From Cyanophora paradoxa CCMP329 (lineage: Eukaryota > Plantae > Glaucophyta): DNA of 64,000 nt. The position numbers and the translations under genes were made by a program. The stretch spans positions 186,001-250,000 of the forward strand of contig QPMI01000457.1 of NCBI GenBank assembly GCA_004431415.1. The letters are read 5' to 3'. Within the stretch, counting starts at the first letter, position 1. The number at the start of each line of letters is the position of its first letter. The notes under the pieces are model-generated. The model was not told the origin of the DNA. It did not search any database and saw nothing but the letters and a program-made list of their open reading frames with translations. Positions 1 to 64,000 of the stretch are shown piece after piece.

Positions 1-2039
1 GCCGCCGCCCAGTTCGCCACCAGCGCTGCCAAAAGAGGCTCGCTCGGGCCAAGGAAGACACAGAGGGGTACAGAAAACGAGAAAGGGGGGCACCGCTCTT
101 GCTGGAGCCGCCGTCGCCGGTGAGGACGAGCGCCTCGGGCCCGCCGCCCGCCGCGTACGCGTCCAGCGCCGCGAAGTCGCCTTCAAAGAATTCAGAGGGA
201 CGGGGGGGTGAGGGGCGAGATCGAAAGGGGGGCGGGCGTGCCGGGGGGCGGGGCGAAGGCGCGGCGGCGGGAGGCGGCGAAGGCGGCGTGGGCGGCGCGC
301 TCGCGCTCGAGCCAGGGGCGCCCCGCCTCCTCCTCCGGGAAGTCCCGCCCGATCACCTGCGCCCCCGCTTCTTACTTCCTTTCCTCCTTTCGTTCTTCGA
401 TCTCTCTGTACCCTGGCGAGGTCGTCGCGGAGCGCGAGGGCGAGCTCGTCGGGCCCCTCGTACTCCGCCACCGGCACCCCTGCCCGCGAGTCGAAGTCTC
501 AGATCCAGAGGGCGTCTGGACGGCGGGCGGGGGGAGGGCCGGACCCGAGGCGCGGATCTCGGCCTTGAGGGCGTCCAGGCGGGCGCCGGCGGCGGGACCC
601 TCGCCCCCGCCCGCCGCCGCCCCCCGCAGCAGGTCCCGCCCCGCGTAGTAGAAGAGCGCCCGGCCCCGCGCCCCCTGCGCCGCCGTCGCGTCGGCCCCGT
701 CCGAGCCGCTCGGCGTTCTGTGGCAAATACAAAGCAAGCACCTCGGGGTCGTTGAGGAGGCCCGCGCGGATCTCGATCTCCGTCACGCTGCGGTCCCGCC
801 AGGCCTCCACCCAGGGGAACTCGCCCGCCGCCCGCCGCAGGTTCCTGCCGCCCCCGCGCTCGGCCGCACGCGGGGGGGGGGGGGGGGGGGGGGGGAGGGG
901 AGGGGGGAAGGAGGAGGTGTATGGAGGGGGCGGAGGAGAGGGGAGGGGGGATGGAAGCGGGGGAGGGAGGGGGGGGTGAGGGGGTGGTGGGATGGAGGCG
1001 GGGGGGGGGGGGAGAGGGGAGGGAGGGATGGAGGGGGGGGGGGGGAAGCGCAGCGCACAGAGAGAAGAGGGCGTTCCCCTCGTCGCCCGGGGCCGCATCG
1101 GGCCGGTGGTGCCACCCGTAGCGCCCTGCGGGGCGCCGCGACCGCACGCGTCAGAGCGGAAGCGGAGCCCGGGGCCGGGCGGCGCAGGGGCGGGGGCGGG
1201 CCCTTGATGATGCCGACGAAGTACGCGCTGCGCGCGACCTCGCGGAGGCAGAGGAGGCAGACGTCGCCCTCCTTGCAGCTCTCGTCCGAGATGCCCCACC
1301 TGGCATGGCCCAGCGCGCGCCGCCCCCGCCCGTACACGTAAGCTACGCTCGGCGCCTTTTGGAGGGAGGGCGGAGGCCTAAGCGCGGACCGGAGGTCGAC
1401 GGCGTGGAAGAAGACGCCGCGGGCGTCGCAGAGGGCGCGCAACTTGGGCGAGGCGAGCGCGCGGATGGCGTCCCGCTCCGCCTGCATGTCCTGGAAGGTG
1501 CTCGAGAGGAAGACCCGCGCCACGTGCGCGCGCGTCTCCCGCCCCGGGCGCCCTCGCGAGGCCGCGGCGACGGCGCCGCTCTTGCTTCTAATCGATCCCT
1601 GCGCGCGTGCGCACGCGCCCGTGAGCGCGGCGGCGGCGGCGATCGACTTAGCCGCTCGAGCTCCGCGCCGGATCCATGTTAACACTCGGCTTGATCATGA
1701 CGTATGCGCCGTGCGGGGCGGGCCCAGGCGATCGAAGCAAGCAAAGAGGTAGATAGCCTTGAGACGCACCTCTAGCTGGCCCAGTGCCGACGGCGTCGCG
1801 CTGGGGGACCTGGTGGAGGCTTGAGTGGCGACGGCCGAGCTCCCGCCCGTGCGCTGCGTGGAAGTGGGTGGCTCGATCGTTATCTGGGGCTTTAGAGAGT
1901 TCTGTTGTGCTGGTTTCGGCGGCTCGCAGGCGTCGAACTGCACGACAACCTCTTTGACAGATCTAGAGCTGATCGCAACGTGCCCGTCACGGCGCAGGCC
2001 GAGCTCGGGCGGGGTCGGGCGCGATCTGCAGCAGCCCAT
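1..2039 (-). CDS. Host multi-exon gene, DUF4062-domain protein (NPHP3/TTC41/NWD-like N-terminus); runs off the window start
   Basis: Exons give RVFLSSTFQDMQAERD...FFHAVDLR/WGISDE...CLREVARSAYFVGIIKG/RYGW and SVTEIEIRAGLL, the DUF4062 signature. N-terminal MGCC (myristoyl/palmitoyl-like). GT-AG and GC-AG introns separate the motifs. Confidence 0.8.
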
Positions 2040-2369
2040 TTTGTTCTTACGAGGCCAAGACGCCGACCGGCGTCGCTAACTGCTGATCGGATCAGGTTTG
2101 GTGGGGGCCGGGGTACGCAAACGCGGGTCCGACTTCAGAAACCAGTTCGAATTCGCTCTGATCATGAGCAGCAACACTCGGAGCCCTTCTAGATTTCGCT
2201 ATTGCCGCGCTCGCTCGCAGCGCATCCGCAGACGCGAACCCCAAGCAGCCCAGCGCGATGCAGGTCAGCCGATGCTGCCGCGAGGCCTCGCGTCCGCGCA
2301 GCCGAGGCCCCCTCTTACTTCGCCGTCGCTGATCAGCCGCGCACGCAGGCGGATGGAGGCTGGGCGACA

Positions 2370-5300
2370 ATGCTGCCGAAGAGCGGCGTGGTCTACAAGC
2401 GCACAGGCCTCGGCCTGCGCAAGCGCACGCTCACGGTCAGCGCCGACGAGATCCTCTACGGAAAACCTAATTCGGTTCGCGGCCTGCTCGCCCGCGCGCT
2501 CCACCAGGATCGAGCCTGACGTAGTCTCGCAACGTTGACGCAGTCGAAAGTGCGGACATACGCGCTGCCGGACCCGCAGCAGGGGGCGCGCTGGGTCCGC
2601 TCGCTGCCGGGGGCGCACGGCAGCAAGCGGGGCTTTGAGGTGCACGTGCCGGGCCGCTCGCTCGCGCTCTTCGCGTGCTCTGCGGAGGAGCGCGACGCGT
2701 GGCTCGCCGCCCTCCGCGCCGCCGGCTTTCGCGACCTCCAGGACGGCTCCGTCCCTCCCCCGGTCGCCCCCTGCTCCGTGCGCGCCGCCGGCCCGCATTT
2801 CTTCGGGCGGGATCAACCCCCGAGCACGCGCAGCTGACAGCGGCGGGATCGGGCGGGAGGGAGCTGCCTTCGACGCCAGAGGACTCGCCGCGCTGCGGCG
2901 CCGCCGCTGCCGCTGCCTTCGAGGGCCCTTTCTTCGATGGGGACGCCCCGGGGCCCCTCCCGACGGGCCCCGCCCTCTTCCGCCTGCCCCGCGCCCCCGC
3001 GTGGGACCTGCCCCTTCCCCACCGCCGCCCCGCGGGCCCCGCCGCCTCGCCTAGGTCCCTCTCCTCCGGAGCCGCACTCGCCGCCGCCCTCCGCGACTCT
3101 GGCGTGCGTTCCGCCCCGCCCCGCCCGCCCGCCCCACCCCGCGCGCCCGGCGCGGCCCGACGGGGCGCAGCGGCCCGGGTGGAGCTGCGGGCGCTGGCCG
3201 AGTACGCGTGCGAGCACGTGGCGCGGCTGGCGGCCCCGGCGCCGCCGAGTGTCTCGAGGTCGCCCACCTCGCCTGCTCCCGCCTCCGCGGCCCCGCAAAC
3301 CGCGTCCGCCCGCCCGCCCGCCCGTCCCGTGCCCTCCCCGGACCCGCCCTCACGCGCTGCAGGCGCTGCTGCTGTTGCTGGCGAAGGCGACGGCGGGTGC
3401 GGCGGCGGCCCTCGCCTCTGGGGGCGGGGCCGAGGGCGGCGGCTGGGCCCCTGCCCACGTCCTCGCCGAGGCGCGCCCCGCCACGCGCCGGAGCCCCCGC
3501 CTGCACTCAGCGCGCCCCCGCAGGCGCTGGGGCGGTCGTGGCCGGGGACGCTGGACGACGAGACCGTCTTCGGCGTCGCCGCCGCCGCCCGCGTGCGCTG
3601 CCGCCCGCCCGCCCGCCCTCTGCGGGCCCGGCCCTTCGCGGCCTCTCACGCCCCCGGCAGAGCTTCGTGCAGCGGGCGGCCGCGCTGCTGGAGGGCTGGG
3701 AGCCGGGCGCCGGCGAGGGCGCCGCGGAGCCGGCGGCGCCCGAGCGGCCGCGCGGGGTGGCGTGGCCGGGGAGCCCCAAGGGCGCCTGGCGCGGGGCGGC
3801 GGGGGCAGCGACGGCGGCGGCGGCGGGGCCGGCCGCGCAGGCGGTGTTCGCGGTGCAGGCGGCGGGGGCGCTGGTGGAGGGGCTGCAGGCGGCGGCGCGG
3901 GGCAGCGGGGCGGCCCTCGCGGAGTGCTTCGCGCGGGGCGGGCCCCTCGCCGCCGCCGACGCGCTGCTCGCGCGGCTCGAGGCGGCGGACCGGGAGCCGG
4001 CGGCGCGCCCCGAGGCGGCGTACGCGCGGGCCGCCCTCCGCGACCTCGCCGCCCTCGCCGTCGAGGCCGCCCGCGGCGCCCCCGCCCGGACTCCCCTCCC
4101 TCGACTCGGCCCGCCCCACGCCCGCCCGCCCCCTCGCCTGCGCCTTCGCCGCCTGACGCGCGTGCCTCAGGCGCTGCGGGAGGCGGCGGGGCGCGCGGGG
4201 CCGGTGCGGAGTGGGCGGAGGGCCTCACGGGCGCCGAGGGCGGCGCCGGGCTCGCCTTGGTGCCCCCTGGGGTCCTCCTGGACTGCCTGCTGCTGCGGGC
4301 CGGGCCCGACGCGCCCTGCGGTGTCCTGCTCGAGGCGGTGCGCGCGGCGGCGGCGGCCCGGCGCGACTGGTACGCCGCCGCGCGCCTCTGGCGCGCGCTC
4401 CTCGAGCGCGGCCGCGCCCGCGAGGCCCGCCCCCGACCCCGCCCGCCCCGCCTCCCGACCGGCCCGCGCTGAGCGCCGCACAGGCGGACCGACTGCTGGT
4501 GGAGGGCGGGGCCTCACTGGCGCGGCTCGCGGTGGGAAGCCCGCTGGGCCCCTGGCTCGCCGGGCGCCTCCGCCTCCTCGCCGCCTCGGCGCCCGAGCCG
4601 GAGCTCGCCGCCTCCGCCCTCCGCCGCCTTGGCTCTCTCGCCCGCTCCGCCGCCGCTGCCGCCGCCGCCGCCGGCTCGCACTCGGCGCGCGGCGCGGGCC
4701 CCGGCCCCTGGGGCCCCGCCGCGCTTCTCGCGGCGGCCGCGCGCGCCGTGACGAGCCTCGCGTGCCACCCCGAGCCCGCGCGCCGCCGCGCCGCCCGCGC
4801 CGTACTCGGCTCCTTCGCTCTCCCTTCGACGGCGCCCGGCCCCGCGCCGGACGCCGCCGCGTCGCTCCTCGCGGGGCGGCGGCGGAGGAGATGAGCCGGG
4901 CGGCGGCGGCGGCGCTGGGCGGCCTCGCCCCCGCCGAGTCCTGCCGCCGCCTCGGCGCCCCCGGCCCCGCGGCCCTCCCCGTGCAGCCCGCCGCCGCCTC
5001 CCGTGCGCCTCGCCGCCCCGCCGCACCTATCGCCGCTTACGCGGGCGCAGGTGCACGGAGGAGAGCGCACAGGCGGCGTCGGCGGTGCTGCGGGCGGCAC
5101 GGGCGCGGCTGCTGCGGGAGGGCCCGCCGCCGCCCTCGGACGACGAGGACGCGGACGGAGCGTGCGCCAGAACCAGCGTCGGGCGCGCGATGCCGCTGCC
5201 GCCGCCGCGCCGCCGGGGCGCCGCGGAGGAGGCCAGCTTCGCCGTGCGCGGCTCGCTGCAGCACCCGCGGCTCCTGCCGCCTGCCGAGAGCGGCGCCGAG

Positions 5301-5730
5301 GGCTCCGACTCGGTGCGCGCCCGCCCCCCCCCCCCCCCCGCTTCTCGATGCGCCTCACGGGCCGGGCAGAGCCGCGTCTTCGACGCCGTGCCGCTGACGC
5401 CGGCGGCGCGGCCCGGGCTCTCGGACGCGGAGGCGGATCCGGAGAGCCCGCCGCCGAGCTCGGAGGCGAAGCCGCGCCTGGCGAAGCGGCTGCACGCGCA
5501 CCTCGAGGTCGGCGGCAGCGGCTGCAGAGGGCCCGAAGGGGGCGGGGGCGGAGGGCACCCCGCGGGCGGCGCGGGAGCGGCGGGGCGCTGCGGGCGCTGC
5601 TGCCGTGCGTGTCGTGCCGGTGCGAGGGGGCGTCGCGGCGCTGCCTGGCGGCGCGCCCCTGCGCCTGCTGCACGAGCGCCGACGTGGCCACCTTCCTCGA
5701 CGAGGTCGTCGGCATCGACGTCCGCCCCCG

Positions 5731-5763
<33 letters not shown>

Positions 5764-5935
5764 TAAAGCTTCTTTCTCTCAGGTCGAGTGGCCGCCGATG
5801 ACGCCGCCCCCCGAGCCGCCGGTCTTCTCCCCCGCCCGCCCCAAGCTCAAGCCCGCCGCGGCCGGCTGGGCCGAGCCCCGCCCCTGGGAGAAGGGGGCCT
5901 GCCCCCGCCGCGCCGACGACCGATTGTACATGTAG
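2370..5935 (+). CDS. Host multi-exon gene with N-terminal PH domain, Ala/Leu-rich helical body and Cys-rich C-terminus
   Basis: MLPKSGVVYKRTG..RKRTLTV / FEVHVPGRSLALFACSAEERDAWLAALRA is a PH-domain pattern. Short introns with CTGAC/CTCAC branch sites. Exact exon structure not resolved. Confidence 0.65.
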
Positions 5936-7039
5936 CTTCACTAGTACTGGACTGTACGTGTACAGCTAGGAGTCCTGCTTGGGGCTGGCCCGGGCGATCG
6001 CGATCGCGAACTCCGGATCCTGCGACCACACCGTCAGGTAGCCTATATATATAGCTAGTATACGTAGAAGATTAAGACGTACGTGCCTGGCCATGCATGG
6101 GGTTTAAAGAGGGCGCAAACTGCAATCGGACCATATCCGCAGCACCTCCGGATCCCGCGTAGCTGCAGCTGGACCGCTATTGAGGCCGATCTAAATCTGT
6201 GCAAGAACAGGCCCGCAACCGCGGATCCGGATGAGGGATATCGATGCCAGGGCATGCACAGAGCTGGCAGGGTCTCAGAGTCTGTCAGCGGCTGCGTCTT
6301 CGTGAAGACCTTCAAAGCGAGCGACTTCAGGCTAGGGCTGGAGCGGCCGCGGCCGTCCGACCAGCTGCACTGCGGCAGCCGCCGCGGAATGAAGCGATTC
6401 AACTCCGTCGTCAGGATCATCCTGCAAGCTTCAGAGAATGTCACGGTGTTGGGCGAAGTCGGCCGAGATGATACCACGCGCAAGCTTGCGCTGAAGCTTA
6501 TGGCCAGAAGCGTATGGTCGCTTAGCTATAGTCCCACACTGAGTATTGTGCGCGTTGCTTTTTAATTTGCAATTGTCTCATGCGATCAAGATTGGTACGC
6601 TAAGAGATCTTGTTCTGATTTCGAATTCGAATATACTGCCGGCCTTCCACTCTACTCTAGTTGACTAAAAAACAATTGGATGTCTGCGAAACGCGAAATT
6701 TGGCGGCTCGGGCGCCGCGCTTGTACATGTTTTGCTGCGAAAACCGGGTATGCTAGCGCAAGGCGACGTCGACTCGGATCAAATTTAGACTGCAGCTGCA
6801 GCTGTAAAGTACTAGTGAGGCTCGACTAACTATAGCTACTTTACTGATTTACCACCCATTAATTCGAAAGCGAAAGTACTACGGTAGGCGAACAATTCCG
6901 AGATACATCGATATCATTATATTCGCCGAGAATTCGAAATGCTTGTTTATTCCCCGAGCTGCTATATATATTGCTTTAATTTGCGGTGCATCTCGGGCCT
7001 GGTACATTATAAAGCATCGATACATCGAGATCGATGATG

Positions 7040-10000
7040 CCAATCACCACAGGCTCGCGAAATCGATCCCGGCGCTGAATAAAAGCCCCATACATATGGC
7101 CATAAGCACCTAACAAAAGCAAGATGAGCGAGCAGCTTGTTTTGAATTCGCTCGGGTGGCGGCTCACCGTGATCGCGGACGATTGCAACGCCGTTGCAGC
7201 ACTCGGCCAGTACGGAACGTTATAATTAGAGGCGGATCCGGTGCTTACGAACTTGAAGCCCTGCCGATTGCGAACACCAAAACGTCAGAGAACTCGCCAG
7301 AAACAATGCGCAGAAAAATATCAATCGCAGATATTGCAAACGCACGTTTGCTAAGACAACCGGAGCGAATTGGCTCTGCTGAGAAGAACCCGGAGCAGGC
7401 TCAATGCGGATGTTGTACTGCATAAGATGTCAGTGCCAGTAACCGCAGCGGCCCGGGAAATGAGATACGTGTACGGACCAGTGTGTCGACGGTGAAGAGG
7501 AGGTGGCGACGGGCGATCTTTGGCGGCTCTATGCGGAAACATGTAGATTAAAATAGGCATCGATCGCGAATTATATATTTGGTAACGGCGCATGTGGTAA
7601 CGGCGCTTGTGGATGCGCACTAAATTTCACAATAACATTGAGGCCGGCGCCTTCAACGGTTTCGTCCGAGGCCCGAAGCTTGTTGCCGGCATTGTCGGTG
7701 ACATAGACAGCAATTTGTTGACCAGCCTGCGTATAACCATTATAATTAAATATGCAAAGACCCCGAGAGTCGACGCCGCAAAATCCTCGTATAAGTATGA
7801 ACAGCGCTAGCGCAAATGCAAGTTTAGGACAGCGCTAATCCTGAATGCGACAGGCTCGAGGTCGGAGGGGTTTTCACCTGGAGTAGATTGATGACAGGGA
7901 TGGTGATGAATTCGGTCGACCCAGTCTGTAACGGCATATAGTGGGTAATGATCACGAGCATTTTTCACGAACCGCCGATATCGACTGGATTCAAATTTGA
8001 CAACCATGATCACCTGAGGAACGGAAATGACAAGGGCGGGGTTCGTAATCGCGAGCTTGTAGACGGTGGAGCCAGAACTTTCCTGCTCTTTTGTGTCACC
8101 GAAATATCATATCTAGAGCTACTTTTTTGTTCGAAAGAACGTAATTATAACATACCATTTCAGGCACGAACTGAGAGGAGCTTACGTTTAACTGCGCGTA
8201 GATATATCATAGATTACTCGTGTTTAGTTGAACCGTTGAACCGTGATTGGTATTGGAAATGTGTGATGATATGCGGACCGTCACGCCGTTTATGCGGACC
8301 GAGATAACAGCGGTGGAGCCAGTCTCGAGGGATTTCTGTGCGCACATTAAGTAAGTGCACGTGGGCTTCGAATTAATATTCATGATTAATGGCAATTTCA
8401 ATCTGAGTGAGAGGATTCGAAGTAAAAGAAAGTCCGAACCAGCGGTGGAATGGCCAGGGGCGACGGAGACGGTGACGGCGTTGCGGTCGGCGTGCTGGGG
8501 CTGGCCATGGTGGGCGGGCTAGCGCTGGGGGTGGGCGACGGGATGGCGCCTGCGACGGGCGACGGGGATGGGCTCGGGCCGGCCATGGCCATGGGCGAGG
8601 GGCTTGGGCTGGCCGATGGGCTGGCGCTCGGCGAGGGGCTAGCGCTGGGCGATGGCGAGGGGCTAGCGCTGGGCGAAGGGGATGGGCTGCGCTTGGTTTC
8701 ATCAAAGCGTCTTACACGCGAGCGCGGGGCAGATACGCGCTTGCCTGGCGAAAGGCGAGGGCGAGGGGGCACGTCAAACAGCGGCAGTGAGAACCGTATA
8801 GATTACACATTGCAATTCGGACTTCACAAATGCACCTCGGGGATGGGGTAGGGGAGGGGGCGCAAGAAACTGCAACCGCAATGCAAGCGCGCGCGCGAGG
8901 TCAAAGTTAAATGTAAAACAGTTGAAGATCACGAAATTCTCAATTGCACCAAGTGTCGCCGTCGCGTTCATCCCATTATATGGCTTGGAGCCAGGCGCGC
9001 TGCAACAATCCGCAACGAAGACGACGAGCATCTCGCTACCGGCGGCTGTCGTGTACGAGGCAGTGTCAGCGGGCTTGCCGGAGCGCGCCCCAAGGTTTGA
9101 GACAGCGTTCGTTCCAGGGCGAGCCGCTCCATTGATCTCAAAGATCTGCGCAATTTACATATACTCGAATTCATATGCGCAGCCCGGCCCGCGCCGCGCA
9201 GTGCTTGAGTCTAAAGACTGCAGCTGTGGCCGGTAACCTACCAAATCTAAAAATGCAACGTAAGTTCACGGTTAACGTTGTCTTTATTGTGCTCGTTATA
9301 TATATTTGTGAGCTTAAGCTTCCATTCATTTATTGAATATACTTTGTGGTTTTGTTTTCTTAAGCTTAAGCTTGTTCGCCCCACCGTATGCGTAGTCTCT
9401 CAAAAATATTTGTAATATCACTACGTATACCTACGTATGCGGGGGGTTCGCCCCCGGCGCGGGCCCACCGTATCTATATACTCTCTCAAAAACAAATTCA
9501 AATTCAGCGCACATTGATGTAATCATTTGCGTCCGTACTGAGACCAGAAATTGATAGAGACGGCTGACTCCCAGCAAAGCAGCCAGAACTGGGCGCCAGT
9601 TTTACGTGCCTGCTTGACGGCACGTGCGATTGCGTCATCATAGATAATTGCAAGGGGGGAAAAGAAGACCGAAGGTCTTCCCCCCCTTGCTTCCCGTTCC
9701 CTCGCTTCAGCCAAAACTTTTCTATGAGGCCGTTTTCGAGGTCCAGTATGCAACGAAATTGTATTCTATTCTTTTTCCGATTGGCTCGGTCGACCGGTCA
9801 GCTCTCGACTTTCGAGCGTCGAATTCGAGGGGAAAAAGTGGTTTTCGAGGGGAAAACTAACTTCTCTCTAACTCCGGTCTTCGAATTCCTTGCGCGCTTC
9901 TGCATGGAACCAGTACTAGTTCTCCCTAGCTGTCTCCTCTAGATTTAGGCTTCCTCGCAGTGCGTCGCGTACGCCTTGCTCTTTGTTGCGCGGTTCTGCA

Positions 10001-13000
10001 TGGAACCACTTCTCTCTAGCTGTCAACGTCTCTTACGCCAGCAGAACCGCGTGCGCCAGCCGAGCACGCCTGCTGAGCCGGGCGCTCTTGTTGCACTCGG
10101 CACCCGGTGACCCGGCCAGCAGACTAGTTCGCGTGCTGCACGACGTGGCGCTTGTCCGCTTAGTCTGCGCACCGCGTGCGCCCCGCGTTGCTCCGCGTGC
10201 CTGCGTCCCGTCGTCTGCCACCCGGCGAGCAGTCCAGTTCGGTTGCTGGGCACGGCGCGCCGCTGCACACGGATCAGGATCAGGCGCCGCTTTCAGCGCG
10301 TTACGGATCAGGCTTCTGTTGATTTCGTCACTCCAAGCCTTAAGCTTGCCGGGCTGGCGGCCGCTACGGCCGCTGGCTGCACTGCGGCTTATGCTTTAGC
10401 AGTGTTTGCAACAGCCGCCAGTTACCTTAGTCAGCAGGAGCTAAGCTGAAGCCCTGTCCTTGGCGAGGTTCAGACGAGATGGGACGGACATGTACGTATA
10501 TATACAGGGGGCCTCGTAGCCGGGAGAGATTTCCTGCCGTCGGACGCCCGATGCACGCTCTCATCGGCGTGCACCGGCGGAATTTGCTTACACTGTCCGG
10601 ACGGAGCCCGTCAACACTTTTGCTGGCGCAGGAGCTTAATTCGTCATGTCCAGCAACACGGTCGCAGCGCCCGAGTGCGTGCAGTTTCGATCGACCCGCG
10701 CGCCTGCAAAAACACAGCGGCTAACGCACGTATTCACCGCAACGCAGGGCACTCCCAATTCAGTAGTGCGTGCCTAGTCTTCAGTTGGCGTTCAGCAAAC
10801 TGAAATTATATTGCAAAAATTATATTGCATGCACGTGCACAGGGCGCCGCAGCTGAAGACCACAGAAGTCCTCCCACAGGCTTATCGTCACATCTTCCTC
10901 TGGCGGTACCCTCTCGTTGGTTGACATGCATCTCCCGGCCGCATTGACGTGTACTTTCAGCCTGGAGCGTTTCAACTGCCGCACACTCAGCGTGGAGCGT
11001 TTCAACTTCCTGAGACGAACATTGGAGCAGAGCCGGCCCATCAAATCAATCAGGTTTGCGATAGACTCATACATGCATTCCGAATAATGTGAATGACTTG
11101 TTGCTCCAGGTTTTGCCACCATCGTCGATCGCAGTGCGTGATGAAACTCAAGAGACTTAAAAAAACTTATTCAAATTGCTGAAATGCTATGCAGGAACTC
11201 TCCTCGAAACGCGTGCGCTGCAACGGGAGATCAGCTGATCGTGTATCGTCTTCGGACGAAAATGATCAGAATCACGCTGATTCAAGCCCTAACTTCCGCA
11301 TTCCGAATTCTGAATCCCGAACTCATGGTTTCGATTCCCGCGAAACCGAATGCGCATCCCGCGAAACTCAGCCGTCCGTGAGCCGGGAAGTGCAACGGCT
11401 CAGTTTCCAACATCCCGGACCGCGTTGGAGACCAGTGCGCTGTTTGGCGCCTGGTCCTTAATGCTATCCCTCAAGTTTAGTGCGTTCGCATCAGATGTCG
11501 TGCAGCACATGCAAGCGGCTTTTCACAGACAAGTTTTCTTTCGACCGGCACATGGAGCGTGCGAAGTGCTCGCCGCAGATTGTACTTCCCGACATGTCTC
11601 TTCCAACATCCGCAACGGTCGGCAAGTACCCGTGCAGGCAGTGCTCTATTGTCTGTCCGTCGGCTCCTTCCCTTCGCCAGCACGAGGCTGCACACGCCCG
11701 AGGTAATTTTTGTGCTGCGTTGTTGAACCATATCAATGTAGTGACGTTGCCCGCAATGCAGAGGCCGCAGAGGACGTAGTCGAGGACGTAGACCCGCACC
11801 AAGCGAAAGAAGAACGGCAGCGGCCGGGGCCGCCCCCGCCTCGAGCGCGCCGCGAGTCGGCTTCCTGCGCCCGCCCTGTCGTGCGAGGCACGGCGCCGAA
11901 AGGCTGGAAGGCCCGCACCAAGCGCGAGAACGGCAGCAGCAGCCGGGGCCGCCCCCGCCTCGAAGGCGCCGGCGGCAGCGGCCGGGGCCGCCCCCGCCTC
12001 GAGGACGCCGCGAGTCGGGCTCCCTGCGCCCGCCCCGTCGCGCAAGGCGCGGCGCCAACAGGCGGGGAACCCCGCACCAAGCGCTAGAAAGGAACGGCGG
12101 CAGCGCCCGGGGCCGCCCCTGCCTCGAGGGCGCCGCGAGTCGGGATCCCTGTGCCCGCCCCGTCGCGCGAGGCGCGGCGCCGAAAGGCGGGGAGGCCCGC
12201 ACCAAGCGAGAGAAGGGCGGCATCGGCCGGGGCCGCCCCCGCCTTACAATCATACATAATCTGTCTCTATCTTTACTACTTCAACCTGCCGCGCGCGCTG
12301 GGCCGGGGTCGATCTACATCTGCCCCGTGCATGTTCGTGCCACTACTACTCTTTCATTAGATCCAGATTCCCCCCTTGCACCCCCGGCGCGCCAGAACGC
12401 GGCCGGGCCCCTAGTATCGCAATTGCGTTATCATAACGGATCCCGGACCAGATGTGCAGCTGGTAGTCCTCGTAGCCGGGCTGCACGTTGAGCGTCGTGT
12501 TTACACCAGCAGAAACGAAGACCTCCGAGGAGATGAACCTTGCGGGGACACTTATCCAGTTTGTAGAGTCAGTCTTAATGGACGACAAGTCCGCGGCTCC
12601 GCTGGCCGTTTCTGCCGTACACGTAATCGCAAACGTTAACCTAAATTCCATATATATATCTGCGTATGCGGATTATATAATAATTACCACTAGATGCGAC
12701 GCTCTTGTATGTTGCGTTGAACTTGATTGGGACGCCAAAATCGCCCGGTAGCGATCCAAGTACGAGTAGGGTGTCGGACGAGCTCGTGAACCTCACCGGG
12801 AGTGGGGAGCTGGCGTTACGATTAGAGGCCAAGAGCACAGGGGGCGAAGCCCCCAGGTCGATGACCTGTACATGTGGCACGCGCAATGACAAGTTATATA
12901 TATTGATACTGAGCGCCAGCAAGTTGTATATGATGTTAAATCTTGTTTACCCGGATCAGGTCTCCTGAATAATAATCAAGCGAAGTATATCCATAGTTGA

Positions 13001-16000
13001 AAAACCAGGAGAACTCTAGCTGGACGCGATTCCCCGCGGTCGCCGATGTGATCGTCCTGCAAGCAACGTCGAAGTCATGCTCCATTCAACCTGAACTTAT
13101 AATTATATATGTACGCACCAAACGGCCAAGTCGCTCATCGCGCCCATTAGTTGTTATACGAGGAACGTAGTATAACGTACTTCGGACAGCGTGAATAATG
13201 TATATTGTTACATAAATTTCGCACTCTTTGTTGCTTCGCAACAAGTACTTCTTGGGTACTTGTTGCACCTGCAACAAGTCCTACGAGCTTCCTAAGAGCT
13301 GCAGCAGTGAGCTATCGCTGCAGCTGCTGCAGCTTCTCTTCAGAGTTGCTTGATAGCAGCTTCGCTTCTTGCTCCCATGGCAGCCCTAGCGCGCCCCCGC
13401 GGGCGCCTCCAGCTCTCCCGTTTCGTCCTAATTGTGTGTATCCTTGCGCTCCTCGTTTGCCCGGTCGCAAATGGCGCCCGGGGTGCGAAGAGAGCCAAAA
13501 CCGCGACTCCCTCTCCCAATCCGCCCGATCCGACTGTGGCGCCCTCTGCTGGCCCCAGTAGCCCACCCCCTGTTCCTCCAACGCCCACCCTGAGGCGCCG
13601 GCCCGGAGCCCGGCCCGCCAGTTATCACTCCTTCAGGCTCGAATATTTGCATCGGAACGCATGGCCCAACAGTGCCAACCCCATCCCAGCAGATTGCAGA
13701 CCAAACCGTAGAGGCGTTCAATCAGCGTTTCGCAGCCATTGAACATTACCTCGGCGAAGTGATTGCAGCTCGTACCATAGGTACTGCCACCGCCAATCCA
13801 GCCCCGATTCCAACTCCGCCCATTTCGTCGGTCCCACTTGTCGATTTGACATCGAACAATGGCGGTGAAGGATCATCTTCGGGCAACACTGCGCGTGAGC
13901 GTGCTGCACGTACACGTGAGCCCCTTACTGAGCGCGAACGCCAACGTCTCCACTATAATATTACCCGTTGGAATAACCCTCTAAACAAAGAATTTGCTTT
14001 GGACACTCTCGATAATATAGCGTTAGCCGAGGCCCGTGATTATTCTGCTCTTTATATCGCACTTAGAGACCAACTCAAAAAGATCCAACGCATCAATCAG
14101 CTAGGCCTTGATCGTGCTCTTAGACTGCAAAATGTAAACCAGGCTACTGATGATTTTCAGGAGCGCCAACTTTTGTTAACTGAACAAATGTATCAGCAGC
14201 AGTTGCAGCAGTTTACGCAGAATACTGTCACAGGCATGCCGTATGGTCGCTCACAGAATTTCGCTGCTCGCCCTCCCGGCCCTCGTCTGGCGGCCTCTGG
14301 CCCTACTCGCCCACGGGCTTGCTATCATTGTCATGATCCATCCCATATGCGTAATGTCTGTCCTGCTTTCCGTGCAGCTTGCCAGAACTGCCCTCCTGGC
14401 ACTCGCCCGACTCCTCTGCCGACTCCAAACTCGTAAATTTATTTCTTTTCACATCGATCCATCAGAATATCGATATTCATGAGTTTTTCGCTACTTATGT
14501 ACGAGCAGTGTTTTGACGCATGAGAGCATATCTTGATAGCAGAACCTGTGAACGTACTTGTGTTTTCTTGTGAGTAATTGATGATGGATTCGAAAATCGC
14601 TGCAATTTCTTGATGCCCCAAAATCGCCACTGGCGTGCATATGCATGGATGCAATTCGCGAAATCGCCTTTTTATGGCGTACATATTCATACATGTCGCA
14701 GCTCTGCCCTTTGTGGCATCTGCATGTCTTGTTTTTTGCTTTGAAAATCGCCTATGGCGTGCACTTACATCGACATTTATTGATTGCAAATTGTCAGGAC
14801 AGCTCTGCCCTCGCGTGGCATCTGTTGCTGTATTTCTTTTCAGTGCACGGCACTAGTGCATACTCCCTCGCCGGAGATGGAGATTCGGTCGCCATTTTTC
14901 TTTCCCTTGCGCAGTTCAAGCATCTGGAGTTCAGGCACGCCTCCCCCCATAAATCGCTCCTTGCACTGACTGGCGACCGAACGCATCGATGGCATTATAC
15001 ATACGCATTTTACATATATGTGTGCTTCTGTGTGCCGTTAGAGGCCTTGCACTCGTCTGCAGGCTCTCGGCCTTCGCTCTTTTGCTCTTCATGGCAATTG
15101 TACAAGTAGTACCTCAATTGCAATATACGAAATGAGCGCTGTCCGAATAGTTGTTATACGAGGAACGTAGTATAACGTACTTCGGACAGCGTGAATAATG
15201 TATATTGTTACATAAATTTCGCACTCTTTGTTGCTTCGCAACAAGTACTTCTTGGGTACTTGTTGCACCTGCAACAAGTCCTACGAGCTTCCTAAGAGCT
15301 GCAGCAGTGAGCTATCGCTGCAGCTGCTGCAGCTTCTCTTCAGAGTTGCTTGATAGCAGCTTCGCTTCTTGCTCCCACCCAACCCTCCCTAAATATATGG
15401 ATGCTGTTCTGCTGTCTATATAATTCCCTCCCCTTGCGTGCGGCCTCGAGCCTGCATTCTCGTGCACTATTAATTGAGTGCTGTTGTTTTTTCTGTCAGG
15501 TTTTACTGCTCGCTGTCTCGGAAGTGCGGATGCCTTGGCGGCATGGCGTGCAATCGGAACAAGTGATTACATCCTTTCATGGCTTCAGAACGGCTACCCT
15601 CTTGCTGGCGTCGAGCATATGCCTCCTAGTGTACATTACAATGCTGGTCAATCTCAGCGCCCTCGTGAGAGTACTTTCATTCGGGCAGAAATTCAGAAGC
15701 TGCTCGGTACCGGCGCTATTCGGGTGGCCCCCAAGCCCCCGAAAATTGTTTGCTCGCTATTTACGGTTCCAAAGAAGACTGGTGATAAGCTCAGACTGAT
15801 TTGGGATGGCCGCCCAACAAATCGAGGTCTTCCTCCTGTCCCTTTTCGCTATGAAAATATGCGCGAGGTCATCGCCTTGCTGCGACCTGGCTGGTTTATG
15901 TTTACTATCGACCTCGAGTCGGGATATCATCATGTACCGGTAGACCCGCAATATTTCTCGTATCTGGGCTTCCAGTACGATAGTACTTTCTTCGAATACA

Positions 16001-19000
16001 CCGTTTTACCCTTCGGGCTCTCACATGCCCCATATGCATTCACCAAGATCATACGTCAGGTCATTAAATTTCTCCGCGCACACGGTATTACCGTGGTATC
16101 GTATGTAGATGATTTCTGGTTTGCGGCTCCCACGTACCAGGCCGCTGTTAATCTTCGCAATTTCATTCTCGATCTTTTTCGCCACCTGCACTTATTCATT
16201 AATGAGAAATCGGCCCTTGAGCCTGCACAGCGTGTCGAATTTTTAGGGTTTATTGTAGATTCCACATCTATGATGTTTGAGGTCCCTCTGCAGAAGCTTA
16301 GTAAGCTTCAGGACCGGCTAAAGGACGCAGCTAAGCGCATCCAGTCGTGCCAGGCTAGAGGCGTGCAATTTCAGATGTCAGCTCGTACACTCGCTTCGAT
16401 TGTCGGTGTGCTTATGTCAATGGCCTTAGCTATTGCACCCGCTCGCATTCATACTCGATCCATTTATCGCAACATTGATATTACCCAGCGACAATTTCGG
16501 TGGAATGCCCCGGCGGTGGTATCGCCGGAGGCCCAGGAGGAGCTTCTGTGGTGGCATGCAAATCTCGCCCGCTATAATGGGCGGTGTGCCATCCGGCCAG
16601 AGCGAATTTTCGTTGTTACGACGGATGCCAGCAAGATCGGTCTTGGTGGTTTTGTCACCACCGAGGTTGGCGATCTCTCATTCCAACAACAGTGGACTCC
16701 TGCAGAGTCGGCCCAGACGCCTGCATGGCGTGAGATGACCGCCATTATTCGTGCTCTGCATCATTTCAGTCCTTACCTGCAGCACGTTAATTTACTAGTT
16801 CGCTCAGATAACACAAATGCAGTGCAGTACATTCTTAATGGTGGCGGTCGTAGCCCGAGCTTACATTAATCGCCAAGGAAATTTGGAATTTCGCCTTGCA
16901 AAATTGTGCCTTCATGGATGCTGAGTGGATACCTGGAGAAACCAATAATTTCGCCGATTATCTTAGTCGCTGGTTTGCCCCTGCTGACTATCAGCTTTCC
17001 GATGCTGTTTTCCGTCGCATTGTTAACAGATATGGCTTGCCTGATGTCGATCGAATGGCATTAGCTTCCTCTGCACGTGTCCCTCGCTATAATAGCATTG
17101 ATCCTTTTGACCGCCTTGCAGAGGCAGTAGACTGCTTCACTGTTGATTGGTCTCGTGATTTTAATTATGTTTTCCCCGACCCTGCAGTCCTACTGCGGGT
17201 GGTTCGTCATGCTCAAGCTTGTCGAGCTCGGATGATTGTTGTAGTACCCGAATGGCCCTCACAGCCATGGTGGCCTATCTTGCAGGCTGCAGCTGTGGAG
17301 CCCCTCTGCATCTTGGTCGGGGTCACACAGTATGCCTTTTCGGTCCAACTCGTGCTGCTCTTCCTGAGTGGCTGCTCCTCGCTTTTCTAGTTCAGTTTTA
17401 GCTGCACCCAATTGCAAACTAGTGTCAAATAATTATAAATGCAATCGAGCGCACACCCTCATGCTTCTAACCATACCCTGCAGTGGATGCAGCTCGTTGG
17501 GCCCACATCTGTGCTCGCATTACGTTCTACGCAAACCAGCATCTTGCCTCATCCACGCGAGATGCATATGCAATGTGGGTTGGCCGTTTTCGGCAGTTCT
17601 GCATTCAGCTGGGTGTTCTACCTTTTCCCGTCGATGCTGAGGTTCTAGCCGGTTTTTTGTGCGATATTGCTGACGATGACTACGTCTTCTCAACTATAAA
17701 TGTAGCTTTTTCTGCAGTTCGTAATGAGTGTGAGACCTTGCGCTTTGATACCTCAGTTTTCAGCTCAGTGCTTATTCAGCACGTCCTCACGGGCTTGCGC
17801 CGAGTCCTAGGCGATGGCCCCACTCGCCCAGCGGCCGTCCTTTCGGTCGAACATATTCGCCGGCTAGCGGTAGCTTCCGATCGTGTTCCATCACAGACCC
17901 ATCGTCGCTCTATTGCTATGATCACCGTCGGTTTCTTTGGCCTCCTCCGTCGCTCTGAGATTGTGCAAATTCGGCGGTCTCATTTATCTTTCCGCCCAGA
18001 TGGCATGGTCCTCCGCGTCCCTCGCTCTAAAACAGATCAGACTCGGATTGGTCACGAGCTTTTTATTTCGGCTCTGCCAGGCAACGTGTTATGTCCTGTT
18101 TTTCGTCTTCGTGTTTATATAGCCACTCTGCCTCCTACTGTGGATGTCGTATTTGGACAGCTTCGCAATCCTAGTGTCGCCCTTTCTCCGGCGTCTGTCG
18201 GCTTCGCACTTCAGCAGCTTCTCAACCTCGCTGGTATTGACAAATCTGGTTTCGCCACGCACAGCCTGCGCCGCGGTGGGGCCTGTGCTCTTGCAGCTGC
18301 TGGTGTTCCCGACGACGTCATTCGCGCCTTCGGACGTTGGCATCCGGATTCTCAGGTCTATCGCCGCTACATTCAGGGTTCGGCGCGGCCCGGTCTCACC
18401 AGCGCCATGGTTCTCGCCGGGAACATCCCGACTCCCTTGCCTTCGCCGTCATCTTCGCCTTCTGCTTGATTCCGGCGTTGTCTTTGTCTTTGGGGCGCGG
18501 GCACCCTTGCCGCCACTGCGGACGTGCCGCATGGCGGAGGCTGCCCGCTTACCCTTCTTTTATTATTCATATGCAGATTCATATTCCCATTCATTTGCTT
18601 TACAGCTGCATGAGCATGATTTCTCTTATGTCTGTCATGCATATGATGCATGAGCGCATTCATACTGTAGATTTAGATATAGAGTAGCTGCAGACTTTCT
18701 GCATTCATAGCTAATCATTTGTAGTCTCTAGATCCTTTAGTACTCTTCTTTTCCTCAATATTCTCTTCAACCATTTATACACACAATCATTCGTAACCGA
18801 ATGAATTGTAAACTAGCTGCTAGGAAATCCGAATCTTTGCTGCCATTGTTGTGAGCAAGTGTGTTCGCCTGCTATCAGGAAACCTTCACTTCATGGCAAT
18901 TGTACAAGTAGTACCTCAATTGCAATATACGAAATGAGCGCTGTCCGAAGTCGACATCGACATTGAGCGCCGTCGCGGTCGATGAGGCGATGTAACCGCC

Positions 19001-19087
19001 GGGCGCGACCCCGTTGTTCGCGATGGCCCCGGCGGCCGCAACGAATGCGAGTGCGGCGCAGAGCGCCCGCAGTAGGAAATGCGCCAT
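7040..19087 (-). CDS. Host secreted/surface CUB-domain glycoprotein with Ser-Pro-rich linker, disrupted by the YR retrotransposon
   Basis: Signal peptide MAHFLLRALCAALAFVAAAGA at 19087. Removing 13148-18949 restores frame (VD|MGAMSDLAVW/TITSATAGNRVQLEF...DLIR/VIDLG...FTSSSDTLLV...FNATY = CUB). Second CUB-like exon ~8930-9145 (SEMLVVFVADCC..YNGMNAT). SPSPSASP tract ~8460-8690. 3' end approximate. Confidence 0.65.
8460..8690 (-). repeat. Coding (SP/SA)n low-complexity repeat, hydroxyproline-rich-glycoprotein-like linker
   Basis: Translation SPSPSPSASPSPSPSASPSPSASPSASPSPSP...TPSPSPSP. Confidence 0.8.
11480..12245 (+). CDS. C2H2 zinc-finger + AT-hook (RGRPR) repeat protein, probably spliced/degenerate, antisense inside the CUB gene
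   Basis: CSTCKRLF..FDRH and YPCRQCSIVC...LRQHEAAH fingers; downstream repeats encode RGRPR motifs. Confidence 0.55.
11792..12243. repeat. Degenerate ~120-bp tandem repeat (about 4 units)
   Basis: Recurring cccgcaccaagcg...ggccggggccgcccccgcctcga...gccgcgagtcgg units at ~11793, 11911, 12070, 12196. Confidence 0.8.
13148..13377 (+). repeat. Split direct repeat A1 (230 bp)
   Basis: Identical to 15148-15377 (tagttgttatacgagg...cttgctccca). Confidence 0.95.
13672..14436 (+). CDS. Gag-like ORF with CCHC zinc knuckle
   Basis: CYHCHDPSHMRNVC near the C-terminus; first ORF of the element; true start may be upstream. Confidence 0.8.
   Translation: MPTPSQQIADQTVEAFNQRFAAIEHYLGEVIAARTIGTATANPAPIPTPPISSVPLVDLTSNNGGEGSSSGNTARERAARTREPLTERERQRLHYNITRWNNPLNKEFALDTLDNIALAEARDYSALYIALRDQLKKIQRINQLGLDRALRLQNVNQATDDFQERQLLLTEQMYQQQLQQFTQNTVTGMPYGRSQNFAARPPGPRLAASGPTRPRACYHCHDPSHMRNVCPAFRAACQNCPPGTRPTPLPTPNS
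15087..15377 (+). repeat. Internal B1-A2 junction (copy of the circle junction)
   Basis: B1 15087-15147 = 18889-18949, immediately followed by A2 15148-15377 = 13148-13377 (ctgtccgaa|tagttgtt). Confidence 0.95.
15478..17390 (+). CDS. Pol: reverse transcriptase + RNase H + DAM-like methyltransferase domain (one frameshift at ~16866)
   Basis: KLRLIWD, IDLESGYHH, LPFGL..AP, YVDD (RT). TDAS, EMTA, RSDN, WIPGETNNFADYLSR (DIRS-type RNase H split across frames). DRMA..DCFTVDW..YVFP..VVPEWPSQPWW (MT). Confidence 0.92.
17483..18469 (+). CDS. Tyrosine recombinase of the retrotransposon
   Basis: GFFGLLRRSE, RSKTDQ, HSLRRGGA, GRW, YRRY catalytic motifs. Confidence 0.95.
   Translation: MDAARWAHICARITFYANQHLASSTRDAYAMWVGRFRQFCIQLGVLPFPVDAEVLAGFLCDIADDDYVFSTINVAFSAVRNECETLRFDTSVFSSVLIQHVLTGLRRVLGDGPTRPAAVLSVEHIRRLAVASDRVPSQTHRRSIAMITVGFFGLLRRSEIVQIRRSHLSFRPDGMVLRVPRSKTDQTRIGHELFISALPGNVLCPVFRLRVYIATLPPTVDVVFGQLRNPSVALSPASVGFALQQLLNLAGIDKSGFATHSLRRGGACALAAAGVPDDVIRAFGRWHPDSQVYRRYIQGSARPGLTSAMVLAGNIPTPLPSPSSSPSA
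18889..18949 (+). repeat. Split direct repeat B2 (61 bp), right terminus
   Basis: Identical to 15087-15147. Confidence 0.95.
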
Positions 19088-19736
19088 GCCGCCGCCGCCG
19101 CCGCCGCTGCTGCTGCCACGTATACGCATATACGTCACAGGTGCAATCGCTGAGTGTCACAGTGTGCGCTCGATCGGACCGCGCTTGGAAAGACCCTACC
19201 GCCGGCTACCGGTACCCGTAGGAATATATACTGCAGTCTGCAGCTGGTAGAAGCGAGCGTTAACGGCAATCCCGGGAATATTATATACCCGGGAATCCCG
19301 GCAAGAATGTTAGCGTGTGATCACTGAGCCATCAGTGCCCATCACTCGATGTACAGTCACTGATCATATGCATCGGATCATGAGTCATGATGAGTGTGCG
19401 CTCGACGTCGACCGGACCGCGCTCGGAGGCTACTCGGAGCATGTCCGACGTCGACGTCGACGGTCGCCGAGTCGATGTGCACGTGAGAGCCCACTAGTAC
19501 TGAGAGGTGAGAGAACGACCCTACGTATACCGCCGGGCTACGTATACCGGTCCGGATCCGGTAGAATTCCGTGAGGACCGTGACTCCGTGAGTCCGTGAG
19601 CCCGGCGTGAGGACCGTGCACGTGACCACTGACCACTGAGTATAGCTACGGACTCCGTAGGGTTTTTCCCCACCGCGGTATACGCGTAAAAAAATACCGC
19701 GTATACGCGATATTTCCCACTGCCACGAAACAATAA

Positions 19737-20082
19737 AGAAAGACCCTTTCCGGTCGATCCCTCGGATCATCATCATTGATCATGACTGAAGCAGTCTGCA
19801 TGCCATGATCTTGATGTCTGCAGCTGAAAGACCCTGCAGAGGATGTTCAACGGTACGTACCGTTTAAAAACAGACTGAAAAAAACGTTAACGTTAACCGG
19901 TACGTACCGTTTAACATCCTCTGCAGGGTCTCAGCTGCAGGCATCATGGCATGCAGAGTCATTGCAGACTGATGATGCAGTGCACAGTTGTATGTGCCAG
20001 TACTGACTCATGATCGAGGATCATGAATCATGATCAAAGGGATCGACCGGTACCGGTGAGGCCCGCGAGGGTCTTTCTTTCT
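19737..20082. repeat. Foldback / long imperfect inverted repeat centred ~19880
   Basis: agaccctgcagaggatgtt..cggtacgtaccg mirrored by cggtacgtaccg..aacatcctctgcagggtct; outer arms agaaagaccct..ccggtcgatccct / agggatcgaccgg..agggtctttct. Confidence 0.8.
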
Positions 20083-21925
20083 TAGCACATTCTAACATCA
20101 ATGTAAGTTCCAAATACCCGCGCCATTTGTTTTACCGGTACATTGGAGCGAAACGGGTTTTTGTTCTTAGTGAGTCACTGACTACGGGGGCAGCCTGTGT
20201 CCCGAGTCCCGACTCATGGGGGCAGCCTGTGTCATGAGTCATGATTCATGAATCCCGAGTCCCGAGTCCCGACTCATGAGTCATGATCATGATCGATACG
20301 ACGAAACCTGCCAGCCTCTGGCAGCCTGTGCCGGTGCACGTGCTAGGGGCTGGTATCATGGTCATTCGACGTGCGGAATCCGAGCCCCTACGCCGTGACG
20401 TCTCTTCCGAAGGAGATTCCGAGGGTCTTTCTTCCACTTTTCAAGTTTTTCGAATTCCGTCTCTAAAATCTAGCTATATAGCCTACTAGGCCAGTAGATC
20501 TTAAGTACCGGGTACCATACCGGTTACCGGTAGTACAAGCATCATGGCATGGTGCGCCGCGCACGCCGTGAGGCCTGTGACGGGCCGGGGAATATTACCG
20601 TAAAACACTTAAGTAATGCGCCGGTAAGTAATGCGTTTTTGGACTCGGACCCCCAGTACGGTTAATTATGCGCCCCCGAATTAATGCGTTTTTAGGCCTT
20701 CTGTTTTTTTTTGGTGAATTACCGGCCACTGTGACAGTCTCTAGACACCAGCACTGCGGGGGCTGCCCAGGGGGCACAAAGACAAAAAAGCAAAATAACT
20801 AAGACAAGAGCACGAAGAAAGATAAGACAAAAAGCCAAAATCGACAATAAAAAATAAAAGACACAGAGCTCGAGACAGATCGATAGCGAGAAGAGACGAT
20901 AAATCGAGCAGATCTAGGGACAGAGGAGAACTGACACGAAGAAGAGCCAGAGCTAGAGATACCATCAATATCAGAAGGAATTACATCACTAAGAAGCGGG
21001 GGACAAAATTGAGAAAGATAAATAACAGGAAGAAGACAAGTAAGAGGAACAACAAGACGACATGGAGGCGGAGGCGAAGCAGGACGATGCGAAAGGGCAG
21101 AGCTACGGCACGAGGTCGAGGAGGACACAGGAGGCGGAGCAGGCGGATCAAGAGCAGGCAAAAGGACAGTCAAAGGAATCACTAAAGCCGGCCGGGGTCG
21201 AGGCGGGCAATCGAACTGCAAACGACGGCGAACAACAGGTCGAGCACGAGGACTATAGCTAGTATTGAAACTAACTCTAGCATCAACACTACGATCAGAA
21301 TCCGAACCAGACCGAACTAAACTAGAAGACGAAGAAGTACGCCGGCGCCGGCGGGATACGATCGCGACCAGCGAAGCAGAAGACGAAGGCAAAGGCGGCA
21401 GTCCGGTATCAAGAACAAAGGCCGGAGGGTCCGGCCCGGCAAACCGCCGGAGGGAAGTAGAAGGAGCCGCAGGCTCGGCAAGCCGGCGACGGGTACGTCC
21501 ACGAGTCCGGGAGGAGATCGGGGAAGCCGGTCCCGGAGCTGAGGGCCCAGGAGCAGAGCCAGGAGAAGGTAAGCCCGGCGAGAAATCTGACCCGGAGCCG
21601 GAACCCAGCGAACGACGACGACGAAGAGGCCCCCGAGGAGCCACGACGGGGGAGCTACCGAGCAAAGTACTGACAGCCGGCGCCGAACACGGTGGCGGAG
21701 GAACCCCACAGACAGTGGCAGGCGGAGAGTCCAGGATCGATCGAGAGATCCGCCGACGGGAATGCGGCGGGGGCCGACGAGACGGAAGAGGCGAGGAGGG
21801 AGCCGAGGAAGGGTCGGAGGCAGGGGAAGGGCCGCGAGCAGGTGACGGGGATCGCTGCCGGCGCCGAAGAGACGGCAGCGAAGCAGGAGAAAGGTCGGGT
21901 GGCGCCGGATCAGATGACACGGAGG

Positions 21926-24900
21926 TCATGGCCATGGGCGGCGCAGAGAGAGACGAGCTCGAGGGCGCAAGGGCCCGACGAGGGCGCCGGCGGCGAATCT
22001 CACGAGCGCCAGGAAGCGGGATAGGACCCGCAGATGGGACCCGAGGCGCCGAAGGGGGAGCAGGGAGCCGGAATGACGGGGAGACCGAAGAGAGGACAGT
22101 CTCGCCAACACTCGGAAGCGGGGCAGAGGCCGAGGACCCGGAGCTCGAGGGGGGGAGGGAGGGCGGAGGAGGAGAGAGAAGGCGGCTATTCGAAGGGTAT
22201 GGAGAATCGAGAGCGGAGGCGAGGGAGGCCGAAGTGATGGCGAGCTCTGGAGGCGAGGGGCCTGCAAGCGGATCCGGGAAAGTGGATGCAGACGCAAAGA
22301 GACCGGGGACGTAGAGGCGGGAGGGGCATGCAAAAAGATAGTGCCGCCCAGCGTCACAGTTGCAGAAGCGGGGGCAAGAAGGATGGGCTGAAGAGGGGGC
22401 TGAACCAGGAGGACGTCAGAAAGAGGGCCTCGCAGGGGCGGAAGTGGAGGAGCAAGGGGAAGAGGTAAGAAGGGGTATGGAGCTGCAAGATGACCAGGGA
22501 CCTGCCAGGGAACAGGCAAGTGAAGAGGCCCCGTGACAGCAAGTTGTAAGGAGGGAGGAGGCAGAGGCGGGGCCAAAGGGCCAAGGAGCACAGGGATCAG
22601 GACCGCAGGGAATGGGGGGAAAGGAGCGTCGAGAGGGGCAGCGAGAGCAGGAATAGGAATGGGCCCAAGGGTCACTACAGGGGCCAGAGCAGGAGGGGAC
22701 GGCGCAGGAGGCGGGCGACCACCAGGGATCCCCAACGGGACATTCCCACGAACGGCAAACTCCGCAGGATTCCGGAGGACAGAATCGATGTCACGCGAAG
22801 AGACGAGGTTGTCAGCACCGCCCGAAGAAGGAGCGCCGGACGAGTCAGAATCAGAGCTTGAACTAGAACGATGAGAACCGGCACCAGACTCTGAATCATG
22901 TGCGTCATCATCCGAGGCAGCCTGATCATCAGCGTCAGCAGCAGCCAAGCGAGCGCGCCGCTCCTCCAACAAGGCCGAAGCCTGCGGAAGGGTGAACTCG
23001 AGGTACGACATATTTCTGTCCCAGGCGGCAACAAGTGCGGCGCGGTTGTAAGCAGGTGCATCAATGTCAGCCTCCTCAAGATCGCACCGAGCGCGAGCAA
23101 CCTGTTGGATGGAAAATACGCCAGCAAGGATCGCTCCAAGTGATCGAAGGCAGAAGGCGGGGTTAACTTTACTGCGTAAAATGGGCCCAGATAAATCCGG
23201 AACCGAGAGGATGTGGAAGAGAGAGAGGTCAGGCACTGCGACCTCTTCACGCTCATCCGGTGGAAGAGTAGAAGCCCAGAAATTCAGGCGCTCACGAATG
23301 AAATCCCAGAACGAACGAGAAAGCGGGCACTCAGAGAAAACGTGCACGTGAGAGCGAGCAGATCCGTCATTACAAACCCGACAGAAACGACGGCGGGGCG
23401 ACTGTTGCTCGCCCAAACGATACAATTTGAAATGCAAACGGTAAAGAGCATCGATCCAAAGCATCGGAAAACACTGAAGGACGACAAGATTAGGAAGACG
23501 GGACGGAGACAAGGCGCCGGGAAACCCCCACTTAGCATCGGGCATCTGAGCGTGGCTAGACACATCGCGAAGCCGCTGGACCTCAAGGCAGTAGAAGCGT
23601 CGAACAGAGGAGAGGCGGAGAGGGAGCATACGAGCGAAAGTGAACGCAAGATTATCAAGAGAAAGAAAGGCCGAAGGACCTGCGCCAAGAACAAAAAGGC
23701 CAGGCAGGGTCCCGCGACGAAGAGAGAGGAAGACAGCGCTGAAGCAAACATGCAGCGGGAGCAAACGGGACAGAATTGAATTGGAGCTCGAGGATAGGCC
23801 CACAGGGTGGGAAGCCGCAGGGCGGCAAGGAACGCGCGGTACGTAGTCCAGCACCCGTGGAATTATCTGGTTATCGCGAACGGGGAAGGCAACAAAAGTA
23901 CCACTTGGGCCTCGAAGGAGAGCAAACGAGGCGTCCGGTCCGGACCACCAGAGATGCTGAGGCGGCGGTGCAGGGGCCTCGAGAACCTGGCGCCAAGTAG
24001 CCGGGAGCGCAGAGCACAGACTAGGGAAAAAGGAGTGGAGGGCGGAGGAGGCAGCTGCTGGAGCCCGGAACCCCCGGGCAGCACAATCCCAGATATCGCA
24101 GACCCGCAGCAAGCCGGACCGTGCACAGCGACTCCAGTCGACCTCGTCGCCGGGAGTTCTGAACAGAGGATTGAAGAAAAGAGGTTGGGATAACACTTCG
24201 GGAGAGTTACGAGGTTGACATACGCCCTGGCGCTGAGCCCACTCGGAGAGAGTCTGCTTCCAAATAGGAGGCAAGTCAAGTCTGTCAAGTGGGAGGCGGA
24301 GCGAGACAAGGGCGGGGCCATAGGAAAAAGGTGCCAGCTGAGCGTCCAGTTTGCTCAAGAGGCACTCCTTCCAAGGAGCCGAACAAGAGGGGTCAGCGAG
24401 CAAGGCCACCCACTTCATTTTCAGCGATAACGAAAAAGCTCGAATATCCGGGCAGTTGAGACCACCTTGACGCCACGGCAGAGGAGAAATATACTTCGAA
24501 AGCTGCCCGCTCACGCCAGCAAAAGCGCGAAGCTTCTCTTGCCATGTCGAATACTGAGCATCAGGGGGATCAAGCAAATATAGAGCATAATGGAGGGACC
24601 CAATAAATACAGCCCAGGCAAGGAGAACGCCGGAACGCATCGGCATGCGATAAGTCTTCGCTTGCTGGACACGGATATCAAGAGCAGCGTTCTTTTTCCG
24701 CCAGAACCGAGACAGATCGGGCTCTAGTGGAAAGCCCAGGTATTTTCGAATTTTTTCAGCGGGAGGGAGATCCGTCACCTGAAGACGCCGCCAGGGGCAG
24801 TCCTCGGCGCTAGGCCAGGCATGTGCGGGGATATCGCGGAGTGGAAGAAGGCTAGATTTCTCGAGATTAATAAGCGCTCCAGAGAGCCGGCAGTATTTAT

Positions 24901-27173
24901 CAAAGCACTCTTTCCAGAAAGGCAATTCGGTAAAAGACGAGATTAAAGGAACAGTGTCGTCTGCAAACTGGAGCACCTTGCAAAGAGAGCTAGAGGACAA
25001 GCGGACACCTCGTATACGAGCATCAGCATTAATCAAAAGGGCTAAAAGGTGTGTGCACAAATTATATAGATAGGGCGAAAGGGGGCCACCCTGACGTACA
25101 CCGCATCGAATGGGGAAAGGGGCGGAGGTCCAGCCGTTAATGTGAACAGAACCCTGCAGATCAGAGTAGAGCAGGCGGACCCACTTGATAAATTGGGATC
25201 CGAAACCGAACTGTTCGAGCGACCAGAAAAGGAAGCTCCAGTTAACGCGGTCATAGGCTTTTGAAAAATCAAGAAATCCGAAGCACAGCTGTTCGAGTGC
25301 AGGATTACCGCCCTCGTAATGCATGAGAAGATAAACAAGCATAACCTGGTGCACTGCGGACCGACGATGAATAAAGCCAGACTGAAAGCGGGATACAAGA
25401 CCAGACATGAGCGGCGTTAAGCGGTTGGAGAGGGCGCGCTCGACTGCACGCTCTTCGACATTAGAGAGAGAAATTGGGCGGCGATTTGCAATCAAAGTAG
25501 GGTCTGTTGCCGGTTTAGTAATAGGAGTAATGAGGACGTGCCGCAAAGACTCGGACGGCTGCCCAGACTCATACATAGCAGCGATGTAAGCACAGAAATC
25601 GGGGCCAATCTCATCAAAAAAGTGAACGTAGAATTCAGCAGGGAGACCATCGATGCCAGGAGACTTGGCTCCGCCAGACATCTCCTTAAAAGCACGAAAT
25701 AGTTCTCCAGACGATAAGTCAGAGTCAAGATCAGCAGACTCAGTAGGGAGCAGGCGGTGAGGGGAATAGAGAGAGGCAACGCCAGACCGCTCAGCTAGCG
25801 ACCGATCAACCGCGGCCTGAGCTGCAGCGCCGTCGTATAGTTGAGCGTAATAGGCGGAAGAAAGCTCGAGCAAAGTGCGGGGGTCGTCCGACGCGGCCTC
25901 TGGGCCTTCGGTGTCGAGGGCCCGAAGCCCCTCCGTGAACTGAGCATGAGAATCCGGTAAATAATGCTCAAAAAAAGCTTTACTAGACCGTCCATCTTGA
26001 GTTGCGGCGAAACGAATTTCTTTGCGTGAATGCTGTCTGGCATAGTCAGACACAAGCGAATTCAAGCTGCGCATCATAGAAGTGCGCAGTGTACGGAAAG
26101 CGACATCATCAATAGAGCCAGCGGCGTGGCGACGGATGAGAGCCTCGAGAGCTCGAACAGCGGAGATGTAAGCGTCCTTCCGCCTGCGCTTCTCATCAAA
26201 CTCCCAGGCCCGAACACGACGCTGGAGCTCGGATTTGAGGGCGTCCCACCGACGGACGCGATCTGTAACTAATGGCCACGCGGCGCGCCAGTCACGAATT
26301 ATAGTAGAAATGAAACCAGAATATTCCGGGCATGTGCCATACGCCGCCCAGTTCATGCGCCAGCGACCGGGGCCACGGCGAGAGATTCCGGGGCTTTAAG
26401 TGTGAGATAGATGCCTATATGATCAGAATTGCGTGGCTCGCCGACTGCAGAGTAAGCCGTCCACGGCCGAAGCGAGACGGCCCAATCGCGGAGGGAGGAC
26501 GAGAGGAAAAAATAATCGAGCCGGGACTCAATCGTCCCGCCCGCCGGCCGCGGCCGGCTCCAGGTTTTAAAGCACGCTCTAGTGTGAGGCCCGGCATCGA
26601 AAAGGCCATAACGAGCTCGGATCAACTCAAAGGCGTCGGGGGAGGGGTTCCACGACTAGGGCCGGGAGCATCAGAGGGGAGCTCGTGGAAATTAAAATCT
26701 CCTCCTAAGATGAGGCGGCTGTCGAAAGGAACCACGGACTCGAGAGTATAAAGAAGAGTTTCATAGAAACCGCGACGCTCGGAATCATCTGTAGGAGCAT
26801 ATACATTGCAAAAATAAATGGGACCAAATTTGGTCTCAAACAAGAAAAGTTGAAGTCGAGGACTATCAGCTGGAGTCAACAACCGAATTTGAAAAGGGGA
26901 ATCACCAGGAAAGAGAGCGGCGACCCCCTGAGTGGCCTGACCACTAGGGTTATGAGACCAAAAAGAGGGGGCCGATCCCCAGGCGCGCGCGAGGCGCTTG
27001 GATAATGAGGAAGAAGAAACATGAGTCTCCTGCAGGAACACAGCTGAATGCCGCGCGCTATCGCGGAGGCAATCAAAGAGAAAAGAACGATAAGATTTGC
27101 CTATAGCTAATACATCATGAAAAGCTCGATCTAGTTTGCCTGCTACGTTCAGAGAAAGAAACCTAAACGTCAT
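21926..27173 (-). CDS. LINE ORF2: AP endonuclease + RT + zf-RVT, broken by 2 frameshifts (~26620, ~26355), with long Pro-rich C-terminal extension
   Basis: SLNVAG, FLQETH, NVYAPT, GGDFN, SRLDY, SDH (APE). KSPGIDG, RPISL, LDFSKAYDRV, GVRQGGPLSP, QFADD (RT). CRVC..HVFSECP. Confidence 0.92.
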
Positions 27174-28306
27174 TTACGGGGGGTGGTGCAGCTCGAGGGA
27201 CAAAGCCCAAGAGCCGGAAGAGAAAACGAGGGCCGGGGGCGAGGGGGGGCCGAGGGATCAACCCCGCCGCGATACGCAGCGGGAATCGATGGGGGGCCCG
27301 AACGCCTCACGCCGATCCCGAGGGGGACGCAGCAGCGGCCTGCAAGATCGAGAAAGTCATGCAAGAGAGAAAGAGAGGAGATCGGATCGATTGCGAGGGG
27401 CGGGCCATGAGGCCGGAAAAGGCCATGAGGCCATCGAGAGTACGAATTGCAAAAGCGAACCTGCGCAGCGCGCTGCAGGTCCTCCTTCCACGGGAAGATG
27501 ATGTCGAAGTTGATGGGGTCGTTGGGCCGGCGCATGATCGCGCTGGGGCCGGTCTGGTCGGTCCAGTTCTCGCCGTTGTACTGCTCCAGGGAGCGCGAGC
27601 GGCCGCTGATCGTGACGCCCGTGCGGGTGTGCGGGGCGTGCTCGGAATGCTGCGCGCTGTGACAGCCCGGCCGGTTGCAGAACGCCCAGCTGCCGCTGAT
27701 CTGAACTGTCTCATTGCCGAACTTGTGAGAGAAAGGCAACCGCGCCTGACTGGCGACGGGCGGGACCTCCGAGAGAAACACTTTGATCCAGACGCTGTTG
27801 CCATTGATGCGATGAACTTTGGACGGGCTGAAGCCGCGCTGCACGAGCCAGTTGGAAAAGACACTATGCGCATTGGAGGGAGCTGAATAGAAAGGGCCGA
27901 AGCTGACGGAGGGATCGCGGAAGCCGGCCTCGCGCGCGGCCTTCGAATCCAGAGGCGGCGGGGGGGCGCCGTTCGCATCGGCCGGAAGCTGAGTGAAGTC
28001 GAGGACGGGAAGGTACTGGAGCGCTGATTTGCGGAGCAGCTTCTCGGCTGCATCACCGTGCACGGCCTCGATGGTGAGCAGGAGTGCGCTATTCCCGTAG
28101 CAGCACACTGCCACGGGGGGGTCGAGGCTAGCCAAGCAGTCGGCTACGCTGTGACGAATCTGGGTTCTGCTGGGCCCCTCGGACAGCGCGCGGAGGGCGT
28201 TGGACTGAGAGGTCGGGGCGGTCAAGCTGAAATATCTGACCGTCTGGCTATAAAAAAAAATGAGAGAGAGCCCACCCAGATGGCCCACCCCTCTCCGCCA
28301 CCCCAT
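27170..28306 (-). CDS. LINE ORF1 (putative RNA-binding, Cys/His cluster)
   Basis: Position upstream of ORF2 with overlapping stop/start; FCNRPGCHSAQH. Confidence 0.6.
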   Translation of the reverse strand: MGWRRGVGHLGGLSLIFFYSQTVRYFSLTAPTSQSNALRALSEGPSRTQIRHSVADCLASLDPPVAVCCYGNSALLLTIEAVHGDAAEKLLRKSALQYLPVLDFTQLPADANGAPPPPLDSKAAREAGFRDPSVSFGPFYSAPSNAHSVFSNWLVQRGFSPSKVHRINGNSVWIKVFLSEVPPVASQARLPFSHKFGNETVQISGSWAFCNRPGCHSAQHSEHAPHTRTGVTISGRSRSLEQYNGENWTDQTGPSAIMRRPNDPINFDIIFPWKEDLQRAAQVRFCNSYSRWPHGLFRPHGPPLAIDPISSLSLLHDFLDLAGRCCVPLGIGVRRSGPPSIPAAYRGGVDPSAPPRPRPSFSLPALGLCPSSCTTPRK

Positions 28307-28525
28307 CTCCTCACCACCTCCCTCGCTGCACCAGCCCTAGCGTCCACCCCATTCTCCCTCCGACCACGCTCTGTCGTTACGTCTACCCCGCCGATCCAGC
28401 TACGTCTGCCGGCCTTTTCCCTAGGTCAAAGCCTAGCAATAGCTTGCGACTATTCAAGACAGAGCTGACAACTAGAAGAGACGTAGAGGAGCGCGGCCCC
28501 CCCTTGCGCGCGGTCTGCTGCGGCC

Positions 28526-28894
28526 TCAATCATCTTCTTCCACGATGATCAATGTTTTTTCTGTAGAAGTTCTCCTATGCCTTGGTGAATCGTGTCTTTG
28601 GGCATTCCTGAAATTGAACGGGAGCAGAGTCAAATTTTGCATTGGAGTTCTAGGGATCGCATGCCCATGGGTCCCAGGCCACGAGCTCCGTCTATCAGTA
28701 GGAACTAGCCAGGGCACAGGGGAGTCTGTTCGAGATTGTTCACAGGGCGACACTGACCGAGAAGTGTTTGGAGTTCCATCAGTGCCGTCGGTTTCTGAGA
28801 TATTTAGATCAATAGTTGTTTCGCAGCAGCTGCTCTTGAGATTGCTTGTGATGTGAAGGTGAAACATGTCAAGACATCTCCTTATCAAATCCAT
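28526..28894 (-). CDS. Small viral hypothetical protein, homolog of 63556-63828
   Basis: MDLIRRCLDMFHLHITSNLKSSCCET vs MDIIRKFFEMFSLHVVSNCHSGCCET. Confidence 0.75.
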   Translation of the reverse strand: MDLIRRCLDMFHLHITSNLKSSCCETTIDLNISETDGTDGTPNTSRSVSPCEQSRTDSPVPWLVPTDRRSSWPGTHGHAIPRTPMQNLTLLPFNFRNAQRHDSPRHRRTSTEKTLIIVEEDD

Positions 28895-28930
28895 TCATAG
28901 TACTTGTTGCACATAAAAGAATGAAGATCT

Positions 28931-29767
28931 CTAAGGATTAGGATCGGCCCCGCCGATTGGGAAATAACGATTCGAATTGAACGTTTCCCCGTACTTGACA
29001 CCATTTGCAATCACATCTGTTCTTTCGGCAAATAGAATAATTTTGTAGGCCCCCATGAGCGTTGCCCTCACAATAAACTGGTAATCTTCAACCCCAACGG
29101 GAGCAGAGTGGAAAGCAACACCAAAATTGTCGATCGGATTGATTAAAACAGCTATGTTTGGCCGGAGAGCATCATTCCTCCTACAAAGGAAATAGATATC
29201 AGGGGGAATATCAACAACACTCTTGAAGTGATTTCCGAGTGGCTGAACGTTATCTACGATCGATGTTTGCTCATTTATATTTAGTGTGAATAGTTTGATG
29301 ATATAAGGCAAATTCATACCAGGAACATACGTTCTGATTCTTTCATTAGTGTTTTCAGGGTTAGGTTGATCATTAACAAATATAGGGGCACAAGCAGCTC
29401 CGCCCACTCTAAGGCCATCCCCAATATAAGCACCTCCAAATCTGCAGGTGACGGCACCTGTTCTTGATTCAAAGGTAAAATTACTGACCTTATTAGCATC
29501 GTCATAGCTATCAGGATCCCCATAATTTGAATTAAAGTTTGCATTGGTTACAAGGAGACTTGTTGTTTTTATTGTCCCATTATTTTTGTCGCATCGAACC
29601 TCGCCTAAACGTAATATGTGATTCTCCCGGAAGGTGTTTAGAGTTGGCTGCTGCTCTGTGGACTCTAGGCCGGGCACATCATCTGAAACTGCATGCTGCA
29701 GGACGTGGTTGGCTGGAGCGGCGAGGGTCAACGATGGAACTACTATTCTTTCAACAGCTTCAGCCAT
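28931..29767 (-). CDS. Viral structural-type protein (ELRxDK N-terminal family), ortholog of 47734-48570
   Basis: Strong full-length similarity to 47734-48570 (LAAPANHVLQHA, EVRCDKNNG, GGAYIGDGLRVGGA). Confidence 0.8.
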   Translation of the reverse strand: MAEAVERIVVPSLTLAAPANHVLQHAVSDDVPGLESTEQQPTLNTFRENHILRLGEVRCDKNNGTIKTTSLLVTNANFNSNYGDPDSYDDANKVSNFTFESRTGAVTCRFGGAYIGDGLRVGGAACAPIFVNDQPNPENTNERIRTYVPGMNLPYIIKLFTLNINEQTSIVDNVQPLGNHFKSVVDIPPDIYFLCRRNDALRPNIAVLINPIDNFGVAFHSAPVGVEDYQFIVRATLMGAYKIILFAERTDVIANGVKYGETFNSNRYFPIGGADPNP

Positions 29768-29829
29768 TATTGTTATGACTTAAAGAAAATGAATGCATAA
29801 AAAAGCAAGGAACAAGGAAGGCTAGACAG

Positions 29830-30357
29830 ATGGAGATCGAAATTCCCAATGGAGCGATTGCTATTCCTATCTATGGACGGAATGGAATAGTAGCACATTC
29901 TTTCATATTAGCAGCTGATGCTGAACTAATTAATGAGAAACGCTGGTCGCTTGACACTAGTGGTTATGCTAAATGTCACATCTATGTAAACGGAAAGAGG
30001 ACAACAATGAAAATGCATCAGTTAATTGTAGGATCAGTCAATCCAGGGTTTTCTATTGATCACATCAACTGCAATAAACTTGATAACAGACGTGAAAATC
30101 TTCGCCTGGCTACAAACTATCAGCAAACATTGAATCAATTGCTTCGAAAAAATAATTCGAGTGGTTTTGTGGGGGTGAGCTTTAATAAGTCTAATAACAA
30201 ATGGAAAGCTCAATTTAGTATAAATGAACGCGTGAAACACATTGGCTATTTCTCTACTGCGGAAGCTGCTGCTAAAGCCAGGGATACCTATGCTCTTGCA
30301 CACACCAGCGAGACCGATCGTCCATTTATCCGCCTAAATTTTCCAGCTGAAGCATAA
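29830..30357 (+). CDS. HNH endonuclease with AP2 DNA-binding domain (free-standing homing endonuclease)
   Basis: DHINCNKLDNRRENLR; SGFVGVSF..KWKAQ..HIGYFSTAEAAAKARD. Confidence 0.9.
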   Translation: MEIEIPNGAIAIPIYGRNGIVAHSFILAADAELINEKRWSLDTSGYAKCHIYVNGKRTTMKMHQLIVGSVNPGFSIDHINCNKLDNRRENLRLATNYQQTLNQLLRKNNSSGFVGVSFNKSNNKWKAQFSINERVKHIGYFSTAEAAAKARDTYALAHTSETDRPFIRLNFPAEA

Positions 30358-30367
30358 ACGTTCTTTA

Positions 30368-30955
30368 TCATGGTATAGGATTTTCCGGATTGTTCTCCTC
30401 ATACATGTTATTCAGTGCTGGATCAAAGTTTAATCCTCTGGTGGCCACAGATGCAGCCACATCGGAGCGATAGCCGATGATAAGGATAGAGTATCTGCCT
30501 ATAGAGGTAGCATATAAATCGAAAAGATGCCTTGTATTGATATTACGAACTACGTATCCCCGTCCAGCATGTCCTAAACCTTGTACAAAGAACGTGTAAA
30601 CATGGCCTATTTGATCATTTTGATCTTGACAGAGCGATTGAAGTGCCTTGGGGATTTCTCTGTTTGAAAGCAACCTCTCTCCATCGAGACCATTTGGTGT
30701 GCTTGAATTAGCTATTGTAATTTCAACTTCTACTAGAGCTTGTGCATAGGGGAGGTCACAGCAGGGTACATACATGCGAACTCGTTTACGATTTTCAGCA
30801 TTCTCTAATGAAAAGTCTGGGACATCATTGATGGCAATCGATGATGATAGCCCTCCACTAACTCGGCAAGCACCGGTAATAGCCGCACCACCGGAGCGCA
30901 CAGTGAGGGCAGCAGTGTTTTGATCATAGTTTATGCTTCGAAGGTCAACACTATA
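30368..30955 (-). pseudogene. 5'-truncated ortholog of 48594-49439 (ELRxDK family)
   Basis: YSVDLRSINYDQNTAALTVRSGGA aligns with YSVALKALDFDKNTAAVTVRSGGA; similarity stops exactly at the 30955 hairpin. Confidence 0.8.
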
Positions 30956-31025
30956 CACATATAAAAACAAATATTATTATCCCTCGCGTTCCGCTCAGGA
31001 TAATAATATTTGTTTTTATATGTGT
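30955..31025. repeat. Perfect 28-bp hairpin (15-nt loop), putative left terminus of element B
   Basis: acacatataaaaacaaatattattatcc-ctcgcgttccgctca-ggataataatatttgtttttatatgtgt. Confidence 0.9.
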
Positions 31026-31280
31026 GTTACTATAAGTTATATAAAGATATTAGCATTTTTATCATAGTGTATATCGATATTTGATATGTATTTTATTGGT
31101 AATTCGTAAATGAATCAATAAAAATAATATAAGTATCGTGGAATCTTTGTAAAATATGTATATAAATTATGTAATCGCGATATATCCGATATGTGTTTAC
31201 GATGCGCGATGTGTATCTAAAACAACTACAATGTGCTGCTTGGGACGCGCCTCATATAGTCATGTGTATCACCTACGTAG

Positions 31281-31977
31281 CTTCGATAGGGTGGGGCGGG
31301 TGGGGTGAGGTGGGGCATTTTTTTGAATTCCCTAAAATAATTCCCCCTCAAAAATGTTTGGTCAAAAAAGACCCCACCCAACCCCACTTACCCCACCCTG
31401 TATCTTTTATTATATTTATGATTGATTTCAATGTGATTAATGTATAAAGTATAGAGATTATGTATGTTAAATTAATACCGGGTGGGGTGTGAGGGTGGGG
31501 TGTGAAGGTGGTATCAGCCAACCATTTAATAATTACGATATTGAACCGACGTGATACCGACGAGATATGATATATTCAGATCGTATTAGAACGGCGCGAT
31601 CACTAAGAAAAACAAGTATCATGTGCTGTATATTTCGCGATCGCTATATCAATAGGGTGGGGTGAGAAAGTGGGGCACCACCCTCACTGTATACACTGTG
31701 ATATGATCGCAATCCCGATGAAGCCTACTACGATATCGTGCAGACTTCGATAGGGTGGGGTAAGTGGGGTGAGGTGGGGCATTTTTTTGAATCCCTTAAA
31801 TTTTTGGGGGGTCAAATATTTTTGGGCAAAAAAGACCCCACCCAACCCCACCCTCCCCACCCTGTATTACTTATCGATACACCTCACTTATTCAATGTAT
31901 AAACTCTATTAAATTAGATAGAAAATATGTATAGAAATAACGTGATTGTAGTATAGGGTGGGGTGTAGGGTGGGGGC
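31281..31977. repeat. GGGTGGGG iterons and duplicated stem-loop (31281-31402 ~ 31745-31866), ori-like
   Basis: Repeated tagggtgggg..gtggggcatttttt and aaaaagaccccacccaaccccac in AT-rich non-coding DNA. Confidence 0.75.
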
Positions 31978-32118
31978 AAAATGCAAACTGAATCAGTGCG
32001 ATATAATTTAGTGAACACGAATTGGATACGAAAGGGATAAGTGCGCCCCGCCCACTATGCAAGATACATGCCTTTCTTATGCATGATCTATGAAAAATAA
32101 CAATAAACCCCTTTCTCT

Positions 32119-32400
32119 TTACATAGGAGCACTCACAGGAATTTCGCTTGCCTTTCGAACAGTCCCCCTTGCAAACGCTTGCTCTACAATCGCCTCCTTT
32201 GTGAGTGGAATCGGAATTCCAGCGGCAATACACGATTTAACTTCTTTGTCCACAATCTCATCAATCGCGATTCTCGCCCGATTATGAGCCGCATTATCGA
32301 TCCAATCCTGAACAGAGTAGGCACAGTATTCCATTCCCAGCTTTTCAGTCTCAGTTAGAATCACTTGGTAGATGTTTGACATTCTTTTAACATTAGACAA
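32119..32400 (-). CDS. Small phage-type tail-fibre-associated protein (putative chaperone)
   Basis: LTETEKLGMEY.A..VQDWIDNAAHNRARIAIDEIV..IP.TKEAIV..AFARG resembles small proteins I recall next to C1q fibres in aquatic phages. Confidence 0.6.
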   Translation of the reverse strand: MSNVKRMSNIYQVILTETEKLGMEYCAYSVQDWIDNAAHNRARIAIDEIVDKEVKSCIAAGIPIPLTKEAIVEQAFARGTVRKASEIPVSAPM

Positions 32401-32409
32401 TAAAATATT

Positions 32410-33411
32410 CTAATATACATCAATGAGTTCACCTGCCCATAAATTGAAATTTGTGTTAGTGCCATATATAGTTCCTGATTCTAATTGAAGCCTCGCATTG
32501 TCATTTGCATTCATTTTCACTATGCAATTGAAACCGAATTGATAATGGGTTCCTGCACTTGGGCTTATGTAGCCAATAATATTAGCTCCAACGTTGTTTA
32601 TTCGCAAGGTGACATGATGAGTTCCTGTGGTGTTGCTCATTAAAGTTACCATGAACCTGTAATATCCGTTGACAGGAGCAGTAAATACCCCGTTTGAAAC
32701 CGATGTTGATGATATTATAACATTTGCCCAGTTCGTGAGGGCAAAAGGTCCTGACGGGGATCCATTATATCCATAACAAAATTTTATATGGTTTGGGAGT
32801 GAGAGATAAGAGTTTGTTCCATTAATTGATAATCCATTCCAGGTGAAGGTTCCAGCATTTGTTATGTTGGTATGAGATGCTGTGAATGTAGAAGCAATCT
32901 TTGCCCCAGCTCTCTTGATCTCAAAATTGTCACTTGCACCCACAGTATCAATGGAATTCGTTTTAATTCCACCACTTGCTGTGAGCAACCCAGTAAACCC
33001 GCCAGTGGTTCCATTCACAGCCCCATAGGAAGTCGCTGTAACTGTCCCATTCACACTCAGTCCAGTCCCAATCCATGCCCCGCCACTGTAAACTTGAAAA
33101 GCCGCCGAATTCCTATCAGCCGGATTAAAAGCCGTTTTGGAATCCTGTTGACCTTCATATAGATTTTCTTTGGTGACCAGCCCCGAAGATATTGCGGGTC
33201 GATTCGATACGATCAGTTCAGTAGCTTTAACGATTCCACCAGCCTTGTCAGCTCTGAGTTCTTTGACTCTGAGAATGGAGGTCTCATTGAAAGAATCGGT
33301 TTTCGCTGTCTCAGTCGAAGGGAATGACTCACTTAGATCATATATAGTGTGTTGCACGTTGTGGACAGCACTGGCTGATAAGGAAAACACAGGGGTAAAC
33401 ACAGTCGACAT
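32410..33411 (-). CDS. ELRxDK-family fibre with C-terminal C1q/TNF-like domain
   Basis: N-term SILRVKELRADKAGGIVK; C-term NGVFTAPVNGYYRF...IVKMNAND...WAGELI (C1q). Confidence 0.8.
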   Translation of the reverse strand: MSTVFTPVFSLSASAVHNVQHTIYDLSESFPSTETAKTDSFNETSILRVKELRADKAGGIVKATELIVSNRPAISSGLVTKENLYEGQQDSKTAFNPADRNSAAFQVYSGGAWIGTGLSVNGTVTATSYGAVNGTTGGFTGLLTASGGIKTNSIDTVGASDNFEIKRAGAKIASTFTASHTNITNAGTFTWNGLSINGTNSYLSLPNHIKFCYGYNGSPSGPFALTNWANVIISSTSVSNGVFTAPVNGYYRFMVTLMSNTTGTHHVTLRINNVGANIIGYISPSAGTHYQFGFNCIVKMNANDNARLQLESGTIYGTNTNFNLWAGELIDVY

Positions 33412-33466
33412 CTTTTGATTGTTCTTTATTATTACGTGAGAATATTATTATTATTACGTGAGAATA

Positions 33467-36400
33467 TTATGCTACCATCTTTCCTGTTGCTATATAACTC
33501 ATTTGATAGTGGAAAAGTCCGATGCTTTCATTGAATTCATAATTTGCCGAAACTGTTACATTAACAGTAAAGGTTGTTGTTGAGGAACTTGTGACACCAT
33601 ATACCAATACATATGAACCACCATTATACCCTTGTTTCAGATTGAGAACCACTTCTGGGGCTTGCGCAAATGCTTTTGGGAATGTGACAACCTGTGAAAA
33701 TCCCCAATGACCCGGACCTACGATTGTTAAAGAATTTGAAAAACTCCCTGTCTGTATATACTGGTCTTTATTGACCCGTTGTTCTGAAACAAGTTTTGCA
33801 ATCTTTGTATTATCTGTTTCATCCATTGCATAATATGCTCTTGCGTAAGCATTTCCCCGACATAATAACGTTTTATCGTATATATTTGCGGAATTGTGGA
33901 AAAACCATTGTTCTAAATAAAGTGGTGCATCTGGTTGGTAAATTTGACCGGATCCCACATACATGGTATTATTTGCTGTGATCGTGTTCGCTACAAATGG
34001 GTCTAAGGTTGGGAAATCCGTGATTTCCGATTTTGTGTGAGTATGGGCGAAATCTGTTATATTTGCCTTTGTGTGACTATGTGCGAAATCTGTGATATCT
34101 GCTTTAAAATGAGAGTGAGGACCGACAGTCGTAGAAGCTGTTGGCTTCCCGTATATATTATTCCAATGGAGGAAACCACTGTGTGACGATATAGCGGGGT
34201 TTTTGCTCCAACCAACAGTAATCGGACCTGGAAGATAAATTCTTCCTATTTGTCCTTGAACACCAACTTTAACAAGTCCTTCACAATTTATTGCAGCAAA
34301 CTGTTTGAAATCTCTTACAGGATTATATGCAGGAGCATAGGCATTTACTCGTAAACGAGTATAAGTATTGGTTGATGGTTCAATTCCAACAACATCAAAG
34401 TATCTACTGTCATACTGACACGTATAATAGATATAACATGATTTCATTCCTGTTGGAACATTCCAATACATCTTACAGCTACTACAATCATCATCACCAT
34501 CAATCCATGTGTTTGCCCAAGTGCTTGTGTCACCTACAAGTGGTTGCCCAACATAATCTCTCCAATCTCCTGTGCGGTCTGTGGAAATACCACTTGTAGC
34601 GTCAAAATCAGTTGGTGAAGTGTATGTTGGTGTATTTATCAGATCATCATAGTTTCCAGTTGTTGCCACAGTCGCAAATGTCGGGAAGTCTGTAATTTGA
34701 GACTTTGTGTGGGTATGGGCAAAATCTGTTATTTCTGACTTTGTGTGAGTGTGTGAAAAATCTGTAATCTCTGACTTTGTGTGAGTGTGTAGATCAGGTG
34801 CGAAGGTTAATGGTCGAACATTGTGAACATTGGGTAATTCAATGCGACTAATTGGAGTGTTTGGATCTAATACATATTCAGCACCAAGGTGGACAACAGG
34901 AAATGTTTGATCATTCGGAGTAGTAACAAAGAAATTAGAAGCATGCACATCACCTGCAATTGTTCCACCTGTTAGTGGTAAATAATCATGATCGTGTGAA
35001 TCAGGTGGATAGGTCGATGGGGGATTGACAATATGCTCCCAAAAATGCTTGTGAACATTGGGTAATTCAAGACGACTAAATGGGGTGTTTGGATCTAAAA
35101 CATATTCAGCACCAAGGTGGACAACAGGAAATGTTTGATCATGTGGAGTGTCGACAAAGAAATTCGGGGCATGCACATCACCTGTAAGAGTCCCACCTGT
35201 TAGAGGTAAATAATTCCCAAGAGCCGACGTTAATTCGGTATCTGTTACATAATCTTCAAGAATTGCTGCAAGTTCTGTATCATCTACATAGTTTTTGCTT
35301 TCGAGGTAATCATCTGTTACCACACCTGAAAGGGTTGTATTGTGTAAGTTTTTCGCCGCCATTCTTTGATTGACTTCTAAGGCGCCTCCTGATGTCGTTT
35401 TAATCCACGCCATCTCACATTTACCGTGATCATCTGTGGGTTGTCCCACAACAGGAAGATAGTTTACAACTTTCTCCCTTGTGAACACAATCTTAGGTCT
35501 TGCTCCATCATATGCGCTTTGATCCGTTACATTTACTTGAATTGCTGCTGAAAAATCCGCTTCTTGTCCTATTTCTCCTGGGTGATAATTCGTAACATAG
35601 ATACTGGGGAAAGTATCATTTACTCCTACATTGAAATCGCCACTATACACTCCGTTTACGATTGGATCCCTGGGTAATCTTACAGCAAGAGTTCCCACCA
35701 TCGGTGTGCCTGTTTCACCTGTAAACGACCCATTCAGACTAACATAATGATCATTCAAAAATAGCCTTTCAGGTGTATTAATCGATTGGTAAAGTGTGAC
35801 CCCATTAAAAACATTTCCGATTGCATTCAATTGCGCAAAAACTGGCTGCTCATCTATTTCCTCCCATGGGTGCCTGTGGTTACTATTGGTAATCTCTGAA
35901 TAATCATGAGTGTGTTTTCCCGGTGGGAAGGTCGATGGGGATTTGTGATATCTTCCCATAAATGCTTATGGGCGAAATCTGTAATATCTGCTTTTGTGTG
36001 TTTTTGCTTTGCTAACCAATCTAAAACAACATTCGATGTCGGGTGATTTGGTAGGTTTGCTTCAATCTTCACAGTGAGATAATCGACTATTACATTACTT
36101 CCATTAATATTACTTGCCCATAGGTTACTGCTGTAAATGTTACTTGCATAAATGTTACTGCTATAAATATTACTTGTAACTGTAAGGTTTGATGCAATTG
36201 TAAGATTAGATGAAATAACACCACCTTTGAGAGACAAGTAATCATGAGTGTGTGGATCAGGTGGGAAGGTTAATGGTCGATTGGTGATATGCTCCCACAA
36301 ATGCTCGTGAGAACTGGGTGGATAGGTTAATGGGGCATTGGTGATATGTTCCCACAAATGCTTGTGAGAATTGGGTAGTTCGATTCGACTAATTGGGGTG

Positions 36401-36884
36401 TTGTCGCCCAATATAAATTCGGCACCTGTATGCACGACCGGGTTTCTTTGGATATACATATTTGATGCACCTATTACAGGTGCTATTATGGGCACATCCG
36501 AATTAACGAGATTGCAAGTGATGGAGAAAATGGTTTTAGGGGCGAATAGATTGCAATCAAAGGTCACAGTAGCTGGATCAATAGTAGGATCGACGTTTGA
36601 ACAGATCTGAAACATCCACCCACCCACACAGTTGCAATTTAGATTTCGAAAGACTGTTCCCGCCATTGCATCCACATAGCCAATCCATTTGCTATGTCAT
36701 ATATGTGACCAAACTCGTAACCAAAAATGTCATTCCACAGGTTGGAAGCCATAGCTCCCATCACATACCCTTTTAGATCTACTATCAGGTCATTGGATTC
36801 ACTGGGTATATTGGCATGGGTTATATAAAAATTATTATCCAATACCGCATTCTTTATTGTCGTTTCTACTATGGGTTCAGTCAT
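33467..36884 (-). CDS. Giant fibre/spike protein of element B (three ORFs joined by 2 probable frameshift errors)
   Basis: HTHTKSEITDF and HxWExI phage tail repeats, YLPLTGGTLTG motifs, SNIY repeats, C-terminal VTFPKAFAQAPEVVL (gp53/H-lectin-like). Frame changes at ~36675 and ~35937 (G4 vs G5 in the paralogous repeat). Confidence 0.8.
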
Positions 36885-36921
36885 TATACTCTATTATGGA
36901 ATACTACAAAAATTAAGGTTG

Positions 36922-37872
36922 TTACATAACGTTTGGAACATGTTCATATATTCTCCCTTCTCGCTGTGCCATTTCCGCCATAAAGTCTCTATCATTGTTC
37001 ATCGTTTGCTCTGCCAATTCTTGTGCTCGTGATTTTTTGGGTGCTGCCCTATTTGCTGGTGGTCGGTCAGTCCTCACAACACTAAGACCATGCCCCTCGG
37101 CTGATCTCACCTCTAAGCCCACATCTCCTTCGGCTGTTTGGGTCACATTAAGCTCTGGTGTTGAGTATTTATTACCTGCTCCTGCAATGGTTCTGTCTAT
37201 GCATGCACAACACAAAGCTCGGAATTTGTATGCAAGCACAAGCCCAAGAGCACCGAGAATCGGCAAGAGAATCATAAGCACTAACGTTCCTGGATTTGTT
37301 CCCGGTGCCCCGACTGGATTTGTAGGATTCGTGGGATTATTAGGTGTTGTAGGATCAGTGGTAGGTGGGGTCTGTGGGTCTGACTCATCAGGAGGCAAGT
37401 TAGGATCTGAATCTGGGGGCGGTTCCGTCGACCCTGCTAATGAGGTCGGCGCTGTGTATGCATTTGCAAACACGATGGGAGCCGTCGCTGGATTTCCTGT
37501 GGAGGATCCTGAGATTGCACCATAGGTATCTGCGAGATACTTGTATAATTCCTGTGTCACAGGTGGATTGCTCACAGATCGACACACCCAAATATTGCAC
37601 GTAGTGTCATAGACTGTGTCCCTGATAAAGGGCGGTAGAGCCGTCCCACTGAATGACTCAAAGAGTCCATTTCGCGATAGCAACCTATGTCCTGTATCAC
37701 AATTTCCACCCTCAAAATATTTGGTAGCCGAAATCGCACCTTGCACATAAATATTGCATGTCGAATGCAATCCAATGTTATTTAGGTTAGGAGTGTATCT
37801 GTCATCAAGCCGGACAGTGCACACCCATGGGGAAGCGGTTTTTATATATTTCTTATCGCCTGCTGTGATCAC
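36922..37872 (-). CDS. Viral membrane-anchored protein (Pro/Thr linker, TM helix, Cys cluster); may be the frameshifted C-terminus of the upstream fibre gene
   Basis: PPTTDPTTPNNPTNP then LVLMILLPILGALGLVLAYKFRALCCAC; GTG start overlapping the upstream stop. Confidence 0.65.
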   Translation of the reverse strand: MITAGDKKYIKTASPWVCTVRLDDRYTPNLNNIGLHSTCNIYVQGAISATKYFEGGNCDTGHRLLSRNGLFESFSGTALPPFIRDTVYDTTCNIWVCRSVSNPPVTQELYKYLADTYGAISGSSTGNPATAPIVFANAYTAPTSLAGSTEPPPDSDPNLPPDESDPQTPPTTDPTTPNNPTNPTNPVGAPGTNPGTLVLMILLPILGALGLVLAYKFRALCCACIDRTIAGAGNKYSTPELNVTQTAEGDVGLEVRSAEGHGLSVVRTDRPPANRAAPKKSRAQELAEQTMNNDRDFMAEMAQREGRIYEHVPNVM

Positions 37873-38696
37873 ATCAGTGTTTGGGTGGCTTTCGATTTGG
37901 TAGCAATAGACTCATATTTGTAAGAGTAATAAACTAAGAGACCATCTGTGGAGGATGTAAAATAAAAGAAGTCTCTCATGAAGTCTGTGGATCCAAAGAA
38001 GTCAGCATTGGTCGATGTTAGGGTGACTTTGGGATAGCTCATGCTGACAGTCTCAGAAGGATATGGAATATAAGAGGTGTAATAGCGATTTAACAGATAA
38101 TAGTAAAATCCATCTGAGACATTCGAATGAGTGGGCAAGGTGACTGTTAAGGTCTTACTGCGATCCTCAAACGTTTTCTGTATGACAATGTTGCAAGTAT
38201 TAATATATCGAGAATCGAAAAAGTAATTATTTGTGACTCTATTATCGATCAAAGTCGCATTGGTTCCATTAAATACGAAATTCTGCCCATTTATTCTCGT
38301 AGTATGGAGGTCAGTCACATCGAGAGGATACCTAATTTTCAAGCGATCTTCGGGGTCGAATCGTGGAATAGACCCAGTTGCCTTCCAACTGATAGTAAAG
38401 GGAGGAGAAAGGGACACAGGTGGGATCGCTGAAAGATTAAATTTCGCAAAATACAACCCAACAGGATATGCTGTAAGAGCATATGTCACTGTTGCATTTC
38501 CTACAAGTGTAAAGCCGGTGGTTGTAATGTTTGTCGCAACAAATGGGGAGTAGCCGGCTGGTGCATTGTTAATAGAGGTGGTCGACCCATTATTGACCAC
38601 ATACAAATTCGTGTCTGTTATTTCAATAGTAGGAGGGGAAACAAATGGTGTCTCAAATGTGAAATTAAAATTCGCTGGAACCCCTGCAAGATATCT

Positions 38697-40843
38697 TTTT
38701 TTGCAAAAGCCCAACCGGGCAATGTTCGTATTAAGGACAACAACCGCCGCCCCGTCGGTGACGTCGACCGGGGGGGCGCCTAGGCTAGCGCAAATGCTCT
38801 GCGGCATAGAAGGAAGACGTCCTGCTATCTTATCCTAGCTGTGAGCTATCGATCTACAGCTTTAGGAGGGCCTGATGCGTTGGTGTCCTTGGCCCTGTGG
38901 AAGAGAGGGGGGAGGGGGAGGCGAGGCGCACGGGGTGCTGGGGTCGGCGGGGGGCGAGGCGTAGGGAGGGGGAGAAGGGCAGGGAGTGGGGTACACGGAG
39001 CGCTGGAGGGTGGCGGGGGTGAGGCGCTGGGTCGGGGAGCTGGGGGCGGGCGGGGCGGGCGGGCGGGGAGGGTGACGGGCCGGGAGCGGGGCGGGGCGCC
39101 GAGGGTCGGGGCAGGGCGCTAGAGGGCGGCGGGGGGCGGGCGCTGGGGGCGGCGGGGGCGGGGCGCTGGGGGCCGGGGCAAAGGGCGGGGGCTAAGGGGT
39201 GGAGGAGCACTGGGGGCGGGGCCCTGGGGAAGCGGCGGCGGAAGGGCGCTGGGGGGCGGAGGGCGCCGGGGCGACGGGGGAAGGGCACGGGGAGCAGCGG
39301 GGCACTAGGGCGGCGGGGCGCTGAGAGGGGTGACGTGGGAAGGGCACTGGGGGGGCGGCGGGCGCTGGGGGCGACGGGGGAAGGGCGCGAGGAGCGGCGG
39401 GGCGCTAGGGCGGCGGGGCACTTAGAGGGTGGCGGGGGCGGGGCGCTGGAGCCGGAGGGCGGGGGCGGGGCGCTGGAGCTGGGGGCGGGGCGGGGCGCTG
39501 GAGCCGGAGGGCGGGGCGGGGCGCTGGAGCTGGGGGGCGGGCGGGGCGCTGGAGCTGGGGCGGGGGCGGGGCGCTGGAGCCGGAGGGCGGGGGCGGGGCG
39601 CTGGAGCTGGGGGCGGGGCGGGGCGCTGGAGCTGGGGGCGGGGCGGGGCGCTGGAGCCGGAGGGCGGGGGCGGGCGCTGGAGCCGGAGGGCGGGGCGGGC
39701 GTGGAGCTGGGGGCGGGGCGGGCGCTGGAGCTGGGGGCGGGGCGGGGCGCTGGAGCCGGAGGGCGGGGGCGGGGCGCTGGAGCCGGAGGGCGGGGCGGGG
39801 CGCTGGAGCCGGAGGGCGGGGGCGGGCGCTGGAGCCGGAGGGCGGGGGCGGGGCGCTGGAGCCGGAGGGCGGGGCGGGGCGCTGGAGCTGGGGCGGGGCG
39901 GGGCGCTGGAGCTGGGGGCGGGGCGGGGCGCTGGAGCCGGAGGGCGGGGGCGGGGCGCTGGAGCTGGGGGCGGGGGCGGGGCGCTGGAGCTGGGGGCGGG
40001 GCGGGGCGCTGGAGCTGGGGGGCGGGGGCGGGGCGCTGGAGCCGGAGGGCGGGGCGGGGCGCTGGAGCCGGAGGGCGGGGGCGGGGCGCTGGAGCCGGAG
40101 GGCGGGGGCGGGGCGCTGAAGCGGGAGGGCAGGGGCCGCTTGAAGGCCGGGTCCGGGCGGGCCTCGTCTGGCTCGGACTGCGGACGGGGGGCAGGGGGTC
40201 CGAGCGTACACGCTTCTGTACCGGCCTCGGGGGGGAGGAGTCCAGGTGGGCGCCCTTTGGGCCCAGTCCGGGGAAAGGGGGCGGGGGCGTGGGCCCGCGG
40301 GGCCTGGGCGCCGGCGAGCGTCGCGCAAGCACGGTCTACGTCGTTCGCCGGGCATGGCGGCGACATCCGGTGTGTCGTCCGTGGATGATCGGCTCATGTC
40401 TGCGGTGTGACAGGCAGTGAGTGAGTGTCAGCATCGGGGCGCAATGCGCGGGGACTGGGCGGCAGTTCAGTTGCTTAAGAGCTCTTATCGTCTATCGGAG
40501 AGGCAGGGCGATTGCTTTGCGCTCCGCGCAGGGCGCAGGTGGGGTCCGGGGGTCCGTGGAATTCAAAAAAGATGACGCGGCGAGGTTGGCGGGGCTGCCT
40601 GGCGCTCCGGGGGCGGGCTACCGACTTCGGCGGTTGCGATTGGTGATGATGTGCTCGTGTCGGCTGTCCGTGCACGCCCGGCTGGTCTATCTAGCGCGTT
40701 CTGGCTACGGGGGTCGGGTGGAGCTGGCGCGCGACTTTCCGAGCAGCTTGACACGCAGCGTTATCAGGAACCCACGGGTGGGAAACCTGGCCCGCTGCGC
40801 CGCCGTAATCGTCGCGCTACCGTAAATTTTCCGTACCCCCCGG
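38697..40843 (-). mobile_element. Non-autonomous VNTR-containing retroposon (SINE/SVA-like), 2147 bp, 17-bp TSD, short poly(A)
   Basis: TSD acccctgcaagatatct at 38680-38696 and 40844-40860; A6-7 tail on minus strand; GC-rich host-like DNA in AT-rich viral gene. Confidence 0.85.
39432..40118. repeat. GC-rich minisatellite (ggggcgctggagccggagggcg / ggggcgctggagctgggggcg, ~24-27-bp units)
   Basis: More than 20 tandem variant units visible. Confidence 0.95.
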
Positions 40844-42417
40844 ACCCCTGCAAGATATCTATATGTTGTTGCTGATATCTCGGATGCCTGGAATACTTTG
40901 CTTCCACTCCGCACTACATTACTTGTGTCTTTCACATTGTGGTATGATATGCTGGGAGTCGGGGAGAGCACCAACGAAATAGCATCTGGTAAATCAGACT
41001 TTGTTATATACAGCTCTTTAAGATACTCCTTTCTAAAAGGCGCGGTCAGATCTCCAATAGTAGCCGATGAACCTGCGACTACAATATTACAGGTGTTTGC
41101 ACTCAAAGAGTAAACTGTGTTCCACCTTAAAGAATTCGCCCCAAGATCGAAATTCTGTGAGAAGGGCACGATATTGCTACCTTGTAAATCTCGGTAAACC
41201 TTTACTCTGGGTTTGCTATCGAATTCAGGGGTGATATAATTGATGGTAAGAGTGAAACTAATAGTAGCTTCGGAAGTCAATAAGTTGTTTCGGATGATAA
41301 GTAAATTGTATGTCTCGTTAATGACAAACGAAACCTGAAACCCTGTGGAGGTGACATTTTGGATAAACGCTTTATTAGATTCATTATTGTTAGTGATAGG
41401 ATTATAATAAGTTGTGTGATCCACCAATGAAACAGTGGGTATACTCTCCAAACCTGTGACACCCAACTGATCCCAAGTGAATGTATATGTAGGTTTGCCT
41501 ACATAAGCGACATAGACCCCATTTGCGAGCTGCTGAGGGTATCCCTCGACAGTGTAGGTCTCAGTCCGCGAAACTGAGCGGGAAAGGTTGCTATTAAAGT
41601 CGTTGTAGCTGATCAGAGCTCTCTCATCAGTGGGTAAATCACTGGGTCGGACTGAGTGATTGAAAGGCAAGATTATGTTACTTGTTTTTGAGGTCGTGCT
41701 ATAAAGATTGGTTGAGTGCAAGTCATCAAACCACCCATCATAGGCATACACATTGAGCCATTTCTTAATAGCATTAGTATTAGATTGACCAAGATTGAAT
41801 TGATGATCGAGCAAAGGCACCAAATCGCGGGATAAATACATAATTGCATCCGAAATGATGATTGCACCTGTTAGAACGGCGAGCCCTGCCGTGTTTGCTG
41901 CGGTAGCAATTGATAAACCCGAGATTTCGAGATCCTGGGCTGCATCTCGCTCATTTCTGGTGAATCGCTCACTATAAAACTCCTTTACAAGGTCGACCCC
42001 CATGACATCAATTAAATGCGGTCGAGTGAGGGTGATATTGCTTGTGATGCTCTGCGAATATTTAACAGGATCCCATTCGACGACAGCTTTCAGTGGGATG
42101 GGGCGGGCTTTATTGATTTCGTGCTGGAAGGTTCGCACAGTGGGGAAATTGCTGCCAAAGAATGCAACAGGTGAGCCCCCATGATAGATAACGAGGGCTG
42201 AGTTATCAGTGCCATAGGTAAAAGGGAGATTGCTGGTGATATCGATATATTCAAGGTTGCTCTGATTTAATAGAAAGTCTTTTACCACAAGGTTCGAAGA
42301 TATGGTCACATTGGAAGCGGTAATGTTACTGCTGAGCTCGAAACCGTCATCCAAATACAAGGTTTCCCGAGTGATAAAGGGGAGATTCGTGATACTCATT
42401 TGTAATATAAGATTATT

Positions 42418-43392
42418 TTAACCCGATAGCACCTCTAATATAAAGCTGTGATTAACGCCATTAAAGTCGACTACATTATTGTAGGCGTCGAGCCATTTAA
42501 TTGTGAGGGTGTCTATGTCATAAGCCTGATCGTGGGAATTAAAGAACTCAACTGTATCGATTCTGCGGAATGTCAGGTAGTAAACAAACGATCCCAAGGG
42601 GCTGGTTAGTGGGATCTTAGCGAGGTTTGCATTTCCGCCCTCATCTGTCTTTGCTGCTACCATATACTTATCGTAAAAGGGAGCAAACTCTTTAATTTGT
42701 AGGTAAACATAGGGGGTTGGATTTAGATTAATCGCATTCGGGAAGGTCACTGCATGTTCGAGAGGGAATGGAAGCACAGATATTCCGGCGGGGTGTTTTG
42801 TTTTGCCCTCATAGGCTTGTAGAAATGAGTATTTTGGATTGCTGGGTGTGAGGGGTAAATAGTCTACCGTGAGATGCTCTGAACCCTCACCAACGGGAAT
42901 TGTTTGATACATATCCCCTTTGATCATTCCATGGAACCTTGCAAAGTCGTCATGTGCACAGCTCAGTGTGAGGGGAATGCTCGAATAAAAAGTAATTTTC
43001 ATTGTCGCTGGATTATAGAGCCACTTATAGTAAACAGTGGACGCCTCATTCTTTACAGGGTCAAAGTCATTAAAACTGCCCGAATAGCCAAAGTTCTTAT
43101 TACCATATCCCCAAATCGCGGGGGTGTAGTTTCCTATATCAGGGAAAGGGGAAAAGGTGATGCTGTTCGTCATTCCCTGTATGGTCACGCCTCTGGAATT
43201 ATCGGTGACAGCATAAATCGTGTTTGGGAGCTCGGCGCTCGCAATGCGCACCCCTTTTACGTTCAGAAGTCGCTGAGAAAGCTTTACTGTATATTCTCCC
43301 GGGTGCCCTGCACTGCGCTCAATAGAATCGATATTAACATTGACCCTCGTAAGCTTGCCATTATAGAAATCGTTGACTGGCTTCCGAATCAT
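42418..43392 (-). CDS. Minor capsid (penton)-like protein 1, element B
   Basis: NIDSIER...YTVKL...NVKGVRIASAELPNT; C-term LTIKWLD..NNVVDFNGVNHSFILEV, typical of PLV/NCLDV pentons. Confidence 0.8.
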   Translation of the reverse strand: MIRKPVNDFYNGKLTRVNVNIDSIERSAGHPGEYTVKLSQRLLNVKGVRIASAELPNTIYAVTDNSRGVTIQGMTNSITFSPFPDIGNYTPAIWGYGNKNFGYSGSFNDFDPVKNEASTVYYKWLYNPATMKITFYSSIPLTLSCAHDDFARFHGMIKGDMYQTIPVGEGSEHLTVDYLPLTPSNPKYSFLQAYEGKTKHPAGISVLPFPLEHAVTFPNAINLNPTPYVYLQIKEFAPFYDKYMVAAKTDEGGNANLAKIPLTSPLGSFVYYLTFRRIDTVEFFNSHDQAYDIDTLTIKWLDAYNNVVDFNGVNHSFILEVLSG

Positions 43393-43419
43393 TTTTATTT
43401 CCTATTAATAAAGAATAAA

Positions 43420-44706
43420 ATGCGCGAGTATCTCAGCATCAGTAGCCGTGATCGATCAGAGGGCTCGGCTCATTCCTATAAGGTGACCCTTCCAAAGCAA
43501 TACCACAATGTGAAGAGCATCGCTGTGCGACAGATCGAGTTTTCCAACACGATTCCCACGGTTCCAAGCCCTCAATTCTATACTGAAATCGGGGAGACGA
43601 AAGCCGATGATGCTAATACGATTTTCATATCATTTCTTTACCGATTTTCGAGCGGTCAGCTGAATGGTGCCACTCAGGAAATCAGAGATTCACAGGCAAC
43701 TGCAATATACGAAGCATACAAAGCGATCGATTTCGGCGACCAAGGCAACTATATACCGCCTGATTACCTAAACACTTTCAGAAGATATACCCGATACAGG
43801 GACGTAGCAATTACGATCCCTCCGGGCACATACTCCACTGGAACCGACCTTGCCACTGCAATCGATAACATCTTAACGAAAAATGGAACTGGCAACTACA
43901 TCAAGGATATGATCGACACAAAAATTAATCCAAGCTACGCATCGACAGGGGGAACCTTTTACCCGGTGGTGAGATGTCGTTTTGAGAGCACATTAAATGC
44001 TATATGCTTTTATTCGAGTGATTATGTCTACATAGCTTTCACGAAATATGGTCCGAGTAATGCCACTGGGTCTACTGCGAATGAAAGAAAGGTGCTCGCC
44101 TATCGCACGATGACTCTTCTCGGGTTTACATCGATCAGAGAGAATATAGTAATAGATCAATACAACGGATCGGGCTACACAGCCTTTGCTGGGAGTGGTG
44201 TCGTTTACTCAGCTGGTGATGCATTCCGCAATTATAATTCGACGGCTCTGGTCTTAGGCATAGCCGGAGGCACTGCCCCTGATTATACACCGGATAATGC
44301 AATAGTTTTAAAGATCACAGAGCCGGACTGCTCGCTTTTTACGACATGCACCGAGGCTACTAATGGATTCCTCGCTAAGATCCCGATTTCGAAAGGCACA
44401 GCCTATGCTGATGCTGAGCTAATTAATTATGGGGCGGATGCTTTCACGAAATACTTTAACACGCGCCTTTCGTTTGATAGTTTAACTGTGCAAATTCTCA
44501 CGGAGAGCGGTTATAGGTATTTCCTCGGAAGCTGCGAGCACACATTCATTTTGGAAATTACTATGGGAGTGGATGAGCCCGACGACGATTTACAGCGCAT
44601 TGTTAATAAGGGATTCGCGAAAATGCTATATGAGGACTACCCCCATTGCGGCAATTTAACGAATGCGTTGAGCGGGGTGGCTGTAAAAAATAATCCGTTC
44701 TTCTAA
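43420..44706 (+). CDS. Minor capsid (penton)-like protein 2, element B
   Basis: MREYLSISSRDRS..SYKVTLPKQYHNVKSIAV..IEFSNT; C-term LTVQILTESG..HTFILEI; true ATG 43420. Confidence 0.8.
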   Translation: MREYLSISSRDRSEGSAHSYKVTLPKQYHNVKSIAVRQIEFSNTIPTVPSPQFYTEIGETKADDANTIFISFLYRFSSGQLNGATQEIRDSQATAIYEAYKAIDFGDQGNYIPPDYLNTFRRYTRYRDVAITIPPGTYSTGTDLATAIDNILTKNGTGNYIKDMIDTKINPSYASTGGTFYPVVRCRFESTLNAICFYSSDYVYIAFTKYGPSNATGSTANERKVLAYRTMTLLGFTSIRENIVIDQYNGSGYTAFAGSGVVYSAGDAFRNYNSTALVLGIAGGTAPDYTPDNAIVLKITEPDCSLFTTCTEATNGFLAKIPISKGTAYADAELINYGADAFTKYFNTRLSFDSLTVQILTESGYRYFLGSCEHTFILEITMGVDEPDDDLQRIVNKGFAKMLYEDYPHCGNLTNALSGVAVKNNPFF

Positions 44707-44739
44707 AATAAATTTCTCAGCGGAAGATAAAAACGAAAT

Positions 44740-45654
44740 ATGGATCCCACGACCTCGCTTAGCCGCCTCACGCTCAAATCCGTCCTCGAAACCCCGGAGG
44801 ATTACAAGAGCATGCTTTTGGATCGCGGATTTATTGTTGGTGTCGACAAGCAATTCAAGCCTTCTCGTGTTGAGGTGCTCCCAATTGCGGATCCCGGCAA
44901 TCTGTTCTCCTCTACTGGTGCTACCACTCGTGTGGTCTTCTATCTCCCTCGCTACAATTGGTGCAATGGTATTAGCCTCCAAGTTACCATCCCATCGGCG
45001 AAGGCGCTGACTGCCATCGCCAAGACCTCGGCTGACTGCTCGGCTGATCTATTCAATACTGGATTCGTCCGCGGGCTTCCTGGCTCGTTTGTTCAGCGAG
45101 TCAGCATTAAATACGGGTCGTATGAGCAAATTATTCCCGCTGAGCGACTGGTAGATTACGCCTTCCTCGCTAACACTCCGGCTGAATTCGACCAAAAGAA
45201 GCGCAAGCATGGGCTGCATCTCGGACCGAAGGTAGAGGGCGGCAACCAAGCTGGCGGCATTTTTACCATGCGAATTCCAAGCTTCCTCGATGCTGGCGTG
45301 CCCATCGGTGCGCTCCCATCCGAAATCGCGGTCGAAGTATATTTCCAAACCCCTGCGCTTCTCGAAACTGCGGCGGTTCCTGGCGTTTACGCTCAGAATA
45401 ACACGACTGCAATTACTGCTGCCAACTCTACTGATGGCGAGACGACGCTTGCTGTTGCGGCTGCTTTCGGAAATATTAAGACCTTAGCTCACCCTAATGC
45501 CACTGCGATTTTCGATAGTGCGGCTCTCACATCTACACCTGCAATTGCGAATCTGGAAATGACGACCCCTCGTCTTATTATGGATGCTGTTAACATCGAT
45601 GAGGAAACGATGGGCGAAATCATTACTCGTGTTAAGACCTCTGGCATTGCCATC
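44740..45654 (+). pseudogene. Major capsid protein (double jelly-roll type), element B, C-terminally truncated
   Basis: Homologous to 59520-60886 (FYLPRYNWC, FVQRVSIKYGSY, KTSGIAI vs KTTGMAIP); similarity ends at 45654. Confidence 0.8.
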
Positions 45655-45941
45655 ACACATAGTAAAATGCGGAGTTTTAACCCTCGGCTTAATCTTAATT
45701 GATTTTGTTGATATATCTCGTATATTCTATTTCAATCAATCGATAATCTGTGTATATCTTATCGAATATTCATTTATTTCGATTATTTTGTATTCTTTTC
45801 GATATTTTATCGTAAATTTCTCTTATTTTCCGATTAGTCTTACTGAGTCTATCGATAATCTGTATATATTTCCGAATAATATAACTGAATCTCAATTAGA
45901 TCTTGCCTCTGGTTAAAACTCCGCATTTTACTATGTGTGAT
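45652..45941. repeat. Perfect 31-bp inverted repeat, putative left terminus of element C
   Basis: atcacacatagtaaaatgcggagttttaacc (45652-45682) / ggttaaaactccgcattttactatgtgtgat (45911-45941). Confidence 0.9.
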
Positions 45942-46179
45942 TGGTCTAAAAGTTAATTGATTTAATCGATATTATATTCATGTACTTTCTCGATTAAATT
46001 TAATTAAATTTAATTCATTTAATCGGAAATATATCGCTAAACTCGATTAAGATCCATAAAAGATTCATTTGTTAAATAAAACAAATCGATCTCTTATTGA
46101 ATCCAATCGTAATTATACATGAAACTTATATGATTTTATCATTGTTTTGTTGAGTCTAAGGGGGGACCCTTAGGATTTT

Positions 46180-46940
46180 GGGTGTGACAGGTGTGACAGG
46201 TGTGACAGGTCAATCCCAAGGAAAGTCCTAGTGAGAAATTGATTTTTAAAATCCACGGGATAAACCTGTCACACCTGTCACACAAACCATATTCAGTAAG
46301 GACCTCATATATTGTGAAAATCTCAGTGTTAGTTGGTGTTAAATCTTTCAGGCAGCATTTATTTGTCAGGCATTAAATCTATCGATTTTCATAAAGTATT
46401 TTATTTTGGCTAAGTCATTGTTTGGATTAACAATGAAATTTCAATTTTATAAAAGTTTTCTAAAAAGGTGCCTGACAATGCCTGACATACTATATTAGTG
46501 CCTGACAACTATATTATAGTGCCTGACAAACCATATATGGTAATACTATATGTTATAACCTACTTTCTCAGTGTTAGTTGGTGTAGTTGATTCAAATAAT
46601 GCATTTTATACTCTGATTCATTGTTATTTCCTGTGAAATTTGAGTCAACTCAACCCACTTAGTCAACCCTTGCATTGAATTCGTAACAAAATCCATATAC
46701 TTTTACTACTTTTACGATTAATATGAGTCAACCTTGAGTCCACTTAAATAATAGGGTAATAGGGGGAATCAAGGGGAGATGCTGAGTGTTATTGTAAGGA
46801 AATCGAATAGTATTCGAAATACTTGACATTGCTTAATGTAGGGTGCATTCATATTTCGGCTACATCATACAGTAGAATTCTATTGTAACAAAAGCTACTG
46901 TAGAAAGAAAATCATTGTAGAAAGCTATTGTAGGAAAGGA
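46180..46940. repeat. Iteron-like arrays in the non-coding terminal region of C
   Basis: (gtgtgacag)x3 with inverted cctgtcaca x2; tgcctgaca x4; tctcagtgttagttggtgt x2; gagtcaac and attgtagaaag repeats. Confidence 0.75.
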
Positions 46941-47016
46941 TATATTATATCCTTTTTTAACGATTGCCATTGTAATAAAAAAGGTAAATCACCCTGTTTA
47001 TCATTATAGAAACCCA

Positions 47017-47415
47017 TCAAAACGGGAATCTATCATGTTTATGTCTCTCAGTCTTCTCAAATGTTAAGAAATTCATTGTTTTATCGATCTCATCTGCAAC
47101 TGCTTGTGTTTTATGCTGAGCTTCTTTACCACAACTGAATATATCAATTGCTAACATGCCTTCATTGGAATAACAATGAGCTGTGCAATGGCTTTCATCT
47201 AATAGCAGAACCAATGCAAAACCAGGAGGTGATAGTTTGCCATCAAATATCTCACAATGCTTATGAACAATCCTAATACCTTGTCTCAATACTGCTTGTT
47301 CAAGGGTTCCCATAATCCAATTACCTAGGAAGCTAACATGCTCATAACCTGTTGCTATAGCTGATTTAGCCTTGTAATCAAGCATAACATGAAAGCCTCT
47401 GTATTTAGTCTCCAT
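47017..47415 (-). CDS. speD: S-adenosylmethionine decarboxylase proenzyme (prokaryotic SpeD/SpeH class)
   Basis: GFHVMLD...GFALVLLLDESHCTAHCYSNEG..AIDIFSCG with ES autocleavage site. Confidence 0.88.
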   Translation of the reverse strand: METKYRGFHVMLDYKAKSAIATGYEHVSFLGNWIMGTLEQAVLRQGIRIVHKHCEIFDGKLSPPGFALVLLLDESHCTAHCYSNEGMLAIDIFSCGKEAQHKTQAVADEIDKTMNFLTFEKTERHKHDRFPF

Positions 47416-47438
47416 TAAGAATACCTTAGAAAAATTAA

Positions 47439-47711
47439 CTAGTCAAACCTAATGCAAATATCCCTATACTCTACTCTGATTGATGAAGTAGCTCTTTTCC
47501 TGTGTGCTTGACTCTTTCTTTTGTTACAGTCCCTGCAACCTGATCCCTTCACATGATTAAAGGGATAGGTAAGGATCACCTTATTACACTGCAAACATCT
47601 CACAGATACTTTCTCTTGAGCTTTGATGTAATGTGTCTCACTGTAATCGAATTTATCTTTACCATGAACTGTCATAGCAGCATCAATAAACTTTTTTGTT
47701 TTACTATCCAT
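47439..47711 (-). CDS. Small Zn-ribbon protein (DUF723-like homing-endonuclease DNA-binding repeat, no nuclease)
   Basis: FI..A..VHG.DKFDYS...Y..AQEKV.VRC..C......NHVKGSGC..C. Confidence 0.7.
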   Translation of the reverse strand: MDSKTKKFIDAAMTVHGKDKFDYSETHYIKAQEKVSVRCLQCNKVILTYPFNHVKGSGCRDCNKRKSQAHRKRATSSIRVEYRDICIRFD

Positions 47712-47733
47712 ACTCTATATATAACCAATATTC

Positions 47734-48570
47734 TTATGGAGCAGTATCCTGTCCAAAAATGGGGAAATATCGATTTGTGCCATAATACTCAGCATAGGTA
47801 TTCTGCCTTGCAATAAAATCGGTTCTCTCTGCAAACATCACACACTTGTAGATACCAAACTTGGTGGCTCTCACTAGAAACTGATAGTCTTCCAAACCGA
47901 AATTGACTCCATGATAAGCAATACCGAAATTATCATATGGGGTGATCACTACTGCAAAGTTGGGAGTTCCACCTTCAACTTGGCATACAGCATAAACATC
48001 TGGTGGAATATCCACAACTACCTTGTAGTGGTCACCAATCTCAACAAGAGAGTCTACTACTGCTGTTTGTTCATTCACAACAATTGGGAATATCTTGATT
48101 ATATAGGGAGCATTCATGCTGGGGACATAGGTTCGAATTCTTGTGTTGGGATCAATGGGATTGGGTTGATCATTCACAAATAGAGGCGCTCCAACAGCCC
48201 CACCAACCCTAAGACCATCACCAATATAAGCTCCCCCCGATTTGCAGTTAATAGCTCCCGACCTAGATTCAAAAGAATAAGTAGACAGAGGATCTCCATA
48301 GCTATCTGGGTCTCCATAATGAGCAGAAAAGTTTGCATTGGTAACAAGTAGCTTAGTTGTCTTAACTAATCCATTATTTTTATCACATCTGAGTTCCTGC
48401 AATCTCAGTTTGTGGGTGGAACCAAAGGTGTTCATTGTAGGTTGGACCTCTGTGGATGGGAGACCCTCTACATCATCAAATGTAGCATGCTGCAGAACAT
48501 GGTTTGCTGGGGCAGCTAATGATAGCTGTGGTGTTATAATTCGCTCTATTGGTGTGGGTGCCTCTGCCAT
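47734..48570 (-). CDS. ELRxDK-family structural-type protein
   Basis: LRLQELRCDKNNGLVKTTKLLVTNANF; ortholog of 28931-29767. Confidence 0.8.
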   Translation of the reverse strand: MAEAPTPIERIITPQLSLAAPANHVLQHATFDDVEGLPSTEVQPTMNTFGSTHKLRLQELRCDKNNGLVKTTKLLVTNANFSAHYGDPDSYGDPLSTYSFESRSGAINCKSGGAYIGDGLRVGGAVGAPLFVNDQPNPIDPNTRIRTYVPSMNAPYIIKIFPIVVNEQTAVVDSLVEIGDHYKVVVDIPPDVYAVCQVEGGTPNFAVVITPYDNFGIAYHGVNFGLEDYQFLVRATKFGIYKCVMFAERTDFIARQNTYAEYYGTNRYFPIFGQDTAP

Positions 48571-48593
48571 TTTACATTAAAGGGATATATCTT

Positions 48594-49439
48594 TTATGGG
48601 GTTGGGTCATCAATAATATCTGGCTCCATGTAAAACCCTGTAACTGAAAGAGTATCAGGAGTTACACCTCTAAGAGCTGATACAGCGGCTATATCTGTTC
48701 TCAAACCGATAAGAGTTATAGTATATAACCCAATATCTGTAACAAACAAGTCAAAGGTGAAATTATTATTATAAACACAGTAGCCATAACCGAAATGATT
48801 ATATCCCTGAACATTGAAATAGTATTTATGACCTACTTGATTGTTGTTGGCTCTACAAAGGGAAAGCATTGCAGATGGAATCGCAAGACCTCTCAGTACT
48901 CTTTTGGTTCCTTCAATTAATTCCGAGTTTTCAAGAGTAACAGTATATCCAATGTAAAATTGAATTAATGGCTGCTGTGCGACAGGAATATATAATCGAA
49001 TTCGTTGGGGGTCTTCCACATTTTGCTCTAGAGTATCTGGGACATCATTATACGAAATGGAGGATGAGAGTTGACCTGACACTCTGCAACCTCCCCCAAT
49101 AAATGCTCCTCCTGATCTCACAGTAACAGCAGCAGTATTCTTGTCGAAATCTAGGGCTTTCAGGGCAACACTGTAAGCATCAGGACCTCCATTTGTAGGC
49201 TGGAAGAAGTTAGCATTGGTGACAAGAAGTCGAGTTGTTTTAACCACACCAGAATTCTTATCAGCTCTCAGCTCTTTTACTCGAATAATCGAATTTTTAT
49301 CAAAGGAGTTACCATTGGAATTGGGTCTCTCTGTGGATTCTAAACCACGAACCTCATCATTTACTTCATGCTGGCGAAAATGCATTGCAGGGGATCCAAG
49401 GGAATATATAGGCAGTTGAACTCGATTATATTCACCCAT
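48594..49439 (-). CDS. ELRxDK-family structural-type protein
   Basis: IRVKELRADKNSGVVKTTRLLVTNANF; likely start MGEYNR at 49439 after a TAGTAAAAG motif. Confidence 0.8.
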   Translation of the reverse strand: MGEYNRVQLPIYSLGSPAMHFRQHEVNDEVRGLESTERPNSNGNSFDKNSIIRVKELRADKNSGVVKTTRLLVTNANFFQPTNGGPDAYSVALKALDFDKNTAAVTVRSGGAFIGGGCRVSGQLSSSISYNDVPDTLEQNVEDPQRIRLYIPVAQQPLIQFYIGYTVTLENSELIEGTKRVLRGLAIPSAMLSLCRANNNQVGHKYYFNVQGYNHFGYGYCVYNNNFTFDLFVTDIGLYTITLIGLRTDIAAVSALRGVTPDTLSVTGFYMEPDIIDDPTP

Positions 49440-49488
49440 TGCTTCTTTTACTAAGAAGGAAAGAAAAATAATGCGAAATATGCATTTA

Positions 49489-52400
49489 TTATGGGATTCC
49501 ATATGCTGTCCAATGGATTGTGCAAGTAATACTTCGACTTTCAGATAGAGTAGGGGATGCTATGAATGTCACATAAATTGTTGTATAGGTAGATGTGGAG
49601 TTTGAGATTCCAATTCTAAAATCTACATCCCCAGGGTTTGTTGCAGGAGTTCCTTCAAGTGTGGCAGTTACAACAGGTGTCTTAGTGTAAAAAGCAGGAT
49701 CCCAATTCAAAACCTGTGCATGCTGTGTTCTCTGACCTGCGCTTATAACACCACTTGTAGCCTGATATTTGCCTGATTTAAACCGCCTTTCCATATCATG
49801 CCATGAGGGGACTTGGCTAATTGTGTTGGTGGTTCCTGCATTCATTGCATAAAATGCCCTTGCATAAGCATTTCCTCTGCAGAGCAAGGTTTTATCATAG
49901 AAGTTTGCTGAATTGTGGAAGAACCAAGTTTCCTCATTTGTAGGCGATGCAGGGGCTACTATTTGACCTGATCCTACATACATAGTATTATTTGCAGTGA
50001 TTGTATTGGCTGTGAATGGGTCTAAACTTGGGAGATCTGTGATTTCTGATTTAGTATGAGTATGGGCGAAATCTGTAATATTTGCCTTTGTGTGAGTATG
50101 GGCAAAGTCGGTGATATCTGATTTAGTGTGAGAGTGAGGTCCGACAGTTGTAGAAGCTGTTGGTTTCCCATAAATGTTATCCCAATGCAAGAAGCCGCTA
50201 TGTGAGGATACAGTGGGGTTCTTGCTCCAACCTACAAGACCCACAAGATAAATCCTTCCTATTCGCCCTTGAACACCCACTTTACTCAGCCCTTCACAAT
50301 TCACTCCGACATATTGCCTATACTCTACACTTGGGTCACTACCAGGAGAATAAGCATTTACTCTCGAAAGTGTATAAGAATTCGTTGATGGATAAACTCC
50401 CACAACATCGAAGTATCTGCTATTATATTGACACACATAGAAGATATAGCATGTTTTCATTCCCGCAGGGACAGTCCATAACATCTTGTAGCCACTACAA
50501 TCTTCATCACCAGAAGCCCATGTGTTTGCTCCTGAGTAAGGAGATATAAATGTGAAAAATCTCCAATCGCCTGTGCGATCTGTTGAAAGACCATTTGTGG
50601 CATCAAAGTTGATGGGGGATGTGTATGTTGGTTTATTTATCAGATCATCGTAATTTCCTGTCGTTGCAACAGTTGCAAGATTAGGTCTATCTGTGATATT
50701 TGACCAAGCATGAGTATGGGTTGCAGGAGGGAATGTTAAAGGTTTATCTGTGATATTGTTCCATGCATGACTGTGAGTTTGAAGTGCAACACCCAATTCG
50801 GTTTCATCTATATAATTTTTGCTTTGCAGGTAATCGTCTGTGACCACACCTGAAAGGGTCTCGTTGTGCAGGTTTTTAGCCGCCATTCTCTGATTGGCTT
50901 CAATAGCCCCACCTGATAGCGTTTTAATCCAAGCGATCTCAGCTTTACTGTAATTATCAGTTGGTTGCCCAACAAGTGGAATATAATTGAGTTTATCCCG
51001 AGTGAAAACTATCTTAGGTCTTGATCCATCCAAGCTGCTTACATCTGTCACATTCACATGGACAGCTGCTGAGAAGTCTTGATAACCCGCAGGATTGGAG
51101 GGAACACCGAACCCATCCTTTGGAATATCGTTTTTGTAATAGCTTGTCACATAGATATTCGGGAAAGTGTCACCCGGGTTAACATACGCCATATCTTGCA
51201 CTCGGAATTGAGGCAAGCTTCGGACAAATAGAGGTCCTGTCATTGCACTGCCCGCATCAGCCCCTTTGAGGTGAACATAATGCTCATTCAAAATAGTTCT
51301 TTCCGCAATATTGCAGGATTTATAAAGGGAAACCCCCATATTCACAGGTTCGACCTTTGAGAATTCAGGTTGGTTATTGATCTCATCCCATGTATGCTCA
51401 TGGGTTGCAGGTGGGAATATTGAAGGTCTATCTGTGATATTCGACCAAGCATGAGTGTGGTTTTGTATCCATCCCTGCACCACATTGGATGTTGTGTAGT
51501 TTGGAATTATAGCGTTTGAACCTACTATTAAATTTTTAATGTGGACATAGTCAGAAGAAATTCGCAGATTTTCGGGATAATAAAGCGATTGCGTTTTTGG
51601 GAAGCCGTAATAATCCTGAATATAGTATCTCACCCTTTGCTTCTCTTCAAACGTTAATGCTCTATTGAAAATGATGTATTCGGCTATATCACCTATGAAA
51701 TAGTTAACACCCATCCTACTGAAAGTTGAAGGTGGAAGGTAATTTGTTCCTGTAAAGGTTCCTACATCTTGTCCTCTGATTCCAAAGGTTATAGCATTAG
51801 AAGTTATGGTGGTGTCCCAATAATTGGCTGAGTGTGAGGCATAGTTAGTATTTACTCTTGGAGCTGGGTAACTCACCCCATTGCTCGTAAATGAATACAA
51901 GCCAAATAATAAGGAGTTTACATAGCCAAACTCTATTTTATGGGTTCCATCAGGAGAACCAAAATCTAAATGAACTGTTTGCCAATTTGGTGCAGAGTAG
52001 TGACTACCTACATAGAACAGTGTCATGCCCTCTGACCAATCAACGGATACATTATAGTTAATGAATGCCGAGGCAGTATATCCACCTGACTTTCTTACTA
52101 CTTTTTGGTTGTTGAATAAAGGATTTGCTACGACAGCACCACTGCTCCCGAAAAATGGGAATGTTATCCCTGAAATAAACGGAACAGCTGATGTTGCCCT
52201 ATTGGGGATGAACTGTGACTGAGGATTTGTATTAACAGGAAGCCCATCCATTCTCATTGTTAAAAGGCATTTCGGTGTGGTTTTGGCAGGGTCAGTGTTG
52301 GAAGTAATGGGGTAATAGGGTGGATCATAGTAGACATCGATTTCTGTATTTCCGTCTCCTATTTTCAGCTTTCCCTTCACATTCAGGTTACATGTAACTG

Positions 52401-55400
52401 TAAGATTGCTACCAATCCAAGCGGATCCTGTGTTGCTACTGTTTATTGATTTCACTGTTCCATGCACATCCAAATTACTTGTGGTAAGATTGCTTGTTAT
52501 AATAAGATTTCCATCTATTGTTCCCCTGATTTTGGCAAGTAGTTGTTGAGCCACCCTAATGTAACATTACTACTTGTGAGAGGAGCCAAGAGTTCGTTTA
52601 ATGTAGCTGCACTCACCTTCGAGACAAGCCATCCCTGAACAGTATTTGAAGAGGTTAGAGGAGCTATTTGAGCATTCACAGTTGCTGTATCAGCCTTAGT
52701 AGCAAGCCATCCCTGAACTGTGTTAGAAGAGGTTAGAGGAGCTATCTGAGCATTCACAGTCGCTGTATCAGCCTTTGGAGCCAACCAACCCTGCACCACA
52801 TTGGACGTAGTGTAGTTTGGAATGGTAGCGTTTGAACTAACTATTATGTTCTCAATGTGAACATAATCAGCAGCGATTCGTAGATTGTCAGGATAATACA
52901 GTGATTGCGTTTTTGGAAAACCGTAATAATCCTGAATATAATATCTCACCCTTTGCTTCTCCTCAAACGACAAGGCTCTGTTGAAAATGATGTACTCGGC
53001 TACATCACCTATGAAATAGTCGACTCCCATTCGATTGAAAGTTGAAGCGGGAAGGTAATTTGTTCCTGTAAATGTTCCTACATCTTGTCCCCCAATACCA
53101 AAGGTTATAGCATTAGAAGTTATGGTGGTGTCCCAATAATTGGCTGAGTGTGAGGCATAGTTAGTATTTACTCTTGGAGCTGGGTAACTCACCCCATTGC
53201 TCGTAAATGAATACAAGCCAAATGATAAAGATGACACATACCCAAATGCTATTTTATGGTTTCCATCAGGAGAACCAAAATCTAAATGAACTGTTTGCCA
53301 ATTTGGTGCAGAGTAGTGACTACCTACATAGAACAGTGTCATGCCCTCTGACCAATCAACAGTCACAGAGTAGTTTATGAATGCCGCCGCAGTATACCCA
53401 CCTGACTTTCTTACCACTTTTCGGTTGTTCAATGCAGCATTAGCTGCAACAGTTCCACTACTTCCCCAAAATGGGAAAGTAATCCCTGAAATAAATGGCA
53501 CAGCTGCTGTCGCTCTATTGGGGATGAACTGATTGTAAGGATTTGTGTTAACAGGAAGCCCATCCATTCTCATTGTATAGAGGCATTTCGAAATGGTTGT
53601 AGCAGGGTCAGTGTTGGAATTAATTGGGTAGTAGGGTGTGTCATATGTCACATTCAATAGAGTTCCATAGGTTCCTAATTCGAAGTTGCTGGATACTTTC
53701 AGACTGCCTGCAATGGTGACATTATTACTTGTATAAATGTTACTTGTGTAAAGGTTGCTTGTGTAAATATTACTATTAACTGTCAGGTTTCCTGTGATTG
53801 TCCCACCCACCAGAGGAAGATACTTGGATAATTCGGCTGCAAGTTCATTTTTAGTTACATAATTTGCGAGCATAGCAAGGGTTACAAAATTAACAAGGAT
53901 TACTGCAGTAAGGTAATCCTCTGTGACCACTCTCGAAATATTTTCGTTGTGTATGTTTTTTGCAGCCATCCTCTGATTGGCTTCCAGAACCCCACCATAA
54001 TCTGTTTTAATCCATGCAAGCTCTGCCCTCCCATAATTATCATTTGCAGTTCCCACTATGGGAATGTAGGAATATTTATCTCTGCTGAATACTATCATTG
54101 GTCTTGAGCCATCTAAACTGCTTACATCTGCTACATGAACCTGTATAGCAGAGTTGAAATTTTGGTAGGTTGCTGGGTCTGTTGGGACTCTGAATGTATC
54201 TGTGGGAATGTCAGCCTCCATGTAGCTTGACACAAAGATATTTGGTATGGTCGCTCCTGGTTCAGGTGGTGGATTATAAGAGCCTGGTAGTGTCCTAATA
54301 TGAAGTGGTCCTCTCATAGCTGAATTTGCAAGTGTCCCATTCACATGTACATAGTGTTCATTCAAAAAGATTCTTTCTGGGACATTACAAGTCTGATAAA
54401 GAGAAACCCCCAAGTTATCAAGAGGCTCTACCTTTGCGAATTCTGGTTGGTCATTAATCTCATCCCAAGTGTGTTCATGTTTGATTGGTGGAAATTCTTC
54501 TGGTATTCCATCAATTTCTCCCCAATCATGCCTGTGGTCCTCTGGTGGATACTTTTGAGGTTTGCCTAAGATCTCATCCCAATCATGATTGTGATCCTCT
54601 GGGGGATACTTTGCAGGTTTATTATTAATTTGTTCATAATCAGGAAAGAACTCCCAGATCTCAGGTCGAAATCCATCTGGTAATAGTTCCTCATGGGGTT
54701 CATAAGGTTGCTCATAGTCAACAGCTGGTGGATCATGACCATCTGGCAAATACTCCTCATCAGGTTCATAGTTCTGCTCATACTCAAACTCTTGTGGATC
54801 TAAGCCATCTGGTAGTATCTCCTCCTCATTGGGGTCAAACTGATCATATTCATATTCTTGTGGGTCAAAACCATCTGGTAAATACTCTTCCTCATCTGGA
54901 ACGAATTGATATTCATCAAGCTCTAATATGTCGACTTCAGGAGGTAAATACTGCTCATCTATTTGCTTTCTGGGTTCAATTATAGGTTTATTGCGAACTT
55001 GCTCCCAACTCACAATATGCTGCCCAAAGGCTACATCTTCAGTTGCTGTGTACTCTCTGCCTGGTTGCTTTTTCGGTGTTAAATCCGGTGGATCCCATGG
55101 TAGTGGGAAGGGAACTGGGACAGGTCCATAATACTCAAAGATCTCTCTTATGGTCTTCTCACTTACAAGCTTCTCACCATTTGCATACACATTGCTGCCA
55201 TGGATATTTCGCCATTGCCTGGTTCGAATTCCAAGGTCTTTCACATTGCTATACAAAGGCAAAAGGTGCCTATCCATTTCAACAAGATCAGGATGTAAAT
55301 GGATTGCTACTGGTTGACTGGGGCTACTGTTGATTGTAATTGATGGCTTTTTTTGATGGACATCTTTTGGAGTAAAGAACCCAAAAGGCTCATTCCTTGC

Positions 55401-55904
55401 AAAGTCATATGTAATATCCTTGGGGTAGACATCATTTGTGTAGGAGACCTGATTTGTGTTGGCAATGGGACCCACTTGCAATACTTGGGGGACCTCAGCT
55501 TTTGCAGTGCTGCCCTCATTGTAAATTCGCAAACCTGTGTTCTGTTTGCCCTGCTCATCTTGAACATTGAAAATCAATCGACCACTATCAAACCTAGAAG
55601 GTATATCTGGGTGAGTGCCACTGGTTTTGAGTTTCCTAGGTCTCCTTCTTGTTGCTTTGATCTCTGCCACTTGGTTTGCTTTCACATTACCCAAGCTAAA
55701 AGCAACACTAACTTCCTCCTTATCTGGATCGGTTTGATTCACAGATAAAGCATGCTCCCTTGATTGAGTCTTTGATGAATTATCAGAGCTGTGGTCAATT
55801 GAAACTGAACCCTTTACTTTAATATTATCAAAGTTCACATGCTTGGTGCTGCTTGCATTATCATCTTGAATGGTTTCTAGATTTGGTGGGTAATTGAAGC
55901 TCAT
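49489..55904 (-). CDS. Giant (~2140 aa) fibre/spike protein of element C, two ORFs joined by a probable homopolymer frameshift at ~52523
   Basis: YLPKSG|GTIDGNL matches YLPLVGGTITGNL. Acidic repeats, HxWxEI and HTHTKSEITDF phage repeats, two LamG/ConA-like modules (GDIAEYIIFNRAL..EE..V..Y), H-lectin-like tip. Confidence 0.82.
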
Positions 55905-55947
55905 GGCTTTTACTATATGGATTTATAAAATTCCTGATAAGTAAAAG

Positions 55948-57504
55948 ATGCCCTTGAAAATCTGCCTGTCTTTATCAGGGGGAGGTGCAAGGGGCATTAT
56001 CATAACCAGGCTGCTAAAAGAAATCGAAAATCGAACTGGCAGGAGAATAATCGATCTTGTGGATCTTGTGAGTGGAACTTCCACTGGTGGGATCATTGCA
56101 ATAGGTTTGAATATAAGGCATCCTGATAAACCAGGTGAACCTAAACTGACAGCAAACGATTTACACAATATTTACCTAACTCAACTGCCCTTGATTTTCG
56201 CAAATCCTCGAAATATAATCGAAAATGCCCTTTTTAATACAAAGTATGATGTGGGACCCTTGGAGACTGCAATCAATTCAGTTACTGGTGAATCACTAAT
56301 ACAGGATTCCCTAAAGGACATTGTGATCACATCCTTTGATACTCAGAATATGAAACCAATATTTATCACAAATGACAACAATTACAACTTTATGCCTTGT
56401 AAGATTGCTGCTAGGGCTACTTCTGCTGCTCCTACATATTTCTCTCCTGTAAGCATTGTTGATTTCAATCGGGGAGTATATGTCTGTCTAATTGATGGTG
56501 CCATTTCGGGAAACAATAATCCCAGTGTGTGTGGTTACAGCCATGCAAAGAAAATTTACAGTGATGATGATGATATTATAGTAATAAGTATATCTTGTGG
56601 AGAGGTGGACCCACATTTAGAGTCTGATTATGTGGGTTATGCTTATGAGACTGTCAACAGCTGGGGCATTCTCTCATGGATTGCCTCAACAGATGGAAGC
56701 CCATTGATTAACATGCTCATGGCTGCAAGTGAGCTTTCTGCCCTTGATAAGATGGAGGAGTTGTTACCCTACAACTATGATCAGGATTATGGGAGATACT
56801 ATAGGCTATCAGTCCCACTTCCAAATCATATAGTAAGCTCCCTGGATGACACTTCTAAAATCCCAGACATGCTTGCATTCACTGAAACATACATTGCAGC
56901 AAACAATGATATGATTAATAAGCTTTGCAGCATTCTAGTAGCAAACTATGAATTAAAGAACCCTTCAAAGGCTTACATATCATCCACTCTCACTACATCA
57001 CCTCCTTTGGATGCAAATTGGTATCAGCTTGCAGATGATGCCTTCACTGCCTCATCCTCTGTGACAGGTAAAGAGCCTTTCATGGCTAGACCTTCAGCAT
57101 TTGGCTGGGAAGCTGGAGCCTATGCTCCTGAGCAGATATGGGAAACCCCCACTGAATACCTTCAAGTTGCTTTCCCATATACTTTCGAACTCTCCTCTGT
57201 TATTGCCTATGGTTCAGGGGACACCAATGCTTTTATTAAGACTTTCAATGTGGCAACATCCACTGATGGGATCAACTGGTCTTTTATTCGATCAGATGGG
57301 CAGAACAAAATATATGTCTGTGAGAACATTAACAATGCTCACAACTCAGGTGATGTTGCTTTATTGAGTGGATTTCCTCTCAGCATCAAGGATGCTTTTT
57401 ACATAGGTTTTTCTCTCAGAATCAAGTATATTCGCATTTATCCCCTTGTGTATGTGAATGCTCCCACAATGAGAGTGGACTTTACAGGTGCCTTTATTCG
57501 ATAA
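55948..57504 (+). CDS. Patatin-like phospholipase fused to discoidin (F5/8 type C) domain
   Basis: SGGGARG, GTSTGG, ATSAAPTYF, IDG..NNP; C-term ASSS..EYLQV..STDGINW..YIRIYP..MRVDF. Confidence 0.9.
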   Translation: MPLKICLSLSGGGARGIIITRLLKEIENRTGRRIIDLVDLVSGTSTGGIIAIGLNIRHPDKPGEPKLTANDLHNIYLTQLPLIFANPRNIIENALFNTKYDVGPLETAINSVTGESLIQDSLKDIVITSFDTQNMKPIFITNDNNYNFMPCKIAARATSAAPTYFSPVSIVDFNRGVYVCLIDGAISGNNNPSVCGYSHAKKIYSDDDDIIVISISCGEVDPHLESDYVGYAYETVNSWGILSWIASTDGSPLINMLMAASELSALDKMEELLPYNYDQDYGRYYRLSVPLPNHIVSSLDDTSKIPDMLAFTETYIAANNDMINKLCSILVANYELKNPSKAYISSTLTTSPPLDANWYQLADDAFTASSSVTGKEPFMARPSAFGWEAGAYAPEQIWETPTEYLQVAFPYTFELSSVIAYGSGDTNAFIKTFNVATSTDGINWSFIRSDGQNKIYVCENINNAHNSGDVALLSGFPLSIKDAFYIGFSLRIKYIRIYPLVYVNAPTMRVDFTGAFIR

Positions 57505-58426
57505 ACTCCAACTGAAAAGAATTGTCGATTCCATTCATATCAATCAGTTCACCAAAGTAATCTTTAAACTCCACAGTGAGTTCCCTTATCACCAGGTTTC
57601 TGTCATTTATCTGAATGAATTCGGCATGCTCACCACTATGGTAAACATAGCCGCCTATATCTTTACTCAATTGCAGTCTAAGGATTGCCCCCTGGTTATG
57701 TGGTTGCGATTTCGGGATTATATTGTGTCTGCTGGCAAAGGGGGACAGCTCTTTAATATGCATGTACAGATACTGCTCAGCATTCATATCAGACATCTTC
57801 CTGCTGTCAAAATAATATTGCAAGGGCTTTGAGGAGAGTCTGGGTCCTGAGAAGGTGATTCCCCATGCTGGGTGATCAGGTGTAATAGGTTTGCCATCAT
57901 ACTTTAAAAGGTTCTCAGGTCGATAGGGAGATCCACCAGCAGGAGGAGTGCTATAATAACCATTGGTGTATTCAGTAGAACTCACACCCAAAAGCTTCCC
58001 TATTCTCTGGTTGCTTGCAATAAAACGAAACTCATGGTTACTGTAAAACTCCACTTTATAGGTAGTTGGGTTATAGAATATCTTGAACTCAAAAGCTACT
58101 GTTTTGCCTGCAATGGTTTGGAAGCTTGAATAGTTCAGCCCATAATTATAAGGGTGTGTTACCCCAAAATGACCCTGGTTAATGTAGCCACTGGGAAGGG
58201 GATACACTTTCTGTGTGATGATTTCATTGTATGAACCATCTTGGTAATTAAACTGAACTGTTAGATGATCAGTTCCCACACTGTTATAGATACTGTTTGG
58301 AATCTCTGCATAGAGAACCCTACATTCCCTTGGTCTCTCTACTGGAGTTGTGAGGGTGACCCTGTAAGAGTTTTCATTTTGTCCTTGGCTTCTATCCCTG
58401 CTATCAATATTAACAAGCCGGTTCAT
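57494..58426 (-). CDS. Minor capsid (penton)-like protein 1, element C
   Basis: NIDSRDRS..SYRVTL..AEIPNSIYN; LTVEFKDYFGELIDMNGIDNSFQLEF. Confidence 0.82.
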   Translation of the reverse strand: MNRLVNIDSRDRSQGQNENSYRVTLTTPVERPRECRVLYAEIPNSIYNSVGTDHLTVQFNYQDGSYNEIITQKVYPLPSGYINQGHFGVTHPYNYGLNYSSFQTIAGKTVAFEFKIFYNPTTYKVEFYSNHEFRFIASNQRIGKLLGVSSTEYTNGYYSTPPAGGSPYRPENLLKYDGKPITPDHPAWGITFSGPRLSSKPLQYYFDSRKMSDMNAEQYLYMHIKELSPFASRHNIIPKSQPHNQGAILRLQLSKDIGGYVYHSGEHAEFIQINDRNLVIRELTVEFKDYFGELIDMNGIDNSFQLEFIE

Positions 58427-58455
58427 TTTAATATATGAATATAGATAAAAGAAGA

Positions 58456-59466
58456 ATGCCTGTGGATTACATCGAGGTTAGCTCATTTAATACAATCTCT
58501 GGTGATGGTCCCACATCAAGCTTTGTGGCTAGACTCCCAAGTTCTTATGAGAATGTGAGGGCTGTGAGACTGGTATCAGCCGAATTTTATAACAGCATCC
58601 CTATGGTGAGTGGTGAAACCAAAGTTGGAGATGTAACAATTGACAATTCATTTAGTATTTACTATTCTGAACAATATGCGGGAGCTGGAATTGATGGTAT
58701 CCCCACAGTTCGCCCAGCTGAGGACTTTGAACAGTGGAAACAAATCATTATAAGTCGCAAAGCCCCCATTCAAAGCCACCAACAACTGGTGAATGTTATT
58801 AATGAAAAGTTCGATTTAAAAAATCCTAAACCATCTCTTCGCTGCAAATGGGATGAGTCACTGAAACGAATAGTATTCCATTCCGAAAAACCTTTTTACC
58901 TGGCTTTCTCACTTGCTGTAAATCCAAACCTGCAAACAATTCAAAAGCTATTGAGTTCAGGGAGACTGCTTGGTCTTGATCCTGGAAGATATGGCAATTC
59001 CTCAATCCAATCACAAGTTTATGATGCTCTCACTGATGGTATCTTTACTGGGACTCGAGTAAACGGTATTTTATCTTCTTTTGAGCCTGAGAAGACCAGG
59101 GACAGTGTTTTGTTTGTGAGAGTAAAGGAGCTGGGTGATCTGGTGCAATGTGGGGATGGTCTTCTGACTGGTTACTTTCACAAAATAGTGGTCCCTGATA
59201 AAGACTATGGTGAGCATGTTGTTTACAATTCAACAGAAGCTCACCCACTTTACAAATACTATAATAAAAAGGTTGGATTATCCACTTTCTCGGTTGATAT
59301 TGTTAATGCTGTAAATGAACCAATTGATTTTGAGGGTCAACCTGTTCATCTGACCTTTGAAATTCGCTATGGTGATGAGCCAGCAGGAGACCCAGTTTAT
59401 GAATACTTTAAGATGCGAATGTCACAGCTTCACCCTTCCTATCCAGTAATTACAAGCTTCGCATAA
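58456..59466 (+). CDS. Minor capsid (penton)-like protein 2, element C
   Basis: LPSSYENVRAVRLVSAEFYNSIP; FSVDIVN..IDFEGQPVHLTFEI; ortholog of 43420-44706. Confidence 0.8.
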   Translation: MPVDYIEVSSFNTISGDGPTSSFVARLPSSYENVRAVRLVSAEFYNSIPMVSGETKVGDVTIDNSFSIYYSEQYAGAGIDGIPTVRPAEDFEQWKQIIISRKAPIQSHQQLVNVINEKFDLKNPKPSLRCKWDESLKRIVFHSEKPFYLAFSLAVNPNLQTIQKLLSSGRLLGLDPGRYGNSSIQSQVYDALTDGIFTGTRVNGILSSFEPEKTRDSVLFVRVKELGDLVQCGDGLLTGYFHKIVVPDKDYGEHVVYNSTEAHPLYKYYNKKVGLSTFSVDIVNAVNEPIDFEGQPVHLTFEIRYGDEPAGDPVYEYFKMRMSQLHPSYPVITSFA

Positions 59467-59519
59467 ATTAAGGATCATTGGTAGATTTTTTATGTTGCAG
59501 TATAATAAAAGAGAATATA

Positions 59520-60886
59520 ATGGATATCACTTCCACTCTTCAAAGACTTTCGCTGAAAGAAGCCCTAACAACCCCAGAAGAGGCGAAAGCCTTTTTCCTG
59601 GATAACTCCCTTATGCTTGGTCTCGAATCCAAATCTAAGCCAGTTCTAGTTGTTGTGAATCCCAGCAATACTTTTGAGAATAATGTTGGAAATCGCATTT
59701 CCTTCAAGCTACCTCGCTACAATTTCTGTGGAAAACTCGAACTTGCTTTCGACCTACCAGAAATCACTTTTGCTGGTGAAGATCTAGTTCGCAATGGATA
59801 CACTCGCCCAGTTGGTGCTTTAGTTCAGCGACTTGAAATTACCTATGGATCTTACACCTACCACATTCCTTCTGATTTCCTTGCTCATTTCCCCTGGTCT
59901 ATTATTCGGAGGATCAACTAGCTAAAAAGAAACGCTCAATGGGCATGGTTCATGGAATCCCTGCTCATGGAACCAACCGACTTGGTGGCTCATTTTTCGT
60001 TGAAATCCCAGTGCCTTGGCTAAATCACTACCTTCCCCTTGGTGCTTTATCTGGTGAAATGGTTGTTACTGTTTGGTTTAAGGATGCTGGAAAGGGTTAT
60101 GTTGAAACTTCCTATGGTGGTCGCTCTCTCCCTGTTGTTGGTGGGACAGTTGCTGATAAGACAGAAGATGATGGTCTTGGTGATACTGCTAATGCCACAC
60201 TTGCCCATGTTGGTCAAAACATCACCACTTTCAGTCTTGGTGCAACAACCCCTGCTATTTCAATTACTTCTCCTCGCCTTTACATGCATGCTATTAATGT
60301 TTCTGATGAGCTTTTCGCTACTGTAATTGAAAAAGTAAAGACTACTGGCATGGCTATTCCCTCCCTTGATATTGGATTTGTAGATGCCATTGCTTTCCCT
60401 GCCAAGGGCAATGCCCAGCCCAATCGAATTAACCTCTCTCAAATCTCAGGTCTTGTCTATGCTCTGCTTGTTTCAGTTCGTGATTATGAGACTGTTGACA
60501 AATCCAATGGCTCCCACAGTGTTCTTAAGACCTATGCCAACTCCAAAGAGATAACATTCACAACTGAAATAAATGGACAGCGACTTTTTGCCACTGAGCC
60601 AATTTCTCTACTCAAAGGAGCTGAGCTAATTGCTGATGCCTTCAAATGCTCTAACATGGATAAGGTTGCAGATAAATATGTCCTTTCAGGTTTAAGTTTC
60701 TGCATTGATGGAGAGAAGGCGATTCGAAATATTGCTCAAAGTGGATTTGTTGACCTGACAAATTCCTCATCTTCATTCCTCACACTCTACATGCCCACAG
60801 ATAAGACAATCAATGTTCAAGTTCGCGCTCTCATGCATAGCTATATAATTTTGGACAAAGATGGTTTGCGTCGTATAAATTTATAG
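59520..60886 (+). CDS. Major capsid protein, element C (one frameshift ~59900)
   Basis: GNRISFKLPRY..LELAFDLP..VGALVQRLEITYG; VEIPVPW..YLPL; EINGQRL; SGFVDL: double jelly-roll MCP pattern, between pentons and ATPase. Confidence 0.8.
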
Positions 60887-60989
60887 TAATCTTACCATTT
60901 CTCGTAAGGCATTTAAAGAAAAAATTGATTACTTTTTTATCATCGAAAACTATTTAAAGGTTTGCTTTGCATAGATTGTAATAAAGCCA

Positions 60990-61919
60990 ATGAAGCTAAA
61001 TTCGCTCGAGACCTTTATTCAAAAAAGTGTAAGCATTCATGGAGAGAAATTTGGATATGATCGAGCTTCTTATAATGGGGTCAAATCGAAAATTACACTT
61101 CTATGCAAGTCATGTGACGAATATTTCGAGGTCATTTCTGGAAATCATCTGAATCCAAAAAGCCATGGTGGATGCAAACAATGCAAAAGAAAATTCTATC
61201 AAGCTTGTTTCCAAAAAAAAGCAAACATATTTATTGAAGAAGCAAAGGCAAAGCATGGGGACAAGTATGATTACACAAAGGTAGAATATTTGAATGCTCG
61301 AACAAAAATTCAAATAAAGTGTAATACCTGTGGTATTGAGTTTTTGCAGGTGCCTGATTCGCATTTGAGAGGTCTAGGCTGTGAAAAATGTTCTTATAGA
61401 AAACGTGGCGAATTAAGGAAAAGGACAACTACACAATTTATTCAAGTGCATGGTGACAAATATGAGTATTCTAAAGCGAATTACACAAACAAATTTGGTA
61501 AAGTATTGCTGGGTTGCAAAACATGCGGAAAGGATTTTGAGCAGGAGGCAAGGTCTCATCTTCAAGGATCTGGATGTCCAAACTGCAAAATGTCAAAAGG
61601 GGAGAGCAAAATCGGAATTGTGTTAGACCTAATTGGGATTGAGTTCAAAACCCAAATGAAGTTTCATGGTTGCAAACATATAAAAGAGCTTCGATTTGAT
61701 TTCTTCGTACCATCTCTCAAAATCGCTATCGAATATGATGGCATTCAACATTTCAAGCCTGTGGAACAGTTTGGAGGTCAGAAGACATTTGAAGATACCC
61801 AAGTTCGTGATGGAATTAAAAATCGATACTGTGAAGCTAACAACATTAAACTGCTGAGAATCCCATACACCGAAACTGATATTGAGGGCTGCATTAAAAG
61901 ATTCCTTTCTAACATGTAA
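60990..61919 (+). CDS. Homing-type endonuclease: three DUF723-like Zn repeats + Vsr/DUF559-like PD-(D/E)XK domain
   Basis: HG.KY.Y..C..C..F....HL.G.GC x3; SKGE..LRFDFF..IAIEYDGIQH..D..KN.YC..NIKLLRIPY. Confidence 0.88.
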   Translation: MKLNSLETFIQKSVSIHGEKFGYDRASYNGVKSKITLLCKSCDEYFEVISGNHLNPKSHGGCKQCKRKFYQACFQKKANIFIEEAKAKHGDKYDYTKVEYLNARTKIQIKCNTCGIEFLQVPDSHLRGLGCEKCSYRKRGELRKRTTTQFIQVHGDKYEYSKANYTNKFGKVLLGCKTCGKDFEQEARSHLQGSGCPNCKMSKGESKIGIVLDLIGIEFKTQMKFHGCKHIKELRFDFFVPSLKIAIEYDGIQHFKPVEQFGGQKTFEDTQVRDGIKNRYCEANNIKLLRIPYTETDIEGCIKRFLSNM

Positions 61920-61975
61920 ACCATATTCAGTCACCTTGCATTATTTTTATCTGTTTCTTTATAGAAAGATACACA

Positions 61976-62770
61976 ATGCCTATACCAAGTTCTGATTTGG
62001 AGGAATTCAATGCTGGTGAAATGATAGAACCCCCTTTTCGACTACTCATACTCGGAAAAAGTGGATGCGGAAAAACAGAAGCTGTAAAATATTATTTGAA
62101 ACAGCTGCATGATGCCAAAAAGATTGATACAACACTTATTATATCCGCTACCTCATTTTCACATTTTTGGGACAAAGCTGCTACTGTTCAACTGGGTGCA
62201 TGGGATCCCCAATACATGTCGAAAATTATAAAAGAAAGAGAGGCAAAAAGGGAGAAAGGAGAAGAACTTAACCATATGCTGGTGATTTTAGAGGATATGA
62301 TAGAAAATGACCAGCTGGATCTCAGTCGAGATAAAACAGTGGGAATGCTTTATGTTCGTGGCAGACATGTCAATATATCAATTATAACTATTTCCCAAAA
62401 ATTAAGAAAGGTCGCAAGTGTTATTCGCTGCAATAGTGATATAGTAATTATGGTTTGTGCAAGCAATCAAAAAGAGCTGGAAGCATTTGCAGAGGAGTTT
62501 TCGACTTTTCCTCGCAAAGAAGATTTCTATCAACTGTTTGAAGAGTATGTCCACTCATATCAATTCCTTGTTTATACATCTTTCAAGTATAATGTGGGCT
62601 ACTATGTTGATAAAGCCGATTTAGTTGGAGATTTCGATTTTCCTCGCTTCCACAGGAAGCCCAAGAAGAAAGAAGATGAACTGAAACCACCAGAGAAAGA
62701 GGAAGCCCCTAAAGAAGTGAAAAGCCAAGTCCATAGCAATAAATTGATGCGATATAAACGCGGTTTATAA
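61976..62770 (+). CDS. A32/FtsK-like genome packaging ATPase
   Basis: Walker A GKSGCGKT, Walker B LVILEDM, RGRHVNISIITISQ, IRCN. Confidence 0.93.
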   Translation: MPIPSSDLEEFNAGEMIEPPFRLLILGKSGCGKTEAVKYYLKQLHDAKKIDTTLIISATSFSHFWDKAATVQLGAWDPQYMSKIIKEREAKREKGEELNHMLVILEDMIENDQLDLSRDKTVGMLYVRGRHVNISIITISQKLRKVASVIRCNSDIVIMVCASNQKELEAFAEEFSTFPRKEDFYQLFEEYVHSYQFLVYTSFKYNVGYYVDKADLVGDFDFPRFHRKPKKKEDELKPPEKEEAPKEVKSQVHSNKLMRYKRGL

Positions 62771-62798
62771 AATTATCTCTCATTCTAATAAAGATACA

Positions 62799-63533
62799 AT
62801 GCCTCCCAAACGAAAGATAGGGATTCCAGCTGGGGCTGTTGGCTATTCAGGTGGTGGAAACAATGGATCCATTAATACTGAACCAATGAAATTCAATGGT
62901 ATGAATGAGGTGAAGCCCTCACAGCAAGAAGAAGACCCCCTCAATGCTGCCTATGAGGAATCAGTTGATGACAAAGCCCCACAGGCTTCAACCAGTGACC
63001 AACTCAACATCTCACCAGAAGCCTCAAAAATGAAAGCTGTTGCTGAGGGTGCCAGGCGAATTATTGGGGCTGCTGATGACAAAGGTTTAGGCTTGCAAGA
63101 TCTTTCACTGGCTCGCAAAGGTGAGGGTCTTAGTAAGGAATCAGACAAGGTAATTCAGTCTATGGCTGGTGAAGTCACATACAAGACTGCTCCCACTCAA
63201 AATATTCATCGAATTCCCAAGGCTCAATGGGATGAGATGACTGCTAAACTCAAAGATCTGGAAGCCAAATCCAGTGCCTTGGAGCAGTATGTGACTGAGA
63301 AGAAAGAGAGAGCCAAGCTAAAGGAGATGCTTCGAAAGGAAGTCTATAAAATGGGTATTACTGGTGTCCCAGATAAACAGTTTATTGCTAAGAAAGAGAA
63401 CCAAATCGATGAACAGGCAGTAGATGAAATGAAAACAAAGACCCAGAAGGGAACCATTGAACCTGGTGCTACCAAAGCTGAAGTAGAAAAGGGAGTAGCC
63501 CCAACAGTATATAAAAGACGAGTTTGGCTTTAA
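62799..63533 (+). CDS. Viral hypothetical protein (basic N-terminal NLS-like MPPKRK, coiled coil)
   Basis: Intact 244-aa ORF with upstream TAATAAAG motif. Confidence 0.65.
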   Translation: MPPKRKIGIPAGAVGYSGGGNNGSINTEPMKFNGMNEVKPSQQEEDPLNAAYEESVDDKAPQASTSDQLNISPEASKMKAVAEGARRIIGAADDKGLGLQDLSLARKGEGLSKESDKVIQSMAGEVTYKTAPTQNIHRIPKAQWDEMTAKLKDLEAKSSALEQYVTEKKERAKLKEMLRKEVYKMGITGVPDKQFIAKKENQIDEQAVDEMKTKTQKGTIEPGATKAEVEKGVAPTVYKRRVWL

Positions 63534-63555
63534 TTATCTCTGTTTTATTAGAGAC

Positions 63556-63828
63556 ATGGATATAATACGAAAGTTTTTCGAGATGTTCAGTCTGCATGTG
63601 GTGAGCAATTGCCACAGTGGATGCTGTGAGACAAGAGTGGAGTTTGAGATGTCAGATAATGAGGATAATGCTTCTGAAGCAAGAGAGAGAAGGAGATCAA
63701 CAGTTTCTGTGGAGTCAATGCCAGCAGACCCCACAGAGTATACATATGAGCAACAGGAGTATCCAAGGAGAAGTTCTCTGCCAGCAGAAAACGTTTTCTC
63801 TGGGAATATAAATGGAGGACACTATTAG
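63556..63828 (+). CDS. Small viral hypothetical protein, homolog of 28526-28894
   Basis: Shared N-terminal 35 aa with CCET motif. Confidence 0.7.
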   Translation: MDIIRKFFEMFSLHVVSNCHSGCCETRVEFEMSDNEDNASEARERRRSTVSVESMPADPTEYTYEQQEYPRRSSLPAENVFSGNINGGHY

Positions 63829-64000
63829 TTTAATCGAGTTTACCAGTGATGAACCTGTTACTGAGGGTTCTATTAGACACATTCTAGCAATGCAGAAACG
63901 ATATAGAGAGGACCCAGCATATAGAGAGTATAAAAAGCAGCAAGCCCTGGCATCCTATTATCGCAGAAAAGCCCAAAAAGAGGAGCAGAGACCAAGAGGG

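Follow-up and report, generated by a model that had tools for sequence, protein, structure and literature searches.

How does a retrotransposon replicate, and how does it make its enzymes, when the internal copy of its joined ends separates the structural gene from the genes for the enzymes? The question was raised by an element at positions 13148..18949 of a 64,000-nucleotide stretch of Cyanophora paradoxa DNA (the window), which an earlier note had described as a tyrosine-recombinase (YR) retrotransposon with gag and pol/YR in separate cassettes. The reading favored here, if by a modest degree when taken as a whole, is that of a young PAT-like element with the usual split-repeat replication, in which A1 serves ORF1 and A2 serves Pol and the recombinase. 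Sequence analysis of the window gave the order A1-ORF1-B1A2-pol(RT-RH-MT)-YR-B2 over 5.8 kb, with the following features.

13148..13377, + strand: A1, the 230-nt terminal repeat on the left, ending on the A of ORF1's start codon.
13377..14436, + strand: ORF1, Gag-like, about 350 amino acids.
14437..15086, + strand: ORF1 3′ non-coding region, 650 nt.
15087..15147, + strand: B1, 61 nt, an exact repeat.
15137..15191, + strand: cross-junction hairpin predicted by folding, a candidate recombination site.
15148..15377, + strand: A2, 230 nt, a putative second promoter.
15401..15437, + strand: candidate leader exon, with an ATG and 12 codons plus one base.
15438..15499, + strand: candidate intron of 62 nt, with a phase-1 GT donor at 15438 and a T-rich tract and CAG at its end.
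15500..17401, + strand: pol (RT, RNase H and MT-like domains) in a single frame, from Pfam matches and alignments.
17484..18469, + strand: tyrosine recombinase, catalytic set intact, with no overlap with pol.
18470..18888, + strand: YR 3′ non-coding region, in which most variants between copies fall.
18889..18949, + strand: B2, the right terminal repeat, 61 nt, an exact repeat.
18950..19087, − strand: 5′ portion of the host gene that the element interrupts, with a signal-peptide-like start.

A1 and A2 were identical over 230 nt and B1 and B2 over 61 nt (0 mismatches in each), and neither pair could be extended by one base. B1 adjoins A2 with no gap or overlap, and B1A2 is thus a copy of the joined termini. 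Between 11000 and 21000 the next exact repeat in order of length was 31 nt and lay outside the element, and a blastn comparison of element and window matched the A and B copies only (E 2e-117 and 1e-25), confirming the repeats as first described. ORF1, with a C-x2-C-x4-H-x4-C motif, was located between A1 and B1, and RT/RNase H and YR were located between A2 and B2. The 3′ regions of ORF1 and YR shared no homology except B, and a scan of B revealed no clear polyadenylation signal, which counts against the favored reading. A 174-aa frame at 14585-15109 had no ATG-led support and no Pfam match and was taken as non-coding.

A single locus of this form could be a one-off rearrangement or a misassembly of ordinary A-ORFs-BAB copies, and the window does contain single-base errors. 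Four frameshifts, two in ORF1 (near 13587 and 13601, leaving it in two frames in the window) and two in pol (near 16853 and 17300), were considered as decay and rejected as such: all four were absent from the short-read contigs of all four runs examined and are single-base assembly errors. In the same contigs the family was multi-copy, ORF1 pieces began in A and ended in B, and pol pieces began in A (four of four runs in each case); A was a 230-nt unit in three of the four. Depth relative to the flanks, a rough measure, was 5.9, 3.0, 6.4 and 6.4 for ORF1 and 3.2-7.7 for pol. Joints from ORF1 to pol that skip the internal junction were absent among the eight joints listed, and in the window a single B follows YR before host DNA resumes. 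One condition under which the earlier note was to be abandoned, a one-off rearrangement, was therefore not borne out, and domain positions and short-read contigs agreed on separate A...B cassettes. A rearranged or misassembled locus would also fit the finding that no contig crossed B1|A2 among the 32 short-read pieces listed, a further 621 lying outside the listing, so that this adjacency rests on the window and the cross-junction hairpin; on balance such an origin is very improbable. In contigs built from 31-mers no particular ORF1 can be tied to a particular pol, and solo or permuted copies could go unseen. The element is intact, young and multi-copy, and the A-ORF1-BA-pol-YR-B layout is very probably the norm of its family. 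At least 20 public DNA runs contain the family, and four possible RNA runs contain 0.03-0.05 of the element's words.

Assignment to the PAT-like tyrosine-recombinase retrotransposons can be made with near certainty. Pol contained RT and RNase H of the DIRS type (Pfam 7e-18 and 1e-8), and an MT-like domain followed RNase H, as in PAT-like elements. The Pfam Dam (MT) model did not match the window's own MT piece; it matched 8 of 13 aligned members, and the window's piece aligned to every one of the 18 Dam-annotated pols examined, at E 1e-8 to 1e-25. The MT motifs are altered, with DRMA and FPDP here versus DLFA and xPPF/Y/W in most of these 18 pols. YR (Pfam 8.5e-9), between A2 and B2 and on the same strand as pol, had the PAT-like residue set R-K-H-R-W-Y, with R161, K187, H264, R267, W290 and Y300 invariant in seven of seven aligned sequences, and its top PDB match was Cre (E 1e-22). 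The split direct repeats stand in the PAT-like order A1, B1A2, B2. Neither DIRS1-like inverted terminal repeats nor an internal complementary region was present, the longest end-touching inverted match being 13 nt and part of the junction hairpin, and the element did not conform to the Ngaro type, which has no MT domain and a junction 3′ of YR. The internal junction was found neither 3′ of YR nor between MT and YR, the positions described, but between ORF1 and pol. Since junction position varies within the PAT-like family, the odd position marks a variant and does not exclude the element; repeats, domains and junction together uphold the original identification of a PAT-like element with an unusually placed junction.

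ORF1 comprises a signal-peptide- or anchor-like N-terminus, a Pro-rich linker, a helical core and a CCHC knuckle near the C-terminus. The CCHC motif, as expected of a Gag-like ORF1, was present in the window's protein and in its relative P0139, which was the only full-length match in a profile search of 1.84 billion representatives. Matches of ORF1 to zf-CCHC clusters in the atlas (0.78-0.81) serve as leads only, and a structure model from three sequences (pLDDT 40.6) was unusable, with no capsid fold visible. The hydrophobic, signal-peptide-like N-terminus is conserved, which would be unusual in a Gag; a literature search for a Gag with such a conserved start found nothing related.

The element is inserted in a host coding exon without target-site duplication: the repeats are not extendable, and the host frame is continuous, running from 18950..19087 (− strand) through the empty site to 13147 and lower positions. 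A hinted target is CCCAT|G. An element-free contig joined 13060 to 19009 at flank-level depth in three of four runs. Folding of the joined ends pairs the last 11 nt of B with A nt 34-44, enclosing an inner stem within A and placing the B|A join at the bulge between the two stems. The z-score of the DNA fold at B1|A2 was −5.5; those of the RNA fold were −5.2 at B1|A2, −1.3 at the right end and +0.3 at the left end. The predicted hairpin needs B and A to be joined and does not form from the separate ends, and it is a candidate recombination site. A lox-type site centered on the inner palindrome was rejected, the element boundary lying about 17 nt from the palindrome center.

Under the replication model for split-repeat elements, an RNA that starts within A1, reads through and ends within B2 would be reverse-transcribed, and B1A2 would template the missing end bases. 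Such restoration would work regardless of the position of B1A2. The joined ends would then fold as stem-bulge-stem, and the Cre-like recombinase would join the hairpin to the target at the bulge. The claim that a modified replication model is needed was not supported, since the junction would merely have to lie within the transcript for ordinary replication to suffice. Ordinary split-direct-repeat replication is accordingly considered likely. In favor of the main reading as a whole, the excerpted text of PMC4157794 describes known PAT elements with genes to either side of the junction.

The two halves might instead be separate integrating circles, A-ORF1-B (2.0 kb) and A-pol-YR-B (3.8 kb), with the full form as their co-integrate, a 5.8-kb circle whose two identical junctions could be resolved by the recombinase. 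Each half has the same A and B at its ends, the 3′ regions of the two are unrelated, and the pol/ORF1 depth ratio was 1.02-1.27, with pol higher in all four runs, suggesting that ORF1-less copies probably exist. However, ordinary deletion between A1 and A2, or truncation, would also give a higher pol depth, and Cafeteria Ngaros of ordinary layout are known to include ORF1-less derivatives (PMC8547959, in excerpt). Depths so nearly equal are unlike those of independent segments, a solo unit would be missing the internal junction with which to rebuild its ends in cis, and two junctions would occur in the circles of all split-repeat elements and would hence not be special. A bipartite element is thus unlikely. 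Similarly doubtful is the broader proposal of a retroelement becoming segmented, with permuted A-pol-BA-ORF1-B copies, independently moving 2.0-kb and 3.8-kb segments, a folded single-stranded junction and a membrane-anchored, unfused Gag; were it true, each half would be a self-contained A...B unit and the recombinase would integrate at either junction.

The enzyme genes open without a start codon. No in-frame ATG lies ahead of the conserved N-terminus of pol; the first (15619) falls within the conserved domain and was altered in the main contig in two of four runs. The first in-frame ATG of YR (17573) is inside its N-terminal domain, with no start codon before the conserved part. Two expression units with A as promoter are plausible from the sequence. 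Most transcripts from A1 would stop at B1 and serve ORF1. Those from A2 would be translated from the ATG at 15401, and the donor at 15438 would be joined in frame either to 15499, giving Pol, or to 17483, giving YR. In support of splicing, the similarity of P0121 to pol starts at the proposed acceptor; against it, the glycine motif found there opens many DIRS pols, with AG at this position in only two of three distant loci with DNA. CTAAC (17467) and a phase-1 CAG at 17483 precede YR. Also counting against splicing, the YR acceptor fell below the pyrimidine cut-off used; phase-1 acceptor-like sites occurred at 14 of 1067 codons, so that one near an ORF start would arise by chance about once in eight cases. 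Production of spliced Pol and YR from A2 is given an even chance.

The same acceptors would also serve if A1 drove all expression and Pol and YR were ORF1 fusions spliced over B1A2 to 15499 or 17483. Phase-1 donors in ORF1 at 13483, 13895, 13916 or 14351 are in phase with both acceptors, and a Gag-Pol fusion is the usual route to package RT, which speaks for a single promoter. Yet A2 is identical to A1 and should fire too, every enzyme message would need read-through of B1, and the fusion would carry the conserved hydrophobic N-terminus of ORF1, which is awkward for a nuclear recombinase. Splicing would remove the junction from such messages, which could then not serve as templates for new elements. 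Expression from A1 alone is possible, though rather unlikely. Less probable by far is a −1 ribosomal frameshift, in place of splicing, at the T TTT TTC heptamer at 15487-15493. The heptamer is in the frame of the ATG at 15401, within the candidate intron and the overlap of the two frames. Against frameshifting, no stable fold was predicted downstream (z +1.15), P0121 has F-G-F-G-L at the position of the T run, which is thus not kept, and the start of YR would be left unexplained.

In a tree the element grouped with Closterium pols in a clade of 41 rows (support 0.94), no named PAT, kangaroo or Toc3 being included. It was apart from fish pols and from two loci with inverted terminal repeats or an internal complementary region (L002 and L003), and Ngaro-like loci formed a long separate branch. 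Sister-family pol/YR relatives, 74-81% identical, were found on Logan contigs 3650 and 3626 nt long; for ORF1 there was a single relative, on a 1578-nt Logan contig. The matching pieces here were 3571 nt and 1769 nt, respectively, and SNP breaks may set the sizes of the relatives. A metagenome scan yielded nine distant loci (23-35% identity): L002 had inverted ends and an internal complementary region, L003 had the same right end, L006, L007 and L009 looked Ngaro-like, and the remaining loci were partial. A scan of prokaryote genomes yielded one locus, with inverted ends. The ORF1|pol junction layout was present in none of the ten pol-bearing loci with DNA, all distant. Among viral contigs, none had two pol alignments, and none of the 21 phage-type integrase loci with a YR alignment had a related RT.

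To our knowledge, the expression of start-less enzyme genes and the use of the internal end junction in YR retrotransposons are largely untested outside DIRS-1. This family suits both questions, being young and low-copy, with non-overlapping genes and a presence in many public DNA runs. A junction between structural and enzyme genes likely permits separate expression of the halves, with replication probably as proposed for relatives. As both halves are complete A...B units, a catalog of copies could reveal whether the recombinase can use the internal junction, as solo or permuted copies would indicate, and if Pol requires ORF1 upstream.

The premise of the earlier note that the internal junction lies 3′ of all ORFs held for Ngaro and failed for nematode PAT and kangaroo, in which it lies between MT and YR; junction position is thus known to move, and PMC4157794 (in excerpt) scores "translocation of the internal repeats" as a character. 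No description of a gag|pol internal junction was found in the literature covered; Repbase and the primary PAT, kangaroo and TOC1 papers, which lie outside it, may list one. DIRS-1 of Dictyostelium shares RT-RH-MT and YR and completes replication via an internal copy of the joined ends, and its cDNA has been observed as single strands; unlike the present element, it has inverted terminal repeats, an internal complementary region and overlapping ORFs (PMC7192593, in excerpt). Ngaro and VIPER share split direct repeats and YR integration and differ in having no MT domain and a junction 3′ of all ORFs (excerpts of PMC8547959, PMC6681497 and PMC9210276); like the element, VIPER/TATE have no target duplication reported in the excerpted PMC12278014. 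Toc3, echinoderm-form Pat1 and Ectocarpus PAT-like families have the same domain set and gene order (excerpts of PMC4157794 and PMC12477816), although Toc3 is described without a zinc finger in the former. In the excerpted PMC12477816, A-int-BAB, unlike the layout here, is given for all three Ectocarpus PAT rows that carry a repeat note and for 12 of 14 Ectocarpus split-repeat rows overall, and one gene-less family is A-gap-BA-gap-B. Two further comparisons come from the excerpt of PMC4157794. Kangaroo of Volvox carteri is alike in its PAT group, its MT domain and an internal junction upstream of a coding region, and unlike in its inverted YR, its lack of a Gag zinc finger and its junction between MT and YR. 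Nematode-form Pat1-like elements (PAT, Panagrellus redivivus) share split direct repeats, RT-RH-MT, a same-strand YR, a Gag zinc knuckle and coding DNA to either side of the internal junction, which in them lies between MT and YR. With the junction between ORF1 and pol, all enzymes lie downstream of A2 here, unlike in nematode-form Pat1. The element is a layout variant of PAT-like retrotransposons, new against the literature covered as to the position of its junction.

The split repeats of the element proposed in the earlier note were confirmed exactly: A1 and A2 (230 nt) and B1 and B2 (61 nt) each matched with 0 mismatches and without extension, and B1 directly adjoined A2. Apart from B, the 3′ non-coding regions of ORF1 and YR had nothing in common, and no additional copy or fragment of the element was found elsewhere in the 64-kb window. 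The features are as follows.

13148-13377 and 15148-15377: A1 and A2
15087-15147 and 18889-18949: B1 and B2
A1-B1 interval: ORF1 with a CCHC knuckle
A2-B2 interval: RT/RNase H and tyrosine recombinase (YR)
minus strand, about 12350-13147 and 18950-19087: host gene broken by the element, its start resembling a signal peptide
about 20800-28340, minus strand: LINE-type element comprising an endonuclease piece, an RT frame of 1489 aa and an upstream ORF

The earlier note had raised the possibility that the layout is a one-off rearrangement of this locus. Of the 24 sequencing runs listed, 20 contained the element's words at a fraction of 0.91 or more, and short-read (31-mer) contigs were examined for four of these. 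In all four, ORF1 contigs started 30 nt within A and stopped 30 nt within B, and pol contigs began within A; the layout belongs to a family and is no accident. Repeat A formed a separate contig of exactly 230 nt in three of the four runs, and a contig ending in B2 was seen in one run among the pieces listed. Of the eight joints listed, a single one lay inside the element, a 64-nt YR deletion (two runs); none of the eight bypassed the internal junction, but contigs show presence rather than absence and a rare canonical copy could escape. As to solo or permuted copies, 31-mer contigs do not link a particular ORF1 to a particular pol. For ORF1, depth as a multiple of the flanks was 5.9, 3.0, 6.4 and 6.4; for pol/YR it was 3.2-7.7, and the pol/ORF1 ratio was 1.02-1.27. 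Contig depth is not copy number, but these values point to several copies of the element, some of them probably without ORF1.

Searches returned 150 relatives of pol at E 1e-20 or better (78-81% identity in three of the 120 listed), six of YR at 1e-25 and one of ORF1 (P0139). The longest contig was 3650 nt for both pol P0121 and YR P0133 and 3626 nt for both pol P0003 and YR P0135, and P0139 lay on a 1578-nt contig; the matching pieces of the window element were 3571 nt (pol/YR side) and 1769 nt (ORF1 side). These sizes, which SNP breaks may also shape, fit sister families sharing the layout. In an RT-RH tree of 120 rows, which contained no named PAT and left out proteins below 380 aa and loci L005, L008, L009 and L010, the element grouped with its close relatives (support 1.0) within a 41-row clade (support 0.94) that included Closterium pols and was separate from inverted-end loci and from fish pols. 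Locus L010 carries a DIRS1-like element with inverted ends (5076-9468) amid eukaryote-like repeats; the contig, 2.56 Mb long, bears a Nitrospirales MAG label, and the locus probably represents host DNA that entered a bacterial assembly. The MT-like domain (16854-17401) has altered motifs, DRMA and FPDP, common to pol relatives P0001-P0004, in place of the DLFA and xPPF/Y/W of most Dam-annotated pols; it is possibly inactive or of changed specificity. A PTPLP-type tail ends both ORF1 (14410-14436) and YR (18425-18469) and is kept in P0139 and P0135.

The element is intact and young. Four frameshifts in the window (near 13587, 13601, 16853 and 17300) were contradicted by contigs in all four runs and are therefore assembly errors; relatives confirmed a single RT-RH-MT frame and a single ORF1 frame from ATG 13377. 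The YR catalytic set was kept in 7 of 7 aligned sequences, and Cre was the top solved-structure match. The element sits antisense in a host gene with a secreted-protein-like start, whose frame reads on across the empty site, so there was no target duplication. Intron candidates in and near this gene were very short (24-50 nt) and AT-rich, and diverged homologous pieces of the gene occurred in the runs; an element-free contig joining 13060 to 19009 at flank-level depth in three of four runs is a diverged allele or paralog. The left-flank contig ended 5 nt short of the element in three of four runs and the right-flank contig began 1 nt late in all three runs listing it, a weak hint that another copy, too, has CCCAT in front of its A and G behind its B.

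Around the element, a very high-copy short repeat (12244-12417; depth about 200 times flank) follows a GC-rich array (11790-12255) whose units are 120-160 nt long, and a joint 12417-19441 was found in all four runs. Short palindromes crowd the non-coding stretch 19150-20700, which also contains a long inverted repeat (19795-19957). From about 28900 to 64000 the window is AT-rich (about 40% GC) and gene-dense with long internal duplications, broken up by a GC-rich tandem array at about 38900-40400. Its genes include those for an A32 packaging ATPase and a patatin as well as HNH-AP2, zinc-finger and fibre-like genes, and the region resembles an endogenous DNA virus. A capsid gene was not among the genes identified, and the ATPase had no relative among the viral contigs searched.

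The ORF1 start codon opens on the final base of A. Neither pol nor YR has an ATG ahead of its conserved parts; the first in-frame ATGs are 15619 (pol; altered in the main contig of two of four runs) and 17573 (YR). Each of the two frames begins at a CAG in phase 1, that of pol at 15499 after a T-rich tract and that of YR at 17483 after CTAAC. From ATG 15401, 24 nt past A2, a candidate donor at 15438 could be spliced to the candidate pol or YR acceptor, in frame either way, with a pol intron of 62 nt as against 24-50 nt for the nearby host intron candidates; similarity to P0121 begins at the candidate pol acceptor. Against splicing, 14 of 1067 codons had acceptor-like phase-1 sites, the candidate YR acceptor fell below the pyrimidine cut-off applied, AG was at the equivalent place in only two of three distant loci with DNA, and in-phase donors exist in ORF1 too. 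The A-G-R/T-L motif opening DIRS pols is written CAG/G in distant loci L004 and L005, not in L002, and may be a general splice acceptor. The first 35 residues of ORF1 (13377-13490) resemble a signal peptide or membrane anchor (15-residue mean hydropathy 3.3); the segment is conserved in P0139 (residues 1-35, mean 2.9), which argues against ORF1 fusions. The literature search found nothing relevant on a Gag-like ORF1 with such a start.

On the split-repeat replication model, ordinary replication of such an element would suffice, and the modified model that the earlier note had raised appears unnecessary. When joined, B and A fold into a stem-bulge-stem hairpin: A nt 34-44 are base-paired to the final 11 nt of B, with the B-A join at the bulge. 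As DNA, the hairpin scored z -5.5 and the whole BA z -8.2; as RNA, the fold scored -5.2 at B1A2, compared with -1.3 at the right end of the element and +0.3 at its left end. Since DIRS-1 cDNA was observed as single strands (PMC7192593, available text), the folded junction could plausibly be a recombinase substrate.

The element is real, intact and PAT-like by each defining feature tested except junction position. The premise that PAT, kangaroo and Ngaro elements usually carry the junction 3′ of all ORFs held only in part: in the available text of PMC4157794, nematode Pat1 and kangaroo have internal repeats between MT and YR, and translocation of internal repeats is a scored character. A1-internal-B1-A2-B2 is the commonest arrangement, with others existing (PMC8969392, available text), and an Ectocarpus table (PMC12477816 supplement) has A-int-BAB in 12 of 14 split-repeat rows and A-gap-BA-gap-B in one gene-less family. 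An internal junction placed between gag and pol was absent from the portions available of PMC8547959, PMC6681497, PMC3783388, PMC3266345, PMC9210276, PMC12278014, PMC9940879, PMC5613634 and bioRxiv 2026.05.21.726589, and this layout was not found in the literature searched, in the text accessible; Repbase, the Chlamydomonas supplement and the primary PAT, kangaroo and TOC1 accounts may record it. With this layout come two complete A...B units, through which expression and use of the junction become testable. Junction position varies within the PAT-like family, and the one in the window element, between ORF1 (gag) and pol, appears to be a third position.

What the first reader, a model, noticed from the sequence alone, without database searches (positions are those of the whole stretch)
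30955..45941. Russian-doll Polinton-like viruses: each inner virus starts with an ACACATA hairpin and cuts a structural gene of the outer one
Seen: two viral genes stop dead at perfect inverted repeats. The ELRxDK gene of element A stops at 30955 (28-bp stem) and the MCP of element B at ~45654 (31-bp arms). Both arms begin ACACATA and the mirrored arms end TATGTGTG. Each is followed by ~1.1-1.3 kb of iteron-rich non-coding DNA and then a fresh set of viral genes in the same orientation. The missing gene halves are not on the far side of the hairpins. Inference: these are left termini of a PLV family with foldback ends that integrates into related proviruses, disabling their structural genes. 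That could be virus-versus-virus targeting or a safe-haven provirus cluster. The termini do not resemble the AG-starting TIRs of classic Polintons.
Basis: partly seen in the sequence, partly recalled or inferred. Interest (0 to 1): 0.88.

Follow-up and report, generated by a model that had tools for sequence, protein, structure and literature searches.

The report
Hairpin-tipped algal viruses stacked inside another
Two virus-like elements have each inserted into a gene of another such element in the genome of what is likely a glaucophyte alga, and each begins with a fold-back tip of exactly 28 base pairs that likely serves in copying the viral ends; the stacking is likely a by-product of a virus-crowded genome rather than a targeted attack.

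Summary
Contigs of public runs show that the hairpins are ends of multi-copy families. Family contigs start at 30955 and 45655, the B end has two other flanks, and a variant B end carries six changes mirrored on both arms. The same contigs show both cut genes continuing uninterrupted at family-level depth, so these sites are not hit family-wide. The only full-length capsid homologue found is labelled Cyanophora paradoxa, where a published table counts 366 capsid genes (about 7% of the genome). At that load random insertion gives a doubly nested locus with probability 0.28-1.0, so targeting is not needed. Terminal palindromes and triple virus nesting are both described in a 2026 Halocafeteria preprint. 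New here are looped hairpins of fixed 28-bp geometry, which that screen (gap up to 10 nt) would miss, in a glaucophyte-associated capsid lineage. Right ends, target duplications and the integrase lie beyond the window and were not seen.

The parts
28526..30954 (-). Element A, visible fragment only (2.4 kb, no terminus): small CCET-motif gene 28526-28894, ELR paralogue 28931-29767, HNH-AP2 gene 29830-30357 (+), cut ELR gene
   Evidence: its left edge abuts the 5' end of an L1-like element
30368..30954 (-). 3' part of the cut ELR-family gene of A; 49% identical to residues 110-283 of the paralogue in C
   Evidence: uninterrupted continuation seen as a loose end in 4 of 4 runs
30955..31025 (+). 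Left terminus of element B: perfect 28-bp stem, 15-nt loop; junction ambiguous by 2 bp (AC shared with the target)
   Evidence: family contigs start at 30955 in X1 and X13
31026..32118 (.). Subterminal non-coding DNA of B with GGGTGGGG repeats in direct and inverted arrays
32119..45654 (.). Left gene block of B: 87-aa ORF, ELR-C1q-like gene, fibre-like genes (-), two probable minor-capsid genes (-/+), MCP (+)
   Evidence: fibre and minor-capsid labels are inferred from weak Pfam hits and recalled motifs
38697..40843 (.). Unrelated GC-rich (77%) tandem-repeat insert inside a B gene, bordered by a 17-bp direct repeat (38680 and 40844)
44740..45654 (+). MCP of B, cut after codon 305
   Evidence: 36% to P0007; uninterrupted continuation in 3 of 3 DNA-type runs
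45655..45938 (+). Left terminus of element C: perfect 28-bp stem, 228-nt AT-rich loop with further imperfect pairing
   Evidence: an X16 contig starts at 45655
45939..47016 (.). Subterminal non-coding DNA of C with GGTGTGACA, TGCCTGACA and GAGTCAAC repeats
47017..64000 (.). Left gene block of C, running off the window: SAM decarboxylase, zinc-finger ORF, two ELR genes, two fibre-like genes, patatin, two probable minor-capsid genes, MCP, zinc-finger endonuclease-like gene, ATPase, CCET-motif gene
59520..60886 (+). MCP of C, in two frames with a break near 59.9 kb (decay or long-read indel; not resolved)
   Evidence: C-terminal part 56% to P0007
61976..62770 (+). A32-like packaging ATPase of C
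   Evidence: Pfam PF04665, E 6e-14

Best explanation
The two hairpins are the left ends of two multi-copy Polinton-like virus families that each inserted into a gene of an older relative; they likely integrate without sequence preference, and the 28-bp fold-back tip likely works as the end structure for copying the excised linear genome. Shown: the junctions coincide to the base with the family ends, both stems are 28 bp, the arms stay complementary while their sequence changes, and the intact target alleles exist at family-level depth. Inferred: an integrase encoded further right joins the end to an arbitrary site; insertions into dead, probably methylated viral and transposon DNA cost the host nothing and so pile up; in a released genome the 3' end of the lower strand would pair with the inner arm and offer a primer or a bound origin, next to the 1.1 kb of repeats that would load the viral replication proteins.
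For: Family contigs begin at 30955 (X1 depth 1651, X13 depth 643) and an X16 contig at 45655. The uninterrupted MCP-B allele lies on an X1 contig of depth 1314, like the rest of MCP-B (1315-1644), and is seen in X1, X7 and X13. The uninterrupted A gene is seen in 4 of 4 runs, depth 877 in X1. Two further flanks of the B end are listed, 43% and 62% GC, neither found in the window. The two target sites share no motif that I could see. Both ends share ACACATA-N19-CC, then CTC and G. An X7 variant has 6 changes in 10 positions of the left arm, all mirrored on the right arm (read). Table S4 of PMC10120064 gives 366 MCP genes and an estimated 7.3% of the C. paradoxa assembly. With 366 elements the null model gives 14-75 nested and 0.3-10.6 doubly nested elements, P(at least one doubly nested) 0.28-1.00. 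About 63% of visible C is genes I class as structural, so two structural hits are unremarkable. The locus also holds a YR retrotransposon, an L1-like element and a third, unrelated insert in a B gene. The same end type and priming model are proposed in the Halocafeteria preprint.
Against: Both termini in the window do lie in viral genes, and only three flanks of B and one of C are known, so a moderate preference for viral DNA is not excluded. With 150 elements the null model gives only P 0.03-0.58. No right end, target duplication, integrase or polymerase was seen. No listed contig bridges either junction (tables were cut: 3063 and 201 pieces not shown). Contig depth at the B end is not twice that of MCP-B (X1 1462-1651 vs 1315-1644; X13 553-643 vs 451-509; X7 625 vs about 1050), which a two-ended identical repeat might give, though the tool warns that depth is no copy number. 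An X13 contig runs through loop and inner arm in one orientation at full depth, which argues against the 50:50 loop inversion of simple parvovirus-type resolution. The host is inferred, not shown.
Confidence: 0.65

Rival explanations
1. Virus-versus-virus targeting: the integrase prefers other endogenous viruses (through AT-rich DNA, chromatin or a tethering protein) and so inactivates competitors.
For: 2 of 2 termini in the window cut viral genes, in the same orientation. Viral DNA is about 40% GC against 70-85% in the host genes at 1-6 kb. Targeting of endogenous virophages is known for Ngaro retrotransposons (91% of type 1 in EMALEs; PMC8547959, passages).
Against: The uninterrupted alleles are at family-level depth at both sites. 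One of two other B flanks is 62% GC. The null model needs no preference at 366 elements. The same paper found no sequence-specific integration for EMALEs themselves.
Confidence: 0.12
2. The locus is a pile of truncated left halves, not a complete Russian doll: after insertion, recombination between copies or deletion removed right ends and gene remainders.
For: A has already lost everything left of 28526. B carries an insert, and MCP-C is in two frames.
Against: The junctions are base-exact insertions, which by default leave the remainders on the far side of each element. Nothing beyond 64 kb could be read.
Confidence: 0.15
3. The hairpins are by-products: one arm is copied from the other by snap-back during excision or repair and has no function of its own.
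For: Copying explains perfect complementarity without selection. The Halocafeteria preprint names accidental annealing as its alternative.
Against: The stem is 28 bp in two families whose MCPs are only about 35% identical and in a third variant, with shared bases at both stem ends and loops of very different length. Accidental snap-back would not fix the length.
Confidence: 0.15
4. The hairpin is a recombination or nicking site of an element with only one such end (tyrosine recombinase or rolling-circle type), not part of a terminal inverted repeat.
For: Depth at the B end is about equal to internal depth. The first junction shares 2 bp with the element end.
Against: The second junction shares no such core. 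Loops of 15 and 228 nt are unlike the 6-8-bp spacers of tyrosine-recombinase sites (recalled). Depth of AT-rich contigs is unreliable.
Confidence: 0.08
5. Assembly chimera, or stand-alone MITEs.
For: No listed contig bridges the junctions. All three families are multi-copy.
Against: The joins fall on the first base of each family end with at most 2 bp of shared sequence, whereas mis-joins happen inside shared repeats. Contigs run from the hairpin into subterminal DNA at family depth (X13 30955-31141; X16 45655-46060), so the hairpins do not travel alone.
Confidence: 0.04

Closest known systems
Endogenous virophages (subtypes 1, 2, 5, 6) and PLV subtype 4 of Halocafeteria seosinensis with terminal palindromes (bioRxiv 10.64898/2026.07.28.741278; abstract, sections 7 and 8 and a methods passage read)
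   Same: Palindrome at the very end of an integrated small DNA virus; hairpin priming proposed; 5 PLVs and 9 virophages nested in other viral elements, one three deep; viruses make up 6.2% of the genome and cluster with transposons.
   Different: Their screen allowed a gap of at most 10 nt (52-nt palindromes are shown). Here the stems enclose loops of 15 and 228 nt, have one length in two distant families and a shared ACACATA start. Their TIRs, TSDs and integrases are known; here they are not. The host group differs.
Endogenous MCP clusters of Cyanophora paradoxa in Bellas et al. 2023 (PMC10120064; passages and supplement Tables S2 and S4)
   Same: P0007, 36% identical to MCP-B and 56% to the C-terminal part of MCP-C, has the contig name, length and visible sequence of a protein listed there as an MCP (HHpred 98.5% to an iridovirus MCP). 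The table gives 366 hits in two clusters marked 'new' (272 and 94).
   Different: In the passages and rows I saw the paper counts capsid genes only; its main text has no occurrence of 'Cyanophora', 'nested' or 'palindrom'. The stored supplement is cut, and the Table S5 rows for this species were not seen.
Classic Polintons/Mavericks
   Same: Integrated, AT-rich, capsid- and A32-ATPase-encoding elements with long repeat-rich ends.
   Different: Their ends start AG/AGT (recalled); these start ACACATA and fold back. pPolB, rve integrase and protease were not seen in the visible parts.
Parvovirus/AAV terminal hairpins (recalled, and cited as the analogy in the preprint)
   Same: A 3' end able to pair with an inner arm; a branched loop in C.
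   Different: Double-stranded, integrating, double-jelly-roll virus. No clear sign of 50:50 loop inversion in the B end (indirect).

Membership tests
Polinton-like viruses | Double-jelly-roll major capsid protein | tested here: met
   By homology to P0007, listed as MCP in PMC10120064 Table S2. My own model was poor (pLDDT 36); its best PDB matches were iridovirus, PBCV-1 and mavirus capsids, best E 3e-4, which is weak support only.
Polinton-like viruses | A32-like packaging ATPase | tested here: met
   PF04665, E 6e-14, in C; not visible for A or B
Polinton-like viruses | Minor capsid (penton) protein | tested here: inconclusive
   Four candidate ORFs next to the MCPs; only one weak DUF5901 hit below cut-off, none in PHROGs; the label is recalled
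Polinton-like viruses | 15-40 kb unit with terminal inverted repeats | not testable with these tools
   Only left parts are visible (B 14.7 kb with a 2.1-kb insert, C over 18.3 kb); no whole genome held
Polinton-like viruses | Own integrase (rve or tyrosine recombinase) and replicase | not testable with these tools
   None among the 28 viral-region ORFs scanned; the YR at 17483-18469 belongs to a retrotransposon with RT and RNase H
Classic Polinton/Maverick | AG/AGT-starting termini | tested here: not met
   Ends start ACACATA; the defining motif is recalled
Classic Polinton/Maverick | pPolB plus rve integrase and 5-6-bp target duplication | not testable with these tools
   Right parts are outside the window
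Halocafeteria-type palindromic ends | Inverted repeat of 20 bp or more at the outermost bases, next to the junction | tested here: met
   28-bp perfect stems starting at the junction base
Halocafeteria-type palindromic ends | Gap between arms of at most 10 nt (their screen) | tested here: not met
   Loops of 15 and 228 nt
Halocafeteria-type palindromic ends | Inside a TIR, beside a TSD, linked to non-pPolB replicases | not testable with these tools
   Right ends and replicase not visible
MITE | Short element that travels alone, host sequence resuming on its far side | tested here: not met
   Target genes do not resume; contigs run from hairpin into viral subterminal DNA
AAV-type terminal resolution | Loop in two orientations among copies | tested here: inconclusive
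   X13 contig unbroken through the loop at depth 643; X1 and X7 contigs break at 30998, which a rare inverted copy or a flank ending in AC would also cause

The most novel reading that the evidence does not exclude
A glaucophyte lineage of integrating viruses uses a looped, fixed-length 28-bp terminal hairpin as its replication origin and steers its integration into other endogenous viruses, so that resident viral families knock each other out.
Probability: 0.1. Interest if true: 0.78.

Novelty: new variant of a known kind. Interest (0 to 1): 0.42.

Why it matters
How Polinton-like viruses without a protein-primed polymerase copy their ends is open. One preprint proposes hairpin priming but cannot exclude accidental palindromes. 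A stem of fixed length in two distant families, with mirrored changes in a third variant and loops from 15 to 228 nt, is comparative evidence that the structure is maintained. It also shows that screens limited to gap-free palindromes miss such ends. If the host is the culturable C. paradoxa with hundreds of copies, end structure and target choice can be tested directly. The nesting itself is ordinary.

Tried and rejected
No whole genome was available, so right ends could not be sought. Relatives with flanking DNA: none in IMG/VR with MCP-B, ATPase, the ELR and ATPase alignments or P0007, none for the C-end 20-mer, none in JGI metagenomes. A degenerate hairpin pattern gave 8 viral loci: 7 of 8 had non-complementary arms (2-7 of 19), and the eighth (L008) is a loop-less palindrome in a phage-plasmid with partition-like genes, unrelated. 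MCP-B alone found no homologue among 3283 candidates; MCP-C found none in PDB sequences or PHROGs. Both AlphaFold models were low-confidence (pLDDT 32 and 36). The protein atlas gave no answer. No RNA holder was listed for the stretch; this says nothing on expression. No listed contig bridged a junction, but the tables were cut. Copy numbers from depth (B about 18-29, C about 100) rest on one contig assumed single-copy and are rough. Literature searches showed no paper describing the ends or nesting of these Cyanophora-associated elements; the library lacks most subscription papers, and bioRxiv supplements were closed, so the preprint's palindrome sequences were not seen. PMC12344493 (section 9 and passages) reports methylated repeats and giant-virus insertions in C. 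paradoxa but has no occurrence of 'polinto', 'PLV' or 'capsid'. Rejected: 31-bp arms for C, a MITE reading, a shared target motif, and assigning the YR at 17.5 kb to the viruses.
Full report
Setting. The window runs from GC-rich host genes (70-85% GC at 1-6 kb) through a tyrosine-recombinase retrotransposon (15.5-18.5 kb) and an L1-like element (genes at 21.9-28.3 kb) into 35 kb of viral DNA at about 40% GC. No whole genome is held.

Observation. All-against-window protein comparison shows three gene blocks related by paralogy. The A gene at 30368-30954 matches its paralogue in C (49%) from residue 110 of 302, beginning at base 30955. MCP-B matches MCP-C (33-35%) up to base 45654. Neither remainder is in the window. 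The two hairpins are the longest of 12 perfect inverted repeats found; 30 local shuffles gave at most 14 bp, and 0 of 200 shuffles folded as well in either case. About 1.1 kb of repeat-rich DNA follows each; B has GGGTGGGG arrays, C has GGTGTGACA, TGCCTGACA and GAGTCAAC repeats. B and C then show the same layout: fibre-like genes on the minus strand, a divergent pair of probable minor-capsid genes, and the MCP. A is only a 2.4-kb fragment cut by the L1-like element at 28526, so just the left halves of the proposed doll are visible.

Independent sequence data. Fourteen of 24 listed runs hold half or more of the sampled words of 41.0-50.9 kb. I laid five of them, in two calls of four. At the second junction X1 and X7 list a loose end behind 45654, and X13 has a contig ending there with 37 extra letters. 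Read by hand it continues the MCP frame as PYTDIQFADY, matching PSLDIGFVDA in MCP-C. In X1 it lies on a contig of depth 1314, like the rest of MCP-B. A low-depth X16 contig starts at 45655. At the first junction 4 of 4 runs show a loose end behind 30956 that by hand extends the A gene as SQPITGGVDSY, against QPTNGGPDAY in the paralogue; depth is 877 in X1. Family contigs start at 30955 in X1 and X13, the mark of an end with several neighbours. Two other neighbours are listed, 43% and 62% GC, and neither matches the window at up to 3 mismatches. So the hairpins are element ends, the junctions are base-exact, and the interrupted alleles are not the common form. No listed contig bridges a junction, but 3063 and 201 pieces were not shown.

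The end structure. Both read ACACATA-N19-CC followed by CTC and G, and close with TC, A or T, GG. X7 shows a variant B end with 6 differences in 10 positions of the outer arm, all mirrored on the inner arm, at unchanged length (about 3e-6 by chance if the arms changed independently). Pairing, or copying of one arm from the other, is therefore maintained. In a free linear genome the 3' end of the lower strand would pair with the inner arm and could prime synthesis (inference). Simple parvovirus-type resolution predicts both loop orientations. X13 has one contig through loop and inner arm at full depth, which argues against an even mix, while X1 and X7 break at 30998; this test is indirect. Depth at the B end is not double the MCP-B depth, so identical ends are not established.

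Identity and host. The ATPase is A32-like. A profile of the window's MCP pieces found 1 protein among 7995 candidates scored, P0007 (E 2e-75, 456 aa), labelled Cyanophora paradoxa by its source. It is 36% identical to MCP-B and 56% to the C-terminal part of MCP-C. Table S2 of PMC10120064 lists a protein with the same contig name, length and visible sequence as an MCP (HHpred 98.5%), and Table S4 gives 366 MCP genes in two new clusters, an estimated 7.3% of 99.9 Mb. My folds were poor and add only weak support. The host is thus likely this glaucophyte or a close relative; I did not show it. Environmental relatives exist as single proteins on short contigs (P0001, 62% to an ELR protein; P0005, 63% to the ATPase), but no locus with flanks was found.

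Is nesting more than chance? A sequential random-insertion model with 366 elements of 20-30 kb and 93, 46 or 20 Mb of tolerant host DNA gives 14-75 nested elements and P(at least one doubly nested) of 0.28-1.00. With 150 elements P is 0.03-0.58. About 63% of visible C is genes I class as structural (the ELR genes' role is itself inferred, from one paralogue with a weak C1q hit). An unrelated 2147-bp GC-rich insert with a 17-bp direct repeat splits a third gene in B. PMC12344493 reports that most repeats of C. paradoxa are methylated (passages), which fits a silent, tolerant zone. Targeting is not needed, but four known flanks cannot exclude a moderate bias.

Comparison with what is known. The Halocafeteria preprint (sections 7 and 8) reports terminal palindromes beside target duplications in four virophage subtypes and one PLV subtype, proposes hairpin priming, and finds 14 viruses nested in other viral elements, one three deep. 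Its screen allowed a 10-nt gap and would miss both ends seen here. PMC8547959 (passages) found no sequence-specific integration of EMALEs. PMC12220804 (passages) reports retrotransposons nested in PLVs and no 'hairpin'. Earlier notes of this scan describe similar palindromic tips in other genomes; I did not check them.

Verdict. A real, base-exact double insertion by PLV-like elements with hairpin ends. The nesting is ordinary; the looped 28-bp end is a modest new variant that strengthens the case for a function of such ends. Interest 0.42.

Noticed in passing
window 38697-40843: GC-rich (77%) insert with a long 27-bp-period tandem array, bordered by a 17-bp direct repeat and a T run at its left end, splitting one B gene; looks like a non-LTR retro-insertion.
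   Followed up: partly
window 15478-18469: RT, RNase H and tyrosine recombinase genes of a DIRS/Ngaro-like retrotransposon.
   Followed up: no
window 20800-28525: L1-like element on the minus strand whose 5' end abuts the stop codon of the first viral gene of A; no target duplication or viral remainder was found on its other side.
   Followed up: partly
window 45655-64000: CpG observed/expected is 0.36 in C, against 0.74-1.02 in A and B and about 1.0 in host DNA and retroelements; C may have evolved longer under host methylation.
   Followed up: no
window 19829-19931 and 9194-9245/20710-20761: A 39-nt inverted repeat amid TGAGTCATGA repeats, and a 52-nt imperfect inverted pair 11.5 kb apart that brackets the YR retrotransposon region; possibly ends of another mobile element.
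   Followed up: no
window 28931-29767, 30368-30954, 32410-33411, 47734-49502: Five paralogues of an unnamed protein family with an ELRxDK-like motif; only 4 relatives among 1.84 billion representatives. One carries a weak C1q-like domain, which suggests a fibre-attachment module.
   Followed up: partly
window 47017-47415 and 55948-57504: Element C carries an S-adenosylmethionine decarboxylase and a patatin fused to an F5/8 type C domain.
   Followed up: no
window 31084 and 31256: Low-depth contigs join pieces of B's subterminal DNA to GC-rich sequence: truncated copies elsewhere in the genome.
   Followed up: no
X13 flank before 30955: This flank ends in ACATA, the last five bases of the terminal heptamer; chance or a duplicated tip, unexplained.
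   Followed up: no
L008 10001-10076: Perfect loop-less palindrome at the exact middle of a 20.8-kb phage contig with partition-like genes; likely the hairpin telomere of an N15-like phage-plasmid (label recalled), unrelated to this finding.
   Followed up: partly
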